Assembly (NCBI GenBank): GCA_944364615.1
Contig: CALVWF010000001.1
Coordinates: forward strand, 65,840-129,839
Length of the DNA stretch: 64,000 nucleotides
Origin: an uncultured Clostridia bacterium
Lineage (GTDB): Bacteria > Bacillota > Clostridia > Christensenellales > CAG-314
Reading direction: 5' to 3'
Both the position numbers and the translations under genes were made by a program. Every line of letters starts with the position of its first letter. Positions within the stretch are counted from its first letter, which is position 1. Shown piece after piece: positions 1 through 64,000 of the stretch. The notes below the pieces were generated by a model that ran no database searches, was not told the origin of the DNA, and was given only the letters and a program-made list of their open reading frames with translations.

Positions 1-580
1 TTCTGTTGGTAAAGGCGCGCGACAAAGTAACTTCATCGGCGTACTGCAATTCGCTGCCGATGGAAATACCCTGCGCGAGACGCGTGACCTTTATACCGTA
101 GTTTTTAATCATTCGGGCAATATAAGTAGCAGTGGCTTCGCCCTCCGCACTTGTGTCAGTGGCGATGATGACCTCGGACACGTTGTCGGTCAGTCTGTGA
201 AACAACTCTGCCAAACGCAGATCGTCCTTGCCCACTCCTTGCAAAGGATCGAGCACACCGCCCAGTACGTGATATACTCCCTTGTATTCGCCGAGACGTT
301 CTATTGCCATTACGTCCTTGGCTTCCTGAACAACGCATATCACCGAATTGTCACGTTGCGAACAAATCCTGCACGGATCGGTGTCGGTAAGGTTGCCGCA
401 CACCGAACACACCTTGACTTCCGATTTTGCGTCGACAAGCGCGTCGGCAAACGCTTTTACTTCTTCGGGGGACATATCCAGCACCTTTAACGCGTAACGT
501 TGAGCGGTTTTCAGTCCCACGCCCGGCAACTTGGCAAACTGATTTATAAGCCTTGCTATGGGAGCGATATAATTTATCAT
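1..580 (-). CDS. recR: Recombination protein RecR (C-terminal end cut by window edge)
   Basis: Own translation from ATG 580-578: MINYIAPIARLINQFAKLPGVGLKTAQRYALKVLDMSPEEV..., C4 zinc finger CSVCGNLTDTDPCRIC, Toprim-like VIIATDTSAEGEATA. Absent from ORF track because it is open at position 1. Start overlaps ybaB stop by 1 nt. dnaX-ybaB-recR order. Confidence 0.92.
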   Translation of the reverse strand, partial: MINYIAPIARLINQFAKLPGVGLKTAQRYALKVLDMSPEEVKAFADALVDAKSEVKVCSVCGNLTDTDPCRICSQRDNSVICVVQEAKDVMAIERLGEYKGVYHVLGGVLDPLQGVGKDDLRLAELFHRLTDNVSEVIIATDTSAEGEATATYIARMIKNYGIKVTRLAQGISIGSELQYADEVTLSRAFTNR

Positions 581-933
581 TAAAACATTCCTCTCATTGC
601 GGCAAAGGGAGCCATGAGTTTTTCCTCTTCGGCATCCGCCTTGGAATACGCGTCGTTGATTGCAGCCAGAATAAGGTCTTCCAGCATTTCGACATCTTCG
701 GGATCCACCGCTTCAGGCTTTACGGACAATGCCGTGATCTGCTTTTTTCCGTTGCAAGTAACGGTGACCAGTCCGCTTGCGCTTCCCTGCACCGTCAGTT
801 CTTCCAGTTGCTGTTGCGCTTCCTGTAACTTCTGTTGCATCTGCTGAGCCTGTTTTACAAGGTTCTGCATTCCGCCGCCCATTTTCATTCCGCCGCCACC
901 GGGGTTGTATCCGTATTTGTTACCCATTTTCAA
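580..933 (-). CDS. ybaB: Nucleoid-associated protein YbaB/EbfC
   Basis: 117-aa ORF. Gly/Met-rich head then MQNLVKQAQQMQQKLQEAQQQLEEL...VTVTCNGKKQITALSVKPEAVDPEDVEMLEDLILAAINDA. AAGGAG RBS upstream. Lies between dnaX and recR. Confidence 0.9.
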   Translation of the reverse strand: MKMGNKYGYNPGGGGMKMGGGMQNLVKQAQQMQQKLQEAQQQLEELTVQGSASGLVTVTCNGKKQITALSVKPEAVDPEDVEMLEDLILAAINDAYSKADAEEEKLMAPFAAMRGMF

Positions 934-1001
934 AAACTCCTTCGGTTTAAAACCACAATCATAGTATATATTTAAATTCGCTCACAACTTTGTTGTGCCG
1001 T

Positions 1002-2474
1002 CTACTTTTCAAATCGTACGTCCGTGCCCAGATTCTTCAACTGTTTGTCGAGATCGGCTTCCGTCTGCGGAGCAACTTCACGCAACACCAGATTGTACTG
1101 TGTCAGTCCCGCAAGTATTTCTCTGAGCGTCTGTTCGTACTGCAATTTTATCAGGTTGTACTGACCTTTATTGCACTTTACCACAAAGTCGTCGCCCTCG
1201 ATTTCCACTTCCACTTCGCTCCACACGGCGGAAAACAAAGGTTGCTTCAATCTTTCGATTGCTACCTTTACGCCCTTCCATACGGACTGACGGTTTGTTC
1301 GGTCCACCACCAGCATACTGTCGGAACGGAGTGCGGACGGCTGTTGTTCGAGTCGCGTCAGGCGTCTGTCCAGTCCTTCGACGTCCACTTCGCCGGTGCT
1401 TGAGGCAATGCGCAGACACATCGCTTCCAGCAACATCACGGGTGAAAGCGCAAACCGTAAATCCGCTTCCAGTCTTGCAAGGCAGTCGATCGCGTACAGC
1501 AATTTTGCAGTGGTAACGGTTTCCGCACTTTCCTGAAGCATATTGTACATATCTTCCGGAAGACACAGTAATTGCCGTGAATTCGAACAGGTCTTTACCA
1601 CAAGAATATCGTGAAAATAACCTGACAAATCCTTTGCCAACCTGCCCACATCCTTGCCCTGCCGTGTAAGATCGTAAATACCGTTCAGAATTTTGCCCGG
1701 ATCGTTTGCAATCACCGCTTCGGCAAGTTGCGCGATACTCCTGCGGGAAGACACCCCCAGAATACTCATCACGTCGTCGTAAGTCAGTTTACCTTTTACC
1801 GGTCTGCATCTGTCTGCGATGGACAGACTGTCACGCACACTTCCTTCCGCCGCCACCGCAATTGCGTTGACCGCTTCTTTGTCGTAATCGATGCCCTCTT
1901 TTTGGTAAATGTCTTCTATGTGTCGGGCAAGCAAAGGCACAGACACCAGTCGGAAATCGAATCGCATACACCTGCTTAAAATGGTTGCGGGTATCTTGTG
2001 TACCTCCGTTGTGCACAGAATAAACACTGCGTGTTCGGGAGGTTCTTCCAACGTCTTCAACAGAGCGTTGAACGCTCCCTGGCTGAGCATGTGCACTTCG
2101 TCGATGATGTAAACTTTGTATTTGCCCGAAACGGGAGGAAACTGTACTTTTTCGCGTATATCCCTTGCGTAATCCACACCGTTGTTGGACGCGGCGTCCA
2201 TTTCCACAATGTCTATACTGTTGCCCTGCAACTGTCTGCATACCGAACATTTAAGGCAGGGATTGCCGTCCTTGCTGTCGATACAGTTTATTGCACGGGC
2301 AAATATTTTGGCGGTACTGGTCTTGCCCGTTCCGCGCGTGCCTGTGAAAAGATAGGCGTGCGACACCTTGCCGTTTACTATCTGATTTTTCAGTGTTGCG
2401 ACAATGTGGTCCTGTCCTATAACTCCGTCAAATGTTTCCGGACGGTATTTTCGGTACAATGCAGTGTAGTTCAT
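1002..2474 (-). CDS. dnaX: DNA polymerase III subunit gamma/tau
   Basis: 490-aa ORF. Walker A GTRGTGKTS, Zn module CLKCSVC, Walker B IIDEVHML, SRC motif ILSRCMRFDF. Confidence 0.95.
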   Translation of the reverse strand: MNYTALYRKYRPETFDGVIGQDHIVATLKNQIVNGKVSHAYLFTGTRGTGKTSTAKIFARAINCIDSKDGNPCLKCSVCRQLQGNSIDIVEMDAASNNGVDYARDIREKVQFPPVSGKYKVYIIDEVHMLSQGAFNALLKTLEEPPEHAVFILCTTEVHKIPATILSRCMRFDFRLVSVPLLARHIEDIYQKEGIDYDKEAVNAIAVAAEGSVRDSLSIADRCRPVKGKLTYDDVMSILGVSSRRSIAQLAEAVIANDPGKILNGIYDLTRQGKDVGRLAKDLSGYFHDILVVKTCSNSRQLLCLPEDMYNMLQESAETVTTAKLLYAIDCLARLEADLRFALSPVMLLEAMCLRIASSTGEVDVEGLDRRLTRLEQQPSALRSDSMLVVDRTNRQSVWKGVKVAIERLKQPLFSAVWSEVEVEIEGDDFVVKCNKGQYNLIKLQYEQTLREILAGLTQYNLVLREVAPQTEADLDKQLKNLGTDVRFEK

Positions 2475-2477
2475 CCG

Positions 2478-3029
2478 TTACTCCTTCTGTGCAAGCAGTT
2501 TTTTGCGGGCACGTTGCAATGCCCCGTCCACCGCCTTGTAACTTTTACCCGTGGCGGCGGTAATGTCTTCGTAAGTATATCCTTCCGCAAACAGGTTGAG
2601 CACCTGCCTTTCCGTATTGGTAAGTTGACCGTCTATTACCCGACGAATCTTCTGTGCGTATTCCTTTTTGAGCAGTACTTCCAGAGGATTGTCCAGTCCG
2701 TCGGGAACTTCGGTAAGTGACGACAACTGCACCGAACCTGCAAGCGCCTTGTTTTTCTCGCTGTTGTTACTGCGCACGGCGTTTACTATCTGCCTGTAAA
2801 CGCACAGTTTTACAAAAGAGGGAAAACTGCCCTTGTTACCGTCGTAGTTGTTGACGGCATTAAAAAGTCCCAACATTCCTTCCTGCAAAAGGTCGTCCTT
2901 GTCGCCCCCCACAAGATAGAAATTGTTGGCAACGGAACGTATCAGTCCCTTATATTGTGCCACTACCGCAGACATGGCTTCGCTGTCGCCCTGCCTTGCC
3001 AAAGTTAAAAGATTTTCCTGCTGTTTCAT
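2478..3029 (-). CDS. sigH: Sporulation-type RNA polymerase sigma factor SigH
   Basis: ORF 2478-3131 trimmed to MKQQENLL (ATG 3029-3027, ATGA overlap with rlmB stop). Region 2 DDLLQEGMLGLFNAVNNYDGNKGSFPSFVKLCVYRQI and C-terminal HTH YEDITAATGKSYKAVDGALQRARKKL. Follows mrnC-rlmB as in Bacillus. Confidence 0.8.
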   Translation of the reverse strand: MKQQENLLTLARQGDSEAMSAVVAQYKGLIRSVANNFYLVGGDKDDLLQEGMLGLFNAVNNYDGNKGSFPSFVKLCVYRQIVNAVRSNNSEKNKALAGSVQLSSLTEVPDGLDNPLEVLLKKEYAQKIRRVIDGQLTNTERQVLNLFAEGYTYEDITAATGKSYKAVDGALQRARKKLLAQKE

Positions 3030-3730
3030 TGTCTTTGTCTGACCGCTTCGTATACCACGATACCGCATGCGACCGATGCGTTCAGCGAATTGACCTTGCC
3101 TTTCAATGCAATGGAAATAACCCCGTCGCACAGTGAACGCGTCAGTTTACCCACGCCGCTGCCCTCGCCGCCTATGACAAGCGCAACGTTTCCCCTGAGG
3201 TCTGCTTGGTACATACTCGCTCCGTCCATATCGGCGCAGTATACCCATACGCCCTCGTCGCGAAGTTGCTTTATCGTGTTGTTGATGTTGGTAACGCGCG
3301 CTATCTTGACGTGAGAAACCGCTCCCGCCGAACAGCGTTCCACAGTTTCGTTTACCGCTACCTGTCTGTTTTTACCTATGATTATGCCGTCAACGCCGGC
3401 ACATTCGCAAACTCTGATTATACTGCCGAAATTGTGAGGATCGGTGATCTCTTCCAGAATGACGAGCAACACGTTGTCTTTGTTGTTGCGCGGAAACAGT
3501 TCCTCAACCTCACAGTACGCAAAGTCGGAAACAAAAGCAATACATCCCTGATGTCTGCCCTTGTCGCTTTCGGCGTCGAGCACCGACCTGTCCACCCATT
3601 GCACCTTTATTCCCTTACGGCGCGCAAGCGCGACCACTTCCCCTTTGTCGCCCTTTTCCACCATCACCTTTTCTACCGTTCTGTCCGAACGCAAAGCCTC
3701 CGTTACGGCGTTTTTACCAAAAATTTTCAT
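3026..3730 (-). CDS. rlmB: 23S rRNA (guanosine-2'-O)-methyltransferase RlmB (SpoU/TrmH family)
   Basis: ORF 3026-3910 trimmed to MKIFGKNAV (ATG 3730-3728, ATGA overlap with mrnC stop). Motifs LVILEEITDPHNFGSIIR, ALVIGGEGSG, SLNASVACGIVVYE. Confidence 0.85.
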   Translation of the reverse strand: MKIFGKNAVTEALRSDRTVEKVMVEKGDKGEVVALARRKGIKVQWVDRSVLDAESDKGRHQGCIAFVSDFAYCEVEELFPRNNKDNVLLVILEEITDPHNFGSIIRVCECAGVDGIIIGKNRQVAVNETVERCSAGAVSHVKIARVTNINNTIKQLRDEGVWVYCADMDGASMYQADLRGNVALVIGGEGSGVGKLTRSLCDGVISIALKGKVNSLNASVACGIVVYEAVRQRQ

Positions 3731-4137
3731 ACTGTTTCTCCGAGTAACTGCATCAGACGTTCCGTATTGCCTGTAAGATAAAGATATCCTATAACCGCTT
3801 CGATGCCCGTTGCCATACGGTAATCGGCAAGCGTCTGGTTTTTGGCAACATGATGACTTTTGCCGTTTCTTCCCCGCATAAACACGTCGCGTTCCTCTTC
3901 GGTAAGACAAGGCAAAAGTTTTTCCGCCAACTGCGACTGACTGTGAGCGTTGACCTGACCGCTTGCAAGTTCGTGCATGCGTCCCGCCTTGAAGTCGTGT
4001 TCGTGCACGAGTTTTTCCCTCACTATGAGGCTGTGAACAGCATCTCCTACGTAGGCAAGCACCAACGGATTGACATTGACCGCATTACTCTTAGTCATTG
4101 TTCCGAAAAAATTCATTGAGCCGTCCTTTGCGCCCAT
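3727..4137 (-). CDS. mrnC: Mini-ribonuclease 3 (Mini-III)
   Basis: 136-aa ORF with RNase III-like signature LAYVGDAVHSLIVRE and ATGIEAVIGYLYL. True start may be an internal Met (4116 or 4098). Confidence 0.8.
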   Translation of the reverse strand: MGAKDGSMNFFGTMTKSNAVNVNPLVLAYVGDAVHSLIVREKLVHEHDFKAGRMHELASGQVNAHSQSQLAEKLLPCLTEEERDVFMRGRNGKSHHVAKNQTLADYRMATGIEAVIGYLYLTGNTERLMQLLGETV

Positions 4138-4168
4138 ACAATATAAGTATCGGCAAAATATTTATATA

Positions 4169-4768
4169 TTATTGTACCACATCGGGCTTGCAATTAGCAA
4201 GCAACTTGGACAATGTTACTACAAACAGAGTACATCCCCAATGTTCCGAATGTTCGGTAAAGCCGTACTTCTTGTAAAAGTTGCACCCTTTTACGTTGTC
4301 CGTCGAACACAACAGCATTACAGTGTGCGCTTTTTTGCTTTCGAGATGTCTTGCAAGCGCGTACAGCAATTTTCTTCCCACGCCCTGTCGCTGACATTTT
4401 TCGGTGATATCTATGTGCATATGAGCAACTCCCGAAAGCGCGGTTTTGTTCCAGAACCGTACCGTGCGTTTCTGCGAAATGTACTGTCTGAAACTTAATT
4501 TTCTTACAAGAGGCAGATAAAGACTGCGCATTTTGCGCGAAAAGTCGGCATGATCGTCGCAGGCAAGAATATACCCCGTCACTTCGCCCTCCTGTTCGGC
4601 TACAAAAGTGTTGTCGGTAAAATCGGTATAGTAATCGCTGTACAGCGAAGTCAGCATTGTGCGGTTTGTCGGGGTGTCGTTGTCTTTAAGCCATGACGTT
4701 TCCACACAAATGTCCTGAACGGCGGTTCTATCTTTGCGACAGTATTTTCTGATAGTAAGCATAAACAC
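4169..4768 (-). CDS. GNAT family N-acetyltransferase
   Basis: 199-aa ORF. Acetyl-CoA motif QRQGVGRKLLYALARHL and C-terminal FYKKYGF. Confidence 0.8.
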   Translation of the reverse strand: MFMLTIRKYCRKDRTAVQDICVETSWLKDNDTPTNRTMLTSLYSDYYTDFTDNTFVAEQEGEVTGYILACDDHADFSRKMRSLYLPLVRKLSFRQYISQKRTVRFWNKTALSGVAHMHIDITEKCQRQGVGRKLLYALARHLESKKAHTVMLLCSTDNVKGCNFYKKYGFTEHSEHWGCTLFVVTLSKLLANCKPDVVQ

Positions 4769-4820
4769 CTCCCGTACGATTCAATGCTACCACCTGCTGA
4801 CTTTTCTGTCAATAACGGTA

Positions 4821-4849
4821 TTGAAATACGTCCCGCCGTGTGATATACT
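4821..4849 (+). promoter_or_regulatory. Sigma-A-type promoter for the 4870 gene
   Basis: TTGAAA (4821-4826), 17-nt spacer, TGaTATACT extended -10 (TATACT 4844-4849), about 20 nt before AGGGAGG RBS. Confidence 0.55.
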
Positions 4850-4869
4850 TTAACAGGGAGGTAGAAGGA

Positions 4870-5907
4870 ATGAACCAACAGATTAAACTGACTCCGGGCA
4901 GACTTCTCGATGACAAGGGATGTCTTGTACAGGCGGGGTACGCAACCTCGATGGTAAAGCAGTACGACAGAAAGGACATTAAAGGACACGCATTTGCAAT
5001 AAAGGAGTGGGATTACTACATAGTAACCGACGGTCACCGTGCGGTTGCGCTTACCGTAGCCGACAACTCGTACATGTCGCTGGTGTCGGCAAGTTATCTT
5101 GACTTAACACAACCCCGTTACAAGACTACAAGTAAAATGGACTTTTTTACATTCGGGAAAACAGGACTGCCGTCCACGTTGGAAAAAGGCGACGTGATTT
5201 ACCGCTCCAAACGCGTTGATATGGAGTTTGCCAACGACGGAACGGCAAGGCGACTTTACTGCAGATTCAACGATTTTGCAGAGGGCGAAACACTGACCTG
5301 CGAATTTAAAGTTACCGACCAACCGAAAGAATACATGACAATAGCAATGCCATTTAAAGAAAAGAAACACGCGTTCTATTACAACGCAAAAGTAAACTGT
5401 ATGACTGCGGAAGGATACGCGCGGCTGGGAAAGGAAGAATACCTGTTCGACAAAAGAAACTCGCTTGCCACGTTGGATTGGGGCAGAGGCATCTGGACGT
5501 ACAAAAACACATGGTACTGGAGCAGTCTGCAAGCATACGACGACAACGGCAAGACAATAGGATTCAATCTCGGCTACGGTTTCGGAGACACTTCCGCTGC
5601 CACGGAAAACATGCTGTTTTACGACAAAAAGGCATACAAACTGAACGACGTCACCTTCAATATACCCAAAGACGACAAAGGCAACGACGACTTTATGTCG
5701 CCGTGGACGTTTACTTCGTCGGACAACGGCGTAGACCTGACCTTTACCCCTGTGCTGGACAGAAAGGACATCACCGATCTTAAAGTTCTGGCAAGCATAC
5801 AGCACCAGGTGTTCGGATATTTCAACGGCAGTATAACCGCGGAAGGCGTGACGGTAAAGTTTGACAACAAACCGGGTTTTGCGGAAAAAGTGTTCAACAA
5901 GTGGTAA
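4870..5907 (+). CDS. DUF2804-like protein
   Basis: ORF 4840-5907 trimmed to ATG 4870 behind AGGGAGG. KEWDYYIV and a beta-rich body recall DUF2804. Family assignment from memory only. Confidence 0.55.
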   Translation: MNQQIKLTPGRLLDDKGCLVQAGYATSMVKQYDRKDIKGHAFAIKEWDYYIVTDGHRAVALTVADNSYMSLVSASYLDLTQPRYKTTSKMDFFTFGKTGLPSTLEKGDVIYRSKRVDMEFANDGTARRLYCRFNDFAEGETLTCEFKVTDQPKEYMTIAMPFKEKKHAFYYNAKVNCMTAEGYARLGKEEYLFDKRNSLATLDWGRGIWTYKNTWYWSSLQAYDDNGKTIGFNLGYGFGDTSAATENMLFYDKKAYKLNDVTFNIPKDDKGNDDFMSPWTFTSSDNGVDLTFTPVLDRKDITDLKVLASIQHQVFGYFNGSITAEGVTVKFDNKPGFAEKVFNKW

Positions 5908-5925
5908 AAGGGCAAAACATTACAT

Positions 5926-5958
5926 CAAAAAAGCAGTTGCGATTTGCAACTGCTTTTT
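5926..5958. terminator. Bidirectional rho-independent terminator
   Basis: aaaaAAGCAGTTGC-gattt-GCAACTGCTTttt between convergent genes ending at 5907 (+) and 5960 (-). Confidence 0.8.
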
Positions 5959-5959
5959 A

Positions 5960-6235
5960 TCAGTCTTTGGGCAACATCCTGACGTAACCGCCGGGACCGC
6001 GATGCACCGCTCTCGAAACTCTGGACAGCGTGGCGGAAGATATTCCCGTTTGTTCGATTATTTCGCTGTAAGTTTTACCTTCCACGATAAGTTTGGCAGC
6101 CATTGCCCGCTGTGCCATCTGCTCCACTTCCTGAAAGGTGCACAGATCTTCCAGCAACTGTCTGCAATCTTCCACTGTCTTGCAATTGAGCAAGGTGCGG
6201 TACAGAACATCCTGCATGTGTTCGTAATCTTTCAT
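5960..6235 (-). CDS. TrpR-like YerC/YecD family protein
   Basis: 91-aa ORF. LLEDLCTFQEVEQMAQRAMAAKLIVEGKTYSEIIEQTGISSATLSRVSRAV matches the YerC/YecD pattern. Confidence 0.8.
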   Translation of the reverse strand: MKDYEHMQDVLYRTLLNCKTVEDCRQLLEDLCTFQEVEQMAQRAMAAKLIVEGKTYSEIIEQTGISSATLSRVSRAVHRGPGGYVRMLPKD

Positions 6236-6256
6236 ATGTCATTACCCCCTAAAACA

Positions 6257-6864
6257 TCAGGCTGTCTTTTGCAAAAACGCACGCAACTTGTCACTCTTCG
6301 GATTGAGCAACACCTCCGACGCACGTCCGTATTCCTCGGCAACCCCCTCCGAGAGAAACAAGACGTTGTCTGCGACATTCAATGCAAACTGCATTTCGTG
6401 CGTTACTATAATCATTGTTCGATCCGAACTCTTCAACGATCTGATGACTTTCAGCACTTCCCCGTCAATTCGGGATCCAATGCGCTTGTAGGTTCGTCGA
6501 AACACAGTACGGAAGGTTGAAGTATCAATGCACGCGCGATGGCAACACGCTGTTGCTGTCCGCCCGACAGTTGGTAAGGGTAGCAGTCTTTTTTGTCAGA
6601 CATTCCCACACGGACAAGCCACTGTTCGGCACTGACTGTCCATTCGCGCTGCAAGTCGTCACGCAACTGTCTGTACTGTTCGCTGAAAGTTTGTTTTAAT
6701 TGCCTTTTCTTTAAGCCCGACTCTTTTTTCAATTGTACCGCAATTTGCTTTTTCATGTCAACAAGTTGTTGCCTGCACAGCAATTTTTTTGCCAACGCCA
6801 CATTTTCCAGAGCGGTATATTGAGGAAACAGATTGAAGTGCTGAAAAACCATTCCGAACTGCAA
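6257..6864 (-). pseudogene. Remnant of an amino-acid-type ABC transporter ATP-binding protein (5'-truncated and frameshifted)
   Basis: Two overlapping ORFs in different frames. 6451-6864 has Q-loop [27 protein letters not shown] and Walker [15 protein letters not shown]. 6257-6505 has [10 protein letters not shown]...MIIVTHEMQFA. The Walker A region (about 75 aa) is missing, and a TAA lies just upstream in frame. No permease or binding-protein gene nearby. Confidence 0.8.
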
Positions 6865-6983
6865 CCTTAAACGATAAAACTTACCGCAATTGACCTTTAA
6901 TTACAGTGTAGTAGCGACTCGGTTATACCCTATGTCAAAGCCGCCGATAAAAATACAAAAAAAACATTAAACAGACGTCCGAC

Positions 6984-7013
6984 AAAAAAAAAGAGCAAGG
7001 TCGCCCTTGCTCT
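6984..7013 (-). terminator. Rho-independent terminator after galT
   Basis: Minus strand AGAGCAAGG-gcga-CCTTGCTCT followed by a T-run (plus-strand A-run 6984-6991). Confidence 0.8.
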
Positions 7014-7036
7014 TTATATGAGGTTGTTTTAAACCT

Positions 7037-8530
7037 TTATTTCAACGCGCTGTCAAGAAACTGCTCGAAAGCGGTCTGTCCCTGTTCGTCGGGTTTGAAC
7101 ACCGCCGTGTTGTACAGAATGTTTTTGCACACATCATCCACATACGCTCTTACGACGGCCTTGGCGTGTTCGGGCGTATTGGAATTACCGTTGTCGGCAA
7201 GCAGTTTGTCAATCATGTCGCCGTGTATCCGCATGTCGGAAGCAAGCGACGTTCTGTCGTAAGGCTCGCCGCACAGGTAACCTTCCACTTCTTTGAGTTG
7301 TCTGTCCAGACGTGCGGGCAAAACGAACAGTCCCATTGCTTCTATAAGTCCGATACCTTCGCTCTTTATGTTGTGGTACTGCTTGTGCGCGTGGAAAATT
7401 CCGTCGGGATATTCTTCGGAAACTCTGTTGTTGCGGAATATGATGTCCAGTATATACGTATCGCCATGCTTTCTTGCAATGGGAGCGAATATATTGTGTC
7501 TTTCGCCGTCGGTGTGAGAAATTATGTCAAGTTGCGCGTTGTCGTAATTTTCCCAGGCACAACTCAACTTCCACGCCAGTTTTTCAATGGCCTTGCGGTC
7601 GGCAGATTGAAGTCTGACCGCACTGTTGTACCAGTCAAGAATCTGCACTTCCACTCCGTCCGTCACTCCAAGGCTTTTTCTTGCATCCGCCTTCTGCATC
7701 GGCAAAACTTCCTTACCGCCCTGATAATGGTCGTGATTGAGTATCGAACCGCCCACTCTCGGCAAAGCGGCATTGCTTCCGAGAAAATAGAAGGGGAACT
7801 GATCCACGAAATCGAACAGACGCGGTACGGTGCGGTCCGTAAGGTTCATCGGTACATGATTGTAGTTTACCGCAATTCCGTGCTGATAAAAGTAGGCGTA
7901 AGGGGAAAACTGCCAGAACCACTTCTGTCCGTCCAGCGTAATGTTCGCCCAGCGCAAAGTCTGTCTTACGGTGTTGCCCGAACAATAGCCGATGTTTTCC
8001 GCGCACAACTGACAGGCAGGGTAACCCGTCTTGACGGCAGTAAGCAACTTGGCAATTTGTTTGTTGTCTTTTTCGGGTTTGGAAAGGTTGATTGTGATGA
8101 CAAGTCCGTCCTTACTTACCCACTTGATGTTGCGCGCTATTGCCGACGCTTTTACGTAGTCGTTTGCTATTCCGTAGGCGTGCAGATCGTTCATTGCCTT
8201 TTCGTAACCGTGGCGTCTGCCTTCTGCATGAAAACGTCTGTCAATTTCCGACGGGCGCAGACTGAGCAATGACAGTATATCTGCCGAAAACTTTTCGCTG
8301 TCGCCGTTGTCGCTGCCGTTTTGCTTGGCGAATTCAAGCAACGGCTTCATTACGTTGTCGGGATTGGTGTCGGAAATACGTCTTTTCTTCAACTTTTCCG
8401 TTGTGCCCTGCGCTCCTATCATGGACAAGACTCTGTTGTAGTAATACAGCGAGTCTTTTTTGTCGACGCCGAGATTTTTCTGCGCGTAAACGATAAGATC
8501 GTAAACTTTCTGCTGAATGGTGATTGCCAT
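7037..8530 (-). CDS. galT: UDP-glucose--hexose-1-phosphate uridylyltransferase (GalT, long Firmicutes type)
   Basis: 497-aa ORF. FSPYAYFYQHGIAVNYNHVPM and GGSILNHDHYQGG motifs typical of family-2 GalT. Confidence 0.9.
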   Translation of the reverse strand: MAITIQQKVYDLIVYAQKNLGVDKKDSLYYYNRVLSMIGAQGTTEKLKKRRISDTNPDNVMKPLLEFAKQNGSDNGDSEKFSADILSLLSLRPSEIDRRFHAEGRRHGYEKAMNDLHAYGIANDYVKASAIARNIKWVSKDGLVITINLSKPEKDNKQIAKLLTAVKTGYPACQLCAENIGYCSGNTVRQTLRWANITLDGQKWFWQFSPYAYFYQHGIAVNYNHVPMNLTDRTVPRLFDFVDQFPFYFLGSNAALPRVGGSILNHDHYQGGKEVLPMQKADARKSLGVTDGVEVQILDWYNSAVRLQSADRKAIEKLAWKLSCAWENYDNAQLDIISHTDGERHNIFAPIARKHGDTYILDIIFRNNRVSEEYPDGIFHAHKQYHNIKSEGIGLIEAMGLFVLPARLDRQLKEVEGYLCGEPYDRTSLASDMRIHGDMIDKLLADNGNSNTPEHAKAVVRAYVDDVCKNILYNTAVFKPDEQGQTAFEQFLDSALK

Positions 8531-8562
8531 ACTTTTCCTCCGTAAAATTAACCTCTGATTAT

Positions 8563-9222
8563 TTATTGCTGTTGATCCCTGTATCTGTTGATGACGGCGG
8601 ACACCGTGTCGTAATCGTATCCGCGCGACAACAGATGACGCTGCAATCTGACGAGAGTCGCAGTGTCGTTGGGCTTGTTTTTCATAAATTTGTCTGCTAC
8701 CGCATTGGCGTTGTCACGGGCGTAGCCGTCCTCCTGACTGCCGAAACGCAGGGCAATTTCCGTCAAGATGCCCTTCTGTCGCAACTCGTTTACTATGCGA
8801 CGTTGTCCGCGCGTTTTTCCGAACTGCTCGGCGTAAAGACGCGCGTATCTTGCGTCGTCTATATAGCCGTATTCACGCAATTTGTCCGCGACGCTGTCTA
8901 CCGTGTCCGAATCGTAGCCTTTGGACGAAAGAAACTTCTTTAACTGTTCCTCCGTGCGCATGGCGCGGGAAAGATATTCGACCGCCTTGGCAAACGCGCT
9001 TTCCCGTTCGCTGTCCGACAGCGCTTCTCTTAAACGTTCCTCCGAAATTTCCATGCCTGTTTTAAGACCGTTGCGCACCACCGAAATGGCCTCCGCTCCG
9101 CGCAGAAACTCACCGTCAACGTATATGTTGACTCGGTTTTTGTTGTTTTTCTGAACTTGAATGTCTGTAATTCGCGGCATCTTTTTTCCCTTAAAACGTT
9201 GTTCGGAAGGGGACTGCGTCAA
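8563..9222 (-). CDS. recX: Recombination regulator RecX
   Basis: 219-aa ORF (TTG start). ITDIQVQKNNKNRVNIYVDGEFL head and repeated helical modules. An alternative ATG start at 9180 (MPRITDIQ) is possible. Confidence 0.75.
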   Translation of the reverse strand: MTQSPSEQRFKGKKMPRITDIQVQKNNKNRVNIYVDGEFLRGAEAISVVRNGLKTGMEISEERLREALSDSERESAFAKAVEYLSRAMRTEEQLKKFLSSKGYDSDTVDSVADKLREYGYIDDARYARLYAEQFGKTRGQRRIVNELRQKGILTEIALRFGSQEDGYARDNANAVADKFMKNKPNDTATLVRLQRHLLSRGYDYDTVSAVINRYRDQQQ

Positions 9223-9265
9223 CCTTTCTCCGACATTGCAATTATATCACAGACTTTAAATATTT

Positions 9266-9649
9266 TCAACCGTGTAACTGTCTGTATTTTTCCACCGCTT
9301 CCTGATATTTGGCGGAAAGTTTCATCAGGTAGGTCTGACGCTGATAGGCGTTGAGCGTACTCATATACTGTTTGTCGGCAAGCAGACTTATAGGATTTGC
9401 CACCGTCTGTTTGCTTGTAAGTATTTCCTCTACCTTACGCTGAAACTGTTGCTCTCTGTTGTACCCCTCGCTGTCGTATATCAGACGTTCCAACTGTCTG
9501 TGCTGTTGCTGACGTACGGCATTGCAGTCCAGTCCTTTGGTGACCGCGACCTGCTTTTCCGTTTCCAGACGCAGACGTGTCTGCTCCCAGAAACCGCTTT
9601 TCATTCTCTCCTTGGCTTGACGTGCGAACTTCTTAAAGGTATCTTTCAC
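9266..9649 (-). CDS. Hypothetical protein (127 aa)
   Basis: C-terminal part of track ORF 9266-9952. GTG 9649-9647 preceded by AGGAGGGAG. The N-terminal 100 codons of the track ORF overlap rpsU in another frame and are discarded. No family recognised. Confidence 0.5.
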   Translation of the reverse strand: MKDTFKKFARQAKERMKSGFWEQTRLRLETEKQVAVTKGLDCNAVRQQQHRQLERLIYDSEGYNREQQFQRKVEEILTSKQTVANPISLLADKQYMSTLNAYQRQTYLMKLSAKYQEAVEKYRQLHG

Positions 9650-9675
9650 TGTTGCTCCCTCCTGTGTCTTTGCAT

Positions 9676-9711
9676 AAAAAATAAACTGCCTGTTCAGCAG
9701 AACAAGCAGTT
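9676..9711 (-). terminator. Rho-independent terminator after rpsU
   Basis: Minus strand AACTGCTTG-N10-CAGGCAGTT (one G-U pair) followed by TATTTTTT. Confidence 0.65.
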
Positions 9712-9734
9712 TTATCTTTAGTGAAAATACTTTA

Positions 9735-9914
9735 TCAGTTCTTAGAATTACGTTTTCTTGCCGCTTCGGCCTTCTTCTTACGACGAACGCTGGGCTTTTC
9801 GTAATGTTCCTTCTTGCGGAGGTCACCGATGATGCCGTCTCTGGCGCATCTTCTCTTGAATCTACGCAATGCGCTGTCCAAAGTTTCGTTTTCACCAACT
9901 CTGATTGTAGACAT
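9735..9914 (-). CDS. rpsU: 30S ribosomal protein S21
   Basis: Own translation: [59 protein letters not shown] (59 aa, below the track cutoff). GGAGG RBS at 9921-9926. TGA stop 9735-9737. Confidence 0.93.
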
Positions 9915-9979
9915 GTTCTCGCCTCCTTCCCCGCAATCGGGACAAACTGCAATTTTCCTTTCGGGAAAATCTAATGAAT

Positions 9980-10008
9980 ATTTTACTCAATGACACCCTA
10001 TTTGTCAA
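9980..10008 (-). promoter_or_regulatory. Sigma-A promoter of rpsU
   Basis: Minus strand TTGACA (10008-10003), 17-nt spacer aatagggtgtcattgag, TAAAAT (9985-9980). Confidence 0.6.
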
Positions 10009-10047
10009 CGGTTTGTAAACAAAAAAGCAAACTAAATTGCAAGGCGA

Positions 10048-10452
10048 TTATTTCATTCTCAGAGCCTCGTGTAGCGCTTTGAGGTCGACGCCCAGTTTTT
10101 CTCTTGCAGGCCACAGATCCACTCCGTCGTCGGACTTGCGGGGAAGTATGTGCACGTGGAAATGCATCACGCTTTGTCCGGAACATTCTCCGCTGTTGTT
10201 GATGACGTTGACTCCCTGAAATCCGCAGTCTTCGACATAATGACGGGAAATCTTCTGTACGGCGTGCATTACCGCGTTCAATGTCTGACTGTCGCAGTCG
10301 AGAATGTTGGTGCAATGCTGCTTGCTGACTACCAGCGTGTGACCGTAGTAGTCCTCGGCAATGTCCAGAAAAGCAAACACTTTGTCGTCTTCGTAAATTT
10401 TAAACGAGGGAATATCCCCTTTGATGATTTTGCAAAAAATACAATCTGTCAT
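10048..10452 (-). CDS. HIT family (histidine triad) protein
   Basis: 134-aa ORF. CIFCKII head and histidine triad HFHVHILPR. Confidence 0.9.
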   Translation of the reverse strand: MTDCIFCKIIKGDIPSFKIYEDDKVFAFLDIAEDYYGHTLVVSKQHCTNILDCDSQTLNAVMHAVQKISRHYVEDCGFQGVNVINNSGECSGQSVMHFHVHILPRKSDDGVDLWPAREKLGVDLKALHEALRMK

Positions 10453-11681
10453 AACAAATCTCCTTTTACACCGTCTTTATAAAGTTCCTTGGCAATCACT
10501 TTTACCGTCTGTCCTTCCGTGGCGTTTCCCTTGAAGTACACTCTTGTGTAATTGCGGGAATAGCCCTCCCACATTCCGTTTCTTGACCGTTCCGCAAGCA
10601 CTTCTTCCGTCTTGCCTATCTGCGAATTGAGAAAATCGCTTTTGAGTTTGCGCTTGATTTCGCCCAGACGCTCGGCACGCAGATGTTTGACTTCCGCAGG
10701 AGTGTCCTCCCAACGTGACGCCACAGTACCCTTGCGCGCGGAATAGGGGAAAACGTGTATATCCGCAAACCCTATCTGCTCCACAAACCTGCACGTTTGC
10801 TCGAATTCCTCTTCCGTTTCGCCGCAGAAACCGACTATAACGTCCGTTGTAAAGGCTGCGTCGGGAAAATAACCTCGTATCAGTCTGACGCCGTCGGCAA
10901 ACTGTTGCGCGGTATAATGTCTGTTCATTCGCTTTAAAACGCTGTCGCTTCCGCTTTGCAACGACAGGTGAAAATGAGCACAGAAGTTCTTCCTTTTAAG
11001 ACTTTCCAACACGTCTTCCGTCAGTGCGCTTTCTTCCAGACTGCCCAGACGGTAACGCTTGTCGTCAGGCAATGCGTCAAACAACTGTGCCAGAGAAGTG
11101 CCGTTGTCACGGCCGAACTGAGTGATGTCTATACCTATCAGCACCACTTCTTCGGACGTAGCCTGCCGTACTTCATTCACAATGTCCTCTATTTTACGAC
11201 TGCGACTTCTTCCTCTGAGATAGGGGACTATACAGTAACTGCAAAAGTTGTTGCATCCGTCCTGTATTTTTATAAAACTTCTTGTACGCTGTCCGTCGGC
11301 AAACAGCGTTTCGCTGTACCTGTCGGACGGCGGACAGATGCCTACGCCTGCATTTTCCAGTATATCCGCGACATCGGTCTTGCCTTCCGTACCTTTAATG
11401 AAGGTGACGTTGTCCAGATTTTCAAACTGCGTTGCGTTGTTCTGCGAAGCACAGCCCATCACCACGATTCTGCAATCGGGATTGAGTTTCCTCGCCCTTG
11501 CCACCGCCTGACGAGATTTTCTTTCCGCTTCTGCCGTGATGGCGCAGGTATTCAACACGAATATGTCCGCCTTTTCAAGCCCTTCCGACGCGTCGTGTCC
11601 CAGTTGTTTCAATGCCGCGACTATCTGCTGACTTTCGTAAAAATTGGTCTTGCAACCCAATGTAAATACACTGATTTTCAT
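10449..11681 (-). CDS. mtaB: tRNA t6A37 methylthiotransferase MtaB (radical SAM)
   Basis: 410-aa ORF. UPF0004 N-domain, radical SAM CNNFCSYC, C-terminal TRAM-like region. Follows rsmE as in the Bacillus dnaK operon. Confidence 0.85.
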   Translation of the reverse strand: MKISVFTLGCKTNFYESQQIVAALKQLGHDASEGLEKADIFVLNTCAITAEAERKSRQAVARARKLNPDCRIVVMGCASQNNATQFENLDNVTFIKGTEGKTDVADILENAGVGICPPSDRYSETLFADGQRTRSFIKIQDGCNNFCSYCIVPYLRGRSRSRKIEDIVNEVRQATSEEVVLIGIDITQFGRDNGTSLAQLFDALPDDKRYRLGSLEESALTEDVLESLKRKNFCAHFHLSLQSGSDSVLKRMNRHYTAQQFADGVRLIRGYFPDAAFTTDVIVGFCGETEEEFEQTCRFVEQIGFADIHVFPYSARKGTVASRWEDTPAEVKHLRAERLGEIKRKLKSDFLNSQIGKTEEVLAERSRNGMWEGYSRNYTRVYFKGNATEGQTVKVIAKELYKDGVKGDLL

Positions 11682-12409
11682 TATTTTGTCCTGCCGAGTA
11701 TTCCGTCCGTCAAAGACAGTACGTAAAGCGGAGCGGTCTCCGCACGCAAAATGCGTTTGCCCAGAGTAACGGCCGTAGCGCCCGCATCAACTGCCGCCTG
11801 CGCCTCCTCGGGAGAAAATCCTCCTTCGCTTCCTACAATTATTGCGATGTTTTTTACCGGTTTCGAATCCAGCACGTCAAACACAGTACCTTCACGCTGA
11901 TTTTCGTAGCAAAACAACGCAATGTCGTAATTTTTCAATTCTTCCGTCAATCGGGCAAAGTTACAACGGCTGACTTGTACCGCAATCGCTCTTCCGCACT
12001 GTTTGGAGGCTTCCAGCGCAATACGGTTAAGCCTTTCCAGTTTTTTGTCATCACACTCTCCTACGGTATAACGGCTGTCAAACAGCACTACGCGGTTTAC
12101 TCCCAGTTCCACCGCTTTCTGTACTACAAAGTCGTTTTTGTCCCCTTTGCAAACGCCGAAATAAAGCGTGGTCAAGTACCCGTTTTCCGCGGAGGAAACT
12201 CGGCTTTCTTCTATACGCAAGACCACACTTTTGCCGTCGATGTTTTCCACTACCGACAAATGTTCCCATCCGTCGTTGAAACAAATCACCGCTTTGTCAC
12301 CCGCTTTCATTCGCAAGACTCTTGCCATATGGTGATATTCGCTTGTGACGTTGACTATGTCGCCCTGCCGTTCTTCGGGCAGCGCAAAAAATCTTCGTAT
12401 CTGACTCAT
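11681..12409 (-). CDS. rsmE: 16S rRNA (uracil1498-N3)-methyltransferase RsmE
   Basis: 242-aa ORF. HHMARVLRMKAGD head, IIVGSEGGFSPEE and LGKRILRAETA C-terminal motifs. Confidence 0.88.
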   Translation of the reverse strand: MSQIRRFFALPEERQGDIVNVTSEYHHMARVLRMKAGDKAVICFNDGWEHLSVVENIDGKSVVLRIEESRVSSAENGYLTTLYFGVCKGDKNDFVVQKAVELGVNRVVLFDSRYTVGECDDKKLERLNRIALEASKQCGRAIAVQVSRCNFARLTEELKNYDIALFCYENQREGTVFDVLDSKPVKNIAIIVGSEGGFSPEEAQAAVDAGATAVTLGKRILRAETAPLYVLSLTDGILGRTK

Positions 12410-13314
12410 AAACGTTTAAGCAGAAGGGCTGTCCATTCGCCCTCCGTAGTACTTTTGATCCCGGTAAATCCCTGACGGGCGAAAGCCTGTTCCACCTTGT
12501 CCGCTCTGTCGTTGAGAATACCGGACAATACAAGTCTGCCACCGGGAAGAGTCACGCTGCCTATTCCCTCCGCCAACAAATACAAGATGTCCGCCGTGAG
12601 ATTGGCGAAAACTACGGGAAACCGTCCCTTGACGTCTTTGGCAAGATCGCCGCAGATAATCTCGCATCTGTCTTCCAGTCCGTTGAGACGTGCATTTTCC
12701 AGCGTCGCTTCCGTAGCCTGTGAGTCTATGTCGGTAAACACCGCACGACTTGCGCCTTTGAGCAGTGCCGACAGTCCGAGTATACCGCTGCCGCACCCCA
12801 CGTCCAGCACTTCCTGTCCGCAGACATCCGCTTCGTCGATTAGTTTAATGCACATAGAAGTAGTTTCGTGCTGACCTGTTCCGAATGCCGTACCGCTGTC
12901 CAGATACAATACCGGCAATCCTTTCTGACTGTCATCGGGTGTAAGCCATCGGGGACACACGACGATGCCTCCTATCGTCATCGGGCGGAAGGTCTTCTTC
13001 CAGTTGTTTAACCACATCTCCCCGTCCACTTCTTCCACGGAAATTTCAAGACTTCCGGCGTCGGTAAGCGAACAAAGCGCACCTTTAAGATAGTCGAGCG
13101 CCGATTGCACGTCTTCGTTGTTGCAATATCCCTTGACCAAAACTTCGTCGCCGTAAACGTCCGTTGCGCTTTCGTCGGCGTAATCCCACGACGCGTTGTC
13201 GAAATCCTTGCGATCGTAGATGCTTACTCCGTCCATACAACATTCCTGCAAAAAATACGCCACAAGTTCGCTTGTGGCTGTGTTTGTACTAATTGTAATC
13301 TGTGAATATTTCAT
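12406..13314 (-). CDS. prmA: Ribosomal protein L11 methyltransferase PrmA
   Basis: 302-aa ORF. SAM motif VLDVGCGSGILG, FGTGQHETT. Confidence 0.9.
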   Translation of the reverse strand: MKYSQITISTNTATSELVAYFLQECCMDGVSIYDRKDFDNASWDYADESATDVYGDEVLVKGYCNNEDVQSALDYLKGALCSLTDAGSLEISVEEVDGEMWLNNWKKTFRPMTIGGIVVCPRWLTPDDSQKGLPVLYLDSGTAFGTGQHETTSMCIKLIDEADVCGQEVLDVGCGSGILGLSALLKGASRAVFTDIDSQATEATLENARLNGLEDRCEIICGDLAKDVKGRFPVVFANLTADILYLLAEGIGSVTLPGGRLVLSGILNDRADKVEQAFARQGFTGIKSTTEGEWTALLLKRL

Positions 13315-13322
13315 ATGTAAGC

Positions 13323-13646
13323 TCAGTTAATCAGTATGTCAATAAGTTTTTTGGCGTTTTCCCATTCACGCTTGTTTACCAGATACAACGCCCTGCCACG
13401 TTCGGTGATAGTATAGTATTTGCGTGTAGCACCGACGTTTTCCCCCCACGAACCTTTGATACATTCCATATCTTCCAGACGGTGATAAGCCGAATACAGA
13501 CTCTGTTCGTTGGGAACATACAGATTGTCTGTTTTTTTGGCAATGAACTTGCGTATCTCGTTGCCGTATTTAGTTCCGTCCATCAACGCCGACAACACGA
13601 AAGTGTCGATGTGCCCGCGAAGCAGATCGCTTGAAATTACCTTCAT
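13323..13646 (-). CDS. PadR family transcriptional regulator
   Basis: 107-aa ORF. LLRGHIDTFVLSALMDGTKYGNEIRKFI...YSAYHRLEDMECI...RKYYTITERGR. Confidence 0.85.
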   Translation of the reverse strand: MKVISSDLLRGHIDTFVLSALMDGTKYGNEIRKFIAKKTDNLYVPNEQSLYSAYHRLEDMECIKGSWGENVGATRKYYTITERGRALYLVNKREWENAKKLIDILIN

Positions 13647-13669
13647 AAATTTTCTCCTATGTCTAACAT

Positions 13670-13711
13670 AAAAAGAATACCACTTTACAAAGTTTTTGTA
13701 AAGTGGTATTC
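13670..13711 (-). terminator. Strong hairpin (terminator or attenuator) between dnaJ and padR
   Basis: Perfect 15-bp stem GAATACCACTTTACA / TGTAAAGTGGTATTC (13675-13711), 7-nt loop, followed on the minus strand by TTTTTA. Only about 25 nt before the padR ATG. Confidence 0.65.
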
Positions 13712-13773
13712 GGTAACAATAAAATAATTGTCTTTTTGTTTTTTTTTAGCGTGAAAAGACCGTCAGCCCGTAA

Positions 13774-14907
13774 TTACTTCTGCTGATACATTCTGGCAAG
13801 TTCATCGAGATACTCCTTGCGTTTGGGGTAACTGCTTATGGTGGAGTCACGCTCGAAATCTTCAAGGCTCTTGCGTTGAGCACGAGTGATGCTTCTCGGC
13901 ACTTCCACCTTGAAAGTAACGTAAAGGTCTCCTGACTGACCGCGTCCGGACTGTATGCCCTTACCGCGGAAACGCAACGTTTCGCCGTTGCCCGAACCGC
14001 TTGCAAGTTTGTGTACAAACATTCCCTGCAATGAAGGTATTTCCACTTCGCCGCCCATTACCGCGGTGGAAAATGTCACCGGCACTTCGGTGTATATGTC
14101 CAGATTGCGACGGCTGAAAACCTTGCTGGGTTTTATGCTGAGCACCAACAGAAGATTGCCGTTTCTGCCTGCGCCTCTGGGGCTGTTGCCTTCACCCGCG
14201 ATTTGCAGTACCGAACCGTTTTCCACTCCTGCGGGAATGGTAACGTTCATGACCTTGTTTTTTCTGACAACGCCGTTGCCGTTACAATCCGGGCATTTGT
14301 CTGTTACGATTTTACCGGTACCGTTACAGTTTGTACAGGTTCCGATGCTTATCTGCTGTCCGAACAATGTATTTTGCGTATAACGAACCTGACCGGTACC
14401 GTTACACTTGGGACAGGTCTTCAACGAATCGGAGTTCTTCGCACCCGTACCGTTACAGGTTTTGCAACGTTCCAGACGTGTAAAACTAATGGACTTTTTA
14501 CAGCCGAGAGCCGCCTCCATAAACGTCAGTTCTATTGTCTGGGTGATGTCGTCTCCCACGGCCTGCCGTGTGCTGCGTCGCGCAGATCTCGCGCCACCTC
14601 CCATAAAACCGCTGAAAATATCGAAAATGTCGTCAAATCCGCTGGCGGTAAAACCTCCGCCGTTGCCAAAGGGATTGAAGCCCTGACTTTCGTCCATTTC
14701 TCCGCGATCGTATTTCTGACGCTTGTCGGGATCGCCCAGCACGGAATACGCTTCGTTACATTCCTTGAACTTTTCCGCACATTCCTTGTCATCCGGATGC
14801 AGGTCGGGGTGATATTTTTTGGCAAGTTTACGGTAGGCCGACTTGATCTCATCCTGCGACGCCGTCTTTTCTACGCCCAGAATCTTGTAGTAGTCTTTCA
14901 TTGCCAT
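13774..14907 (-). CDS. dnaJ: Molecular chaperone DnaJ
   Basis: 377-aa ORF. J domain with [11 protein letters not shown]. Four Zn repeats [32 protein letters not shown]. Confidence 0.97.
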
Positions 14908-14928
14908 AATTTTTTCCTTTAATCATTA

Positions 14929-14963
14929 TGCATTGCACGCAACGGATTGTTGCGTGCAATGCA
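14929..14963 (-). other. Intercistronic 15-bp hairpin between dnaK and dnaJ
   Basis: TGCATTGCACGCAAC-ggatt-GTTGCGTGCAATGCA. No T-run follows on the minus strand, so more likely an mRNA processing or stability element than a full terminator. Confidence 0.5.
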
Positions 14964-14979
14964 GTAAAACTTCATTAAA

Positions 14980-16797
14980 TTATTTGTTGTCGTCGCTCAC
15001 GTCGTACTTGACTTCTTCGCCCGACTGAGGATCCGTTGTGCTACCCTGCTGATGTTGAGCCGCAGCCTGATAGAATTTCTGGAAGATAGACGCGCTTGCC
15101 TGAGCAATACGATCCGTTTCCGCCTTCATTTCGTCGGAAGTACCCTTTTCCAGAACTTCCTTGCCCTTCTTGATTTCTTCTTCGAGTTTTTCCTTGTCGG
15201 CGGCTTCGAGTTTGTCACCGCTTTCACGCAGGAACTGTTCCAAAGACAAAATCATCTGGTCAAGTCCGTTACGGTTTTCCACTTCCTGTTTACGTTTCTT
15301 GTCTTCTTCGGCATACTTTTCGGCGTCTTTGATAGCCTTGTCGATGTCCGCTTCGGACAGGTTAGAGGAAGATGTAATTGTTACGGACTGTTCCTTCTGA
15401 GTACCGAGGTCTTTTGCGGTTACGTGTACGATACCGTTTGCGTCGATATCGAATTTTACTTCGATCTGAGGAACTCCTCTGGGAGCGGGAGCAATACCCG
15501 TCAGAGAGAAACGTCCCAACGTCTTGTTGTCGGCAGCCATTTCACGTTCGCCCTGCAACACGTGAATGTCGACGCTTGTCTGATTGTCTGCCGCAGTACT
15601 GAATATCTGCGATTTGCTGGTGGGGATGGTCGTGTTACGCTCGATGAGTTTTGCAGTTACACCGCCCAGCACTTCGATACCCAATGACAACGGAGTTACA
15701 TCCAGCAACAGCACGTCCTTGACTTCGCCGCCAAGCACACCGCCCTGAATTGCAGCGCCGATAGCGACGCATTCGTCGGGGTTGATGCCCTTGTAAGGTT
15801 CCTTACCGCTGAACTTCTTGACTGCTTCGACCACTGCGGGGATACGTGTGGAACCACCCACCAGAATTACACGGTTGATGTCGTTGGTGGTAAGTCCGGC
15901 GTCCGCCAAAGCCTGCTTCATAGGATCGATGGTCTTCTTAATGATACCTTCGATGAGCGATTCGAACTTAGCACGGGTAATTTCTATTTCAAGGTGTTTA
16001 GGACCTGTTGCGTCTGCCGTGATGAAGGGCAACGACACTGTTGTCTTAAGAGTAGAACTCAGTTCGATCTTAGCCTTTTCGGCTGCTTCCTTCAATCTCT
16101 GCATTGCCTGCTTGTCTTGCGACAGGTCAATACCGTTGGACTTCTTGAATTCGTCGATGAGGTACTGCATTACGATGTTGTCGATGTCGTCGCCGCCCAG
16201 ACGGTTGTTACCGTTGGTGGCAAGAACTTCGAATACGCCGTCACCGATTTCCAGTATAGACACATCGAACGTACCGCCGCCCAGGTCGTAAATAAGTATC
16301 TTCTGATTCTTGTTTTCGCCCTTATCAAGACCGTAAGCAAGTGCAGCCGCTGTAGGTTCGTTGATGATACGCAACACGTCAAGACCGGCTATCTTACCTG
16401 CGTCCTTAGTTGCCTGTCTCTGTGCGTCAGAGAAATACGCAGGCACCGTGATGACGGCCTGAGTTACTTTTTCACCGAGATAACTTTCGGCGTCGCTCTT
16501 CAATTTGGAAAGAATGATACCGCTTATTTCCTGCGGAGAATACTTCTTTCCGTCTATATCCACTGTATAATTTGTTCCCATTTCACGCTTGATGGACAAC
16601 ACAGTACGATCGGCGTTTACCACCGCCTGTCTTTTAGCAACCTGACCTACCAGTCTTTCGCCGTCTTTAGTAAAACCTACGATGGACGGAGTTGTACGGT
16701 TACCTTCCGCATTGGTTATAACAACGGGTTCACCGCCTTCCAATACTGCAACACAACTGTTAGTTGTTCCCAAGTCAATACCAATAATCTTTCCCAT
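14980..16797 (-). CDS. dnaK: Molecular chaperone DnaK (Hsp70)
   Basis: 605-aa [38 protein letters not shown]. Confidence 0.98.
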
Positions 16798-16862
16798 AAT
16801 CTATATCTCCTTTAATGTAAATGTTCTTTATATTACAGGGAAGTCACATCCGTTTCTTCCCG

Positions 16863-17468
16863 TTATTGTCCAACGACTACTTCTGCGTAACGCAACACCT
16901 TGTCGTTGAAGGTGTAGCCGTCTTTATAAACTTCCACGACCAAATCCGTCTTGCCTTCTTCGGCAGGAACTTTTGCAAGTGCGTTCATTGTCGTTGCGTC
17001 AAACGGTTTGCCCAAGACATCCATTTTTACAACGCCCAGTTCGTCAAGCACGTGCCTGAACTGTTCTTCCACCATTTCGAACGCTTTCAGGTTTTCGTCG
17101 TTGAGATGCTTTCTTGCAATGGCGAAAGTGTCCAGAATAGGAAATATCTTTTCCACCACGCCTGCTATACCTTGCGCCTTGCTGTTTTCTTCATTGAAAC
17201 GCATGCGCTTTTTATAACTGTCGAAATCGTTTTTCAAAGCGACCAGTTGAGTCAGGTAACTGTCGCTCTTGTCCGCCGACGACTGTAATCTGTTTACCGT
17301 GGCGGTAAGTTTGTCGCTTTCCTGTATCAGCCGTTCGTTTTCTTCCGTAAGCAACTTGTAGTTTTCTTCCAGTTTTTCCAATTTCTGTTCCGCTGTAAGT
17401 TCTTCCTGTTGCGCAGGGATTTCCGATTGCTGACAGACTTCTTCCGTCTGTTGTTTCTTTTCTTTCAT
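16863..17468 (-). CDS. grpE: Nucleotide exchange factor GrpE
   Basis: 201-aa ORF. Coiled-coil N-terminal half and GrpE C-terminal beta domain (GKPFDATTMNALAKVP...VVEVYKDGY). Lies between hrcA and dnaK. Confidence 0.9.
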   Translation of the reverse strand: MKEKKQQTEEVCQQSEIPAQQEELTAEQKLEKLEENYKLLTEENERLIQESDKLTATVNRLQSSADKSDSYLTQLVALKNDFDSYKKRMRFNEENSKAQGIAGVVEKIFPILDTFAIARKHLNDENLKAFEMVEEQFRHVLDELGVVKMDVLGKPFDATTMNALAKVPAEEGKTDLVVEVYKDGYTFNDKVLRYAEVVVGQ

Positions 17469-18494
17469 TTATTGCTGCTCCTTCGGGTTCAGCATGTCGG
17501 TGAGCAATTCGCTTATACGGTCCAGCACGGCAACTACCTTGCTGTAATTCATTCTTACGGGACCGATGACTCCGAAATTACCGCTGACATTTTCGCCCAA
17601 ATTGATTTTTGCCGAAACTACCGAACATCCTTCCGGCACACTGTCTTCACTGCCTATTTTGATAGCCAGATTGTCATCGTCGGTGTCGGTAAATATCCGT
17701 GCCAGTTCGTCCTTGTGCTCCAACGTGGAAAGGAAACATCTTGCATTGTTGACATCCTTGTATTCGGTGTGATTGAAGATGTTGTTACTGCCTTCCGTCA
17801 CCACATCCATACCGTTGGCAAGGGAAACTTTTTTCAATACGTCGATTATTTTTTTGAACAGTGCGTTGAACTGTTCAAACTGACTGTTGACCAACGCATA
17901 GGGATAACGGAAATTGATGAAGTCGGAAATATGTCTGCCTACAAAAATTTTGTTGAGCCAGTTTTCCGCCTGCACGAGCATTTCCGAAGTAAAGTTTTGC
18001 GGAAGGTCAATGACCGCGTCTTTGAGCAGACGCGAATCGGTGACTATTACCACAAGCATCTGACCGTTGGACAAATCCAGCAGTTTTATCACCTTGATAC
18101 AGTCGGACAGGTCTTCCTTTACCACTACCGATGTGTAGTGCGTCACTTCGGAAATTACCTTCGCAACTGCGGAAATGACATCTTCCACGTCCGACCACTT
18201 CTGAGCGAAATACCTGTCGATCATGTCCACTTCGGCAACGGTCAGCGGTTCACGGTGCATGAGTTCGTCCACATAAATGCGAAACGCTTTCTGCGACGGC
18301 ACTCTGCCCGCGCTGACGTGAGGCTGTACGAGATAACCCATACTTTCCAAAGCGGACAACTCGTTGCGGATTGTAGCCGACGAGCAGTCACGCAGATGGT
18401 TTTCCTGAATATCCTTACTGCTTATCGGACTTGCCGTTTCAATATAACTGTCTACTACCGCACACAGTATTTTTTTCTTACGTTCCGATAACAT
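17469..18494 (-). CDS. hrcA: Heat-inducible transcription repressor HrcA
   Basis: 341-aa ORF. N-terminal winged helix LSERKKKILCAVVDSYIETASPISSKDI. First gene of the dnaK operon, with CIRCE upstream. Confidence 0.93.
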   Translation of the reverse strand: MLSERKKKILCAVVDSYIETASPISSKDIQENHLRDCSSATIRNELSALESMGYLVQPHVSAGRVPSQKAFRIYVDELMHREPLTVAEVDMIDRYFAQKWSDVEDVISAVAKVISEVTHYTSVVVKEDLSDCIKVIKLLDLSNGQMLVVIVTDSRLLKDAVIDLPQNFTSEMLVQAENWLNKIFVGRHISDFINFRYPYALVNSQFEQFNALFKKIIDVLKKVSLANGMDVVTEGSNNIFNHTEYKDVNNARCFLSTLEHKDELARIFTDTDDDNLAIKIGSEDSVPEGCSVVSAKINLGENVSGNFGVIGPVRMNYSKVVAVLDRISELLTDMLNPKEQQ

Positions 18495-18527
18495 ATCAGG
18501 TCACCTGTCACGAATATTTTAAGAGTG

Positions 18528-18554
18528 TTAGCACTCTCGACGTAAGACTGCTAA
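18528..18554. promoter_or_regulatory. CIRCE operator (HrcA binding site)
   Basis: TTAGCACTC-tcgacgtaa-GACTGCTAA versus consensus TTAGCACTC-N9-GAGTGCTAA (1 mismatch). 33 nt upstream of the hrcA ATG and just downstream of the promoter. Confidence 0.88.
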
Positions 18555-18565
18555 TTCTTGATTAA

Positions 18566-18594
18566 AATATATCACCGCTCGTCACGTTTGTCAA
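18566..18594 (-). promoter_or_regulatory. Sigma-A promoter of the hrcA-grpE-dnaK-dnaJ operon
   Basis: Minus strand TTGACA (18594-18589), 17-nt spacer, TATATT (18571-18566), immediately upstream of CIRCE. Confidence 0.7.
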
Positions 18595-19132
18595 TGATTT
18601 TTGCTAAAATTTAAAAATTTTCTTTAAAAAAATCATTGTACGAGGACTTACGGCGAAATTTTTTAATTTCTTTTCAATTACAGTATACCTCAGACAGCAT
18701 TGCAATATACCGTCATACATTAATATTATACACCGCAACGCTTTAACAGACAACAAAGTGCGACGGTTTATTTTGTGTAGGCGTGATGCGCGGTAAATTT
18801 TGATTGCGGACAGACAAACCGGGCAACCGTCCGCTTGTTGCTTTTCGGGCAAACATTTTCTCGTTGAGGGTTACGCACGCAATTTGATACATACCACATT
18901 ACATTACGCAAAGAGACAGAGATGTGTTACGGTATCGGAACGCAAAGGAAATTTACCGCAAATTTTCTACCGAAACACTTTTCCACGCAAAATGGAAATA
19001 AACTTTTACTTCACATACGGAAGTTTAAGCCTTGTTGCGTACGCCCGCAGCAACATCTCTGTTATTACTTTTAATTCCTATTATAAATAATATATCCTTA
19101 TTAATTGACGCAACCGCAGTTGAATGTGTACG

Positions 19133-20053
19133 TTACGACTTTTGCCCGTCATCCGACTTATTCCGACAGGCAAACACAGGTTTGTCGGAACCGCACAGCC
19201 ATGCGCCCGTTCCCATTAGAGCAAGCGCAATGAAAAATGTCCATTGAGGAATTTGCCTGAACAGAATAAAGGACAACACTACTCCGACAAAAGGCGACAC
19301 TGCATAATAGGCACTGGTGCGCGACGCTCCTATATAACGCTGAGCGTTGACGTAGAAAAAGATACTGAGGCCGTAGGCGACAAGTCCTACCGCCATTACC
19401 GCAAATACAGCCCACACCGCCGACACACTCTGACTGAGAGCAAGTGCTATTGCAAGAGAGCCCGAGCCGGAAAATATTCCTTTTAATATAACCACCTGCA
19501 ACGGATCGTTGTCGGACAATCTTCTGGTGCAGTTGTTTTCCACGCCCCAGCACACGCAGGCGAGCAACACGAATACCGAACCGTAGGAAAACCGAAACGC
19601 GGTGAAACTTTCCACCGACAGCACGGCGCAGGAAATCACCACAAAAATTATACCCGTCCACAGACGCGCGCTGATTTTCTCTTTAAACAGCAACAACGCT
19701 ATAACGGCGGTTGCCACAATTTCGAAATTGTTCAGCAAGGAAACGTTTTCAGCGGTTGTAAGATTCAGTCCCGCAAGCAACAGGACGGGAGCGGTTATAT
19801 CAAGCAATATCATTGCCAATATATAGGGCCACTGCCTGACGGTGAAAGGTTGTGCCGTCATGGCGGTGTGTCTGAATTTGCTGCCCAATGCCACAAATAT
19901 CATTCCCACGCCTGCTCCGAGATACAGAAATCCCGCCATCATCACGGATCCCATATACCGCAACAGCAATTTCGACAGCGGAGAACTTACCGCATACAAT
20001 ACTGCGGCAAGCACTGCCAGTAATATTCCCTTTCTGTTGTCGGAAAGTTGCAT
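19133..20053 (-). CDS. EamA/DMT family transporter
   Basis: 306-aa ORF, about 10 hydrophobic segments in two halves typical of duplicated EamA domains. Confidence 0.75.
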   Translation of the reverse strand: MQLSDNRKGILLAVLAAVLYAVSSPLSKLLLRYMGSVMMAGFLYLGAGVGMIFVALGSKFRHTAMTAQPFTVRQWPYILAMILLDITAPVLLLAGLNLTTAENVSLLNNFEIVATAVIALLLFKEKISARLWTGIIFVVISCAVLSVESFTAFRFSYGSVFVLLACVCWGVENNCTRRLSDNDPLQVVILKGIFSGSGSLAIALALSQSVSAVWAVFAVMAVGLVAYGLSIFFYVNAQRYIGASRTSAYYAVSPFVGVVLSFILFRQIPQWTFFIALALMGTGAWLCGSDKPVFACRNKSDDGQKS

Positions 20054-20144
20054 AAATACGTTCCTCGGTCAATTTTGTTTCAGATTTCGTTCCGCAGCGT
20101 ACCGAAATGACATTGTCGGTCAATGGGGAGAATTTCCGATGTCT

Positions 20145-20171
20145 AAACAAAAAGCCGACGGTCAGTCGGCT
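20145..20171 (-). terminator. Rho-independent terminator after the 20197 gene
   Basis: Minus strand AGCCGAC-tgacc-GTCGGCT followed by TTTTGTTT. Confidence 0.7.
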
Positions 20172-20196
20172 TGTTTATTCTCATGTGCAAAGGCGA

Positions 20197-20802
20197 TCAT
20201 TTCAGCCCGAAACGGTCTTTAATGGCGTCGGCAAGCAGTTGCACCGTACCTTCGATGCCGCACACGCTGCTGTTTATCGTCATGTCGTAACTGTGAAGAT
20301 CCGCCCAGTTGTCCTCACAATAAGTACGGTAGTAATTTGCACGTCCCTTGTCGTGCTGTATTGCGGTTTCTCTTGCTTTGTCGGGATCTACGCCGTAACT
20401 TTCGATTGCACGTTTTACCCTGTCTTCAAAGGGAGCGTGAATAAAAATACTGAATTTGTCTTGTCTGTCACGCAACACGTAGCCCGCGCAACGGCCTACA
20501 ATAACGCAGGAACCTTGCTCGGCAACTTCTTTTATTGTACGGCATTGTACCGCATACACTTCGTCGGAGGCGCAGTATCCCACATTGAAATTTGTTCCTC
20601 TTGCAAGATTCTGCCAGAATGTATTTGTAGGACGTGACTGTGTTTCCTCGATAAAGTCAGGCGACAAACCGCTGTTTTCCGCAGCAAGTTCTATCAGTTT
20701 TCTGTCGTAAAACGGAACGCCCAGTTTTTTTGCCAACATTTCGCCGATTATACGGCCGCCGCTGGCGTATTCTCTGTTTATGGTAATAATAAACTTGTTC
20801 AT
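20197..20802 (-). CDS. Cytidylate kinase-like family protein
   Basis: ORF 20197-20829 trimmed to MNKFIITINREYASGGRIIGEMLAKKLGVPFYDRKLI (ATG 20802 behind GGGAGGG). Pattern of the cytidylate-kinase-like family. Confidence 0.75.
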   Translation of the reverse strand: MNKFIITINREYASGGRIIGEMLAKKLGVPFYDRKLIELAAENSGLSPDFIEETQSRPTNTFWQNLARGTNFNVGYCASDEVYAVQCRTIKEVAEQGSCVIVGRCAGYVLRDRQDKFSIFIHAPFEDRVKRAIESYGVDPDKARETAIQHDKGRANYYRTYCEDNWADLHSYDMTINSSVCGIEGTVQLLADAIKDRFGLK

Positions 20803-21007
20803 AAAATTCCCTCCCGAATAACACAGCAACAGCAGATGTCACGTTTATTGTTTAATATATTATAGCACCAATGCAAAAGTTTTTCAACCCATAGCGCAAA
20901 TTAACGGCAAATTTGATGTACTTTCCTTGCGTTCGGACAACGTCGGTATTGACAACAAGGCTGCAATTTATTAAAATAAATTCAATAAAAACAGGCAGGA
21001 AAAAATT

Positions 21008-22057
21008 ATGATAAGACTTGCACGAGATACGGACATCGACGTTTTGGAAAAAATTTACATTCAGGCAAAAGCATACCTTCGTTCGATAGGAAACAATATA
21101 CAGTGGACGGGAGAGTACCCGTCGCGCCGTACCGTGTCGGACGACATTGCGCTTAAAAGGCTGTACGTGTGCGAATACGACGGCATTATCGCAGGGGCGT
21201 TTGCGCTGTGCGACAGCCCCGATCCGACCTACGGCTACATCGAAGGAAAATGGAGAGGAAACGACAACTACAAAGTCATACACCGAATGGTGTCGGCGCA
21301 CACGCACCCGAGAGTAGCCAAAGCGTGTATTCAATGGTGTCAGAGTCATTACGACAACCTGCGCATAGACACGCACCAATGCAATGCGCCAATGCTTACC
21401 GCAATAGCCTATACGGAATTTACTTACAGCGGAACGGTATATATGGCGGACGGAACGGAACGAATGGCGTTTGAATGGTTCAAACCGGAAAAATACGAAA
21501 TAGCCACAAATACAAGTATAGAAACGCCGAGGCTGTTACTGCGTCCGTGGAAACAGGAAGACGTCAGCGACCTTTTCGAATACGCATCCGACAAAGACGT
21601 GGGACCCGACGCAGGATGGTTGCCCCATTCCACTCCGCACGATTCGCTCAACATATTGAACGCTTTTATCAAGGCAGGGGACGTATTCGCGATACAACAC
21701 AAACAGGACGGCAAAGTTATAGGGTCGGTGGGAATACACCACTGTGCGTGGAACTGCCAATATCTGCCGATTGCCGGCAAACGTGTAAAAGAAATCGGCT
21801 ACGTGTTGAGCAAAAACTACCACAACCGCGGGCTAATGACGGAAGCAATAAATCACGTTACGCAATACTGTTTCGACAGTCTTAAACTGGATGCGGTAAC
21901 GGCGAGTTGTTTTTCTTACAACGTACCGTCACGACGTGTAATGGAGAAAAACAAAATGCTGTATTTGGACAAAGTCACCGAGCACGTAGCAACACTCGAC
22001 AAAGAGATGACGTTGCTCAGATATTATCTTATAAACCCCACCGAAAAAGACCGATAA
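21008..22057 (+). CDS. Fusion of two GNAT acetyltransferase domains
   Basis: 349-aa ORF. Residues about 1-160 form a GNAT domain (AGAFALCD...RVAKACIQWC). Residues about 165-349 are RimJ/RimL-type (ETPRLLLRPWKQEDVSDLFEYASD...IGYVLSKNYHNRGLMTEA). Confidence 0.75.
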   Translation: MIRLARDTDIDVLEKIYIQAKAYLRSIGNNIQWTGEYPSRRTVSDDIALKRLYVCEYDGIIAGAFALCDSPDPTYGYIEGKWRGNDNYKVIHRMVSAHTHPRVAKACIQWCQSHYDNLRIDTHQCNAPMLTAIAYTEFTYSGTVYMADGTERMAFEWFKPEKYEIATNTSIETPRLLLRPWKQEDVSDLFEYASDKDVGPDAGWLPHSTPHDSLNILNAFIKAGDVFAIQHKQDGKVIGSVGIHHCAWNCQYLPIAGKRVKEIGYVLSKNYHNRGLMTEAINHVTQYCFDSLKLDAVTASCFSYNVPSRRVMEKNKMLYLDKVTEHVATLDKEMTLLRYYLINPTEKDR

Positions 22058-22090
22058 ATTGCGACAATTTCTTAGGCGTTGATATTAAAA

Positions 22091-22121
22091 ACAGGGAACA
22101 ACTCAGTTGTTCCCTGTTTTA
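22091..22121. terminator. Bidirectional terminator
   Basis: aaaaACAGGGAACAAC-tca-GTTGTTCCCTGTtttt between convergent genes (22057 + / 22165 -). Confidence 0.85.
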
Positions 22122-22164
22122 ATTTGTTTGTGATTGTCGATTATGTATTCTTTGCCAGTTCGCA

Positions 22165-23712
<1,548 letters not shown>

Positions 23713-23738
23713 TTACTGCGTCAAAGGACTTAATATGC

Positions 23739-23771
23739 AAAAAATTGCTTGTTGAAACAACAAGCAATTTT
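23739..23771 (-). terminator. Rho-independent terminator after the HAD phosphatase gene
   Basis: AAAATTGCTTGTTG-aaa-CAACAAGCAATTTT, with a T-run on the minus strand (plus-strand A-run 23739-23744). Confidence 0.75.
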
Positions 23772-23914
23772 AAGTTTCATGCTGATATAACACGGCACGT
23801 GACGCAGAAATCAAAATCCGTTGTCCGCTTCCGTGATTTTGTAATATTCTACCAAACAGGCGTAAAATTGTAAACTGATTTTTATATATCCTTGCGATTT
23901 TTTTTATAACGGCA

Positions 23915-24706
23915 CTATCTTCCTGACATTCCGATAATATATTCCCCCACACCGCCGTCATTGTTAGAGCAACACACTTCATCCGCTTTGTCGCGCACCT
24001 GACGGGGCGCATTGGCAACGGCGACAAATGTGCCTGCCTCCGCCATGGGCAAATCGTTGAAATTGTCACCGAAAGCAACACAACGACTGCTGTCCGCGCC
24101 GTAGTAAGCGAGAGCCACCCTTACCGCTCTGCCCTTGTCGGCAGCGGCGTCTGTGACTTCGAGGTAAAATCCGCTGGACTTGGCAAAGGAAAACTCGCAG
24201 AACATACGAGGTAAGGTCGTCAGCATTTCTTTAAGTACATCTTCATCGGGAACATAGTAAAGCAATTTGTAGATGTCATTGTTTTTTACGATCCGTTGCT
24301 GATCGCACACAATGGGCTGTATTTTAACTATGTTACTTTCCCACCGCACTATGTCCGTCACTTTTTCCACATACCAGTTGTCACGCTCGTAAACGAAACA
24401 TTCGACGTTCCACCGTTGCTTTATATACCTGAAAATTTTAAAGGTTTCTTGCCTGTCCATTGTAATGCTGTCGATTGTTTCGCCCCGTTCGTTCAGTGTG
24501 AGCGCACCCCCGAAAGCACTGTACACGCACGGGTAATCCAGTTTGTCCAGCACTGTTTTCATTCCCTGAGGGGAACGGGCGGAACAACAAACGAAAGGAA
24601 TTCCATTGTCCTTGCACAATTTAACCGCCGCAAGGTTTTTTTCGGGAATTTCACTTTCGGAGTTTAAAAAAGTACCGTCAAGATCGCTTACAAAAAGTCT
24701 GTTCAT
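23915..24706 (-). CDS. Cof-type HAD-IIB family hydrolase
   Basis: 263-aa ORF. Motif I FVSDLDGTFLN and C-terminal GDNFNDLPM. Confidence 0.88.
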   Translation of the reverse strand: MNRLFVSDLDGTFLNSESEIPEKNLAAVKLCKDNGIPFVCCSARSPQGMKTVLDKLDYPCVYSAFGGALTLNERGETIDSITMDRQETFKIFRYIKQRWNVECFVYERDNWYVEKVTDIVRWESNIVKIQPIVCDQQRIVKNNDIYKLLYYVPDEDVLKEMLTTLPRMFCEFSFAKSSGFYLEVTDAAADKGRAVRVALAYYGADSSRCVAFGDNFNDLPMAEAGTFVAVANAPRQVRDKADEVCCSNNDGGVGEYIIGMSGR

Positions 24707-24895
24707 CTAAGCCTCCGGATTGATGATACGTCCGCGCAACAATTTTGTCAACATTCTGCACGGGTGTACGGTTGAAAATATGTCAGAACAAAAGCAAACA
24801 GTTTAAAAGTTAAAAAAGGTAGCGAAAATGTATATTGCCACAGGTGGAAAAATTGTTTTCTTTGTGGTAAAATCAACTGTGAAAGGAGAAACGAT

Positions 24896-25339
24896 ATGCA
24901 ATTGGGAACAAAACTTTACAATGCAAGAAAAAAGGCTTCGCTTTCACAGGAAGAAGTTGCGGAAAAACTGGGAGTCAGCAGACAAACGGTTTCCAAATGG
25001 GAACAGGGAGAAAGTATTCCCGACGTGCGTTGCGGCAAACAACTCGCCATACTGTACAACACTACTCTTGACGAACTGCTGGGATACGAGGAAGAGGAAC
25101 GACATCTTGAAAAAATCATTTTACAAACGGACAGCCGTCTTAACGACAAGGTAAACTGGACAAAGGTGTGGAGCAAGAAATATCCCGTACTGGCACGTTA
25201 CACGGAGGAAGTTGACACAGTTTACTACGCATCGCAATTGCGTGTTTTGCTGGAAAGTCTCAAAACAAACTACCGCTACAACGAACTGGACGCCGTGCTG
25301 GTGTTAAAAGACATACTCGCCCACGAAATGAAAAAGTAA
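24896..25339 (+). CDS. XRE family HTH transcriptional regulator
   Basis: 147-aa ORF. LSQEEVAEKLGVSRQTVSKWEQGESIPD HTH_3 pattern. GGAG RBS. Confidence 0.85.
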   Translation: MQLGTKLYNARKKASLSQEEVAEKLGVSRQTVSKWEQGESIPDVRCGKQLAILYNTTLDELLGYEEEERHLEKIILQTDSRLNDKVNWTKVWSKKYPVLARYTEEVDTVYYASQLRVLLESLKTNYRYNELDAVLVLKDILAHEMKK

Positions 25340-25682
25340 CAAACTCGTATATAAATCTGTCTTAACGACGATACAACGAGCGCTTACCCAAAAGTTTTTA
25401 CATTTAAACAACTTTCGGTAAAAAAGTACCGATCGATATTTAAATCGAAATCACAGGTTGCAACGTCACGTTTTCCGTCGGTCAGCAACGAATCGTTGTC
25501 GACAGGGTTGCACTGCACGTATTCAGACGAACAGGCAGTCATAAGACGCACAATCGTCAGCACTGGCGGAATCAGTCGTATAAACGCTGTTTGTCCGACC
25601 TGCATTTTTACGCCCTTTTCACCGATACGGTAAATTTGCGTAATTAAGCCTGTTCAGTGCCAACACCGCACCCGTACACAAT

Positions 25683-25719
25683 AAAAAAGCAGAGAACAAC
25701 TAAACCGTTCTCTGCTTTT
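25683..25719. terminator. Bidirectional terminator
   Basis: aaaaaaGCAGAGAAC-aactaaacc-GTTCTCTGCtttt. Lies about 120 nt downstream of the minus-strand phosphatase gene. Confidence 0.7.
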
Positions 25720-25840
25720 CCGTTATGCAGCATTAAATAAAAACCGCGATTTTTCCGTTTGCGCAACGAGTACAAAGCGGTAAATTCGGGCGAGTTTCGC
25801 TGTCGTTTGATATTTTTATAAAAAAAATTCAAGACAACTC

Positions 25841-26530
25841 TCATTTCCCTTTGTCCGTTACGTAAAAGCACCGACAGTCGTCCGTGCAGATACATCCCAA
25901 CGTTCCGCCAAGATATACTCCCGTGTCAATGTGCACCTTGAAGAAGTCTTCGATGTTACCGCTATCCGATTTTTTGCCGTCACGCGGGTACTTCAATATT
26001 TCGTCCCTGCCCGTCAGCCAACGCACGGGCGTGTGTCCGTATATTACGCATTTTTCCCCTTGCAACACAAATTCTTTGTCTTTAAACGCGCGGTCGTAAA
26101 CAAACTGCTCCGCCCTAACTTTGTTTAAAGGCACTTTTACTCCCTTTTCAACGGGCAATCCTGCATGTACTGCAATAAAATTGTCCCTCTCCTCGTAAAA
26201 AGGAAGAAATTCCAGCCTGTCTATAACGTCCCAATCCAAGAGGTTGCCGTCGGCAAAATAATTTCTGCATTTGTGCAGTACGGCATCGTAGTCTTCCGTC
26301 TGTTTCATCAATGAGTGATAAAACTTTAAAAAGTCGTATTCGTGATTTCCCGCAAGACAACTGACATTCGGCATAGAAAACAGCAGTTTTACAAGGCGTA
26401 TGCTGTCCGCACCCTTGTCCACCATATCTCCCAGCACAATCAATCTGTCGCTTGCGCAAAATTTAATTTTTTCCATCAGACGGCAAAACAAATCGTAATG
26501 CCCGTGAATATCGGAAATGCAGTAATTCAT
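25841..26530 (-). CDS. Metallophosphoesterase (Ser/Thr phosphatase 1 / ApaH-like)
   Basis: 229-aa ORF. ISDIHGHYD, GDMVDKG, GNHE motifs. Confidence 0.85.
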   Translation of the reverse strand: MNYCISDIHGHYDLFCRLMEKIKFCASDRLIVLGDMVDKGADSIRLVKLLFSMPNVSCLAGNHEYDFLKFYHSLMKQTEDYDAVLHKCRNYFADGNLLDWDVIDRLEFLPFYEERDNFIAVHAGLPVEKGVKVPLNKVRAEQFVYDRAFKDKEFVLQGEKCVIYGHTPVRWLTGRDEILKYPRDGKKSDSGNIEDFFKVHIDTGVYLGGTLGCICTDDCRCFYVTDKGK

Positions 26531-26812
26531 GACGCTATTTTAACACAATAAATCATTCGACACAATACTTTCCTTCGGTAATCCTTAAAACCGTCCGCGC
26601 GTACTGTACCGCTTCAAGCAAGTTGCCACGTTGTTATGTCAAAGCGGTAAATCCGTTTGGTCTGAAATGTTCCGTTTCAGGTAATGTTTGCGCACTAAGT
26701 AAAGCAGTTTAAGGGAAACGGCGCACAAAGTCGCACGCTCGTCGCAGTACCTGAAACAAACGTTTATTTGTGTTTATTTGCGCAACCCAAAGAGTCTGTA
26801 AACCAACAAATG

Positions 26813-26857
26813 AAAAGACAAAACGGACAGCCCGCAGGTATCTTGCGGGCTGTCCGT
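26813..26857 (-). terminator. Rho-independent terminator ending the V-ATPase operon
   Basis: 14-bp stem ACGGACAGCCCGCA / TGCGGGCTGTCCGT (26823-26857), then TTTTGTCTTTT on the minus strand. Confidence 0.88.
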
Positions 26858-26872
26858 ACTGTACAATATTTC

Positions 26873-27499
26873 TTACTTTTGTGCAAGCATATCTTTTACT
26901 TTCATCAGTCTGACTGTGGAAGAACGTTCGTTTTCGTCCAGTTTCATCTTGATGTACTTGATTGTTTCCTGCAACTGCGGAATCATAATATTTTCCAGTG
27001 CGTTTACACGGCGTTTGTTTTTTTCTATTTCGTCGGCAAGCATATTGCAGGTTTTTTCCACCTCGGCAAGATGCACCATTTGCGCAAAAACGTCGTTCAA
27101 CCTGTTGACGGAGTTGTCCAACTGCTCGGGAACGGTCAAAAAACCGTAGGGATAAACTTCCCCCTTGCTCTCGGCAATTTCTATTGACGGAACGCTGATG
27201 CCCATTACGCTGTGTTTACCGCACTGCAAGGACACCGCACGCGAAGGCATCATCACTGCCTCGTCGATGGTACGGCTGTCGGAAAAAGTGCGCGCCAAAG
27301 CAAAACTCTGCAACGCGGCGGCAAGTTGTTCTTCCACCTGCTTGCGCAGACTTTTGTTTTCACGGGCAAGAATAATGAATTTGCGTATCATTTCATCCGT
27401 CTTGTCTTTCAGCAATTTGTAACCCCTCGACGCGGTTTTAAGTCTGGCTTGCAGACGTTTCAACTCCATACGTGTCGGGTTGACATTCATTATTGACAT
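26873..27499 (-). CDS. ntpD: V-type ATP synthase subunit D
   Basis: 208-aa ORF. MNVNPTRMELKRLQARLKTASRGYKLLKDK head, coiled coil. Last gene of the ntp order. Confidence 0.92.
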   Translation of the reverse strand: MSIMNVNPTRMELKRLQARLKTASRGYKLLKDKTDEMIRKFIILARENKSLRKQVEEQLAAALQSFALARTFSDSRTIDEAVMMPSRAVSLQCGKHSVMGISVPSIEIAESKGEVYPYGFLTVPEQLDNSVNRLNDVFAQMVHLAEVEKTCNMLADEIEKNKRRVNALENIMIPQLQETIKYIKMKLDENERSSTVRLMKVKDMLAQK

Positions 27500-27503
27500 C
27501 TGT

Positions 27504-28886
27504 TCACTCCGTAACGGTAGGTTTGTAGTATTTGTCCAGTAACGTGTCGGAAATACGTTTCAGTTCGCTTCTCGGCAAAATTCCCAGCAGTTCCCAACCG
27601 AGATCCAACGTCTGTTCTATTGTACGGTTGGTTTCGAATCCCTGTGCGATGTAGCGTTTTTCGAATTCCACGGCAAACTTGGCGTACAGTTTGTCAATGT
27701 CCGTCAATGCCGATTCGCCTAATATCGTGGCAAGTTCCTTGGCCTGTTTGCCCTGAGCGTAAGCGGAAAACAACTGATTCATTGTGCTTGCGTGATCTTC
27801 GCGCGTCTTGCCTGCGCCGATACCTTTGTCTTTAAGACGTGAAAGGCTGGGCAATACGTCAATAGGAGGATTGTAACCTCTCTTGTAAAGATCACGTGAC
27901 AAAATGATCTGTCCTTCCGTAATGTATCCCGTAAGGTCGGGAATGGGGTGCGTCTTGTCGTCTTCGGGCATGGACAAAATGGGTATCTGCGTTATACTTC
28001 CGCGTTTGCCTCTGATACGTCCCGCTCTTTCGTACAGCGACGCAAGGTCGGTGTACATATAGCCGGGGTAACCGCGTCTGCCCGGTACTTCTTTACGGGC
28101 GGCACTTGTTTCACGCAACGCTTCGGCGTAGTTGGTGATGTCGGTAAGTATTACCAGCACCTGCATGTCTTTTTCAAAAGCCAGATATTCGGCGGCGGTA
28201 AGAGCCATACGGGGAGTGCTGATACGTTCTATCGCAGGGTCGTTTGCCAGGTTCATGAACAGAACAGCACGCTCTATTGCGCCCGTTTTGTTAAAGTCGC
28301 TGATAAAGTATTCCGCTTCTTCGTAGGTAATACCCATTGCGCCGAAGACAACGGCGAACTTTTCGTCACCTTTAAGCACACGTGCCTGACGTGCAATCTG
28401 CGCCGCAAGTTGAGCATGAGGAAGACCGCTTGCCGAAAACACCGGCAACTTCTGTCCGCGGACAAGCGTGTTGAGTCCGTCGATTGCGGAAATACCCGTC
28501 TGAATAAATTCGTTGGGGTAATCCCTTGCGTAAGGATTTATAGGCTGACCGTTGATGTCCATTCGCTTGTCGGCAATGATTTCCGCGCCGCCGTCGATGG
28601 GTTCGCCCATACCGTTGAAAACTCTTCCCAGCATTTCTTCCGAAACGGCAAGTTCCAGACTTCTGCCCAAAAACCTTACCTTGCTGGTAGATACCTGCAA
28701 TCCCTGTGCGCCTTCGAACATCTGAACCAACGCACGGTCGCCGTTTATTTCCAACACCTTGCCTTTACGGATTTCGCCGTTTTTCTGCACGATTTCAACA
28801 AGTTCGTTGTAACTGACTCCTTTGACGCCTTCCACAAGCATCAACGGTCCCACTACCTCTTTGATCGTCTTGTATTCTTTAAGCAT
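27504..28886 (-). CDS. ntpB: V-type ATP synthase subunit B
   Basis: 460-aa [33 protein letters not shown]. Confidence 0.96.
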
Positions 28887-28889
28887 CGG

Positions 28890-30650
28890 TTACTCTCCTT
28901 TATTAGTCAAAGCGTTTATTTCTTTGCGGATGTTCTTGGCAATGTCGTCCAGTCTGTCAAGACTTGCTTCTTCTACGTACTTGGCACGGCCTATCTGTTC
29001 ACGGCAGGGCAGTTGCAGAATATCGTTCAGTTCCGCATCCTTTTCCAGTGCCTGCAATGCAAGATGATAGAATCCCAGTATCAGTTTCATCATTTTGTAC
29101 TGCTTTTTGAGGGACGTGTACGTGTCCACTTCATGGAAAGCGTTCTGGTGCAGGTAGTCTTCTCTGATGGACTTGGCGGTTTCCATTACAAGGCGATCGC
29201 TGCTGCCCAGAGCGTCCATACCTACCAGACGCACTATTTCGTTCAGTTGACTTTCTTCCTGCAACAAGTACATGAGTTCTCTCTTGCAGTCGTTAAAGTC
29301 TTCCGCAACGTTTTCGCTGTACCAGTTTGCCAGTTTGTCGTCGTAGAGCGAATAACTCTGCAACCAGTCTATTGCTGGGAAATGTCTTTGGTACGCGAGA
29401 GTTGCGGACAATCCCCAGAATACCTTTACTATACGCAAAGTACTTTGCGCGACGGGTTCCGACAAGTCGCCTCCCGGAGGGGACACCGCTCCTATTGCGG
29501 AAATTGCGCCTACGGTGTTACCGCTGCCCAATACTCTGACTATACCCGCACGTTCGTAAAATTCCGCGATACGGCTTGCCAGATAAGCAGGGTAACCTTC
29601 TTCACCGGGCATTTCTTCAAGCCGTCCGCTCATTTCACGCAACGCTTCCGCCCAACGGCTGGTACTGTCCGCCATTATTGCGACAGTGTAACCCATGTCA
29701 CGGAAATATTCGGCAATCGTGATGCCTGTGTAAATGGACGCTTCACGGGCGGCAACGGGCATATCGCTGGTATTTGCGATAAGCACGGTACGTTTCATCA
29801 ACGCTTCGCCCGTCTGAGGGTCTTTCAGTTCGGGAAATTCGTTCAGAACGTCCGTCATTTCGTTTCCGCGTTCGCCGCATCCTACGTAAACTATTATCTG
29901 TGCGTCAGCCCACTTGGCAAGTTGGTGCTGAACAACCGTTTTACCGCTTCCGAAAGGACCGGGAACGGCAGCCACACCGCCCTTTGCAATGGGGAACAGC
30001 GTGTCGATTACTCTCTGTCCCGTCACCATAGGATAAGACGGAGGCATCTTTTCCTTGTAGGGACGACCTTTACGGACAGGCCACTTCTGCATCATTGTAA
30101 GTTGATGTACTTCACCGTTGCCTTCCACTTCGGCAATGACGTCGGTAACGGTATATTCGCCCTGTTTTGCAATGGACTTTACCACACCGTCTTTACCGTA
30201 AGGCACCATTATCTTGTGCACTACAACGGAAGTTTCGCGAACCGTTCCCAACACATCGCCTGCGACAACGCTGTCGCCGACGTTTACAAGGGGTATAAAC
30301 GTCCACAGTCTTTTACGGTCGAGGGCAGGCGCTTCGATACCTCTGCCTATACGGTCGCCCGACAGATCGCGCAACACGTTCAAAGGACGCTGAATACCGT
30401 CGAAAATACTTTCAATCAATCCGGGACCAAGTTCCACAGACAGAGGAGCGCCGGTGGAAACAACCTTTTCGCCCACCGACAAACCGCTGGTTTCCTCGTA
30501 AACCTGAATGGACGCCTTGTCCCCTCTAAGTTCGATGACTTCGCCGATAAGTTTGCTGTCGCTGACCTTAACAACGTCGTACATCTGCACGTCCGCCATA
30601 TTCTCCGCAACGATAAGCGGACCGCTGACTTTAATAACTCTTCCTTCCAT
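28890..30650 (-). CDS. ntpA: V-type ATP synthase catalytic subunit A
   Basis: 586-aa ORF. P-loop [31 protein letters not shown]. Confidence 0.97.
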
Positions 30651-30979
30651 TATTTGTCCTCTTTATTAAATAAAATGTCCGTTCCCAATGCCTTTTCCAC
30701 GTCTTTTTTGATGCCGTCCATTCCGAAACCGTTGGAATTGGAAGACACGGGAATAGGAACTATTGCAGGGAAAGGTTGCGATTTAGCCTTTTGCAAAGTA
30801 TCGGCTATCTGAACTGCCAACTGCTCGGTAATAAACACTACCGCAAACTTTTCACGTGTCAGCCGTTTAACGAGTTCGCGCGCTTCCTCCGCAGTGTCGG
30901 CGTTGAAAATCTCCGCTCCCACCACTTTGAGAGCAGTTACCGAATCTTTGTCGCCTATTACGCCCACTTTGTTATACAT
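30650..30979 (-). CDS. ntpG: V-type ATP synthase subunit F
   Basis: 109-aa [25 protein letters not shown]...[11 protein letters not shown]. Symbol follows the E. hirae naming, where this position is ntpG. Confidence 0.85.
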
Positions 30980-31955
30980 ACAATTCTTTGATCCTTTCTT
31001 TTATAGCAGATTTATCCACACCGTTTTTGATGCATATAAGCACTGTGCGGATATTGTCCGTTTCGGCAACCTTGCTGAGATAATAGCAAATTACCGGTTC
31101 TACAGAAATGTTGTTTTTGCATGCCGCAAGGCACTGACGTTTGCGCTTTTCCGTTTCCTCGTAGCACTTGCCGAAATCCTTATTTTCCGCAAGACACTGA
31201 CTGCATTTTTCCGCAAGCCAGCGGTAATCGGTTTTTGCAAAGAATTCCGTCAACAGTGAAACATCCTGTTCGTACAGAGCAATGAGATCGTTTACACAAA
31301 AAGTAAATTCTTCCGCAAGAGTCTGTCTGACTCTCTCGGCGGGTAACGAGGCACGTTTTGCGCGGTACAGAGCGATGATATTGTTGCAGTCAGCCTGCAA
31401 AAAGAAATATTCTTTTACCGAACGGGGGACGGAACCTTTGAGATGACGACGAATATCCTCGTACATTGCCTTGTCCAGCAAAATGTCTATGATTGCCGGT
31501 TCACGCTTGCCTTCGGCAAAACTCCAATCGATTTTTTCAAGAGCGGCAGCCATAGGAGCAGGCAAATCTCTGTAATCGTCCAGCGATATGTCATGCCACA
31601 TTTTGTCCTTGTCAATAAGACCGCAATCGTAACACAGATAGGTGTTGTCGGTGCGCATGTACTTGCTCTTCATCATAATTTTGGCGTTGATATAGTCGTA
31701 GCACAGCACAAACGTATCCGTAACGCGAGGTTCGGAAGTCATTTCTTTAAGATACGCAACAGCGTCGTTCAACTGCCTTTTGAGCATTTCCTCGTAATCG
31801 GCGGAAGCAACCGTGTCGTATCCCGTTTCACGCAACATCTTCATTGCCTGTTGTACGCTCTGACAGTCGGCAAGTCTGTTGAAAGCCTCTGCCGACAACA
31901 GTCTCTGAGACAGCACTGCCGTTCTGCCTGCAGCAAAATATTTACTGACAGCCAT
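30972..31955 (-). CDS. ntpC: V-type ATP synthase subunit C
   Basis: 327-aa helical ORF at the C position of the ntpFIKECGABD order. Confidence 0.8.
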   Translation of the reverse strand: MAVSKYFAAGRTAVLSQRLLSAEAFNRLADCQSVQQAMKMLRETGYDTVASADYEEMLKRQLNDAVAYLKEMTSEPRVTDTFVLCYDYINAKIMMKSKYMRTDNTYLCYDCGLIDKDKMWHDISLDDYRDLPAPMAAALEKIDWSFAEGKREPAIIDILLDKAMYEDIRRHLKGSVPRSVKEYFFLQADCNNIIALYRAKRASLPAERVRQTLAEEFTFCVNDLIALYEQDVSLLTEFFAKTDYRWLAEKCSQCLAENKDFGKCYEETEKRKRQCLAACKNNISVEPVICYYLSKVAETDNIRTVLICIKNGVDKSAIKERIKELYV

Positions 31956-31958
31956 TTG

Positions 31959-32534
31959 TTAATCTCCGAAAAGAATTGCCGAAACCTGCGATTCGTACTG
32001 AAAACGCAACTGTTCGAGCAAAGTCTTTAATGTAACGTCTTTATCGTAACCGTTGCCTTCCAGAATAAAACCGCCCTTAAAATCCGCGACTTTTTCCGAC
32101 AACGTAACTCCGTATTGAGAGGCAACGCCCGATGTGACTACTTTACGTCCCTTTTCGCACAGCACAAGTTTTTCGCCTTTTTCGGCGTAAGCGGACAACA
32201 ACCTCTTTATAAGCGAAAGGTATTGTTCGTCTTTCAGGTTCAGCACCTTTTCGAAAGCCTTGTCGAACACTTCCGAAACGGTCTGCTGTTTGAGCGAAAG
32301 GACGTATTTTTTAATGTCGAGATCGGCAACAGCCAGTTTTCTTTTCAGAATTTCCTGTTTGTCCGCCACACACTTTTCTTCGGCGGATTCCCGTGCCTGT
32401 CGCACTTCGTTTTGTGCCTTTTCGCACAACTGTTCGCCGTTCTGTCTGGCATTGCTTACGACGGCGTCGCATTTAGCGGCAGCGTCCTCCAGAATACGTG
32501 CTATAATTTTATCTTTACCGTTCATATCCGTCAC
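31959..32534 (-). CDS. ntpE: V-type ATP synthase subunit E
   Basis: 191-aa ORF. Long charged N-terminal helix (KIIARILEDAAAKCDAVVSNARQNGEQL...) and globular C-terminus. Confidence 0.85.
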   Translation of the reverse strand: MTDMNGKDKIIARILEDAAAKCDAVVSNARQNGEQLCEKAQNEVRQARESAEEKCVADKQEILKRKLAVADLDIKKYVLSLKQQTVSEVFDKAFEKVLNLKDEQYLSLIKRLLSAYAEKGEKLVLCEKGRKVVTSGVASQYGVTLSEKVADFKGGFILEGNGYDKDVTLKTLLEQLRFQYESQVSAILFGD

Positions 32535-32538
32535 CGAA

Positions 32539-33003
32539 TCACAGTGCCTGCAACAGAAGAATGGAAACTACCAGAGCAAGCAGAGCGTATGTTTCGACCA
32601 TTGCGGGGAACATGATAAGTTTACCGGAAATTTCCGATTTCTTGCCTACTGCATTTATTGCCGCAACGGATGTCTGTCCTTGAAGTATAGCCGATGCAAG
32701 ACCGACGATCATCATTGGAAGAACCGCACCGAATACCGACCAACCGGAAGAAGCCGCAGCGTCCGCTCCGGGGATGTGACTCATAGCCATAAACGCAATG
32801 AGCAGTCCGTACAGACCCTGTGTCGCAGGAAGCAGCACCAGCACGATGATACGGCTGAACTTTTTAGGTTCTTCAGCCATAACTCCTGAGGCGGCAGAAC
32901 CGGTATACTTCAGACCGATAGCAGAACCGATTCCGCAGGTGATCGCACAAAGAGCAATACCCAGTATAGCAATTACTTGTCCATTCATTATTTTGTCCTC
33001 CAA
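32539..33003 (-). CDS. ntpK: V-type ATP synthase proteolipid subunit K
   Basis: 154-aa ORF, 4 TM. LLPATQGLYG, ILQGQTSVAA, PAMVETYALLALV align with E. hirae NtpK motifs. Confidence 0.92.
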   Translation of the reverse strand: MEDKIMNGQVIAILGIALCAITCGIGSAIGLKYTGSAASGVMAEEPKKFSRIIVLVLLPATQGLYGLLIAFMAMSHIPGADAAASSGWSVFGAVLPMMIVGLASAILQGQTSVAAINAVGKKSEISGKLIMFPAMVETYALLALVVSILLLQAL

Positions 33004-33047
33004 AATATTGTTTTAAAATTTAGATATATTAACGCACAATGGCGTAA

Positions 33048-35087
33048 TCACTTGATTAAAGTGTAATTCAGACCGCTTCCCAAAGGAGCAAACAGTTGAC
33101 CTTCGCCCTCGTAGAATTTGCCGAAAAATTCGACATACTGCAAACGCGAGTCGTGCACATAAGCGCCCAGTACTGCAAGAGCAAGGTTAAACAGGTGAGC
33201 AAAAATATACAGCACTATTGCAAGAACGTAACCTATCGCGCTGGTCATGATCATCTGACCTATCTGGTTGATGATAAATCCGAAAACCGCTCCTGACAGC
33301 ATAAGGCCGAATATACGGACGTAACTGACAATGTCGCTGAAATAGTTAATGACGCCGTACACACCGCCGAATCCGCCGAGAATCTTACCGAAAATTCCCT
33401 TCCTTCCGCGACCTGCCGTCAGCAGCACCACAACAAGGGCGCCCGCAATTATATACAGACCGATCATCGTCATGTCGGGAATGTTTGCAAGAACAAGTAT
33501 CTGAGGTTGTTTCAACGCACTGTCGATGTTGCTCATTATCATATCGCAGGCAGGTTTCAGTGCGAGCAATATAACTCCCGCGAAAAACACTTCCCAGATC
33601 AAAGCGTCAAATATAACGCCCGCCGCGTCCCGTCTTGTAGCCAACTTGTGAGCGTTGCATGCAACGCCTGCCATCAGGTGAACTATTCCCAACGCCAGCG
33701 ACACTATCATCGTGATTATAGGATAGTTGCTCGGCGACGGCAACAACGGATACCAGTCGGGGCAGTTGGGTATCACGGTAGCAAGATCCACCGAGAACAA
33801 ACTGCCGTATATCACGCCCCACAGTATTGTGGAAAATCCGCAGTAACCGATAAGAGTAAGCAACGACTTCATCCCGGTCCTCTGTTTGATACGTGATGCA
33901 ACAAACAGTCCCACTATTGAAAGCACCAGCCCGTAACCTATATCCGCAGTCATCAGACCGAATATAAGGAAATAGAACACCGACATCACCGGATTGGGAT
34001 CAGGTTCGTGGTAATTGGGTGGCGTATAGGTGTTGGTTATAGTTTCGAAGGAACGAACGAATTTGTTGTTTTTGTTCAACGTAGGAGCAAATTCGCCCTC
34101 TTTTATGTCATCGATATTGAGCACTACCCCGTCTGTCACCGAATATATTGCGTCGGTGACGCGCTGTTGATTTTCCGCGGGGAAAAAGCCCTGCATTACA
34201 AATGTTTCCGCAGTGTTCTGCAATGCGTCGTCGTGGTTGCATTGACGCATTTTTACCGTAAAATAGTCCACGTAAAGTTTCAGACAACGCATAAGAGCCG
34301 TCTGCCTTGCGCATTGAAGCAGACATTCGTTGCTTTCGCTGCGGTAACCTTCAAGAGACTTGTTGAGTTTGGCATTATATTGCACGGCATTTACATCCAC
34401 GTCACTGAATTTGCAATTGTCCAGAAGGCCTCTTTCGAGACTTTCTATAATTGCGCTTTCGCTCTTGTGGCACATCACTTCCACGCCTCTTACCTTGCCG
34501 GTGGCAATAAGTTCGGAATACTGAGCAAGACTGTCATCGGTAAACAATGCCTTGAAATTGCCGTAATTTTCCTCCGAAACCGTGCCTACTCTGTAAAACA
34601 CGCTGTCGGTATCTTTGTAGAAGGTAAAGGGATTTCTAAGCGTCAGATAGGGACGAAGCGCGTCGATAAGTTGCAAAGTTTCCTCGATCTGCTGTTGCAG
34701 AGCGTTGTATTTACGCTTGATGTCCAGCAATTTGTTCAACCGACTGAAGGTTTCGTCAACAGTACCCTCCAACCCCTTGAACTGATCAAAGGTCACCTCG
34801 AAAAGCGGTTGGGAAAAACTTCCCTTGCCTTCGCTCAACTGTTGCTTGTCAAGTTGTTTTTTTACAATCTGACCGCACTTGTCTATCCAGTCGATACCTT
34901 CTTCCACCGCTGCGATACTTTCCTGCAACTTTTTGATCTCTGCGGTGCTGTCGGTGCGGAAACACTGTTCCACTTCGGCGCTTTCCGTCAGTTCGACACA
35001 GCCCGTACGAATCATTTCGTCGTACAAAGCCTGTTTGTCGCAGTCTAACGCAACAAGTGTAAACTTTTTCATCGTTACAATTGCCAT
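33048..35087 (-). CDS. ntpI: V-type ATP synthase subunit I
   Basis: 679-aa ORF. Soluble coiled N-terminal half plus polytopic C-terminal half. Position after ntpF. Confidence 0.9.
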   Translation of the reverse strand: MAIVTMKKFTLVALDCDKQALYDEMIRTGCVELTESAEVEQCFRTDSTAEIKKLQESIAAVEEGIDWIDKCGQIVKKQLDKQQLSEGKGSFSQPLFEVTFDQFKGLEGTVDETFSRLNKLLDIKRKYNALQQQIEETLQLIDALRPYLTLRNPFTFYKDTDSVFYRVGTVSEENYGNFKALFTDDSLAQYSELIATGKVRGVEVMCHKSESAIIESLERGLLDNCKFSDVDVNAVQYNAKLNKSLEGYRSESNECLLQCARQTALMRCLKLYVDYFTVKMRQCNHDDALQNTAETFVMQGFFPAENQQRVTDAIYSVTDGVVLNIDDIKEGEFAPTLNKNNKFVRSFETITNTYTPPNYHEPDPNPVMSVFYFLIFGLMTADIGYGLVLSIVGLFVASRIKQRTGMKSLLTLIGYCGFSTILWGVIYGSLFSVDLATVIPNCPDWYPLLPSPSNYPIITMIVSLALGIVHLMAGVACNAHKLATRRDAAGVIFDALIWEVFFAGVILLALKPACDMIMSNIDSALKQPQILVLANIPDMTMIGLYIIAGALVVVLLTAGRGRKGIFGKILGGFGGVYGVINYFSDIVSYVRIFGLMLSGAVFGFIINQIGQMIMTSAIGYVLAIVLYIFAHLFNLALAVLGAYVHDSRLQYVEFFGKFYEGEGQLFAPLGSGLNYTLIK

Positions 35088-35089
35088 TT

Positions 35090-35395
35090 TCAGATTTTCT
35101 CCACAATAAACTCTACTGCTTTGTCAATGTTTTGGCGGTATTTCTGCGACAGGGCGTTGGCTTCGGCTTGTCCCGCCTTGACCTTTTTTTCCGCTTCGGC
35201 AGTCGCGAATTCGTTGGACGCAGCCGTGTTTTCCTGCACGAAAGCCTTCAACCGTTCTGCGCCTTCGCTACGTATCTTTTCCGCCTGAGCCTCGTAGGAT
35301 GCGGTCAGTTCTTCCGCCTGTTTTTCTGCGTCGGCAACCTGCTGTTCGGCAGTTTTTTCCGCTTCCACTATTGATTCGATCACATTTTCAAGCAT
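35090..35395 (-). CDS. ntpF: V-type ATPase peripheral-stalk subunit (G/H-like, NtpF position)
   Basis: 101-aa all-helical Ala/Glu/Lys-rich ORF. First gene of the ntp block. Confidence 0.65.
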   Translation of the reverse strand: MLENVIESIVEAEKTAEQQVADAEKQAEELTASYEAQAEKIRSEGAERLKAFVQENTAASNEFATAEAEKKVKAGQAEANALSQKYRQNIDKAVEFIVEKI

Positions 35396-35399
35396 AAAT

Positions 35400-35837
35400 T
35401 CACCTCTCGAGATCCATGAGTTTGTCTACACGTTTACTATGTCTTCCCCCTTCGAAATCGGTGGAAAGAAATACGTCCGTTATTTCAAACGCCTGTTGCG
35501 CGGTTACGTACTTTGCGCCCATCGCAAGCATATTGGCGTCGTTGTGTTTGCGCGTCATCGAAGCCATATCGGTGTTGAGACACAGGGCGCAACGCACGCC
35601 TTTTATTTTATTGGCGGCAATGCCTATACCTATGCCCGTCGTGCAGATGACTATACCGCGCTGACACTTTCCCTCCGAAACCAACCTTGCCGCTTTTGCT
35701 CCGAAATCGGGGTAATCGCAACTGTCGGAAGAGTATGTTCCGCAATCGGTCACCTCGTAGCCCTTGTCTTTAAGATACTGTGAGACACGTTCTTTCAATG
35801 CGAATCCGCCGTGATCGCTGGCAATGGAAATGTTCAT
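35400..35837 (-). CDS. rpiB: Ribose-5-phosphate isomerase B
   Basis: 145-aa ORF. SDHGGFALKE, GIVICTTGIGIGIAANK. Confidence 0.93.
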   Translation of the reverse strand: MNISIASDHGGFALKERVSQYLKDKGYEVTDCGTYSSDSCDYPDFGAKAARLVSEGKCQRGIVICTTGIGIGIAANKIKGVRCALCLNTDMASMTRKHNDANMLAMGAKYVTAQQAFEITDVFLSTDFEGGRHSKRVDKLMDLER

Positions 35838-35861
35838 CGGAACCTCCTGTAATTGTGATTT

Positions 35862-36851
35862 TCACAAAATATTCTGTCCTGCCGACTTGGTGATACGGTT
35901 GAGCACGCTGAACGCCACTTCTCCCGTGCCGTTGTAACAGGCAATGATATAATCGTATTTTTTTTCGCATCGGCGCAACGCTTCGAAAAGATTGTGCGCC
36001 ACTTCTTCGTCTGTAGTACCAAGATACCAGGTACTGCAATCGGGATAAAGTCGGGGATACCTTGTAAGTATCACGGGATTGTACCCGTCTTGCTCACAAC
36101 GCCGATAGAAATCCAGCACCTTGTCTTTATTTCCGTCAAGGTTGAGCACCATAGGACATCTCGGAGCATAGTGTTTGTATCTCACTCCGGGCGAGTTGAC
36201 CTTTTCTTTGGGATTGGTAACTACCCTTACGGGTTTTCCCAAAACGGCGGAAATACCGTTGGGGGTAACTATACCCGGTCTTAAAACCGTCGGTTGCTCT
36301 CCGCACAGATCCAGCACGGTGGATTCTATTCCCACCTTGCAGTCGCTTCCCATAAGCAATGCGTCAATACGTCCGTCCATGTCCTCTTTTACCGACTGCC
36401 ACGTCGTAGGACTGGGACGTGTGGAAGTATTTGCACTCGGAGCACACACCGGAACGTGACAACTTCTCAAAAACGCCAGAGCCTCATGTGAAGAAGGCAT
36501 GCGCACCGCAACGGTGGGAAGTCCTCCCGTCACGCAGTCGTCAATACAACTTTTCTTGGGAAGCACTATAGTAATACTGCCCGGCATAAAAGCGTCTATA
36601 ATCTTTTCGGCGTCAGCACTGACGCTCAAAGCGATGTCCGCCAACTGACTTTTGTCGTAAATGTGTACAATGAGCGGATTGTCCGACGGTCTGCCCTTGG
36701 CAACATATATTTTCTTGACCGCCTGCACGTCAAGAGCGTTTGCTCCCAGCCCGTACACTGTTTCCGTAGGAAACGCCACAAGACCGCCGCCGCGTACTAT
36801 TTCGCCCGCTATTTCCAAATCTTCGGGCGTCATCTGTAAATATTTTGTCAT
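35862..36851 (-). CDS. tsaC: L-threonylcarbamoyladenylate synthase (TsaC/Sua5 long form)
   Basis: ORF 35862-36905 trimmed to MTKYLQMTPEDL. YrdC motif GGLVAFPTETVYGLGANA plus a C-terminal Sua5 domain. Confidence 0.9.
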   Translation of the reverse strand: MTKYLQMTPEDLEIAGEIVRGGGLVAFPTETVYGLGANALDVQAVKKIYVAKGRPSDNPLIVHIYDKSQLADIALSVSADAEKIIDAFMPGSITIVLPKKSCIDDCVTGGLPTVAVRMPSSHEALAFLRSCHVPVCAPSANTSTRPSPTTWQSVKEDMDGRIDALLMGSDCKVGIESTVLDLCGEQPTVLRPGIVTPNGISAVLGKPVRVVTNPKEKVNSPGVRYKHYAPRCPMVLNLDGNKDKVLDFYRRCEQDGYNPVILTRYPRLYPDCSTWYLGTTDEEVAHNLFEALRRCEKKYDYIIACYNGTGEVAFSVLNRITKSAGQNIL

Positions 36852-36864
36852 AAAAATTGCCTTT

Positions 36865-37413
36865 TTAATCGGTAATGAGCACCGCACGGACGGGACTTGC
36901 TTCACAACCGCCGAATTTCAGCGGAAAGCACGCAAGAGTATATTCTCCTTCTATGACGTCTTTAAGCACAAGACCTTCCAGCACAACCACGTTGTGTGAC
37001 AACAATATCTTGTGTACCTGATCGCACTGCTCGTCCGCAATGCTTATTTTTGTAGTGCCCACAAGCACGACGCCCTGTGCGACTATTCGTTCCGCAAGAG
37101 CGACGTCCAACTGTCCGCCCTTGAACAACAACCGCTTATAAGAAAAATTTATGCCAGATATATCTATATTCCGACCGTGACAAAACACCACTTGACATTT
37201 GCCGAAACAGTACTCAAGAGGTATCTCGTCCACCGTTGCGCCGTCACTTATATAATGGGAGGGCGCATCTATATGGGTGCCGTTGTGCAGGCACATCGTG
37301 ACATCGGTAAGGCGGTAGCCCTGCTCTATATCCCTGACGCGCGTAAATGACGGCGGCGTATCGCCGTCAAACACTCTGCACCCCGCGATGTTCTGTGAAA
37401 TGTCTATTACCAT
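36865..37413 (-). CDS. Cyclase family protein (kynurenine formamidase-like)
   Basis: 182-aa ORF. HNGTHIDAPSHY metal-binding motif. Confidence 0.75.
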   Translation of the reverse strand: MVIDISQNIAGCRVFDGDTPPSFTRVRDIEQGYRLTDVTMCLHNGTHIDAPSHYISDGATVDEIPLEYCFGKCQVVFCHGRNIDISGINFSYKRLLFKGGQLDVALAERIVAQGVVLVGTTKISIADEQCDQVHKILLSHNVVVLEGLVLKDVIEGEYTLACFPLKFGGCEASPVRAVLITD

Positions 37414-37430
37414 ATTTATTACTGTTTAAA

Positions 37431-37459
37431 AGTATATCACATACTCTTTTTTTTGTAAA
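37431..37459 (-). promoter_or_regulatory. Sigma-A promoter of the cyclase-tsaC-rpiB-ntp unit
   Basis: Minus strand TTTACA (37459-37454), 17-nt spacer, TGaTATACT (TATACT 37436-37431). Confidence 0.55.
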
Positions 37460-37571
37460 TAGACTTTACCATTCTTTACAGTGTTCATACAATTGATATA
37501 TAAAATTACTCTGTCAGTGCAATATACACTTTACGACGCACACCGTGGCATGGACGTTTTTGCCAAAACGT

Positions 37572-37600
37572 TTGACACCTGATGCTGTTTTTGATATAAT
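37572..37600 (+). promoter_or_regulatory. Consensus sigma-A promoter of the 37639 gene
   Basis: TTGACA (37572-37577), 17-nt spacer, TGaTATAAT (TATAAT 37595-37600). GAGGAGG RBS follows. Confidence 0.7.
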
Positions 37601-37638
37601 AATCAGGCTTTTGAAAAACATCCGAGGAGGCAATTAAA

Positions 37639-38814
37639 ATGGATTACCAAGGAACAATTTCAAGAGGAATTCGCGCCCCTATAATCAAGAAGGGCGATGA
37701 TCTTGTGACAATCGTTTCAGACTGTATCGTCAACAGTGCAAAAACGCACAACATACAGTTGCAGGACAGAGACGTGGTAGCGGTCACCGAAGCGGTGCTT
37801 GCCCGTTCGCAGGGAAACTACGCTACGACCGACCAGATTGCACAGGACATCAGAAACAAGTTCGGCGACAAAACCGTGGGACTTATACTTCCCATATTTT
37901 CGCGCAATCGCTTTTCTATGATATTGAAGGGAATTGCTAAAGGTACGAAAAAACTGATAATTCAACTGTCCTACCCATGCGATGAAGTGGGCAACAGTTT
38001 TATTTCGCAGGAACAGTTGTACGAAAGCAAGGTAAATCCCTACACCGACGTGTTTACCGCAGACGAATTTCACCGGGTTTTCAAAGACACCAGACACACT
38101 TTCACCGGAGTGGACTACATAGAATACTACCGTGAAATGGCCAAAGGTTGCGAAATCATACTTGCAAACAATCCGTTGAAGATACTCGACTACACTCCTT
38201 ACGTAATAAACGCAGACATACATAGTCGCAAACGCACAAAAAAACTGTTGCTTGACAACGGCGCAAAGCAGGTGGTATCTCTTGACGAAATACTGACTCA
38301 GTCTGTCAACGGTTCGGGTTACAACGAACAGTACGGCGTACTGGGAAGCAATCTTGCCACACAGGACAGCGTGAAACTGTTTCCGCGCGACAGCCAGAAG
38401 TTTGTGGAAGAACTGCAAAAAAGACTCATCGACCTGACGGGCAAAAACATCGAATGTATGGTTTACGGAGACGGAGCATTCAAAGATCCGGTAGGCGGTA
38501 TCTGGGAACTTGCCGATCCCGTGTGTTCTCCCGGTTACACCAAAGGACTGGAAGGCCGTCCCAACGAACTCAAACTCAAATACATTGCCGACAACGAACT
38601 GTCCGATCTGTCGGGTGAACAGGCAGTGGCGGCAATGAAAGACCTCATCAAAAACAAGGAAAAAGACCTCGTCAACAACATCAAAAGTCAGGGAACGACT
38701 CCTCGCAGACTCACCGACCTTCTGGGTTCGCTTGCCGATCTTACCAGCGGAAGCGGCGACAAGGGTACCCCCATAATACTTATACAAAATTACTTTAAAA
38801 ACTTTGCAGACTGA
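37639..38814 (+). CDS. F420-0:gamma-glutamyl ligase-like (CofE-fold) family protein
   Basis: 391-aa ORF. SRGIRAPIIKKGDDLVTIV...RDVVAVTEAVLARSQGNYATTDQIAQDI resembles the long Firmicutes proteins annotated as coenzyme F420-0:L-glutamate ligase. From memory only. Confidence 0.55.
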   Translation: MDYQGTISRGIRAPIIKKGDDLVTIVSDCIVNSAKTHNIQLQDRDVVAVTEAVLARSQGNYATTDQIAQDIRNKFGDKTVGLILPIFSRNRFSMILKGIAKGTKKLIIQLSYPCDEVGNSFISQEQLYESKVNPYTDVFTADEFHRVFKDTRHTFTGVDYIEYYREMAKGCEIILANNPLKILDYTPYVINADIHSRKRTKKLLLDNGAKQVVSLDEILTQSVNGSGYNEQYGVLGSNLATQDSVKLFPRDSQKFVEELQKRLIDLTGKNIECMVYGDGAFKDPVGGIWELADPVCSPGYTKGLEGRPNELKLKYIADNELSDLSGEQAVAAMKDLIKNKEKDLVNNIKSQGTTPRRLTDLLGSLADLTSGSGDKGTPIILIQNYFKNFAD

Positions 38815-38842
38815 TACAGTCAGAGCAAAACTTACTGTAAAA

Positions 38843-38877
38843 CAAAAAAAAGACGGCGATACACGCCGTCTTTTTTA
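38843..38877. terminator. Bidirectional terminator
   Basis: aaaaaaaAGACGGCG-ataca-CGCCGTCTttttt. Confidence 0.85.
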
Positions 38878-38971
38878 TTTACCAACATTCGTTTACCGAA
38901 TAAATTGCTCGTATTCATTTACTGTTTTAATTTTTTACATCAAAAAAGGCGGTAGATTTCCGCATTTGAGT

Positions 38972-39220
38972 TTACATATTGCCGGCCTTGTATTCTTTCA
39001 AAGCCTTGCTGAGTTGGTCGGGACAAGACGTTGACTTGAATCCGCATCTGATTCCTTCGAGACGTTTGATTGCCTCGTCTATATCCATACCTTCTACCAG
39101 TCTTCCGATACCCTGCAGGTTGCCGTTACAGCCGCCCACGTAACTTACGTTGTGCAGTTTGCCGTCCACCACTTCGAAATTTATCTCTCTGGAACAAACA
39201 CCGCTTGTCTTGTATTTCAT
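38972..39220 (-). CDS. TIGR03905-type TSCPD-domain small protein
   Basis: ORF 38972-39235 trimmed to MKYKTSGVCSREINFEVVDGKLHNVSYVGGCNGNLQGIGRLVEGM...CGFKSTSCPDQL (four-Cys pattern). Confidence 0.8.
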   Translation of the reverse strand: MKYKTSGVCSREINFEVVDGKLHNVSYVGGCNGNLQGIGRLVEGMDIDEAIKRLEGIRCGFKSTSCPDQLSKALKEYKAGNM

Positions 39221-39371
39221 TATTTTTCTCCTCATATGTCACAAAATTCGAATGTGACGTAATTATACAACATTACATTGCATTAAGTCAAGTTTATTGC
39301 GCTAAACGCCCTTCCGTTGATTGCTTAAGTCGATTTGCGACTTTGCCTTTACCGTACTGAAACGTAAAGAC

Positions 39372-39401
39372 AAAAAAAACAACGTCCCTTGCGGGACGTT
39401 G
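39372..39401 (-). terminator. Rho-independent terminator after the 39417 gene
   Basis: Minus strand CAACGTCCC-gcaa-GGGACGTTG followed by TTTTTTTT. Confidence 0.85.
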
Positions 39402-39416
39402 CGATAAGCAATGTAA

Positions 39417-39707
39417 TTACACCAACAGCGGTACTACGATACAAGCAAGTATTACCAGAAGCACTACGATGTACAGTACTTTCCAAACGGTGGGCTTGTT
39501 CTTTATATATCTCCATGCGATGTAAGCGACAACGCCGATCATAAGGGCGCTTGCAACACCCTGCAATGCCGAAACGATTTTCAGATTTACGTTGCACAAC
39601 GACAGAATCATTGCGACAAGATAAACGATAGCAGTTGCAACCAGCAGGTAGAATGACGCCTTGTTGATGCTGAAACCGCTACCCGACTTAGTAGTTTTTT
39701 TTGCCAT
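39417..39707 (-). CDS. Small membrane protein (3 predicted TM), unknown function
   Basis: 96-aa ORF. MAKKTTKSGSGF head then three hydrophobic stretches. GGAGG-like RBS (AGGAGGAA). Confidence 0.6.
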   Translation of the reverse strand: MAKKTTKSGSGFSINKASFYLLVATAIVYLVAMILSLCNVNLKIVSALQGVASALMIGVVAYIAWRYIKNKPTVWKVLYIVVLLVILACIVVPLLV

Positions 39708-39763
39708 ATAAAATTCCTCCTGATTAGGTAGTATCTATATTATAAGTCCAAGTCGATATTTTT

Positions 39764-40312
39764 TCAAGTATTTTTATCGGATGGAGTCAATTTTTTTGTC
39801 TTATCCGACGGAGGAGTCACAACAACTCTCTTGTTGAGGGAAGCGACGAATTTTCTGAAATCCGCAGTGCTTATTACTACCGTTGCGGTGTTGTCACAGG
39901 GATGAAATTTGACGCTGTTGCCGTTCCACACGTCGTAGTCGACTATCAGCGGAATGTCGTTGCCCCGTTCGTTCAGAAATGCAAACGGAGATACCGAACC
40001 TCTGTGCACATTCAACTTCTGCCACAACACTTCTTCCGTTGCAAATTCGAACTTTGCGCACCCTACCAACGACGCAAGTCCTCGCATGTCCGCTCTTTTG
40101 TCGAAGGACAGCACCACCAGATAGTAATTGTCGCTCTTTTTATCTTTAACAAACAGCGACTTGCACGATGTACAGTTGTCTACGTGTATCACTTGTCTTG
40201 ACTGTTCGGTAGTAATTACCGCCTCGTGACGCAGCAGTCTGTACGGAATGTTGAGTTTTTCAAGATAATCGATAACTTTTTTTATCATAGGTACATTGTA
40301 ATACCGCGACAA
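39764..40312 (-). CDS. YbaK/ProX-type aminoacyl-tRNA editing domain protein
   Basis: 182-aa ORF. CKSLFVKDKKSDNYYLVVL...HRGSVSPFAFLN pattern of YbaK/EbsC deacylases. Confidence 0.7.
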   Translation of the reverse strand: MSRYYNVPMIKKVIDYLEKLNIPYRLLRHEAVITTEQSRQVIHVDNCTSCKSLFVKDKKSDNYYLVVLSFDKRADMRGLASLVGCAKFEFATEEVLWQKLNVHRGSVSPFAFLNERGNDIPLIVDYDVWNGNSVKFHPCDNTATVVISTADFRKFVASLNKRVVVTPPSDKTKKLTPSDKNT

Positions 40313-40331
40313 AAATATTGCAACCGATTGA

Positions 40332-41021
40332 CTACAACGAATACAAATACATCATTACTCCGTCGAAAACGGCACGTGTAAGTTTTTCACGGCGTTCGGC
40401 AGTATTCAGCAACCGCTCCTCTTCCGCATTGCTCAAAAACCCGAATTCCACTATTACCGACGGGCAATCGGACGTTCTCGTAATATAAAAATCTCCTTTC
40501 AGCGCTTCGAGATTACGCGAGTTTAATTTGTTGACGCAATCCTGAACGCTTTGCGCAAGCGTCTGTCCTTCCTCATTGCCTTGCTGAAAAAACACCTGTG
40601 CGCCCGTCCTGTATGAAGATGAATACTTGTTCATATGCACCGATATAACTATATCGGCGGAGGAATCTTCGATTATCTGACGGCGTTTTTCCATATCGCG
40701 CATTTTAAAGCCTTCGGTGGGAAGTCCATACAATCCGCCTTCGTCGGTGCGTGTGTAAACGACGTTAAATCCGCACTGCTCGAACCATTTGCCCAACTGC
40801 CTGGAATACAACAGATTGAGATGGCTTTCCCTCGTGCCGTTGACTCCTGTGACTCCGCAGTCCACACCGCCGTGTCCTGCGTCTATTACTACCGTAAAAT
40901 CTATAAGCGACGTGGTGTTACTGGACATTCCGAACAACAGATAAAAAGTTAAAGTCAGTTGCAGGGCGCACAGCAACGCCACCACGGTCAACAATTTTCT
41001 ACCATTCAAAGCAACTATCAT
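40332..41021 (-). CDS. cwlD: N-acetylmuramoyl-L-alanine amidase, CwlD-like
   Basis: ORF 40332-41105 trimmed to MIVALNGRKLL (ATG 41021 behind AAGGAAG). N-terminal TM. Amidase_3 motifs VVIDAGHGGVDCGV, ADIVISVHMN, IVEFGFLSNAEE. Confidence 0.8.
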   Translation of the reverse strand: MIVALNGRKLLTVVALLCALQLTLTFYLLFGMSSNTTSLIDFTVVIDAGHGGVDCGVTGVNGTRESHLNLLYSRQLGKWFEQCGFNVVYTRTDEGGLYGLPTEGFKMRDMEKRRQIIEDSSADIVISVHMNKYSSSYRTGAQVFFQQGNEEGQTLAQSVQDCVNKLNSRNLEALKGDFYITRTSDCPSVIVEFGFLSNAEEERLLNTAERREKLTRAVFDGVMMYLYSL

Positions 41022-41105
41022 CACTTGCACTTCCTTACTGACAAAATACGACACAAAGGGGCAAAATTCTGCTCTTTTTTGTGCAAAAATCCCCGAGTTA
41101 TACAC

Positions 41106-41149
41106 TTATCCACAAAGTTATCCACATAAACACATGTTCGTGTGGACAA
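41106..41149. promoter_or_regulatory. Cluster of three DnaA boxes
   Basis: TTATCCACA at 41106-41114 and 41118-41126 (both perfect consensus) and inverted TGTGGACAA at 41141-41149 (rc TTGTCCACA, 1 mismatch). Confidence 0.7.
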
Positions 41150-41383
41150 CCTGTTTCACAATATTCCATGAAACCGCAACGGAGTTTTATACAACTAACA
41201 TATGTGTCTGTACGCCGCTTTAACACCTGCTTTAAGTGAAAAATCGCACTGCTTGTCCGCTTATACGCGTCAAAAAGTTACTTTTGTAAAATAGTGTCGA
41301 ATTTGCCTGTTTACGGAAATTTACATTTCGGCTGTAAGAAAAAACTGTAATATGTCAATACTTACACACATAAGGAGGCAACA

Positions 41384-42631
41384 ATGAATTTCAATCCATT
41401 TGCAGAAAAACCGATAAAGACTAAAGCAGAGTTTTACGACTGGAAACAACTTGCGGTAAAGCCGTACAACAAATTTCAGATAGACCCGATGACAAGACTG
41501 CGTGTAATACTTGCCAACGGCTCGGAATTTGAGGCAGTATGGTTTTCACACCGCTTCAACAGACATTGCGACAACAACGACATAAGACGTCAGTTGGCGG
41601 TTACGCGACGTCAGGAACAGCAACAGCAAAAGCGTATTGCCGCTCTCAAACCTATAAACGAAGATTTGCTCGAACACACGATAGGTTACGAACAACTGGC
41701 GGTAGAACTGACGGCAACATTTGCGCAGAGGGAAACGGACAAATACGTTCAGCAGGCAATGAATTTTGCATTGATAGAAGACTTCGATCACCTGTACCGT
41801 TACGCCAATCTGCTTGATATGGATCAGGGGGTAAAGGTGGAAAACCTCATCGGAAACTACACCGAAGCGATGCCCGGACGCCCTACCATTTCCGAACACC
41901 GCTACCCGTCGGATGAAATAAAAAGATTTGTCAATTTCCACAAATGCGACAGTCTGACAGCGTTGGACATTTCGATACTTGTCAGCGCAGAACAGCAGAC
42001 GATGAACTATTATATGAATCAGGCGGGATTTTACCACAACAATTTAGGAAAGCAATTGTACAGCGAAATAGCGATGATAGAAGAACAGCACGTCTCGATG
42101 TACGGAAGTCTGCAGGACGTCAACGGTTCGTGGCTGGAAAAACTGCTCATGCACGAATACGCGGAATGTTACCTGTATATGTCGCTGTGGCAGGACGAAA
42201 CGGACAAAAACGTAAAGAAGATATTTGAAGAACACTTCAACACCGAACTGCAACATCTGCACGACGCTACGGAAATGCTGGAAAAATACGAAAAGAAGGA
42301 ATGGAAACAGATAATACCCAACGGAACTTTCCCCGAATTGCTTAAATTCGGCAGACAGAGCAACGTCGACTACATCAGAAAGGTCATTGCAGAGGAAATA
42401 ACTCTTACGGGAGTACGCGAAGATTACTCGGAAGTATCGCAGTTGCCAAAAGACTCGATGTTTTTCCAATACCAGAAAGACGTCAACAGCAACGTAAAAA
42501 GTGTGGCAAGCCACAACGTAATAGAAAAGCGTATTGCCGACGAAGGAGAAGACATGCGCATTGAAAAGCAGATGCATCCTCTGCCCGAAATGCGTGACCG
42601 CACTCAAGACAACACCGAAGCGGGACGTTGA
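41384..42631 (+). CDS. Ferritin-like di-iron-carboxylate superfamily protein (long form), function unknown
   Basis: 415-aa ORF. GGAGG RBS. Paired acidic/His motifs (YEQLAVE...IEDFDH; SAEQQ...IEEQH) suggest a four-helix-bundle di-metal site. No family name recognised. Confidence 0.45.
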   Translation: MNFNPFAEKPIKTKAEFYDWKQLAVKPYNKFQIDPMTRLRVILANGSEFEAVWFSHRFNRHCDNNDIRRQLAVTRRQEQQQQKRIAALKPINEDLLEHTIGYEQLAVELTATFAQRETDKYVQQAMNFALIEDFDHLYRYANLLDMDQGVKVENLIGNYTEAMPGRPTISEHRYPSDEIKRFVNFHKCDSLTALDISILVSAEQQTMNYYMNQAGFYHNNLGKQLYSEIAMIEEQHVSMYGSLQDVNGSWLEKLLMHEYAECYLYMSLWQDETDKNVKKIFEEHFNTELQHLHDATEMLEKYEKKEWKQIIPNGTFPELLKFGRQSNVDYIRKVIAEEITLTGVREDYSEVSQLPKDSMFFQYQKDVNSNVKSVASHNVIEKRIADEGEDMRIEKQMHPLPEMRDRTQDNTEAGR

Positions 42632-42650
42632 GCGTTGTCTTTACAGACAA

Positions 42651-42696
42651 AAAAAACAAAGGACGTATCTCGGATACGTCCTTTCGCTGTTTTTTC
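42651..42696. terminator. Terminator between convergent genes (best for pepT)
   Basis: AAGGACGTATC-tcg-GATACGTCCTT. T-run directly follows on the minus strand (plus-strand A-run 42651-42658). On the plus strand the T-run is 7 nt away. Confidence 0.75.
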
Positions 42697-42723
42697 AAAC
42701 TGTTTTACCGCATTTGTCAAAAA

Positions 42724-43932
42724 CTATTTTCCTGCGTAAATTTCCGCAAGATTCAATATTACTTCCACTGCCTTGTTCATATCTTCAAGGGGAATGTACT
42801 CGTATCTGCCGTGGAAGTTGTAACCTCCCGTAAACAGGTTGGGACAGGGCAAGCCTTTATAAGACAGAGTTGCGCCGTCCGTTCCGCCTCTTATAGGACG
42901 TACAAGAGCATTGATTCCTGCCTTTTCCATTGCCTTGACAGCATTGTCCACAAGGTGTATGTTGTGCTCGATTATTTCTTTCATATTGTAGTAACTGTCT
43001 TTGATGTCGCATCTGACAGTGCCTTTGCCGTACTTCTTGTTGAGAAAATCCACGCACTGAGCAAAAAAGCGTTTCTTGGCTTCGAACTTAGTTCTGTCGT
43101 GATCTCTGATTATATAGTGAGCGACTGCGCTGTCAACCGTTGCCGTCATATTGTCCAGGTGATAAAATCCTTCGTACCCTTCTGTGTACATCGGATTTTC
43201 AAATACCGGCAGCAACGACTGCAATTCCATAAGAACAAGACCTGCGTTTATCATTTTACCCTTTGCGGTACCGGGATGCACCGACTTGCCGGTAACGGTC
43301 ACTTTGACGCCTGCCGCATTGAAGTTTTCGTATTCCAGTTCGCCCAGTTCACCTCCGTCAAGAGTATATGCTCCGTCGCAGGCAAACCCTTCTACGTCGA
43401 AGTGTTCCGTACCTCTGCCCACTTCTTCGTCGGGAGTAAACGCCACCTTTACGGTAGGACGATTGACGTTGCTTTCGACAAGTTGTCTTAAAGCCTCCAT
43501 TATTTCCGCTATACCCGCTTTGTCGTCCGCTCCCAACAGCGTTGTGCCGTCGGCACTGATCAGCGTCTTGCCTATGTGATTTTTAAGTTCGGGAAATTCT
43601 TCGGCACTTATTTTAACGCCCTTTTTAAGCACAATGTCGCTTCCGTCGTAATTGTCGGTAATTACGGGACGCACGTTCGCACCGCTTACCGCACTCGACG
43701 TGTCCATATGCGCAATAAATCCCAGTCTGTAACTGCTGTCGCAATTGGTGGGAAGCGTTGCGTAAACGTATCCGTACTCGTCTGTTTTAATGTCCGACAA
43801 TCCAAGTTCGCGCAATTCGTCCGTCAATAAACGGGCAAGATTTTTCTGTTTTTCAGTAGAGGGCGAAGACGTGGATTCGGGATCCGATTGCGTATCTATT
43901 CTTACATATTTCAAAAATCTTTCAAGCAGCAT
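42724..43932 (-). CDS. pepT: Peptidase T (tripeptide aminopeptidase, M20B)
   Basis: ORF 42724-43980 trimmed to MLLERFLKYVRIDTQSDPES. GFIAHMDTS, LLGADDKAGIAEIM, RGGTDGA. Confidence 0.93.
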   Translation of the reverse strand: MLLERFLKYVRIDTQSDPESTSSPSTEKQKNLARLLTDELRELGLSDIKTDEYGYVYATLPTNCDSSYRLGFIAHMDTSSAVSGANVRPVITDNYDGSDIVLKKGVKISAEEFPELKNHIGKTLISADGTTLLGADDKAGIAEIMEALRQLVESNVNRPTVKVAFTPDEEVGRGTEHFDVEGFACDGAYTLDGGELGELEYENFNAAGVKVTVTGKSVHPGTAKGKMINAGLVLMELQSLLPVFENPMYTEGYEGFYHLDNMTATVDSAVAHYIIRDHDRTKFEAKKRFFAQCVDFLNKKYGKGTVRCDIKDSYYNMKEIIEHNIHLVDNAVKAMEKAGINALVRPIRGGTDGATLSYKGLPCPNLFTGGYNFHGRYEYIPLEDMNKAVEVILNLAEIYAGK

Positions 43933-43936
43933 ATTT

Positions 43937-44509
43937 TTAACCTCTTTCTTCATCGATATAAGTTGCGGTAAGATCCGCAATGTGCATCAAGAGCGACAAC
44001 TTGTATTTATAAAAAGCATCGCTTACCGCATAACTTCCTCCCAGCACTCTGCTGTCGAATGCGCCCATGTGCCAATTTATGGCCATTGCTTCTTCTGGAG
44101 TAATGCGCATATACTGATTTATTATAAACACGCTTTTTTCGCCGTGACCGAAGGGGAACTTTTCGTTGGTGACGTAACGCGGTTTTTTAACCCATTCGTT
44201 ACCCTCCTTTACGTTACGCATTTCCACCGAATAGTAGTTGACCTTGCACACGTCGTGCAACAATCCCACTACCGCAATGGTTTCGTCGGAATATACCTTG
44301 GAATAATCTTCGCCAAGTTCCGACTTGACGATTCTGAGCAGTCTCTTGTAGACGTTGACCGAGTGTTGGGCAAGTCCTCCCTCACATGCAAGGTGGAACC
44401 GCGTGCTTGCCGGAGCCGTGAAAAAATCGCTTTTTTTGAGATAATCCAACAAGGCGTCTGAGCCAGGGCGTGTAATGAATTGTTTGTAGATTTGTTCGAA
44501 TTGATTCAT
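43937..44509 (-). CDS. HD domain phosphohydrolase family protein
   Basis: ORF 43937-44596 trimmed to MNQFEQIYK (ATG 44509 behind GGAGG). HLACEGGLAQHS and GLLHDVCK (HD) motifs. Confidence 0.7.
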   Translation of the reverse strand: MNQFEQIYKQFITRPGSDALLDYLKKSDFFTAPASTRFHLACEGGLAQHSVNVYKRLLRIVKSELGEDYSKVYSDETIAVVGLLHDVCKVNYYSVEMRNVKEGNEWVKKPRYVTNEKFPFGHGEKSVFIINQYMRITPEEAMAINWHMGAFDSRVLGGSYAVSDAFYKYKLSLLMHIADLTATYIDEERG

Positions 44510-44647
44510 AACATACCTCCGTTTATTTAATTGTAGCACACAATTAAACGAATGACAACAACTAAAACAACGTAAAAAAAAGCATCGGGCAAACATACCC
44601 GATGCCGAAATAAGAATTTTTACTTTTTATAAGACACATAGTTATAC

Positions 44648-45115
44648 TCACTCTTTATACGTCAGCAGTTTGCGCCAGACCTCTATATCGAACCGCACGT
44701 TGGCGGGACTGGTACTGGGAGCGTACTCTATCTGCGCGCAACGGGAAAAGTTTTTTACCGTAAGATTGTAACTCAACCTGCCGTTGCACACGATAAGCGG
44801 AATACGGTACCGATTTATAAGTCCCTCCACGTCTGCAAGTTCTATATTTCTTATAGAATCGTCCCTGCTATTTACTACGGTGCAACGCTGCACTACGTCC
44901 CACAAAGCCACTCCGCTTGCGCAGAGAAGTTTTATTTTGTCTTCCACGGTGTCTATACTTCCGCCGAAAAACAGTTGCATCATCGGCCAGAATCTGTTTC
45001 TGTTGTTGCCGTAATAAAATCCGTTGCTTCGTGACATCACGCTGGGGAAACTGCCCAACACCAGAACACGGCTGTTTTCCGTCACACACGGTTGAAATCC
45101 TTGTATAAGTTGCAT
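44648..45115 (-). CDS. Uracil-DNA glycosylase superfamily protein (DNA-deoxyinosine glycosylase-like)
   Basis: ORF 44648-45151 trimmed to MQLIQGFQP. VLVLGSFPSVMS and NRFWPMM motifs. Confidence 0.7.
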   Translation of the reverse strand: MQLIQGFQPCVTENSRVLVLGSFPSVMSRSNGFYYGNNRNRFWPMMQLFFGGSIDTVEDKIKLLCASGVALWDVVQRCTVVNSRDDSIRNIELADVEGLINRYRIPLIVCNGRLSYNLTVKNFSRCAQIEYAPSTSPANVRFDIEVWRKLLTYKE

Positions 45116-45175
45116 TTGTCGACACCTGCGTTTTTTTTCAGTATAACGCACAGCGAAAAAAGTGTCAACAATGCG

Positions 45176-46249
45176 TTACTCTTTAAGTTTGCCGTCATTG
45201 GCAAGACTGTCGAAAAAACTTCGGTTGTACCTGACCGAGGCATTGTCGGGATACATTTTTTCCGCCTTTAAAAAATATTTGTACGCTTTTTTTTGATCAT
45301 TCAAGTAATAATAACAGACGCACAGTTGCATCCACGGAAAAAAAGTATGGTAATCGAGGTTTACAAAGCCTTTGTCGGGAGGCTTTAAGCGCGTTGCGCT
45401 TTCAAACCAGAACGCGGCGGTTTCATACTGATTGCGGTCAAGAAAAATTTTGCCTATCTTGTAGCAACATTCCGCCGACGGATACCCGAAACTGAGCAAA
45501 GCGACAAGCGTTGTAAGCGATTTGTCGGGCATCTGCATTGTGCTGTAACAATCGGCAAGCATCAGCATGGCGTGCACTCTGTCCACTTCCCATGCGTCGC
45601 GCCGTGCGATGAAGTTACGAAGATTTTCCGCGCTTTGACTGTAATACCCGTTGTAAAACAACTCTCTTGCGTAGTAGTAACTGTTACGGGCATCCAGCAC
45701 CTCACCCCGTTTCAACATATTGCGGTATATTTGAAGATTACGCGAACCGTGACTTCCAACAGGCTTGTGCCACACTTCTATGTCGCTGTACACTATTTTA
45801 CCGAACGGCACCACCACTTCGTGCACCTTGTTTACCCACACCGCTCTGCCGTCGTTGACAAAGATGCGCTCACGGTAAAAATAAAATGTAGCAACGTCGC
45901 CTTTAAAAGCCGTACAGTACTTTGCCATTACGGTATCCGGGCGGTCGTCGGATTTTTTCCACTTTACAATCTTTTTAACGTTGGCAGGAGTGACTATATC
46001 GTCGGCGTCCAGCCACATCACGTACTGCATTGTAGCCTTGCTCAATGCAAAGTTGCGTGCAGAAGAAAAGTCATCCTGCCATTCCACTCGGTATACCTTG
46101 TCGGTGTAATTGCGGGCAATTTCCATTGTGCCGTCGGAAGACCCCGTGTCCACCACCACAATCTCGTCGGCAAATGACAGACAGTCCATCAACCGCTTTA
46201 ACACCCTCTCTTCGTTTTTTACTATCAACGTTACGGACAATGTTTTCAT
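45176..46249 (-). CDS. Family 2 glycosyltransferase with C-terminal TPR-like repeats
   Basis: ORF 45176-46432 trimmed to MKTLSVTLIVKNEE. VVVDTGSSDGT, WQDDFSSARN, DxD as WLDADD. Helical repeat C-terminal half. Confidence 0.8.
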   Translation of the reverse strand: MKTLSVTLIVKNEERVLKRLMDCLSFADEIVVVDTGSSDGTMEIARNYTDKVYRVEWQDDFSSARNFALSKATMQYVMWLDADDIVTPANVKKIVKWKKSDDRPDTVMAKYCTAFKGDVATFYFYRERIFVNDGRAVWVNKVHEVVVPFGKIVYSDIEVWHKPVGSHGSRNLQIYRNMLKRGEVLDARNSYYYARELFYNGYYSQSAENLRNFIARRDAWEVDRVHAMLMLADCYSTMQMPDKSLTTLVALLSFGYPSAECCYKIGKIFLDRNQYETAAFWFESATRLKPPDKGFVNLDYHTFFPWMQLCVCYYYLNDQKKAYKYFLKAEKMYPDNASVRYNRSFFDSLANDGKLKE

Positions 46250-46422
46250 ACTGCACTGTATGCGCGACAAAAAACTTTTGCCACAAATGTCCGTCGGAGC
46301 ATATTTACATATGCTCATATGAATATGTCGGCAACGGCGCATATGACAGGACAAAGGAAAATATTCACACAAATTCGGATTTGCACATACCAATATACCA
46401 AAAAACATCGAAGGAGAAATAA

Positions 46423-46977
46423 ATGCAACCAATAAAGGCGGATCTGCCCTACCCCTCCACCGACTGTCTTACATACGACCCTCATTCGGGCAAAATAATT
46501 GCTTTTGCCTACGCTTCACTTCACAGCGAACTTACGGCGATACTGCAATACACTTACCACGCACTGCAATTCAAACAATACGGCAAAGAATTTGCCGACA
46601 CAATGGAAGGAATTGCTTTAACGGAGATGCAACACCTGTTTTTGTTGGGAGAAACAATGTTAAAAACAGGTGTGGATCCGCGATTCGTACAGTATGCCTC
46701 ATGTAACGCGCCGTTTTTCAATTCGTCGACGGTTGCTCAATCCACATCGCCGCAAAAAATGCTGATGGACAATATAGAGGGAGAACTCAACGCCATTTCC
46801 GACTACAAAAAAATGCTTATGTTGCTTAAAAATCAGCAAGTTTCGGCAATAGTACAGCGCATAATTCTCGACGAGCAACTTCATGTCGAAACGCTCAAAA
46901 AACTGCTGGAAAAAACAAACGCATTGGGTCTGTGCGGTACGAATACCGACTGTTGCGGTGAAACGTACTGCGACTGA
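46423..46977 (+). CDS. Ferritin-like / CotJC-type (Mn-catalase superfamily) four-helix-bundle protein
   Basis: 184-aa ORF. GAAGGAG RBS. SELTAILQYTYH...TEMQH and GELNAISDY...DEQLH (two E...ExxH pairs). Cys-rich tail LGLCGTNTDCCGETYCD. Confidence 0.6.
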   Translation: MQPIKADLPYPSTDCLTYDPHSGKIIAFAYASLHSELTAILQYTYHALQFKQYGKEFADTMEGIALTEMQHLFLLGETMLKTGVDPRFVQYASCNAPFFNSSTVAQSTSPQKMLMDNIEGELNAISDYKKMLMLLKNQQVSAIVQRIILDEQLHVETLKKLLEKTNALGLCGTNTDCCGETYCD

Positions 46978-47058
46978 GACAACATCGACGTGCGCGTCGC
47001 CGTCTGACGTCGAAAACCATTTGGGAGCGGTTTTACTGAAAACAGTTAATTTCGCGCA

Positions 47059-47087
47059 TAAAAATCCCCGTCCGTACGGATGGGGAT
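47059..47087 (-). terminator. Rho-independent terminator after the 47132 gene
   Basis: ATCCCCGTCCGTACGGATGGGGAT hairpin (47064-47087) followed on the minus strand by TTTTTA. Confidence 0.75.
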
Positions 47088-47131
47088 AAATTCTGTCTAT
47101 TACAAATATCGTACTGTAACGTCAGTTCATT

Positions 47132-49120
47132 TTACGCAAAGAATCCTGCGTAAGGATAGGACGCCGCTGTATTTGCAACAGTGATTATCGTAAACAGCAA
47201 TGTGTTTACTACTGCGCCGAGCCAAGCGTTTCCTGTACGTTCGTACAGTCTTCTGGAGTAGATAGTAGCAATCACCAGAACGGGGACTATCGGGAACAAT
47301 ACGATGTAGCCCAGATTCATGTCAGCCTGCCACAATACGCCTGTGGAACGGAATGTTCCGTATTGAATAGCCATTACCAACACGATTCCCAGCACGTTGA
47401 ATACGGCATTGATTGCAATCGTTGCCCATTCGGGAAGGTTCTTTACCCTGTAACCCTGATTGAATACGCTGTTGATGAAGTAGAAGATGAAGAATACTAC
47501 TGCGTAACGCAACATCGTAGGCAACATTACGGCGACTTCGAATACCTTGACGTCAAGCGTCCAGAAACGGAAGTCGACCTTCCAGATTGCCCAGTTGATA
47601 AACACTACCACATACATCAGAGCAACTACCAGTGCGCCTGCAACGACCGTCTTGACAACAGCGCCCAAACCGCCTTGGATTCGTGCAGGTTGCATGGGAC
47701 TGCCTGCAAGAGGCACGTCGCGCTTGCCGACAACGTCTATTATTCTGTTGATCAACCAGATTATTCCCGTTACGAGCAAAGCAAACAAACCGCACACTAC
47801 AGCCCAGGTTGCCACTGTTCCCGTAGTATCCTGCGGGAAGTAGGTGTTCTGAGTGAACATCAATTCTTTGAAATCGCTCAGCCAACCGTCACCGCTGTAA
47901 ACCCACTGTATGGAGAAACCGCTGAACAATGTCGTTATGACTGCCGCTACCCAGTAAGAGATGTGTTTGCGCACGCCTGTAAGAGAAGGAAGAACTTCGG
48001 TGTTGTCGACTTCACCTTCTTCCGATTGCTTTTTCTTCAAAGAAGCGAATGCAGGCATCGAAAGTACTACATCTGCAAGAGGAATAAGCAATGCAAAGAA
48101 TGCTATCAGACCTAAAGTGGAGAACAGTTCTTTTACCCACCATGTCTGATTGCCTTCGGCAATGTATTCGTAACCGTTGGGAGTGCCGAATGCGGTATAG
48201 AAGAAGTTAGTTACATATCCTGCACTTTCAATCGAGAAGTGGTTCAACGGGTGAATTTCATCCGCCTCGTAAATGACACGGAACGCGCTTGCGGCAGCCT
48301 GTCCGCCGGCAACTTCCGTGAGAGTTCCGCCTATGTAAATACCGCCGTTTTCAACGTTGATGGCGTCTGCCGTTGTGCCGTAGTCACCTTCGCCCCAACC
48401 GATAAATGTAGCGGCGGCAACCGAATGAAGATATTGTCTTGAAATAGAGGCGGTTCCGTCTGCCAATTTGCTCTGGAAGAAGAACTCGTCGTCTTTGGCT
48501 TTGAGTATACCTACAGAAACGTCGGCGCCCGCTCACATAAACGTGCTCCAACCTTGAATGAGACCTGCGGAAACAAGACCGTTTGCCATATCGGATATAA
48601 GAGTCATTGCTGTTGTAAATCCGCCCATCGAGTGACCTGAAATACCTATCTTTGCAACGTCAACGTAATCCTGCAAAGCAAGATATTTTACCGCTTCGTA
48701 CATGCCTGACGTGTTCATCATCGCACTTGTGGCTTCACTCAATTCGTTGTTACCGTGGCCGCCTCTGTCGATGGTCAACACGACAAAACCTCTGCGGGCA
48801 AGTTCTATTGCGTTTTGCAGTTGCAGTTCGCGGTTGTTGAGGTAACCGTGCGTCAACACTACTGCCGGCAACTTGTTGGTTGCGCTTGCCGTTTTCGGTA
48901 CGAAAAGGATACCGCTCGCAACAGTTCCGTTGACCTCCACTTCTGTTCCGTTTTTGTTGGTAACCGTTCCTTCAAACGGTACATCGCGAAGATCCGTTAC
49001 CGTCACTCTGAAAGCGTCGCTCTGTATCATGCTTGCACAGAAACTGGACACCAGAATGACTGCCAGTGCAATTGCCAAGATCATCAACGAAATCTTGTGT
49101 TTTTACATGTAGTTTTTCAT
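47132..49120 (-). pseudogene. Alpha/beta-hydrolase fused to a large polytopic membrane domain, interrupted by two in-frame stops
   Basis: One frame reads MKNYM-TAA(49105-49103)-KHKISLMILAIALAVIL...GHSMGG...GWSTFM-TGA(48535-48533)-AGADVSVGIL...(444-aa membrane part). GGGAGG RBS precedes ATG 49120. Track ORFs 48533-49087 and 47132-48466 share this frame. Confidence 0.7.
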
Positions 49121-49221
49121 TGTTTTCCTCCCTGAAGTTTTTTTATTAACCTCCCGAATTCCTTTCGGGTAAAGTTCCTGAATAATCTTTTCCCTGATTT
49201 TCTTATTTCCTGAATTTATGT

Positions 49222-50709
49222 CTATTTAAGACGAGCCTGTCTGACGCTGTGCGCCCAACCCTCTAAGAGCGCGCGCCGTTTTTCCTCATCCATATGAGGT
49301 TCAAACACTCGTTCCACCTTGATATTGTCTTTGATGTCGTCGATGTCTTTCCAGTAGCCGACATTAAGTCCCGCAAGGTAACACGCTCCCAATGCCGTTG
49401 TCTCTATAACGCTTGGGCGTACCACTCTTGCATTTAAAATATCTGCCTGAAACTGCATCAGAAAGTTGTTCATGCTTGCCCCGCCGTCAACGTTTAAAGA
49501 AACGACTTCCGTTCCGCTGTCCTTTTGCATTGCGCTGACAAGATCGTAAACCTGGTAGTCAATGGATTCCAAGGCGGCACGTATAAAGTGTTCCTTGTTT
49601 GTGCCTCTGGTAATTCCGGTAATCGTTCCTCTTGCCTGAGCATCCCAATAAGGCGCGCCCAATCCCGTAAATGACGGCACGATGTACACTCCGTTTGTGT
49701 CGGGAACCTTTTCGGCGTAAGTCTCTGTTTCGGCGGCGGTTTTAATCATTCGCATTTCGTCGCGCAACCACTGATTGACTGCTCCGCCTATAAACACACT
49801 GCCTTCCAATATGTATTGCGGTTTCTGATCGGCAAGACACGCAGAAAGAGTAGTTACCAAACCGTTTTTACTTTTAACGGCGTTTTCGCCCGTGTTCATC
49901 AACAGGAAACAGCCTGTTCCGTAGGTGTTTTTTATGTCCCCTTTGTTGACACACAGATGTCCGAACAAAGCCGACTGCTGATCTCCGACTACACTGCAAA
50001 TGGGAATGGATCTGCCTATAAAAGTTTCGTCGGTGCATCCGTAATTGTAACTGCTGGGATGCACTTCCGGCAACATACAACGCGGAATGTCAAACAACTC
50101 GAGTAATTCGTCGTCCCAGTCGAGAGTGTGGATGTTAAACAACATCGTACGACTGGCGTTTGTGTAGTCTGTAGCATGTATCTTGCCTTTGCTCAGTTGC
50201 CACATAGTGTAAGTGTCAACCGTGCCGAACAGCAATTCGCCCTTGCGCGCACGCTCTCTCGCACCCTTTACGTGGTCCAAAATCCATTGGAGTTTGGTGG
50301 CTGAAAAGTAAGCGTCGATTACGAGACCCGTTTTATCGTAGATTTTTTCCGCCCAACCCTGCTGTTTAAGTTGGTCGCAGTAATCCGCCGTACGCCTGCA
50401 CTGCCACACGATGGCATTGTAAATGGGGGTACCCGTAACCTTGTCCCACACAAAGGTAGTTTCACGCTGATTTGTAATTCCGATTGCCGCAACGTCGGAC
50501 ACAGACACGTTGGCTCGTATCAATGCTTCCACGATTACGCCTACCTGCGAACCGAGAATGTCGTGCGGATCGTGTTCCACCCATCCCGATTGCGGATATA
50601 TCTGCGGAAACTCCTGTTGCGCCTTACCCATAATCTGTCCCTGTTTGTTAAAGACTATTGCACGCGAACTTGTTGTGCCCTGATCAAGAGCAAGAATGTA
50701 TTTGGTCAT
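49222..50709 (-). CDS. glpK: Glycerol kinase
   Basis: ORF 49222-50757 trimmed to [24 protein letters not shown]-family motifs throughout. Confidence 0.96.
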
Positions 50710-50743
50710 GACTGATCTCCCTTTTTGTCGGTAAAGTATTGTT

Positions 50744-51106
50744 TTACGCCTCGGCAATTTCCTTGGTGGCGATTACATCCACACCGCAACCCGCAACGTC
50801 GACAATTACCACGTCTCCTATGTGTACCGGGGCTTTGAGCGTAACTGTTTTTAACTGTTCGAGACAGTCGAAAATCAGTTGTTTAGGAATAGCCTCGCGT
50901 GTTTTTACAGACGCCATAGGTATCTTTCCGCCTGTGACGCGTACGGAACCCGTAACCATACGTTTGGGTGCTATTATTTCGTTTCTGGCGTAAATAGGTC
51001 CTCTCGGACATGTGTTGCCCGTGACCTTTATATCGTTGATGTCCGTTGCGTCAACCGTCAGGTGACATCCCATAGGACAACTTATACAAATCATTTCCTT
51101 GATCAT
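50744..51106 (-). CDS. DUF1667 domain protein (third component of clostridial glycerol-3-phosphate dehydrogenase clusters)
   Basis: 120-aa [15 protein letters not shown] Cys motif. Sits after the two flavoprotein genes. Confidence 0.8.
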
Positions 51107-52368
51107 TGCTGACCTCCTTCCAGAGAAATGACAATTTCTTTGGCTTTTTTAAGTTGCTCGATCTGCTGCGAGTTGAGAGTAATGTTTTCCATTTCTCCCG
51201 GCGTTACAACAGGACGTTTCTTGCCGTAAACCTTAACCCCGTCCGCCGTGACGGTAAGTTCAACTTTCTTGTAGACGTTGCCTACGCGCATTTTAAAGTT
51301 GAGCGACTGAAAATTGTCGTCGCAGTTGAGTTTGTGCGGAACGCAATAGCGTACCCCCTTGGTACATTTAATTGTGACCTGTTCGCACTTCTCGGCACCT
51401 TCATTGATATATTTTACTGCACAGGCTCCGGCGTTTTCACTTTCCTGCGAAACAAAGTCTACCAGATCGTGGACGTGAAGAACGTTTCCGCACTGGAAAA
51501 TTCCTTCCACGTTGGTCATCATCGTGTCGTCCACTTCCGCTCCGCCGGTAACGGGCGACAGGGCAACGCTTGCGTTTTTGGCAAGTTCGTTTTCCGGAAG
51601 AAGTCCGACAGACAACAGCAACGTGTCGCATTTGATAAACTGTGCCGTTTCGGGCATGGGACGCAATTTGTCGTCCACCTCGGCAATGACTACGCCTTCA
51701 ACTCTGTCTTTGCCCTTGATGTCTATTACCGTGTGACTGAACATCAGAGGAATGTCGAAGTCGTTCAAGCACTGAACTATGTTACGGTTGAGTCCCGACG
51801 AATAAGGCATCAGTTCCACCACCGCCTTGACCTTTGCGCCTTCGAAAGTCATACGGCGCGCCATGATAAGTCCTATATCGCCCGAACCGAGTATGACTAC
51901 TTCCTTGCCGGGAAGATATCCTTCGATGTTTACGAGTTTCTGCGCGGTTCCTGCGGAAAACACTCCCGCTCCTCTCATTCCCGCAATGTTAATTGCTCCT
52001 CTTGGACGTTCGCGGCATCCGCAGGCAAGCACTACAGCCTTGGCCTTTACCTGAACCAGACCGTCCGTCGAATTGACATAGGTGACTACCTTGTCTGAGG
52101 AAATGTCTATTACCGTAGAGGAAAGTTTGTACTCGATGTTGCGTTTTTTTACTTCGTCGATATAGCGTGCTGCGTATTCGGGACCTGTAAGTTCTTCCTT
52201 GAAGGTGTGCAGCCCGAAACCGTTGTGAATACACTGATTTAAAATACCGCCCAGTTCGCTTTCTCTTTCCAGAATCAATATATCTCTTTCACCGCAATCG
52301 TAGGCGGACTTTGCTGCGGCAAGACCTGCGGGACCTCCGCCCACAATAACAAGATTTTTAGCAATCAT
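51103..52368 (-). CDS. NAD(P)/FAD-dependent pyridine nucleotide-disulfide-type oxidoreductase
   Basis: 421-aa ORF. VGGGPAGLAAA and VVILGSGDIGLIMA dinucleotide folds. Confidence 0.85.
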   Translation of the reverse strand: MIAKNLVIVGGGPAGLAAAKSAYDCGERDILILERESELGGILNQCIHNGFGLHTFKEELTGPEYAARYIDEVKKRNIEYKLSSTVIDISSDKVVTYVNSTDGLVQVKAKAVVLACGCRERPRGAINIAGMRGAGVFSAGTAQKLVNIEGYLPGKEVVILGSGDIGLIMARRMTFEGAKVKAVVELMPYSSGLNRNIVQCLNDFDIPLMFSHTVIDIKGKDRVEGVVIAEVDDKLRPMPETAQFIKCDTLLLSVGLLPENELAKNASVALSPVTGGAEVDDTMMTNVEGIFQCGNVLHVHDLVDFVSQESENAGACAVKYINEGAEKCEQVTIKCTKGVRYCVPHKLNCDDNFQSLNFKMRVGNVYKKVELTVTADGVKVYGKKRPVVTPGEMENITLNSQQIEQLKKAKEIVISLEGGQQ

Positions 52369-53795
52369 TATTTCGTCCTCCCTTCAACAATAAAACTTTC
52401 GCCTCCGCATTTAGTGACGTCCGCCATGTCTTCGCCCAATTCGCGGGCAAGAATCTGCATTACCCTTGCAGTGCAGAACCCTGCCTGACATCTGCCCATA
52501 CCCGCACGCGTACGGCGTTTGATTCCGTCAAGATCTTTTGCTCCTACGGGACGTCTTATAGCGGACACTATTTCCCCCTCGGTGACCATTTCGCAACGGC
52601 ACACTATCTTGCCGTACAAAGGATTGGAATCGATCAACTTCTGTCTTTCGGTATTGGACATTGTTGCAAAGTGAGGAATACCCTTTCTTGTTTCCGTAAA
52701 GTGTGAATTTAATTTAAGTTGCAGTTTAGTTGCCACCTGACCGGCAATTTCCGTCGCAATAGCGGGAGAAGCGGACAAACCGGGAGATTCTATGCCTGCA
52801 ACATTGTAAAATCCTTCCACACTGCTTTCACCTATTATAAAGTCGTCACAGTCTTCATGCGCACGCAATCCGCTGAACTGTGTGATTATGGTACGACGGG
52901 ACAGTTCGGGTACTGTAAGCGAAGCCTTGTCGAAGACAATGTTGAGTTGTTCGAGACTTGTCGACACATTGTCCTTGTCTTCCACGTCCACAGCGGTAGG
53001 TCCGATGAGAATATTTCCGTGAGTTGTGGGCGTTACAAGCACACCCTTGCCCATCTTGGTAGGCAACTGGAACAATGTGTGATCGGCAAGATACCCTGCC
53101 GTCTTGTCCATCAGAATATAGTCGCCCTTGCGCGCTACGATGTGCATCTTTTCGGGACAAACCATATTGTTTATTTCGTCGGCATGAACGCCTGCACAGT
53201 TGATTACCGTTCTGCCGTGATATACGGAACCGTCGGCACAAGTTACTTCAAACGTTCCGTCTTTCTTGGAAACGTTTGTAACCTTTTTGCAAAACTCGAA
53301 TTTTACTCCGTTTACCGCAGCATTTTCCGCGTAGGCGATGTTCAGTTCGTAAGGGGAAACTATACCTCCGGTTTCCGCAAGCAGACACGCCACAACCTTG
53401 TCGGAAAGATGAGGTTCTATTTTTCTCGCCTCCTCTCCCGTAATAACAGACAGTTTTTCCACGCCGTTGGCGACGCCCTTGTCGTACAGTTGCTGCAATG
53501 CCCCTATATCTGCGCTGTCGAAACACAGTACCATAGATCCGTTACGGCGGAAAGGAAAGTCCAGCGTCTTGCTGAGTTCATCAAACATTTTGTTGCCCGC
53601 AACATTGTACTTTGCTTTGTTACTTCCGGGAACAGCGTCAAAACCTGCGTGCACGATACCGCTGTTCGCTTTGCTTGTGCCCACGGAAACATCGTCGCCC
53701 TTTTCCAACACGACAATGTCAGCCGAGTACCTTGACAACTCTCTTGCGATGCCTGAACCTATGACACCGCTTCCGATAATAATTACGTCTTTCAT
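52368..53795 (-). CDS. FAD-dependent glycerol-3-phosphate dehydrogenase/oxidase-like flavoprotein with BFD-like [2Fe-2S] domain
   Basis: 475-aa ORF. IIIGSGVIGSGIARELS, and CRCEMVTEGEI...C motif near the C-terminus. Sits in the glp cluster. Confidence 0.85.
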   Translation of the reverse strand: MKDVIIIGSGVIGSGIARELSRYSADIVVLEKGDDVSVGTSKANSGIVHAGFDAVPGSNKAKYNVAGNKMFDELSKTLDFPFRRNGSMVLCFDSADIGALQQLYDKGVANGVEKLSVITGEEARKIEPHLSDKVVACLLAETGGIVSPYELNIAYAENAAVNGVKFEFCKKVTNVSKKDGTFEVTCADGSVYHGRTVINCAGVHADEINNMVCPEKMHIVARKGDYILMDKTAGYLADHTLFQLPTKMGKGVLVTPTTHGNILIGPTAVDVEDKDNVSTSLEQLNIVFDKASLTVPELSRRTIITQFSGLRAHEDCDDFIIGESSVEGFYNVAGIESPGLSASPAIATEIAGQVATKLQLKLNSHFTETRKGIPHFATMSNTERQKLIDSNPLYGKIVCRCEMVTEGEIVSAIRRPVGAKDLDGIKRRTRAGMGRCQAGFCTARVMQILARELGEDMADVTKCGGESFIVEGRTK

Positions 53796-53923
53796 CTGAC
53801 CTCCTGCAACAAAAAAAGCGTCAAACAGCGAAAAGAACAGCGCTGATTACAGCACCGCACTTCGCTTGTGTCTGACACTCCTTTGCTCCTTAGACATTCA
53901 GCATTTTATTTATTTGCGAATTG

Positions 53924-53952
53924 ATTGTAGCACAAGGTATTAGCAATTTCAA
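53924..53952 (-). promoter_or_regulatory. Sigma-A promoter of the glp dehydrogenase/glpK operon
   Basis: Minus strand TTGAAA (53952-53947), 17-nt spacer, TACAAT (53929-53924). About 125-nt leader with imperfect hairpins and a T7 run (plus-strand A-run 53811-53817) before the RBS. Confidence 0.55.
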
Positions 53953-53983
53953 TACCTTTATTAATTTTCGTTATAGAATCTTT

Positions 53984-54538
53984 TTATTGATATTCCGTTT
54001 TCCATAAAGATAAGTTACTGGTAGAACACGCAAAAGCCCCTACCTCGAACGCGCTGTCCAGATTTTCACGGGTGCGCAGAAATCCTCCCGCAATGACATT
54101 CGCTTCGGAACGCTCCTTTAAAGTCTTAATTGCCTCGTACGCGATTCCGGGCATAAGTTCCACAAAGTCGGGGTGAGTCTTTTCAATGTTTATCAGTGCG
54201 AGTTCCATCGACTGTGCGTCAATCAAAAAAACCCTGAACACTGTTTTAAGCCCGAGGTCGCGTGCGATACGGATGACGTTGATTCTGGTGGAAATTATTC
54301 CGTCGGGTTTTACTTCCCTGCTGATGTATTGCAGCGACGCCTCGTCCTTGCCGAATCCCTCCGCCAAATCGATGTGAATATACACTCTTTTACCCGCGTT
54401 GTGACAACGCTCCACCATTTGCTTTGCAGTATTGATATTCGCTTTCAGTAAAAATATATGACGGCAGGGACTGGTTAAAGCCTCTTCGAAAGAATCGTCT
54501 CCTTTTACCGCCGCAATGATTATCTTTTTACAACACAT
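53984..54538 (-). CDS. glpP: Glycerol-3-phosphate responsive antiterminator GlpP
   Basis: ORF 53984-54577 trimmed to MCCKKIIIAAVKGDD. GlpP family pattern (IFLLKANI..., DGIISTR...). Immediately upstream of the glp operon leader. Confidence 0.85.
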   Translation of the reverse strand: MCCKKIIIAAVKGDDSFEEALTSPCRHIFLLKANINTAKQMVERCHNAGKRVYIHIDLAEGFGKDEASLQYISREVKPDGIISTRINVIRIARDLGLKTVFRVFLIDAQSMELALINIEKTHPDFVELMPGIAYEAIKTLKERSEANVIAGGFLRTRENLDSAFEVGAFACSTSNLSLWKTEYQ

Positions 54539-54800
54539 TTTGTTTCTCCTTTTGCTGACGCGTTTAAAGTATAACACAGCAAAAACACAAATTCAATAGC
54601 AAAATCCGACAAAAATTCGTTAAATTGCAAACAAACAGTAGCAGCGTCACCGGTCTGACCGTTGCTTTGAAACACGTAACGCTTTGCCGACGTAAACAAC
54701 GCGCAATAGCACGGCGTTTGTTACTTTGAGCGTCTTTACTTTAATCCCCGACGGAACAGAACGCACGCAATGCTGTCCGCACGCAGAATATAATCTTTTA

Positions 54801-54834
54801 AAACAAAATGCACTTCGGCAAAAACCGAAGTGCA
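54801..54834 (-). terminator. Rho-independent terminator after yfcE-like gene
   Basis: TGCACTTCGG-caaaaa-CCGAAGTGCA (54809-54834), with TTTTGTTT on the minus strand. Also has a T-run on the plus side. Confidence 0.85.
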
Positions 54835-54838
54835 TTTT

Positions 54839-55390
54839 TTATTGTTTACAGAATGAAAAACTGTCTGTCACCTTGCCGTCCTCCAGCGACACGAGTCTAA
54901 TCGAATTGCCGTCCACTACGCAAAATGACGGTACGCCGTCCTTAGGCAAAGCACATGAACCCACATTCACGCATATAACGCCGTTGACTTCTGAAATGCG
55001 ATTTATATGGAAATGCCCCATAAACATAACGTCTCCTGCCGAAAGAGCGGGCAGATTGTCGCAATTGTACCTGTGCCCGTGCGTCAGGAATATCCTTCTT
55101 CCGAAATGGAAAAGCACATTGTTTTCCAAAAAATCAAAACTACTGATCATTGAGTCCACTTCACTGTCGCAGTTACCCTTTATCACCAGCAATTTGTCTT
55201 TTACACCGTTGAGCAGTTCAGCCACTTCCATAGGGGCATACTCTTGCGGAAACGGATTACGCGGGCCGTGGTTGTAAATATCTCCCAACAGTACCAGCAG
55301 ATCCGCCTTTTCCTTTTCAAACCGTTGCAATATACGTTTAACGGCATATGCCGAACCGTGAATATCGGTTGCAATAAAAATCTTGTTCAT
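54839..55390 (-). CDS. YfcE/MJ0936-type phosphodiesterase
   Basis: 183-aa ORF. IATDIHGS, LLGDIYNHGPRN, GNCDSEVD, THGH. Confidence 0.85.
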   Translation of the reverse strand: MNKIFIATDIHGSAYAVKRILQRFEKEKADLLVLLGDIYNHGPRNPFPQEYAPMEVAELLNGVKDKLLVIKGNCDSEVDSMISSFDFLENNVLFHFGRRIFLTHGHRYNCDNLPALSAGDVMFMGHFHINRISEVNGVICVNVGSCALPKDGVPSFCVVDGNSIRLVSLEDGKVTDSFSFCKQ

Positions 55391-55464
55391 AAATTACCTC
55401 TTTAAGTATAATAACACAAAACAGTAATTTCTTGCAACATACGCAACGGTATTTTCAGACGTCG

Positions 55465-57060
55465 TCATCCTTTAAAATCTCCGCCGCCGAGGAATTCTTT
55501 TACCAACGAGTTGGCGGGAACGATGTCTTCGGGAATTTCCTTGAAATTTTTCAGTATATCCATCAGTCGTTGCGCTTCGGCGTATTCGGGCACGTCGTTG
55601 GTAATTTCTTTGAGCAGCGCCATTGCCTTGTGTTTAAGCACCGCCAATTCGTAAATAAGCGAAGTGTTGAATATACTGTCGGCGTCTTCCTGGAATGGGA
55701 ATATGTTTTGCTGCTCGCCTTTGTTGACGTTGGGCCAAGTCTTGATTGTGTTAAGCGCGCTGTACGCCCTGAACTGATGGTCTCTTACGATTCTTCTGAT
55801 AAACCTGGTGTCCGTTGTGGATATTCTGTTAAAGGCGTCAATGTTGAGCACCGTCAGTGCGCTGATGTACACCTTGTACTTTCTGTCTTTGGGAATACGC
55901 GCCGTCAGTTTGTCGTTGAGGCAGTGTATTCCTTCTATTACCAGCACTTCCTCGTCGGAAATTCTGGTCTTTTTGCCGTTGAACACTTTTACGCCGTTTT
56001 TAAAATCGAACTCGGGCATTTCCACTTCTTCGCCGTTGAGCAATCCCAGCAGATCCTGATTGAACAGGTCGATGTCTATTGCTTCAAGACATTCGAAATC
56101 GGGCTCGCCCTTTTCATTCAAAGGCGTCTGACCTCTGTCAACGAAATAATTGTCAACGGAAATAGTTACGGGTTTTAGACCGTTGAGTCGCAACTGTATA
56201 CCCAGTCTCTGAGCAAACGTCGTCTTGCCCGATGAGGACGGTCCCGCAATAAGCACTATCTTGACGCCCTTTCTCCTGGCAATCTGGTCGGCGATGTTGG
56301 CAATCTTCTTTTCGTGCAACGCTTCCGACAACAGTATCAGTTCGCGTATCTTGTTGTTTTCTATAACCGTGTTCAACTTGTGAATGGTTCCGACATTCAA
56401 GATCTTGTATATTGTTTCGTATTCTTCCAATGCCCATTGCAGTTTTTTGGTCTCTTTGAATACAGGCAAAACGTTTACGTTGTCCGAACTGGGGTAACGC
56501 AACAAAAAGCCCTTGCCGTATTTTACAAGATCGAATGTACGTGTGGCGCCCGTGTGCGTTGCTATTGTCTCGTAAATGCAATTGTAGTAATCTTCGCAGT
56601 AATACAGATTGATTGTTTCGTTTTCCTCTACGTCCAGTTGCAATCTGCCTTTCGCGGTTTTTTCGCTGTTGTAAAATTCCGTCGCCTCTGCCCTCGTCAT
56701 CACGACTTTTCTTATTTCCAGATCGGCGTCTATTATTTCCTGCATTCTGTCCTTTACCGTCTGCAACATTTCTTCGGTGACGTCCATATTGTCCAAAGTG
56801 CAGTACATTGCGTTTGACAACTGGTAGTCCACCGTAAGACGTGCACGGCGGAAAGTTTCGAAAAATGCCTTGCTCATCGTGTAAGTAAGGGTGGCACGGT
56901 ATATCTTCATACCCTCTTTGCAATTGATGTCTATGAGAGATACCTTTTCGTTACCTTCTATTTCGTCGTTAAGGTTACTGTAAGTGTTGTTGACCGTAGC
57001 CCCCACTACGGGGTACTTGCTTTGCGCTATTTGCTGTTGATACTTTTCCGATATTTTCAT
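55465..57060 (-). CDS. Nucleoside (uridine-type) kinase with N-terminal ThrRS/TGS-like extension
   Basis: 531-aa ORF. P-loop IAGPSSSGKTTFAQRL and uridine-kinase-like body. Long N-terminal domain. Confidence 0.75.
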   Translation of the reverse strand: MKISEKYQQQIAQSKYPVVGATVNNTYSNLNDEIEGNEKVSLIDINCKEGMKIYRATLTYTMSKAFFETFRRARLTVDYQLSNAMYCTLDNMDVTEEMLQTVKDRMQEIIDADLEIRKVVMTRAEATEFYNSEKTAKGRLQLDVEENETINLYYCEDYYNCIYETIATHTGATRTFDLVKYGKGFLLRYPSSDNVNVLPVFKETKKLQWALEEYETIYKILNVGTIHKLNTVIENNKIRELILLSEALHEKKIANIADQIARRKGVKIVLIAGPSSSGKTTFAQRLGIQLRLNGLKPVTISVDNYFVDRGQTPLNEKGEPDFECLEAIDIDLFNQDLLGLLNGEEVEMPEFDFKNGVKVFNGKKTRISDEEVLVIEGIHCLNDKLTARIPKDRKYKVYISALTVLNIDAFNRISTTDTRFIRRIVRDHQFRAYSALNTIKTWPNVNKGEQQNIFPFQEDADSIFNTSLIYELAVLKHKAMALLKEITNDVPEYAEAQRLMDILKNFKEIPEDIVPANSLVKEFLGGGDFKG

Positions 57061-57342
57061 TTTTTTTCACTACCTTTATTACTGATTTGGAATGTGCCGT
57101 CGTAATGCCGTAAAGAACATTTTTTTAAGGAATATTCAGCAACCCTTTACATAAATATTCCTTAACGATTGGCAAAAATCCTAATATGATTTTATGGGTG
57201 ACATCTATTTTACCATTACTCCGCCACAAAGTCAATAGTGAATTACTTATATGTCAATATCAATTTTTTATACTGTTGCGGTATCAAATGAACCGCATCG
57301 GTATTTCAGACAGAAGGAAGGAACGGTTTGTTCCGAGTAACG

Positions 57343-58296
57343 CTATTCGACGGTAATATAGCGACCTCTTCCCTTGATTTTGTCTGCCGAGTACTTGCAA
57401 CCGCATTTGTCTCCGAAGTAAAGCAACTTTAACGAGTCCGCAAAAGGCTTTCTGAACACCACTGCATTGCCTTTTTTACCCAGTTCCAGAAGCAGAGTGA
57501 ATATTTCGGAGTCAGCAGGATGCCAGTGCGTGGAGTAACTTTTGCCGCCTATACATGCGAAGAATTCAAGAACACATTCCGAATCGACATATACGTATAA
57601 TGTAAAACCGTCAAAATTCCAGACAAGCGTGTCGCCGTCGACGCTGTACTTTCCACCGAGGTCGGGAACGCTTTCCAACATTTCGTACAACTGCCGTGCG
57701 TTACGTGGTACAAAAGGCTCAACGCATTGGTAACGTGGATCGAATGCATGCAGGTAACCTGCCGTAAGTACTATCGATTCGGGCAAAACCCGCCCGACGG
57801 TAAACGTTTCGTCAAACAACGAGCAATCGAGCAGAACCTTGACGGTAAAATCAGCCGTCAGACCGCCGTCGAGTAAAGCGATTCTGAACTGTAACCATTG
57901 ATCGAACTCCATAGATGAATCCTTTTCGTCGTATTTTCCCCGCCTTACAATCATGCACTTACCATTTTCGCCAAAGGACAAAAAGTCAAAATCGGGAAAA
58001 ATGTATAAATCGCCTCCGTACAAAAAATAACTGCGACTTGTATTCCTGTGAAAAACGCATTGTACGGAAAGATCGCGCTGTCTGACGCCTTTATAAAACA
58101 TGTATTGCGGCGAATAAGTTACGTTACTTTTATACGGTATGTGAAATTGTTTGTAATAATCGCTTCTCCTATATTGTACCGCCTCGGCAAGGGACGCAAA
58201 AGGGAAAATAAACGCAATGAAAACAAATGCAACAACTATTATCGGAAAACACACAATAAACATCAACACATACAGTAAGACTTTATACCATTTCAT
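57343..58296 (-). CDS. Hypothetical membrane-anchored protein
   Basis: ORF 57343-58350 trimmed to MKWYKVLLYVLMFIVCFPIIVVAFVFIAFIF (ATG 58296 behind AAAGGAAG). One N-terminal TM region then about 270 aa with no motif I recognise. Confidence 0.55.
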   Translation of the reverse strand: MKWYKVLLYVLMFIVCFPIIVVAFVFIAFIFPFASLAEAVQYRRSDYYKQFHIPYKSNVTYSPQYMFYKGVRQRDLSVQCVFHRNTSRSYFLYGGDLYIFPDFDFLSFGENGKCMIVRRGKYDEKDSSMEFDQWLQFRIALLDGGLTADFTVKVLLDCSLFDETFTVGRVLPESIVLTAGYLHAFDPRYQCVEPFVPRNARQLYEMLESVPDLGGKYSVDGDTLVWNFDGFTLYVYVDSECVLEFFACIGGKSYSTHWHPADSEIFTLLLELGKKGNAVVFRKPFADSLKLLYFGDKCGCKYSADKIKGRGRYITVE

Positions 58297-58944
58297 ATTC
58301 TCGCACTTCCTTTCATTAATTAAAACACAAAAAAAATTATTTTGCAACATTATGTCAATGAGATGTTGCTTTGCCCCTTTCAGCGTTTGAAAAAGCGTGA
58401 CGGTATCGACAGATTGTAATGAAAAAGCGACAATGCTTCAAGCGTCAGAAGTGTACGGAAACAGTCTGTTGCAGGTTTTAAGTCGACGATAAATCTTCTT
58501 CCTATTACTGCGGTAACGCACGACTTTTTTTAAAACGTTTTCCGGCACATTGGTGCACGACGACACTTCAAACGTTACGCAACCGACAACACACAACCCC
58601 GAAACAAAAACGGAAAGCCAAAAGATTTAAAACCGACAAACCGTATTTTAATTCAAAAAATACGTTGAAACGTATGGTAAAAGCATACGACAGTAAACGG
58701 GCTCGGTAAGGTCAGATTCTTTCGGTAAATAATTATTGTGCAAATGAAATACGAAAAACATTCAAACGCAAAAACCGCAAAAGTGTGCCTCGACTGACCG
58801 CCTGTGCACTGCATAAACACACCAATACCTGACTTACAACCGATGTGCAGGATACAGCAATACCGCTCTCAGTAAGAGCGGTACGCATTGAATACCGTTA
58901 AATGCAGAACAAAGGCTGTTTGCAACCACAAAACGATTCAATAG

Positions 58945-58973
58945 AAAAAGGGCGCATTGTGTGCGCCCTTTTT
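58945..58973. terminator. Bidirectional terminator at the left edge of the AT-rich island
   Basis: aaaaaGGGCGCA-ttgtg-TGCGCCCttttt. About 90 nt downstream of the NTase-like gene on the minus strand. Confidence 0.85.
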
Positions 58974-59006
58974 AATCGATTTGTTTTTGTGCTATCGCTT
59001 TAATAC

Positions 59007-59066
59007 AAAATGACACCCCTACTTGCAAAACGACACCCTTACTAGATAAACGAAACCCCTAAATTA
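59007..59066. repeat. Left-end array: three tandem 20-bp repeats
   Basis: aaaatgacacccctacttgc / aaaacgacacccttactaga / taaacgaaacccctaaatta (16/20 and 13/20 identities between neighbours). The last unit overlaps the stop codon of the NTase-like gene. Confidence 0.8.
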
Positions 59067-59726
59067 AGACTTTTTTCTATGATTGTATCGATCATAAACT
59101 TCGTTAACTGCTTCGATATAACAAATAAACGATGGATGATTATAATCATTTCTTGTTAAATACATATTTTTCTTATTTAAGTACCCTTCTCTTACTTCAT
59201 TCCAATAGTTATGGTTTTTAAGCCAATCAACTTTTTTATTTAAATTATATGAATTACGTCCTTCATTCCAAATCCAGACATCATTGCGTGTATTACCAGT
59301 TTTCTGATGAATTAGTCTCCACCATGAGCCATTTGAATCTTCAACAACGATTCCTAAGTCAATGCTAAATCTTGTCTTATTTCCACTTGTAAAATTTCGA
59401 TTTTCAGTAGTTAAAGCAGACGTAGAATCTTGGCAATCACCCCATCCATTTCTGTTTAAGATTACATTAAACTTTTTCCTTATATATTCTTTGATTCCTT
59501 GACAATCATTAATATTCCAAGAACGAATAATAGAAATATTGTAATCTAAATCAACTGGTTCAAATTCGTTTTGAGTTTCTAAATTTCTAGAACCACTGCC
59601 AACACTATGTGCCACAACTATCATCTTGCCTTCGTTATTAATTTCTTGAACCAACTGATTAACTAAATTAGAGCAAACTGATCTTAACTTCTTTAGAAAT
59701 TCTTTATCTTCTATATAATGATACAT
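59064..59726 (-). CDS. Pol-beta-superfamily nucleotidyltransferase-like protein (220 aa)
   Basis: GGAGG RBS. hGS at G43-S44 (HSVGSGSR), DxD at D59/D61 (PVDLDYNI) and a third acidic strand FSIDLGIVVED (D123), in the spacing of minimal NTase folds. W/N/Y-rich helical C-terminal half. Family not identified. Confidence 0.55.
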   Translation of the reverse strand: MYHYIEDKEFLKKLRSVCSNLVNQLVQEINNEGKMIVVAHSVGSGSRNLETQNEFEPVDLDYNISIIRSWNINDCQGIKEYIRKKFNVILNRNGWGDCQDSTSALTTENRNFTSGNKTRFSIDLGIVVEDSNGSWWRLIHQKTGNTRNDVWIWNEGRNSYNLNKKVDWLKNHNYWNEVREGYLNKKNMYLTRNDYNHPSFICYIEAVNEVYDRYNHRKKS

Positions 59727-59801
59727 ACTTAAAAACCTCCTAAATAAATATTATCCCCATGCCTACCATTTGAAGTATGTATCTTTTCTTCAAATCCTAT
59801 T

Positions 59802-59830
59802 ATTATACATTTCAATTACCAATTTGTCGA
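59802..59830 (-). promoter_or_regulatory. Sigma-A promoter of the NTase-like gene
   Basis: Minus strand TCGACA (59830-59825), 17-nt spacer, TATAAT (59807-59802). Confidence 0.6.
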
Positions 59831-59884
59831 TGGTTATCGTTCATTTTCATTATTTCAATGATTTCACATTAAAACTTGAAATGC

Positions 59885-59925
59885 AAAAAAACGCACGAAA
59901 TGACACTAAATCACTTCAATGCGTT
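59885..59925 (-). terminator. Rho-independent terminator after the 2-TM gene
   Basis: Minus strand AACGCA-tt-GAAgTGA-loop-TCAtTTC-g-TGCGTT followed by TTTTT. Separates the NTase-like gene from the upstream pair. Confidence 0.65.
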
Positions 59926-60029
59926 TATATTTGTTATCAATGTAATTATTTAAACCGAAATCACTATTATTATTTCTTATTGGAAGTATACTAAATTTTA
60001 ATTTAAGAAAGATAACTATAATTTCAATT

Positions 60030-60500
60030 CTATCTATAAAGTACAACAATTTTAGGATCTGACAAATCTTGTTCTCTAACAAAGCATTCTGCGTAATCTC
60101 CAACTTGATATGAAGTAAAATATTTTGAGAATATTCTATATACAAATCTAATTCTAACTTTTTTATTTAAATTATCTGTTTCGATTTTTCCATACATTAC
60201 ACTACCTATGGATCTTTCTAGGATTTTAACATGAATCAATTTTCCTTTTGAATTAATAAATGGCAAAAATCTATATAGATATATAATCAAAGAAGCAATA
60301 AAACAAATAGCAAACAATACATCTATCAATATTAGAACACTAAATATTTCATTAACTGCTTCTTGATTAGCATTTGTGGAATCAAAAGACTTTAAATAAA
60401 ATATCAAGCATAAAAAGCAAATAAATGTTATTAGTTGAATTGCTAAGGAAATAATCATCCAATAAAAACCGTACATTCTTTTAATATTGAATTTTTCCAT
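60030..60500 (-). CDS. Two-TM protein with small beta-rich C-terminal domain
   Basis: 156-aa ORF. TM1 about residues 10-36 and TM2 about 52-79, then about 75 aa of alternating beta-like sequence ending YQVGDYAECFVREQDLSDPKIVVLY. GGAG RBS inside the upstream gene's end. Confidence 0.6.
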   Translation of the reverse strand: MEKFNIKRMYGFYWMIISLAIQLITFICFLCLIFYLKSFDSTNANQEAVNEIFSVLILIDVLFAICFIASLIIYLYRFLPFINSKGKLIHVKILERSIGSVMYGKIETDNLNKKVRIRFVYRIFSKYFTSYQVGDYAECFVREQDLSDPKIVVLYR

Positions 60501-60502
60501 AT

Positions 60503-61039
60503 TTAAACTCCATATTTATAATTTATGTTTCCAACAACCATACTACCACGGTTATTCGTGTTGTTAACATAGTTTGTTCTTATAATGAATCTTATCTTTG
60601 TAGCGCCAGATTCGAATACATCTACATAATTTGTTAGGTTATCTTTATTAGTTGACATCTCTTTTGGATTAAAAATTCTTTTGGTTTTCCAACCATTATT
60701 ATAATATTCTAAAGTAATTGAACTTTTTTTAATAAGTGATTCATCATCACTCCAAAGGGCAATATTGTAATTGAATTCAAAAATACTAACATTTTCATCA
60801 ATCAAGTTTTCTTCTTCAATTTCAACTTCTTCTTTTTCCTGTGGAATATAATTATCAATATAAGACATACTTGATAAATTTTCCACATCATTACCTTTTG
60901 TAAGTTTTAATAGCTTTTTATCAACAACAACTTCCTGGGAATTATAAAACCCCTTATTAAAAGTCGATAATGTGCTAGAGGATACAATTCCCATTCCTAA
61001 AATCATTAAAAGAACCAATTTTTTTAAATGTTTTTTCAT
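60503..61039 (-). CDS. Secreted or membrane-anchored protein with acidic linker and beta-rich C-terminal domain
   Basis: 178-aa ORF. Signal/anchor MKKHLKKLVLLMILGMGIVSSS, acidic stretch QEKEEVEIEEENLIDEN, then Asn/Tyr-rich domain. Stop lies 2 nt before the next start. Confidence 0.55.
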   Translation of the reverse strand: MKKHLKKLVLLMILGMGIVSSSTLSTFNKGFYNSQEVVVDKKLLKLTKGNDVENLSSMSYIDNYIPQEKEEVEIEEENLIDENVSIFEFNYNIALWSDDESLIKKSSITLEYYNNGWKTKRIFNPKEMSTNKDNLTNYVDVFESGATKIRFIIRTNYVNNTNNRGSMVVGNINYKYGV

Positions 61040-61080
61040 TAATAAAACCTACTATGTCTTGGTTAGTCGGACCTAACTAA

Positions 61081-61108
61081 AGTATACTACTTCCTTTTTA
61101 TATGTCAA
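61081..61108 (-). promoter_or_regulatory. Sigma-A promoter of the secreted-protein/2-TM pair
   Basis: Minus strand TTGACA (61108-61103), 16-nt spacer, TATACT (61086-61081). Confidence 0.55.
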
Positions 61109-61159
61109 TAATTCTAATAGTGATTTCACATTGGAATATAAAAAACAAATTCATTTAAC

Positions 61160-61339
61160 TCACAAAAAATTAGAAATTATAAGCATTGGATACTCTTGCT
61201 CCAATAATGACTTAACACCGTACTGATTGTCAGAAACTTCCTTATCGTGAATTTGTGCCTCCTCCCCGAAAATGCCAATTACTCCGTGGGAATGTTTATG
61301 CTGTTCAGTTAATCTCTTCGATTGATTCTTTTTTGCCAT
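61160..61339 (-). CDS. Small hypothetical protein (59 aa)
   Basis: Track ORF 61160-61357 trimmed to MAKKNQSKRL (ATG 61339, GAGGTG 6 nt upstream). The longer form starts at an ATG overlapping the HTH stop by 1 nt. No family recognised. Confidence 0.4.
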   Translation of the reverse strand: MAKKNQSKRLTEQHKHSHGVIGIFGEEAQIHDKEVSDNQYGVKSLLEQEYPMLIISNFL

Positions 61340-61356
61340 TCTCTTCACCTCATTCA

Positions 61357-61551
61357 TTAATTATCTAGTTTCATGCCAATCTCGTTAAAGAGAACGACAA
61401 ATTTCTTCTTGGTATCCATAGTTGGTTCAAATCTACCTGTTTCCCATCTACAAACGGAAACATAACTAACATTTAATATTTTAGCTAGTTCTTCCTGTGT
61501 TAAGCATTTTCTTTCACGGTATTCTTTTATTTTCTTTGCATAATCAAACAT
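61357..61551 (-). CDS. XRE family HTH protein (Cro/CI-like, 64 aa)
   Basis: LTQEELAKILNVSYVSVCRWETGRFEP HTH_3 pattern. GAGGTG RBS. Confidence 0.8.
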   Translation of the reverse strand: MFDYAKKIKEYRERKCLTQEELAKILNVSYVSVCRWETGRFEPTMDTKKKFVVLFNEIGMKLDN

Positions 61552-61650
61552 ATGGTCACCTCAAATGGTTATCATTATTTTAACACAAACAAGTTTAAGT
61601 TTCGATATTTTCATGCAGCTTTGATGAGATTTTTTCTCAAAAAGAGTGAG

Positions 61651-61749
61651 TTGAAAATGGGGTGTCATTTATATAGTAGGGTATCGTTTATCTAGTAGAC
61701 TAACGTTTCTCTAGTAAGGGTATCGTTTATCTAGTAGGACTAAAATCTT
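61651..61749. repeat. Right-end array: five tandem 19-21-bp repeats, inverted relative to the left array
   Basis: ttgaaaatggggtgtcattta / tatagtagggtatcgttta / tctagtagactaacgtttc / tctagtaagggtatcgttta / tctagtaggactaaaatctt. Unit 4 (61710-61729) matches the reverse complement of left unit 2 at 18/20. Confidence 0.8.
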
Positions 61750-61835
61750 AAATTCCGTAGGTTCGAACCAATTCATATCTACTAGCAAAACGCAATTTAT
61801 AAAAAAATGCCCGATTTCTCGGACAAATATCGTTA

Positions 61836-61855
61836 ATTTTGACACCCTTACTTTG
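61836..61855. repeat. Solitary repeat copy in left-array orientation, 23 nt from the tRNA 3' end
   Basis: attttGACACCCTTACTttg. The 12-mer GACACCCTTACT (61841-61852) is identical and co-oriented with 59032-59043. Confidence 0.75.
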
Positions 61856-61877
61856 TATCAAAATGTTAGTTATAAGA

Positions 61878-61953
61878 TGGTGCTGGCGAGAGGATTCGAA
61901 CCTCCGGCCTATTGATTACGAATCAATTGCTCTACCGACTGAGCCACGCCAGC
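61878..61953 (-). tRNA. tRNA-Thr (anticodon CGU), CCA encoded
   Basis: Manual fold of GCTGGCGTGGCTCAGTCGGTAGAGCAATTGATTCGTAATCAATAGGCCGGAGGTTCGAATCCTCTCGCCAGCACCA. 7-bp acceptor, U8, D arm GCTC/GAGC, anticodon stem ATTGA/TCAAT with loop TTCGTAA, T arm GGAGG-TTCGAAT-CCTCT (one G-U), discriminator A. Confidence 0.9.
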
Positions 61954-61973
61954 ACATTTTTGCTTACCTGAAA

Positions 61974-62002
61974 AGTATATCAAAAACTTTTGAAAAAGTC
62001 AA
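61974..62002 (-). promoter_or_regulatory. Sigma-A promoter of tRNA-Thr
   Basis: Minus strand TTGACT (62002-61997), 17-nt spacer, TATACT (61979-61974), about 20 nt before the mature 5' end. Confidence 0.55.
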
Positions 62003-62029
62003 AATAATTATTGCATTTTTACAAAAACA

Positions 62030-62578
62030 TTATTTGTCAATGTCATTCACGGTGCTTTTATACCGTTGTTCCAGGTCGGCAAGAAATTTTTCCGCCTCCT
62101 TAGGACGTCTGAATGTGACAAGATCGAGGTGCTCGGCATGCAGTTGCAACTGTCCGACCAGATAAGGTCGTACATTGCGCCGAAAGTTGTATATGTATTT
62201 AAGAAAGTAGCCGTCCAGTTTTTCCTTACAGCCGTGAGCGATGTCGTAACGCTGTTTGCCGTGAAAACGTATTCTGCGTTTGATTGCACGCATCATACAA
62301 ACGCGTCTCGGGTAATCGAGAAAAAACACTGCGGTGGCACGCTCTATACGTTCGGCAACGTGACTGCGCCACATACCGTCTATTATCCATTGCGAGTTGC
62401 CGATTATTCCGTCGTGTATTTCTTTACGTTGCGAGTAATCCATCATCTGCCAGTCAGGCAACCACAGTAACTTGTCAAGGTGGATGACTTCCCTTCCGAG
62501 AATTTTGCCCAGACGAGTAGCGAATGTCGTTTTACCGCTTCCGGGACAACCCACCACCATTATTCTGTCGGAATTCAT
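62030..62578 (-). CDS. P-loop NTPase, adenylate-kinase-like (topology modulation/FlaR-type family)
   Basis: 182-aa ORF. IMVVGCPGSGKTTFATRLG Walker A. Start overlaps smpB stop (4 nt). Confidence 0.65.
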   Translation of the reverse strand: MNSDRIMVVGCPGSGKTTFATRLGKILGREVIHLDKLLWLPDWQMMDYSQRKEIHDGIIGNSQWIIDGMWRSHVAERIERATAVFFLDYPRRVCMMRAIKRRIRFHGKQRYDIAHGCKEKLDGYFLKYIYNFRRNVRPYLVGQLQLHAEHLDLVTFRRPKEAEKFLADLEQRYKSTVNDIDK

Positions 62579-63030
62579 CTGCCGGAATACTCCTTTAAAG
62601 CACGTTGCTTGTCACGTTCGATGTCTTTTTCCATTAGAGACTGTTTTTTATCGTACAGGTGTTTGCCCTTTACAAGCGCCACTTCCACTTTGACAAGACT
62701 TTGCTTGAAGTAGATTTTCAAAGGAACAAGCGAATACCCTTTTTCACGCACCTTGCCCAACAAGCGCATTATTTCCCTTTTGTGAGCAAGCAGACGTCTG
62801 TCCCTGCGCCCGTCAACATTGCTGAAACTGCCCTTGTCGTAGTTTTTAATATAGCAGTTGTTAAGTATCAACTGTCCGTCCTTTACGGTGCAGTAGGAAT
62901 CGGTAAGATTGAGTTGTCCCATTCTTACTGATTTTACTTCGCAACCTATAAGGTTTATTCCGCATTCCATGCGCTCCACCACCGTGTAGTCATGTAACGC
63001 TTTTTTGTTGAGTACCACAGGATTGTTCAT
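62575..63030 (-). CDS. smpB: SsrA-binding protein SmpB
   Basis: 151-aa ORF. NKKALHDYTVVERMECGINLIGCEVKS...RRLLAHKREI...LVPLKIYF. Confidence 0.95.
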   Translation of the reverse strand: MNNPVVLNKKALHDYTVVERMECGINLIGCEVKSVRMGQLNLTDSYCTVKDGQLILNNCYIKNYDKGSFSNVDGRRDRRLLAHKREIMRLLGKVREKGYSLVPLKIYFKQSLVKVEVALVKGKHLYDKKQSLMEKDIERDKQRALKEYSGR

Positions 63031-63139
63031 ATTGTTGTCCGAATTACATTACTCCTTTCAATTTATGATATTACCCTAAGTGCCGTTTGTCAACCGCAAA
63101 ACCGCAACGCGATGCAAAAATATTTATACCGTTGCACAC

Positions 63140-64000
63140 TTAAAACCGCGACGGTCTGTTTTGTTCGTCCGTACCGTAAACGGGAGCAAAGTATATCTTG
63201 CACGCACTCATATTTACGGACAGCACTTTTATCCTGATTTCGTCGCCCAGTCGGTAACGCACGTTGTCGTTGTACAGACTGTAGGAACTGCCGTCAAAGG
63301 TAAGATCGTCCTCAACTAGATCGTTGCGTTCGATAAAACCTTCCACCGTGTCGGGCAATTCGACGAACAGACCGTTTTCCGTAACGCCGCTTATTCTTCC
63401 GTCAAAGCATTGTCCGACAAGACGCAGACAGTAACGGCATTTCAGCATATCGTCCGCCTTACGTTCCGCTTCCATTGCAACCTTTTCACGGATACTGGAC
63501 TGAACTGCGCACCTTTCCGTCATTTCCTCGTACGCGGAAACGGCTTTGTCCGTCATTTTGTTGCACAGAATACTTTTTACCACTCTGTGCACTACCAGGT
63601 CGGGATATCTTCTTATAGGTGAAGTGAAGTGACAGTAGCAGCGGCTGGACAATCCGAAGTGTCCTGCGTTGACGACGGAGTAACGCGCTTTCTGCATTGT
63701 GCGCAACATAACGTCGCTGATCATATTGCCGTAGGGCGTCTGTCGCGCCTGCTCGAGAGCCTTTTGCAATGACGATGCGTGAATATTCTGCGTTTCCTGA
63801 ATGTTGATGCCAAGGGCTTTGAGCAACTGTATAAGTACGGCAAGTTTTTCGCCGTCGGGCTTTTCGTGGATGCGGTAAACCATGGGATAACCGCAATTGA
63901 ATACAAACTGCGCCACCGTTTCGTTTGCGCTTATCATAAACTGTTCTATTATGCGGTGCGCGAACAGCCGTTTTTTCGGAACGACGGCGGTTACGTCGTC
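63140..64000 (-). CDS. rnr: Ribonuclease R, C-terminal part (N-terminus beyond window)
   Basis: Frame stays open to position 64000. RNB end HFGLSSRCYCHFTSPIRRYPDLVVHR and S1 domain FDGRISGVTENGLFVELPDTVEGFI. rnr-smpB order. Confidence 0.9.
   Translation of the reverse strand, partial: DDVTAVVPKKRLFAHRIIEQFMISANETVAQFVFNCGYPMVYRIHEKPDGEKLAVLIQLLKALGINIQETQNIHASSLQKALEQARQTPYGNMISDVMLRTMQKARYSVVNAGHFGLSSRCYCHFTSPIRRYPDLVVHRVVKSILCNKMTDKAVSAYEEMTERCAVQSSIREKVAMEAERKADDMLKCRYCLRLVGQCFDGRISGVTENGLFVELPDTVEGFIERNDLVEDDLTFDGSSYSLYNDNVRYRLGDEIRIKVLSVNMSACKIYFAPVYGTDEQNRPSRF

Follow-up and report, generated by a model that had tools for sequence, protein, structure and literature searches.

The two adjacent genes described here are real, worn-down remains of a cassette that is carried by phages and mobile elements: the upstream gene (gene 1), as judged by alignment, is what an internal deletion has left of a gene for a secreted protein of about 720 aa, and the downstream gene (gene 2) is intact and encodes a small membrane protein. 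The genes lie in an islet that occupies a part of the window, by which we mean the whole 64-kb stretch of DNA that was analysed (Table 1). Gene 2 is probably a protective partner of the ~720-aa protein and not a CBASS-type, cyclic-nucleotide-gated effector of the Cap15 type. Both reading frames have homologues and gene 2, solo copies included, shows purifying selection (dN/dS 0.13-0.42), hence neither of them is a chance open reading frame.

Table 1. Features of the islet and of its integration site (positions are those of the window).
Feature	Position	Strand	Basis or remark
Strain-variable low-GC islet	58984..61877		2,894 bp; filled vs empty sites, GC profile
tRNA-Thr(CGT), integration target	61878..61953	-	ARAGORN; Rfam tRNA 76 bits
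Left-end array, four tandem 19-20-nt units GGGTATCGTTTATCTAGTA	61660..61737	+	
HTH_3 (Cro/C1-type) regulator, 64 aa, R-M controller-like	61357..61551	-	Pfam HTH_3 1.4e-8
EcoRI-like type II restriction endonuclease, N-terminal remnant, 65 aa	61160..61357	-	Pfam and PADLOC
Sigma-70-type promoter TTGACA-16-TATACT	61081..61108	-	11/12 consensus, best match of the region
Palindrome TTAGTTAG-N6-CTAAC, directly 3' of the -10 box	61061..61080	-	Seven-locus comparison
Gene 1, 178 aa, in-frame internal-deletion remnant (by alignment)	60503..61039	-	BLASTP vs L024 (718 aa)
Shine-Dalgarno GGAG of gene 2, within the end of gene 1	60510..60513	-	
Gene 2, 156 aa, intact; two TM helices and cytoplasmic OB-fold	60030..60500	-	AF2, Foldseek, hydropathy
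Intrinsic terminator of the pair	59885..59926	-	Hairpin 59926-59889 and U-run
NTase-like gene, 220 aa, separate islet cargo	59064..59726	-	Own promoter-like site 59830-59802
Right-end array, 2-3 copies of the GGGTATCGTTTATCTAGTA unit, inverted	59000..59058	-	

The earlier note had assigned the pair a promoter and a terminator of its own and a spacing of two nucleotides, and all three are borne out. The promoter is kept in seven homologous loci, with TTGACAT invariant, the phage context included. In the adjacent palindrome the stem is invariant across the loci and the loop is variable, making it a candidate operator or 5'-UTR hairpin. The terminator hairpin was not picked up by a simple scan and was found by folding (-20.4 kcal/mol, z = -4.5; as good in none of 200 shuffles); the similarity to other loci stops at 59857-59882. 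The TAA stop of gene 1 (60505-60503) is followed, after two nucleotides, by the ATG of gene 2, with GGAG 7 nt upstream of this ATG, and the same junction is common to all full-length pairs (L024, L035, L037-40, L057/58). As the junction, the promoter and the terminator are kept wherever a full-length pair exists, sequence comparison supports the view that the pair would work as one functional unit.

The features that had been read from gene 1, that is, a signal or anchor peptide, an acidic linker and a beta-rich C-terminus, were also recovered. The N-terminal MKKHLKK precedes a hydrophobic stretch (Kyte-Doolittle, KD, 1.83, residues 8-26), an acidic QEKEEVEIEEENLIDEN stretch and the beta-rich C-terminus, where residues 72-177 form a beta-sandwich in the AF2 model (pLDDT 70-86), with Foldseek matches to CBM32, CBM4, MAM and enterotoxin C-terminal domains (E~1e-3). 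In BLASTP, residues 1-67 correspond to residues 1-67 of the L024 protein at 79% and residues 87-178 to its residues 627-718 at >95%. By this alignment gene 1 consists of residues 1-86 and 627-718 of the ~720-aa secreted protein, and residues 87-626 have been lost in frame. The proposal that gene 1 encodes a surface sensor is abandoned, as the gene is a stump of a much larger one; its nature as a deletion remnant is not visible from the window sequence alone. Furthermore, the Shine-Dalgarno sequence of gene 1 is weakened in the window (GTAGG vs GGAGG at other loci), and Ser166 stands in place of a nearly invariant Arg.

In the ~720-aa protein the C-terminal domain is the best conserved part (dN/dS about 0.1). 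Hydrophobic windows outside the signal peptide occur only in the variable centre (KD 1.3-1.74), and a glycine-zipper motif, QIGxxxGxxx[G/S]xxx[G/A], is found there too. Toxin, pore-forming or trafficking domains were not found in this protein by Pfam, PHROGs or a PDB sequence profile search, and a peptidoglycan-hydrolase domain was not detected; the idea of a 'pre-toxin TG' domain was dropped, having no Pfam match. Gene 1 and gene 2 match nothing in Pfam, PADLOC, NCBIfam or PHROGs.

[quoted passage not shown] The beta domain (~72 aa, ending in ...YQVGDYAECFVREQDLSDPKIVVLYR) is basic, with a net charge of +6, and is the most conserved part of the protein. It is a five-stranded OB-fold: PDB OB folds are matched at a TM-score (target) of 0.63-0.76, the best matches being the OB domains of IF1, LysRS and YloQ, with RimO also among them, and the Cap15 entries 7N34/7N35 do not appear among the first 50 PDB matches. 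Two family assignments made in the earlier note, to S-2TMbeta/Cap15 and to DUF3592, thus did not hold: at E<=1 there is no Pfam or PADLOC match to the former, although PADLOC includes 2TM effector models (e.g. PDLC00686), and no Pfam match to the latter, and a profile search of 1.84e9 proteins yielded nothing beyond 15 members (representatives) of the gene 2 family itself. Gene 2 has 27 homologues. It has no match among PDB sequence profiles or among PADLOC and PHROG defence families; tblastn with gene 2 and the ~720-aa protein against INPHARED phages and PLSDB plasmids gave no copy, nor did scans of IMG/VR with both families. A weak full-length match in BFVD is to a viral 'NfeD-like C-terminal domain-containing protein' (E = 0.014).

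The full-length unit, in the order promoter, 5' palindrome, ~720-aa Sec-signal gene, 2-nt gap, gene 2 and terminator, is found in two settings, downstream of a (pro)phage holin and in a serine-recombinase element of 11.7 kb (L057/58; integrase phrog_95, 2e-127). In the phages the neighbours are a holin (phrog_297), a phrog_9428 membrane protein, an HNH endonuclease and a terminase-like HTH gene, and the terminator of the holin and a separate sigma-70 promoter stand between the holin and the pair. At other loci gene 1 is partly or wholly gone and gene 2 is intact, with six different deletion junctions (the window, L006, L019, L020, L023, L003/4). L003 and L004 were considered as assembly chimeras, and this was rejected, since the junction recurs in two independent assemblies and the junctions at other loci are different ones. 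Gene 2 is solo at five or more unrelated loci. Its most distant relative (P0193, 25% identity) is situated between mgtE and a phosphotransacetylase-like gene and has no partner; therefore the gene 2 family is not obligately paired. For two further distant members, P0186 and P0188, the contigs are too short to reveal the neighbouring genes.

Where the pair is complete, gene 2 seems to diverge together with the centre of gene 1 across a conserved spacer, judging from three variant types and one consistent case. The nucleotide identity of L035 and L037 is a mosaic: for gene 1 it is 99% at the 5' end, 56-60% in the centre and 86-96% in the last ~900 nt, and for gene 2 it is 50-68% over most of the gene and 92% in the last 80 nt. 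In the proteins, the gene 1 centre is 39% identical and the TM hairpin of gene 2 47%, compared to 97% in the flanking C-terminal domain of gene 1. Between L035 and L036 the big protein is identical and the TM hairpin is of one type, but the OB domains differ.

The islet that carries the pair in the window has a GC content of 24-31% against 46% for the genome, and its insertion point is exactly the 3' end of the tRNA-Thr gene, the sole match above threshold in an Rfam scan of the islet. The site is filled in some and empty in other strains of one species (contigs with identical SmpB). The repeat units at the two islet ends occur nowhere else in the 64-kb window, and L057, a relative of 11.7 kb, has matching arrays at its two ends. 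The islet is a reduced form of an integrative element of ~12 kb that carries large serine recombinases; since these are the recombinases of the full element, a role of the arrays as arm-type sites for a tyrosine integrase was not confirmed. The rest of its cargo includes a restriction endonuclease remnant that covers positions 1-38 of 257 of the Pfam EcoRI profile (1.1e-6) and positions 6-59 of 283 of PADLOC REase_II (1.4e-13). The islet copy of gene 2 is 99% identical in nucleotide sequence to copies in Bacilli MAGs of 29% GC, which, together with the strain-variable islet, fits a protective gene that spreads horizontally.

We favour, tentatively and at somewhat less than an even chance, the reading that gene 2 is an orphan, immunity-like partner of the ~720-aa protein. 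On the basis of hydropathy and a short motif, the latter may be a secreted membrane-active factor, similar to a bacteriocin or toxin, whose CBM-like C-terminal beta-sandwich would target a cell surface and whose hydrophobic glycine-zipper centre would insert into membranes. The gene 2 protein would be the cognate neutraliser, meeting the hydrophobic centre in the membrane via its own TM hairpin, and its cytoplasmic OB domain might serve e.g. in oligomerisation or plugging. Because the active centre of gene 1 is gone in the window, gene 2 would persist there as an orphan protection against neighbours still making the full ~720-aa protein. Several points speak against this reading: the searches recognised no toxin, pore-forming or trafficking domain in the ~720-aa protein, the co-variation is based on three variant types plus one consistent case, the conserved OB-fold is left unexplained, P0193 lacks a partner, and the ~720-aa gene stands behind the holin, in the place usual for an endolysin. 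A wider version of it is possible but doubtful, namely, that this is an undescribed two-gene 'killer' cassette which phages and serine-recombinase elements carry in uncultured gut Bacilli of low GC content, comprising a Sec-secreted protein of ~720 aa, whose glycine-zipper core is hypervariable and inserts into membranes and whose CBM-like domain serves in targeting, and a cognate 2-TM/OB-fold immunity protein, with orphan immunity genes spread between bacterial classes on integrase-less, tRNA-targeting islets.

The solo copies, retained by selection at unrelated loci, are also what one would see if gene 2 were a stand-alone phage-exclusion or abortive-infection protein, its OB-fold sensing phage nucleic acid or protein, its TM hairpin depolarising or blocking the membrane, and the secreted protein being unrelated or accessory. 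This reading is the main rival, although in our estimate an unlikely one. A mechanism of this sort has been described for the prophage protein PdpSau and for the lactococcal AbiP, and the likeness to Cap15 is one of architecture only. The reading agrees with the position of gene 2 on a strain-variable islet beside a restriction-modification remnant, and in L012 next to a SLFN_AlbA_2/HATPase_c_4 gene, with the IF1/S1-like, positively charged OB-fold, and with the likeness to PdpSau (PMC10127798). However, it does not account for the constant 2-nt junction with the big gene or for the apparent joint divergence with the gene 1 centre across a spacer that is 97% identical, and the silence of the defence families and of the phage, plasmid and IMG/VR collections also counts against it. 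The phage context allows for another explanation, which we regard as improbable: the pair could be a lysis module, with the ~720-aa protein a Sec-exported endolysin-like enzyme with a wall-binding beta-sandwich, gene 2 an antiholin-like regulator and the window copy inert prophage debris. The pair indeed directly follows the holin and the phrog_9428 gene, no other endolysin candidate was seen between the tail-fibre-like and terminase-like genes of L037/L038 or elsewhere in the 10 kb read, and the strongly constrained C-terminal domain resembles carbohydrate-binding modules; but the pair is separated from the holin by a terminator and has a promoter of its own, the expected hydrolase domain was not detected, and in many genomes gene 2 remains intact and constrained where holin, lysin and phage are all lacking, unlike an inert remnant.

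The remaining alternatives start from the architecture of gene 2. As in Cap15/OptE, two TM helices are followed by a cytoplasmic beta-barrel, which might bind a nucleotide signal from the NTase-like protein of 220 aa that is encoded next to it, following the CBASS/Panoptes logic. In the latter protein G43-S44-G45, D59-L-D61 and D123 are invariant in 21 homologues, and this GSG...DxD...D pattern is the pol-beta-type nucleotidyltransferase signature; at the same time, the protein has no match in Pfam, PADLOC or the PDB sequence profile search, and none of the SMODS, CD-NTase and PADLOC models matches it. A 339-aa gene of phage L037 was discarded as a relative (hhalign probability 0.6%). The link between the two genes that the earlier note had drawn, and had considered weakened by the terminator, has some support. 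The genes adjoin in the window, L021 and L023, and in L057/58 only a decayed HNH gene stands between them, the 2-TM and NTase-like proteins being there 57% and 48% identical to the window copies. In two lineages of one mobile element that have diverged from each other, the NTase-like gene and the pair thus travel together, and for this reason we call the link unlikely and do not reject it. On the other hand, a strong terminator and a second promoter-like site separate the genes, gene 2 is constrained without an NTase-like gene in at least six contexts, and the NTase-like family (>1,000 homologues) is mostly solo, among housekeeping genes. The co-occurrence proposed earlier as a check thus speaks largely against a functional link, which is unlikely. 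Furthermore, no S-2TMbeta, Cap15 or SMODS model matches either protein, the ~72-aa OB-fold does not have the Cap15 structures among its closest matches, and a Panoptes effector is toxic on its own (PMC12657230), which fits poorly with stable solo copies; we therefore consider a Cap15/OptE-like effector very improbable. Least probable of all, and close to dismissed, is an NfeD-like protein whose TM anchor and OB-fold would bind an SPFH/flotillin-type scaffold in housekeeping membrane organisation. The domain order is the same, the weak BFVD match points in this direction, and distant gene 2 relatives are situated among housekeeping genes; but there is no Pfam NfeD match at E<=1, an SPFH/Band-7 gene adjoins gene 2 in none of the loci read, and the family is tiny, patchy and located on mobile elements.

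The analysis removes a false lead, a CBASS/Panoptes-type effector locus, and gene 2 instead defines a tiny, previously unannotated family of membrane-anchored OB-fold proteins that is passed between lineages of gut bacteria, with copies 99% identical in nucleotides, and that selection maintains even after decay of the partner gene. If the immunity reading is true, the cassette would encode a secreted antibacterial protein that is new, is spread by phages and comes from gut Bacilli about which little is known, and it would be a clear example of protective genes outlasting their paired weapons; should gene 2 act in abortive infection instead, it would be a minimal membrane defence consisting of one gene, with the OB-fold as its sensor.

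Among known systems, Cap15/OptE share with gene 2 the obligate fusion of two N-terminal TM helices to a small cytoplasmic beta-barrel and the location on mobile or defence-type DNA, whereas gene 2 has no sequence similarity to them (Pfam and PADLOC being silent), its barrel is an IF1/LysRS-type OB-fold, unlike 7N34/7N35, and it has no obligate nucleotide synthase, its conserved partner being the upstream ~720-aa secreted protein. By literature description, the abortive-infection proteins PdpSau of S. aureus and AbiP of Lactococcus resemble gene 2 in architecture, being anchored in the membrane at the N-terminus and having in the cytoplasm a basic domain of the OB type, which in these two proteins binds nucleic acid. 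PdpSau is an accessory protein of a prophage; its OB-like region is positively charged, its gene is linked to those for a holin and an amidase, and it causes abortive infection with membrane depolarisation (PMC10127798). Like gene 2, it is encoded beside phage lysis genes, but it has one TM helix and 278 aa, and a coupling to a large secreted protein is described for neither PdpSau nor AbiP. The short forms of NfeD also have TM segment(s) followed by a C-terminal OB-fold, and differ from gene 2, which has neither a Pfam NfeD match nor an SPFH partner gene nearby.

Colicin-type immunity genes and the orphan immunity genes of polymorphic toxins encode small membrane proteins; they directly follow, and are expressed together with, the gene for a large exported protein. 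In such loci the variable toxin region diverges together with the immunity gene, and the immunity gene outlives the decayed toxin gene. The family described here is similar in that the small gene follows at two nucleotides, with its Shine-Dalgarno sequence inside gene 1, and in that it persists where the large gene has decayed. It differs in three respects: the ~720-aa protein is a putative toxin only, with no recognisable toxin or colicin domain, its variable region is central and not C-terminal, and gene 2 adds a highly conserved cytoplasmic OB-fold. Finally, with its own sigma-70 promoter and intrinsic terminator, placed after the holin terminator and before the HNH and terminase-like genes, and being dispensable for the phage core, the pair is organised as a phage moron, but a two-gene one, which has also moved into a serine-recombinase element and into reduced islets.

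A mobile-element cassette has decayed at this locus. Both ORFs of the earlier note are present as it had described, on the minus strand. The gene 1 TAA is followed after 2 nt by the gene 2 ATG, gene 1 leads from an MKKHLKK start through a hydrophobic stretch (KD 1.83) and QEKEEVEIEEENLIDEN to a beta-rich end, gene 2 has two strongly hydrophobic segments (KD 2.76 and 3.05), and the pair possesses its own promoter and terminator, the latter overlooked by a simple scan and found by folding (see the table). A GGAG at the Shine-Dalgarno position of gene 2 lies within gene 1, 7 nt upstream of the ATG. As basic residues precede the first segment of gene 2 and follow the second, the 13-residue loop being acidic or neutral, its topology should be N-in/C-in; the C-terminal ~72 residues, after both segments, carry a net charge of +6. 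The palindrome next to the promoter, shared with the aligned homologous loci L019, L023, L024, L006, L035 and L037, has an invariant stem and a variable loop in these seven loci, and represents an operator or else a 5'-UTR stem-loop.

Coordinates of the features in the window (nt)
Feature	Position	Strand	Description
tRNA-Thr(CGT)	61878-61953		adjoins the low-GC region
Low-GC region	58900-61850		GC 24-31%, vs 46% for the window
Islet	58984-61877		2,894-bp insertion
End arrays	61660-61737; 59000-59058		19-20-nt units (GGGTATCGTTTATCTAGTA) in tandem, three or four per array; arrays mutually inverted
HTH gene and EcoRI-like stump	61160-61551		controller-like HTH gene, then the endonuclease N-terminus (65 aa)
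Promoter of the pair	61108-61081	-	TTGACA-16-TATACT, best consensus match nearby
Palindrome	61061-61080		TTAGTTAG-N5/6-CTAAC, directly after the -10 box
Gene 1	60503-61039	-	178-aa ORF
Gene 2	60030-60500	-	156-aa ORF
Codon 121 of gene 2	60138-60140	-	Tyr
Terminator of the pair	59926-59889		hairpin and U-run, -20.4 kcal/mol, z = -4.5
Second promoter-like site	59830-59802		between the 2-TM and NTase-like genes
NTase-like gene	59064-59726	-	220 aa; G43-S44-G45, D59-L-D61 and D123 invariant in 21 homologues
Core-genome gene	57343-58350		335 aa (called as 317 aa), N-terminal hydrophobic region

Gene 1 has few homologues, and these differ greatly in length. A 718-aa ORF (locus L024) matches it at both ends, with 79% identity at the start (residues 1-67) and >95% over the last 92 residues; hence gene 1 corresponds to residues 1-86 + 627-718 of this ORF and is the remnant of a ~720-aa protein. 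The common 142-aa form fuses residues 1-111 to 684-718 at a short GAT(K/I) repeat. Gene 1 is deleted completely in L019 (junction ATGAA/TATGG) and reduced to frameshifted stumps in L023 and L020, and in L003/L004 the junction with an array lies 26 nt before gene 2; gene 2 is intact at each of these other junctions. In the window copy, the Shine-Dalgarno sequence of gene 1 is GTAGG, vs GGAGG in all others, and residue 166 is Ser in place of a nearly invariant Arg. For the C-terminal part that survives, a beta-sandwich is predicted (residues 72-177, pLDDT 70-86), the model resembling CBM32, CBM4, MAM and enterotoxin C-terminal domains (E~1e-3).

Each full-length gene (L024, L035, L036, L037-40, L057/58) is followed after 2 nt by a 2-TM gene. 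In two copies the latter is frameshifted (L024, 2565-3512; L036, ~6165-6640), which in L024 may be a sequencing error, the contig coverage being 2.4x. In the phage context (L037-40), the unit is preceded by genes for an 832-aa Ig/PKD-repeat protein, a phrog_9428 protein and a holin (phrog_297), and followed by an HNH endonuclease gene and, farther, that of a terminase-like HTH protein; the holin gene is succeeded by a terminator, a conserved TTGACAT promoter, the invariant palindrome and GGAGG. In L057/58, an ~11.7-kb element, bounded by arrays at both ends and located beside a tRNA after yqeY, has the unit at its left end. This element (7100-19100) contains HTH_3, the full-length pair, a split HNH gene, an NTase-like gene (220 aa, 48% identical to that of the window), genes for a phrog_2308 HTH protein and a SHOCT protein, two or three large serine recombinase ORFs (phrog_95, 2e-127), an HNH_2 gene and small ORFs, and is a full-size relative of the islet. 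L055/56 is the same element minus 8.1 kb internally and with a 719-to-142 deletion in gene 1; the islet is a comparable reduced derivative.

Same-species contigs (identical SmpB protein) exist in two forms, with and without five genes at this site, and alignment of the filled and empty forms defines the islet. It begins at the base following the tRNA-Thr 3' end; AGCAC(C)A, a short imperfect repeat, lies at the far junction. The islet is carried by 13 of the 22 long contigs grouped (one species), being missing in nine; the empty site is exact at the tRNA-Thr 3' end (L042, L045 vs L043, L044, L046-L049). Along the minus strand, the islet consists of four tandem units, the HTH_3 gene, the EcoRI-like stump, the pair, the NTase-like gene and two or three inverted units, with no recombinase of its own. 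Within the 64-kb window the array unit is confined to the two islet ends; such arrays also occur in L003, L020, L021, L023 and L041, analogous units in L006, L026, L055 and L057, and in the 11.7-kb relative (L057) arrays of a different unit sequence occupy the same two ends. They could be recombination-directionality, regulator or replication sites.

The controller-like gene is followed by just the first 25-65 codons of the endonuclease, likewise in L006 (5316-5444) and L057 (7585-7713), where the stump is joined at GIFGE to the final ~17 codons of a phage holin (GLADVANAGE.DKNKTE); L006 also has a second, 105-nt copy of this holin tail downstream of the pair. The fusion and the second copy suggest capture of the cassette through microhomology recombination. 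In L003 (8700-9950), from another genome, the 2-TM gene comes after a second small cassette, encoding an HTH_24 protein and a 176-aa kinase-like protein and having the same ~200-bp tRNA-flank sequence repeated at its borders, an arrangement suggesting that cassettes accumulate in tandem at a tRNA.

The earlier note had suggested that gene 2 could be a membrane-disrupting effector of Cap15-type (CBASS) architecture, and regarded a link to the NTase-like gene as weakened by the intervening terminator. The GSG...DLD...D residues of the NTase-like protein fit the pol-beta-type nucleotidyltransferase signature and are typical of minimal nucleotidyltransferases; Pfam, PADLOC and PDB sequence searches gave no match. 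Its unannotated family numbers >1,000 proteins (about 60% identity), those examined being encoded by solo genes among housekeeping genes. The NTase-like and 2-TM genes are adjacent in the window, L021 and L023 and close together in L057/58, and the former is missing from the phage context and at least six other 2-TM contexts. Between the two genes stand a strong terminator and the second promoter-like site. We read the NTase-like gene as co-travelling cargo, and a signalling link to the 2-TM gene is unlikely. The core-genome gene, present in islet-free strains too, faintly matches the PADLOC CBASS '2TM effector' model PDLC00686 (E = 0.017).

Gene 2 belongs to a small undescribed family with no match in Pfam, PADLOC, NCBIfam or PHROG. 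Among 5.8 billion proteins it has 27 clusters, and a full HMMER scan of 1.84 billion gave 15 representatives; its members derive from low-GC 'uncultured Bacilli/Mollicutes' MAGs and from Clostridium sp. CAG:288. The AF2 model (pLDDT 77) predicts helices 11-37 and 45-76, then beta1-beta2-beta3-alpha-beta4-beta5. Foldseek against PDB retrieved solely OB-folds (IF1, LysRS anticodon-binding domain, YloQ, RimO TRAM, Teb1; E 4e-3 to 3e-2, target TM-score 0.63-0.76), and Cap15 (7N34/7N35) was not among the top 50 matches; BFVD yielded weak OB matches only, one annotated NfeD-like. The window copy (60030-60503) is 98.9% identical in nucleotides to L019 (5995-6557), a groES/groEL-flanked copy in an 'uncultured Bacilli' MAG, the hosts having 46% vs 29% GC, which indicates recent movement between distant gut lineages. 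Pairwise dN/dS is 0.13-0.42, including solo copies, which stand after an SLFN_AlbA_2/HATPase_c_4 gene (L012-17), after a PTS-EIIC/EAL gene (L018), between mgtE and a PTAC gene (L051-53), or after a deleted partner (L019, L023, L003). Codon 121 encodes Ser (RFVSRIF) in all other close relatives; Tyr recurs in other same-species contigs (L001-L005).

The most informative pattern for the role of the pair is the mosaic between the full-length variants L035 and L037. Nucleotide identity is 99% in the first 400 nt of gene 1, 56-60% at nt 874-1174, 86-96% in the last ~900 nt, 50-68% in most of gene 2 and 92% in its last 80 nt; the proteins are 39% identical in the gene 1 centre (residues 300-415), 97% in the C-terminal domain beside gene 2, and 47% in the gene 2 TM hairpin. 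In L035 and L036, the big proteins are identical and the hairpins of equal type, and the OB domains differ. Outside the signal peptide, the ~720-aa protein has hydrophobic windows only in the variable centre (KD 1.3-1.74), which carries a conserved QIGxxxGxxx[G/S]xxx[G/A] motif and is exactly the part lost in both in-frame deletion forms; domain and profile searches found no recognised toxin domain in this protein.

Because of this mosaic, the hydrophobic centre and its loss, the tight coupling, and gene 2 outliving gene 1, we tentatively propose that the secreted ~720-aa protein would act on membranes, that the gene 2 membrane protein would neutralise its cognate ~720-aa protein, and that the window copy would persist as an orphan after gene 1 decay. 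Neither the strong conservation of the cytoplasmic OB-fold nor the existence of distant solo members is accounted for by this reading. That gene 2 copies are found solo, constrained and mobile would rather suit a stand-alone exclusion or abortive-infection protein, by analogy with PdpSau and AbiP; such a role is doubtful, as the coupling to gene 1 and the matched divergence would go unexplained. A phage lysis module, which would suit the position behind the holin and the CBM-like domain of the ~720-aa protein, is improbable given the terminator and promoter between holin and pair, the absence of a detected hydrolase domain in that protein, and the constraint on solo gene 2 copies. The Cap15/NTase model fails those family tests that could be run and is quite improbable: of the earlier interpretation, the architecture and the two genes as one unit stand, and the family membership and CBASS link do not. 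An NfeD-like scaffolding role, with neither a profile match nor an SPFH partner gene, is least credible of all.

Among known systems, the pair has the layout of a phage moron, the holin terminator being followed by the unit's own promoter. PdpSau and AbiP are membrane-anchored, have a basic cytoplasmic OB-like region and are encoded beside holin genes (PMC10127798 for PdpSau); gene 2 would resemble them in its membrane anchor and basic cytoplasmic OB-type region.

Follow-up and report, generated by a model that had tools for sequence, protein, structure and literature searches.

Repeat arrays at the ends of a tRNA-adjacent island as probable accessory sites in a family of serine-recombinase cassettes

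The island beside tRNA-Thr and its repeats

The window, by which we mean the complete 64,000-nucleotide stretch of uncultured Clostridia DNA analysed here (GCA_944364615.1 CALVWF010000001.1:65840-129839), has as its sole tRNA gene in an ARAGORN search a tRNA-Thr (CGT) on the reverse strand at 61878-61953 (Rfam tRNA, 76 bits). Next to it lies a patch, approximately 59000-61800, in which the G+C content is 25-33%, compared to 45-50% in the surroundings. The gene of this patch closest to the tRNA is an XRE/HTH_3 gene (61357-61551, reverse strand; Pfam HTH_3, 1.4e-08). Behind it comes a truncated gene for an EcoRI-like restriction enzyme (61160-61357, reverse strand; Pfam EcoRI, 1.1e-06; PADLOC REase_II, 1.4e-13), of which an N-terminal stub of the first ~60 codons is all that is left; 61160-61551 is the remnant of a restriction-modification unit. 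At another locus (L021), a gene whose product is 76% identical to the XRE protein precedes a type I methylase gene. Further from the tRNA, and likewise on the reverse strand, are w178 (60503-61039, 178 aa), w156 (60030-60500, 156 aa), which by inspection is predicted to encode a membrane protein, and w220 (59064-59726, 220 aa), which has no family match. Searches of w220, w156 and w178 for family, defence-system (PADLOC) or NCBIfam annotation returned none. By eye, the w220 product contains a GSGS...DLD motif reminiscent of nucleotidyltransferases. Together, w220 and w156 may constitute a small defence or exclusion pair.

Repeat arrays lie towards both ends of the patch. The right array, on the forward strand at 61653-61749, consists of five contiguous units of 19-20 bp: U1 (61653-61671), U2 (61672-61690), U3 (61691-61709), U4 (61710-61729) and U5 (61730-61749). 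Tandem Repeats Finder reports it at 61660-61738, with a period of 19, 4.1 copies and a score of 100. The left array, on the reverse strand at 59007-59066, consists of three contiguous 20-bp units, L1 (59007-59026), L2 (59027-59046) and L3 (59047-59066, overlapped by the w220 stop codon), and is reported at 59006-59061 with a period of 20, 2.8 copies and a score of 70. A preliminary description, made from the sequence of the window, had recognised the five contiguous repeats and their inversion with respect to the left array. Both observations hold, with U3 and U5 being degenerate: both retain TCTAGTAG, and U3 also CGTTT. It had, correctly, matched U4 to the reverse complement of L2 at 18 of 20 positions and found GGGGTGTCATTT shared by U1 and the reverse complement of L1. 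It had overlooked that the interval from the right array to the tRNA also holds units of the left orientation. One of these, F3 (TTTTGACACCCTTACT; 61837-61852, reverse strand), is a full unit orientated as L1-L3, while remnants of two more (ATCTACTAGCAAAACGC, 61777-61793) lie in a conserved spacer at 61760-61793 that begins with the palindrome GGTTCGAACC (61760-61769). This palindrome is similar to GGAnTCGAACC, the T-arm motif that is conserved in the tRNA half of the target, and its conservation in other loci is moderate only.

The units are asymmetric direct repeats without dyad symmetry, and their period of 19-20 bp does not fit the helical repeat. At a tolerance of up to three mismatches, the 20-mer consensus matches twice in 64 kb, at U4 and L2 only, against 0.01 matches expected; the core GTARGGGTGTC, with up to one mismatch, occurs seven times in the window against 1.23 expected, and four of the seven occurrences are at the island ends. 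An Rfam search at E values up to 1 found no known RNA family over the arrays.

The limits of the island are given by strains that lack it. When the flanking kinase-like protein was queried against public assemblies, contigs of the same species were recovered both with and without the island. In four island-free loci (L006, L007, L009 and L010), 58983 is joined straight to 61878 with a 2-nt overlap (...AATCGATT-TG-GTGCTGGCG...), and the insert is therefore 58984-61879, approximately 2.9 kb, placed exactly at the encoded CCA end of tRNA-Thr. Hence, the arrays do stand at both ends of a discrete, strain-variable insert beside a tRNA gene, as had been proposed, although the element boundaries had been wrongly set at the array edges: the true ends are 23 bp beyond the left array and 128 bp beyond the right. 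Occupied and empty sites differ by the insert alone and have only TG in common. The left crossover TG (attL, 58982-58983), defined by the empty-site overlap, has host DNA to its left, and the right crossover TG (attR, 61878-61879) is, on the opposite strand, the CA of the encoded CCA. The target-site duplication for which the preliminary description had recommended a search is absent from the empty-site comparison, a 5-bp duplication included, and we saw no partial duplication of the tRNA at the far end, which would be expected for tyrosine integrases. The element ends read TTTTTGTGC... and ...GTTATAAGA, their terminal 25-27 bp being the two halves of one dyad site, and the predicted island-specific circle junction contains ...GTTATAAGATGTTTTTGTGCTATCGC....

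One further locus of the same species, L011, carries a variant of the island with an internal deletion of 60636-61524, which removes the XRE gene, the nuclease stub and most of w178; decay of the island is therefore ongoing. Just outside the island, a 335-aa ORF without a Pfam match (57343-58350, 39-43% G+C) is found in island-free and island-bearing strains alike.

The attachment module, its targets and its autonomous relatives

Two scans were made for relatives, one of viral contigs for the repeat and, separately, one of a single genome per species. The latter returned 49 loci, nearly all of them in gut MAGs of uncultured Bacilli, Acholeplasmatales or 'Mollicutes'; a genome frequently holds several, and many of the loci are at contig ends. 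Across these loci, conservation is highest within ~27 bp on each side of TG. The P' half-site, TTTTTGTGCTATCGCTTTAATACAAAA (58984-59010, forward strand), is near-invariant in the 49 L ends, and its consensus starts with TC where the window has TT; the P half-site, TTGTATCAAAATGTTAGTTATAAGA (61853-61877, forward strand), is identical or near-identical in at least 31 R ends and in 16 metagenome loci. The P arm of the window matches the family consensus exactly and its P' arm carries one substitution. The joined consensus is TTGTATCAAAATGTTAGTTATAAGA-TG-TCTTTGTGCTATCGCTTTAATACAAAA, in which the two half-sites, read outward from TG as P' and the reverse complement of P, match at 19 of 27 positions (consensus comparison). 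In its layout it corresponds to a serine-integrase attP that crosses over at 2 bp, the core of ~55 bp being made up of two imperfectly symmetric half-sites of 25-27 bp around TG. When the right and left ends of the window were joined in silico, the resulting module of ~330 bp proved contiguous in at least 20 other loci at 82-89% identity, and in the remaining loci the match stops exactly at the predicted joint (TG, position 280/281). TG ends each of the 34 distinct attL flanks and is also present in the empty sites, in the joined forms and at 17 attR junctions.

The module runs in the order five units, spacer, terminator, one opposite unit, core and three opposite units. F3 abuts the P half-site and the left array directly abuts the P' half-site, such that F3 and L1 stand at equal distance from the core and point in the same direction; both are nearly as conserved as the core itself. 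From there conservation declines outward, being strong for L1, moderate for L2 and weak for L3 across the 49 L ends. Between elements it starts exactly at U1 and stops at L3, despite the unrelated cargo between the conserved ends, which includes methyltransferases (among them cytosine methyltransferases), ABC exporters with TetR, IS21, HAD hydrolases and defence genes. The distinction between good units (U2 and U4) and variant units (U3, GCCTAACGTTT, and U5) follows the same pattern in other loci and species. The number of U units varies, with chains of 0-5 CTAGTA anchors corresponding to roughly 0-6 units, and about one third of R ends have no U array yet keep F3, P and the terminator; hence, the array is dispensable for persistence and perhaps for function. 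Three or more units were counted at 16 of 20 tRNA-adjacent junctions and at 13 of 23 internal junctions, a trend only. We also asked whether the unit is a copy of an att half-site. A weight matrix compared with shuffles gave p = 0.07 for P' and p = 0.74 for P, and as neither value is significant we make no claim for the TATCG/TAACG resemblance of unit and half-site.

The terminator of the module, at 61808-61825 on the reverse strand, is a hairpin with a 7-pair stem and a TTTTTTT tail in the tRNA sense. It is conserved in other loci, its stem tolerating a TC/CT swap opposite GG. The insertion has pushed the tRNA's own terminator hairpin to approximately 58950-58970, 2.9 kb from the gene, and the element-borne terminator substitutes for it.

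The sequences flanking the family identify its targets. On the tRNA side there are 17 distinct attR sequences, namely 16 tRNA 3' ends plus a single TGG site that does not belong to a tRNA; the 16 tRNA ends are conserved at TGG and in the T-arm (GGAnTTGAACC) only, and in the window the 3' end of tRNA-Thr is the conserved half of attB. The other flank, represented by 34 distinct sequences, has nothing in common but TG. Unjoined right arms that continue with TGG run, with one exception, into tRNA 3' ends. Targets in the genome set were Thr-CGT, Arg-TCT, Leu-GAG, Leu-TAG, Met and Trp, and all 16 metagenome matches were at a tRNA CCA end (Leu-TAG, Leu-CAG, Leu-GAG, Trp, Val-GAC, Val-CAC or Pro-CGG). 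Since only the tRNA half is recognisable, an occupied site, in which a P arm lies beside the tRNA, is as good a target as an empty one. It follows that joined R-to-L junctions, which are spaced by 1-4 kb on long contigs of chromosomal origin such as L026, L059, L085 and L088, are stacks of cassettes with the newest nearest the tRNA. Direct support for a one-half tRNA target comes from a phage relative with 49% recombinase identity, whose second recombinase is identical in three loci situated at tRNA-Leu, tRNA-Ser and tRNA-Pro respectively; in each, the junction consists of ...TTTGTATCAAAATTGGTGTCCAGTTA followed immediately by TGG. On the reverse strand of L038 (~6700-6870), a lone P' half-site is fused at TG inside a homologue of w178 (...GGTTATTCGTGTTG joined to TCTTTGTGCTATCGC...), which looks like recombination at a pseudo-site within cargo.

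In the scan of viral contigs, two phage fragments were recovered that share the three-unit array and the terminal GTATTAAAGCGATAGCAC with the window; each carries two adjacent large serine recombinases 1.5-3 kb further inward. The recombinase pair, of 437 aa and 524 aa, each with Resolvase, Recombinase and Zn_ribbon_recom domains, adjoins the L array in L014, L016, L051, L054, L066, L068 and L069, and several decayed islands hold recombinase fragments; within the 64-kb window there are no recombinase genes. Close homologues of the 524-aa recombinase sit in prophages with tape-measure, Dit, holin-like and lysis genes, where the gene order is lysis, an HTH/double-zinc-ribbon gene (131-134 aa), a 63-aa gene, recombinase A, recombinase B, cargo, three-unit array and att. 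The autonomous relatives are siphovirus-like prophages. A search of the viral contigs for the R-end half-site gave no match, and the loci collected accordingly include no complete phage genome carrying an intact attP and no single contig that holds both ends together with the recombinases. Homologues of w220 are the last gene before the L array in eight genome-scan loci and in L066, L068 and L069. These homologues are diverged (28-99% identity) and keep this position before the three-unit array in L054, L038 and L046 too, full prophages being among the carriers.

The search for further copies and a cognate enzyme that the preliminary description had suggested has therefore recovered many copies of the ends together with paired large serine recombinases. 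Its view of a non-autonomous, tRNA-homing element moved in trans stands in outline, there being no recombinase inside the island, whereas the mechanism would be serine-recombinase attachment and not transposition.

The HTH/zinc-ribbon gene accompanies the recombinases even in relatives whose identity has fallen to 40%. Its predicted structure (mean pLDDT 78.6) has an N-terminal three-helix bundle followed by two zinc-ribbon modules. A fold search with this model gave no significant match (best E = 0.13), only local resemblances over ~40 residues to LuxR/GerE-type HTH domains and to YacG. Arrays extend to more distant elements: a relative with 67% recombinase identity has kept the three-unit array while its core (inner) half-site is altered, and the 49% relative has 21-bp repeats beside its att arm. 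In relatives of the latter kind (L089, L090, L091 at 11800-11860 and L092 at 13430-13485), an outer motif, TTGTATCAAAAT, is flanked by an inverted repeat of 9-10 bp whose sequence changes from phage to phage while its arms remain complementary: one phage has CTGGACACC/GGTGTCCAG and the other CTGAACGC/GCGTTCAG. Three recombinases are encoded in L092, and the last of them contains DUF4368. In a relative at 53% identity (L071/L072, 6180-6230), a GGGGTGTGC unit and a ATTGTATCAAAAG arm end at TGG, beyond which is a tRNA-like sequence that was not recognised as a tRNA; an XRE gene and a MmeI/Eco57I/AbiJ/GmrSD defence block come next.

The prophage L066 also reveals the origin of the island. Positions 59856-61182 of the window are 92-98% identical to the DNA right after its second recombinase (B); the stretch with w156 and w178 (60030-61039), just downstream of that recombinase in L066, is 95-98% identical, and w178 is a deleted version of a 718-aa protein encoded there. 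Given this match, the island is a deletion derivative with essentially intact att arms, and because the homology starts at ~61182, inside the nuclease stub, the deletion that formed it cut through the restriction-modification unit. Its right part consists of one att arm and the restriction-modification remnant, and its left part of post-recombinase cargo and the other att arm. Other MAG species contain parts of this cargo at 92-98% identity, there bordered by different flanks.

What the repeat units may do

Taken together, the widespread cassette family comprises siphovirus-like prophages and cut-down, recombinase-less derivatives of them. Its members would move by conservative site-specific recombination, with the tandem large serine recombinase pair of the autonomous members as the probable catalyst, the encoded CCA end of essentially any tRNA gene as the target and TG as the point of exchange. 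The island in the window has lost the phage body and the recombinases and has kept both arms, and it could still be excisable or movable in trans.

With a probability of roughly 0.6, we take the five right-hand units to be the inner accessory array of the tRNA-proximal arm of a serine-recombinase cassette, and the units of both arms to be likely accessory protein-binding sites. We assign them to the recombination module and not to neighbouring genes because conservation is delimited by U1 and L3, because F3 and L1 have the geometry described above, because the pattern of good and variant units recurs, and because relatives retain arrays; it is this tie to the module that favours accessory binding sites. 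We know of no accessory-site requirement among large serine recombinases. Concerning the protein that binds the units, we infer that it would be either the recombinases or, more likely, the HTH/double-zinc-ribbon protein that is always encoded just upstream of them, and that binding would aid the assembly or the direction of synapsis with a target having a single recognisable half. A precedent is found in the IS607 family, whose serine transposases bind multiple subterminal repeats to build a synaptic (paired-end) complex (PMC6188088). Against an accessory-site role counts the need of characterised large serine integrases for short att sites only, of ~40-50 bp as far as one account describes them (PMC12286644). 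The variable U array, missing from about one third of R ends, the non-significant likeness of unit and half-sites, the fold search that matched nothing significantly and the lack of a recombinase gene in the 64-kb window weigh on the same side.

Another explanation is that the units act in transcription, either as binding sites for a regulator or as an insulator that shields the first inward promoter and, with the terminator, blocks read-through from the tRNA or an upstream cassette, or else that they are decaying duplications without function. The position of the U array, always between the conserved terminator and the first cargo gene, would suit such a role; unit numbers from 0 to ~6, the many ends without an array and the outward fall in conservation would suit decay. 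We nevertheless regard this explanation as unlikely, given that promoter distance and gene orientation beside U1 vary among loci, that the good/variant pattern is conserved across species, that L1 and F3 approach the conservation of the core, and that relatives at 67% recombinase identity have kept their arrays. More doubtful still is a function in replication, partition or packaging, in which the units would be iterons or a partition or packaging site for the excised circle or the phage genome and would lie near attP by layout only. Iterons, like some terminase and centromere sites, typically consist of tandem direct repeats of 19-22 bp, a type that the arrays fit; in addition, the autonomous members are phages, and satellites often retain the recognition sites of their helpers. 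Yet in the small cassettes the arrays have no linked Rep, Par or terminase gene, Rep-like families were sought among the island genes and common neighbours and none was found, and the arrays persist in cassettes of 1-4 kb. A period off the helical repeat also speaks against it, and one unit against each half-site at equal distance is a better fit to the geometry of recombination.

Two alternatives came from the preliminary description. Were the units operators of the adjacent XRE protein, they would regulate its divergent promoter, and the protein would probably be the controller of the decayed restriction-modification unit. XRE-type proteins bind DNA repeats, and the XRE gene has a promoter-like site (61605-61577) with the array ~45-150 bp upstream. 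The same array, however, stands beside unrelated genes elsewhere (cytosine methyltransferase, ABC transporters and others), its conservation ends at U1, and an XRE homologue adjoins it in two loci only, the window and L041, most loci having the arrays without the XRE gene. Moreover, the XRE homologue of L021 is beside an L end that lacks a U array, the units have no dyad symmetry of their own, and unit copies also flank the att core and the far element end. Operators are thus disfavoured, and we think them very improbable. The second alternative, towards whose Tn7-like form the preliminary description leaned, would make the arrays the termini of a DDE transposon of Tn7-, Mu- or Tn402-like type homing next to tRNAs, and this we find scarcely credible. 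Asymmetric inverted arrays of ~20-bp units, 3 versus 5 (+1), in the vicinity of a tRNA amount to a resemblance only, set against empty sites without a 5-bp duplication, termini that are not TGT...ACA, and ends that join precisely into an attP-like site with a 2-bp TG crossover, intact in many loci. Pfam searches found no DDE or TnsABC genes in the island, and the relatives, in which none occur either, carry serine recombinases. Accessory sites for recombination therefore remain our preferred reading of the units.

Relation to known systems and significance

Of the systems compared, the family seems to work most like the SCC elements moved by CcrA/CcrB. SCC and SCCmec likewise encode a tandem pair of large serine recombinases, similar in size to those described here, and they use the 3' end of a conserved gene for insertion while the other flank is free. 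They too include ccr-less pseudo-elements and tandem composite islands (PMC6243372), comparable to the recombinase-less island and the stacked R-to-L junctions described here. Flanking DNA affects the efficiency of SCC recombination (PMC6243372), and an influence of this kind is posited for both systems. The best NCBIfam matches of the recombinases are CcrB and CcrA, at 137-167 bits against cut-offs of 700-900, and across the Ccr comparisons the scores run from 68 to 167 bits. Scores so distant from the Ccr cut-offs, together with insertion at a tRNA end and not at rlmH, mean that the family is not a member of SCC: its target is the CCA end of many tRNA genes where SCC uses rlmH (orfX), and, unlike in SCC, its autonomous members are phages, its ends carry arrays of 19-20-bp units and its recombinases are accompanied by HTH/zinc-ribbon and 63-aa genes.

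With the large serine integrases of phages (phiC31, Bxb1, A118 and TP901-1) the family shares the Resolvase, Recombinase and zinc-ribbon architecture, a 2-bp crossover, an imperfectly symmetric attP of ~50 bp and the lack of a duplication, whereas the enzymes characterised in that group work singly, on short sites that lack accessory repeats. Tyrosine integrases (lambda, P2, HP1) have arm-type accessory sites on both attP arms, in mixed orientations, and Xis/Cox repeat arrays. Repeated accessory sites on both attP arms of tRNA-adjacent elements are thus a shared feature, but there is no tyrosine recombinase here, the crossover identity is 2 bp compared to at least 7 bp, and no tRNA segment is duplicated. 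Tn7-like elements, including the CRISPR-associated ones that home to tRNAs, are similar in their asymmetric inverted arrays of ~20-bp sites and in a fixed orientation downstream of a conserved gene; they differ in DDE chemistry, 5-bp duplication, TGT/ACA termini and the possession of TnsA, TnsB and TnsC, none of which is present here. The IS607 family is alike in its serine chemistry, 2-bp exchange and absence of duplication, in several subterminal direct repeats, which in IS607 bind several recombinase dimers, and in a target defined by little beyond the dinucleotide (PMC6188088). It is unlike in having one small serine transposase with an N-terminal DNA-binding domain, motifs of ~9-12 bp and no tRNA specificity; the recombinases of 437 aa and 524 aa have C-terminal Recombinase and zinc-ribbon domains, and the IS607 model gives weak partial matches to them only. 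Clades of multi-targeting large serine recombinases have been described with motifs that are AT-rich or of other kinds, tRNA being unmentioned (PMC10083194). From these the family differs in that one attB half is a tRNA 3' end and the other half arbitrary.

The literature that we searched contains no account of serine recombinases directed at the CCA ends of tRNA genes or equipped with repeat arrays, and the family appears to be an undescribed variant among serine-recombinase integrative elements. A broader reading, which we offer tentatively and with the odds somewhat against it, would combine four features into one undescribed system of uncultured gut Bacilli and Acholeplasmatales-like bacteria. 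Such a system would use phage-borne pairs (or triplets) of large serine recombinases with an HTH/zinc-ribbon partner; it would recognise only the universal tRNA 3' end, that is T-arm and CCA, with exchange at the CA of CCA; it would build integron- or SCC-like stacks of defence and transporter cassettes at many tRNA genes; and its arm-type arrays of 19-20-bp units would serve as accessory sites.

Large serine recombinases are valued for genome engineering and are thought to need two short sites only. If the readings given here are true, a universal CCA end read on one side, together with accessory arrays, would widen the repertoire of target recognition and directionality control, and the family would offer a natural system in which 'arm sites' of serine recombinases can be tested directly. 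They would also account for the way in which cassettes of defence, restriction-modification and transporter genes pile up beside tRNA genes in poorly studied gut bacteria. For the window itself, an unexplained patch of low G+C content becomes a defined prophage remnant, possibly still mobilisable.
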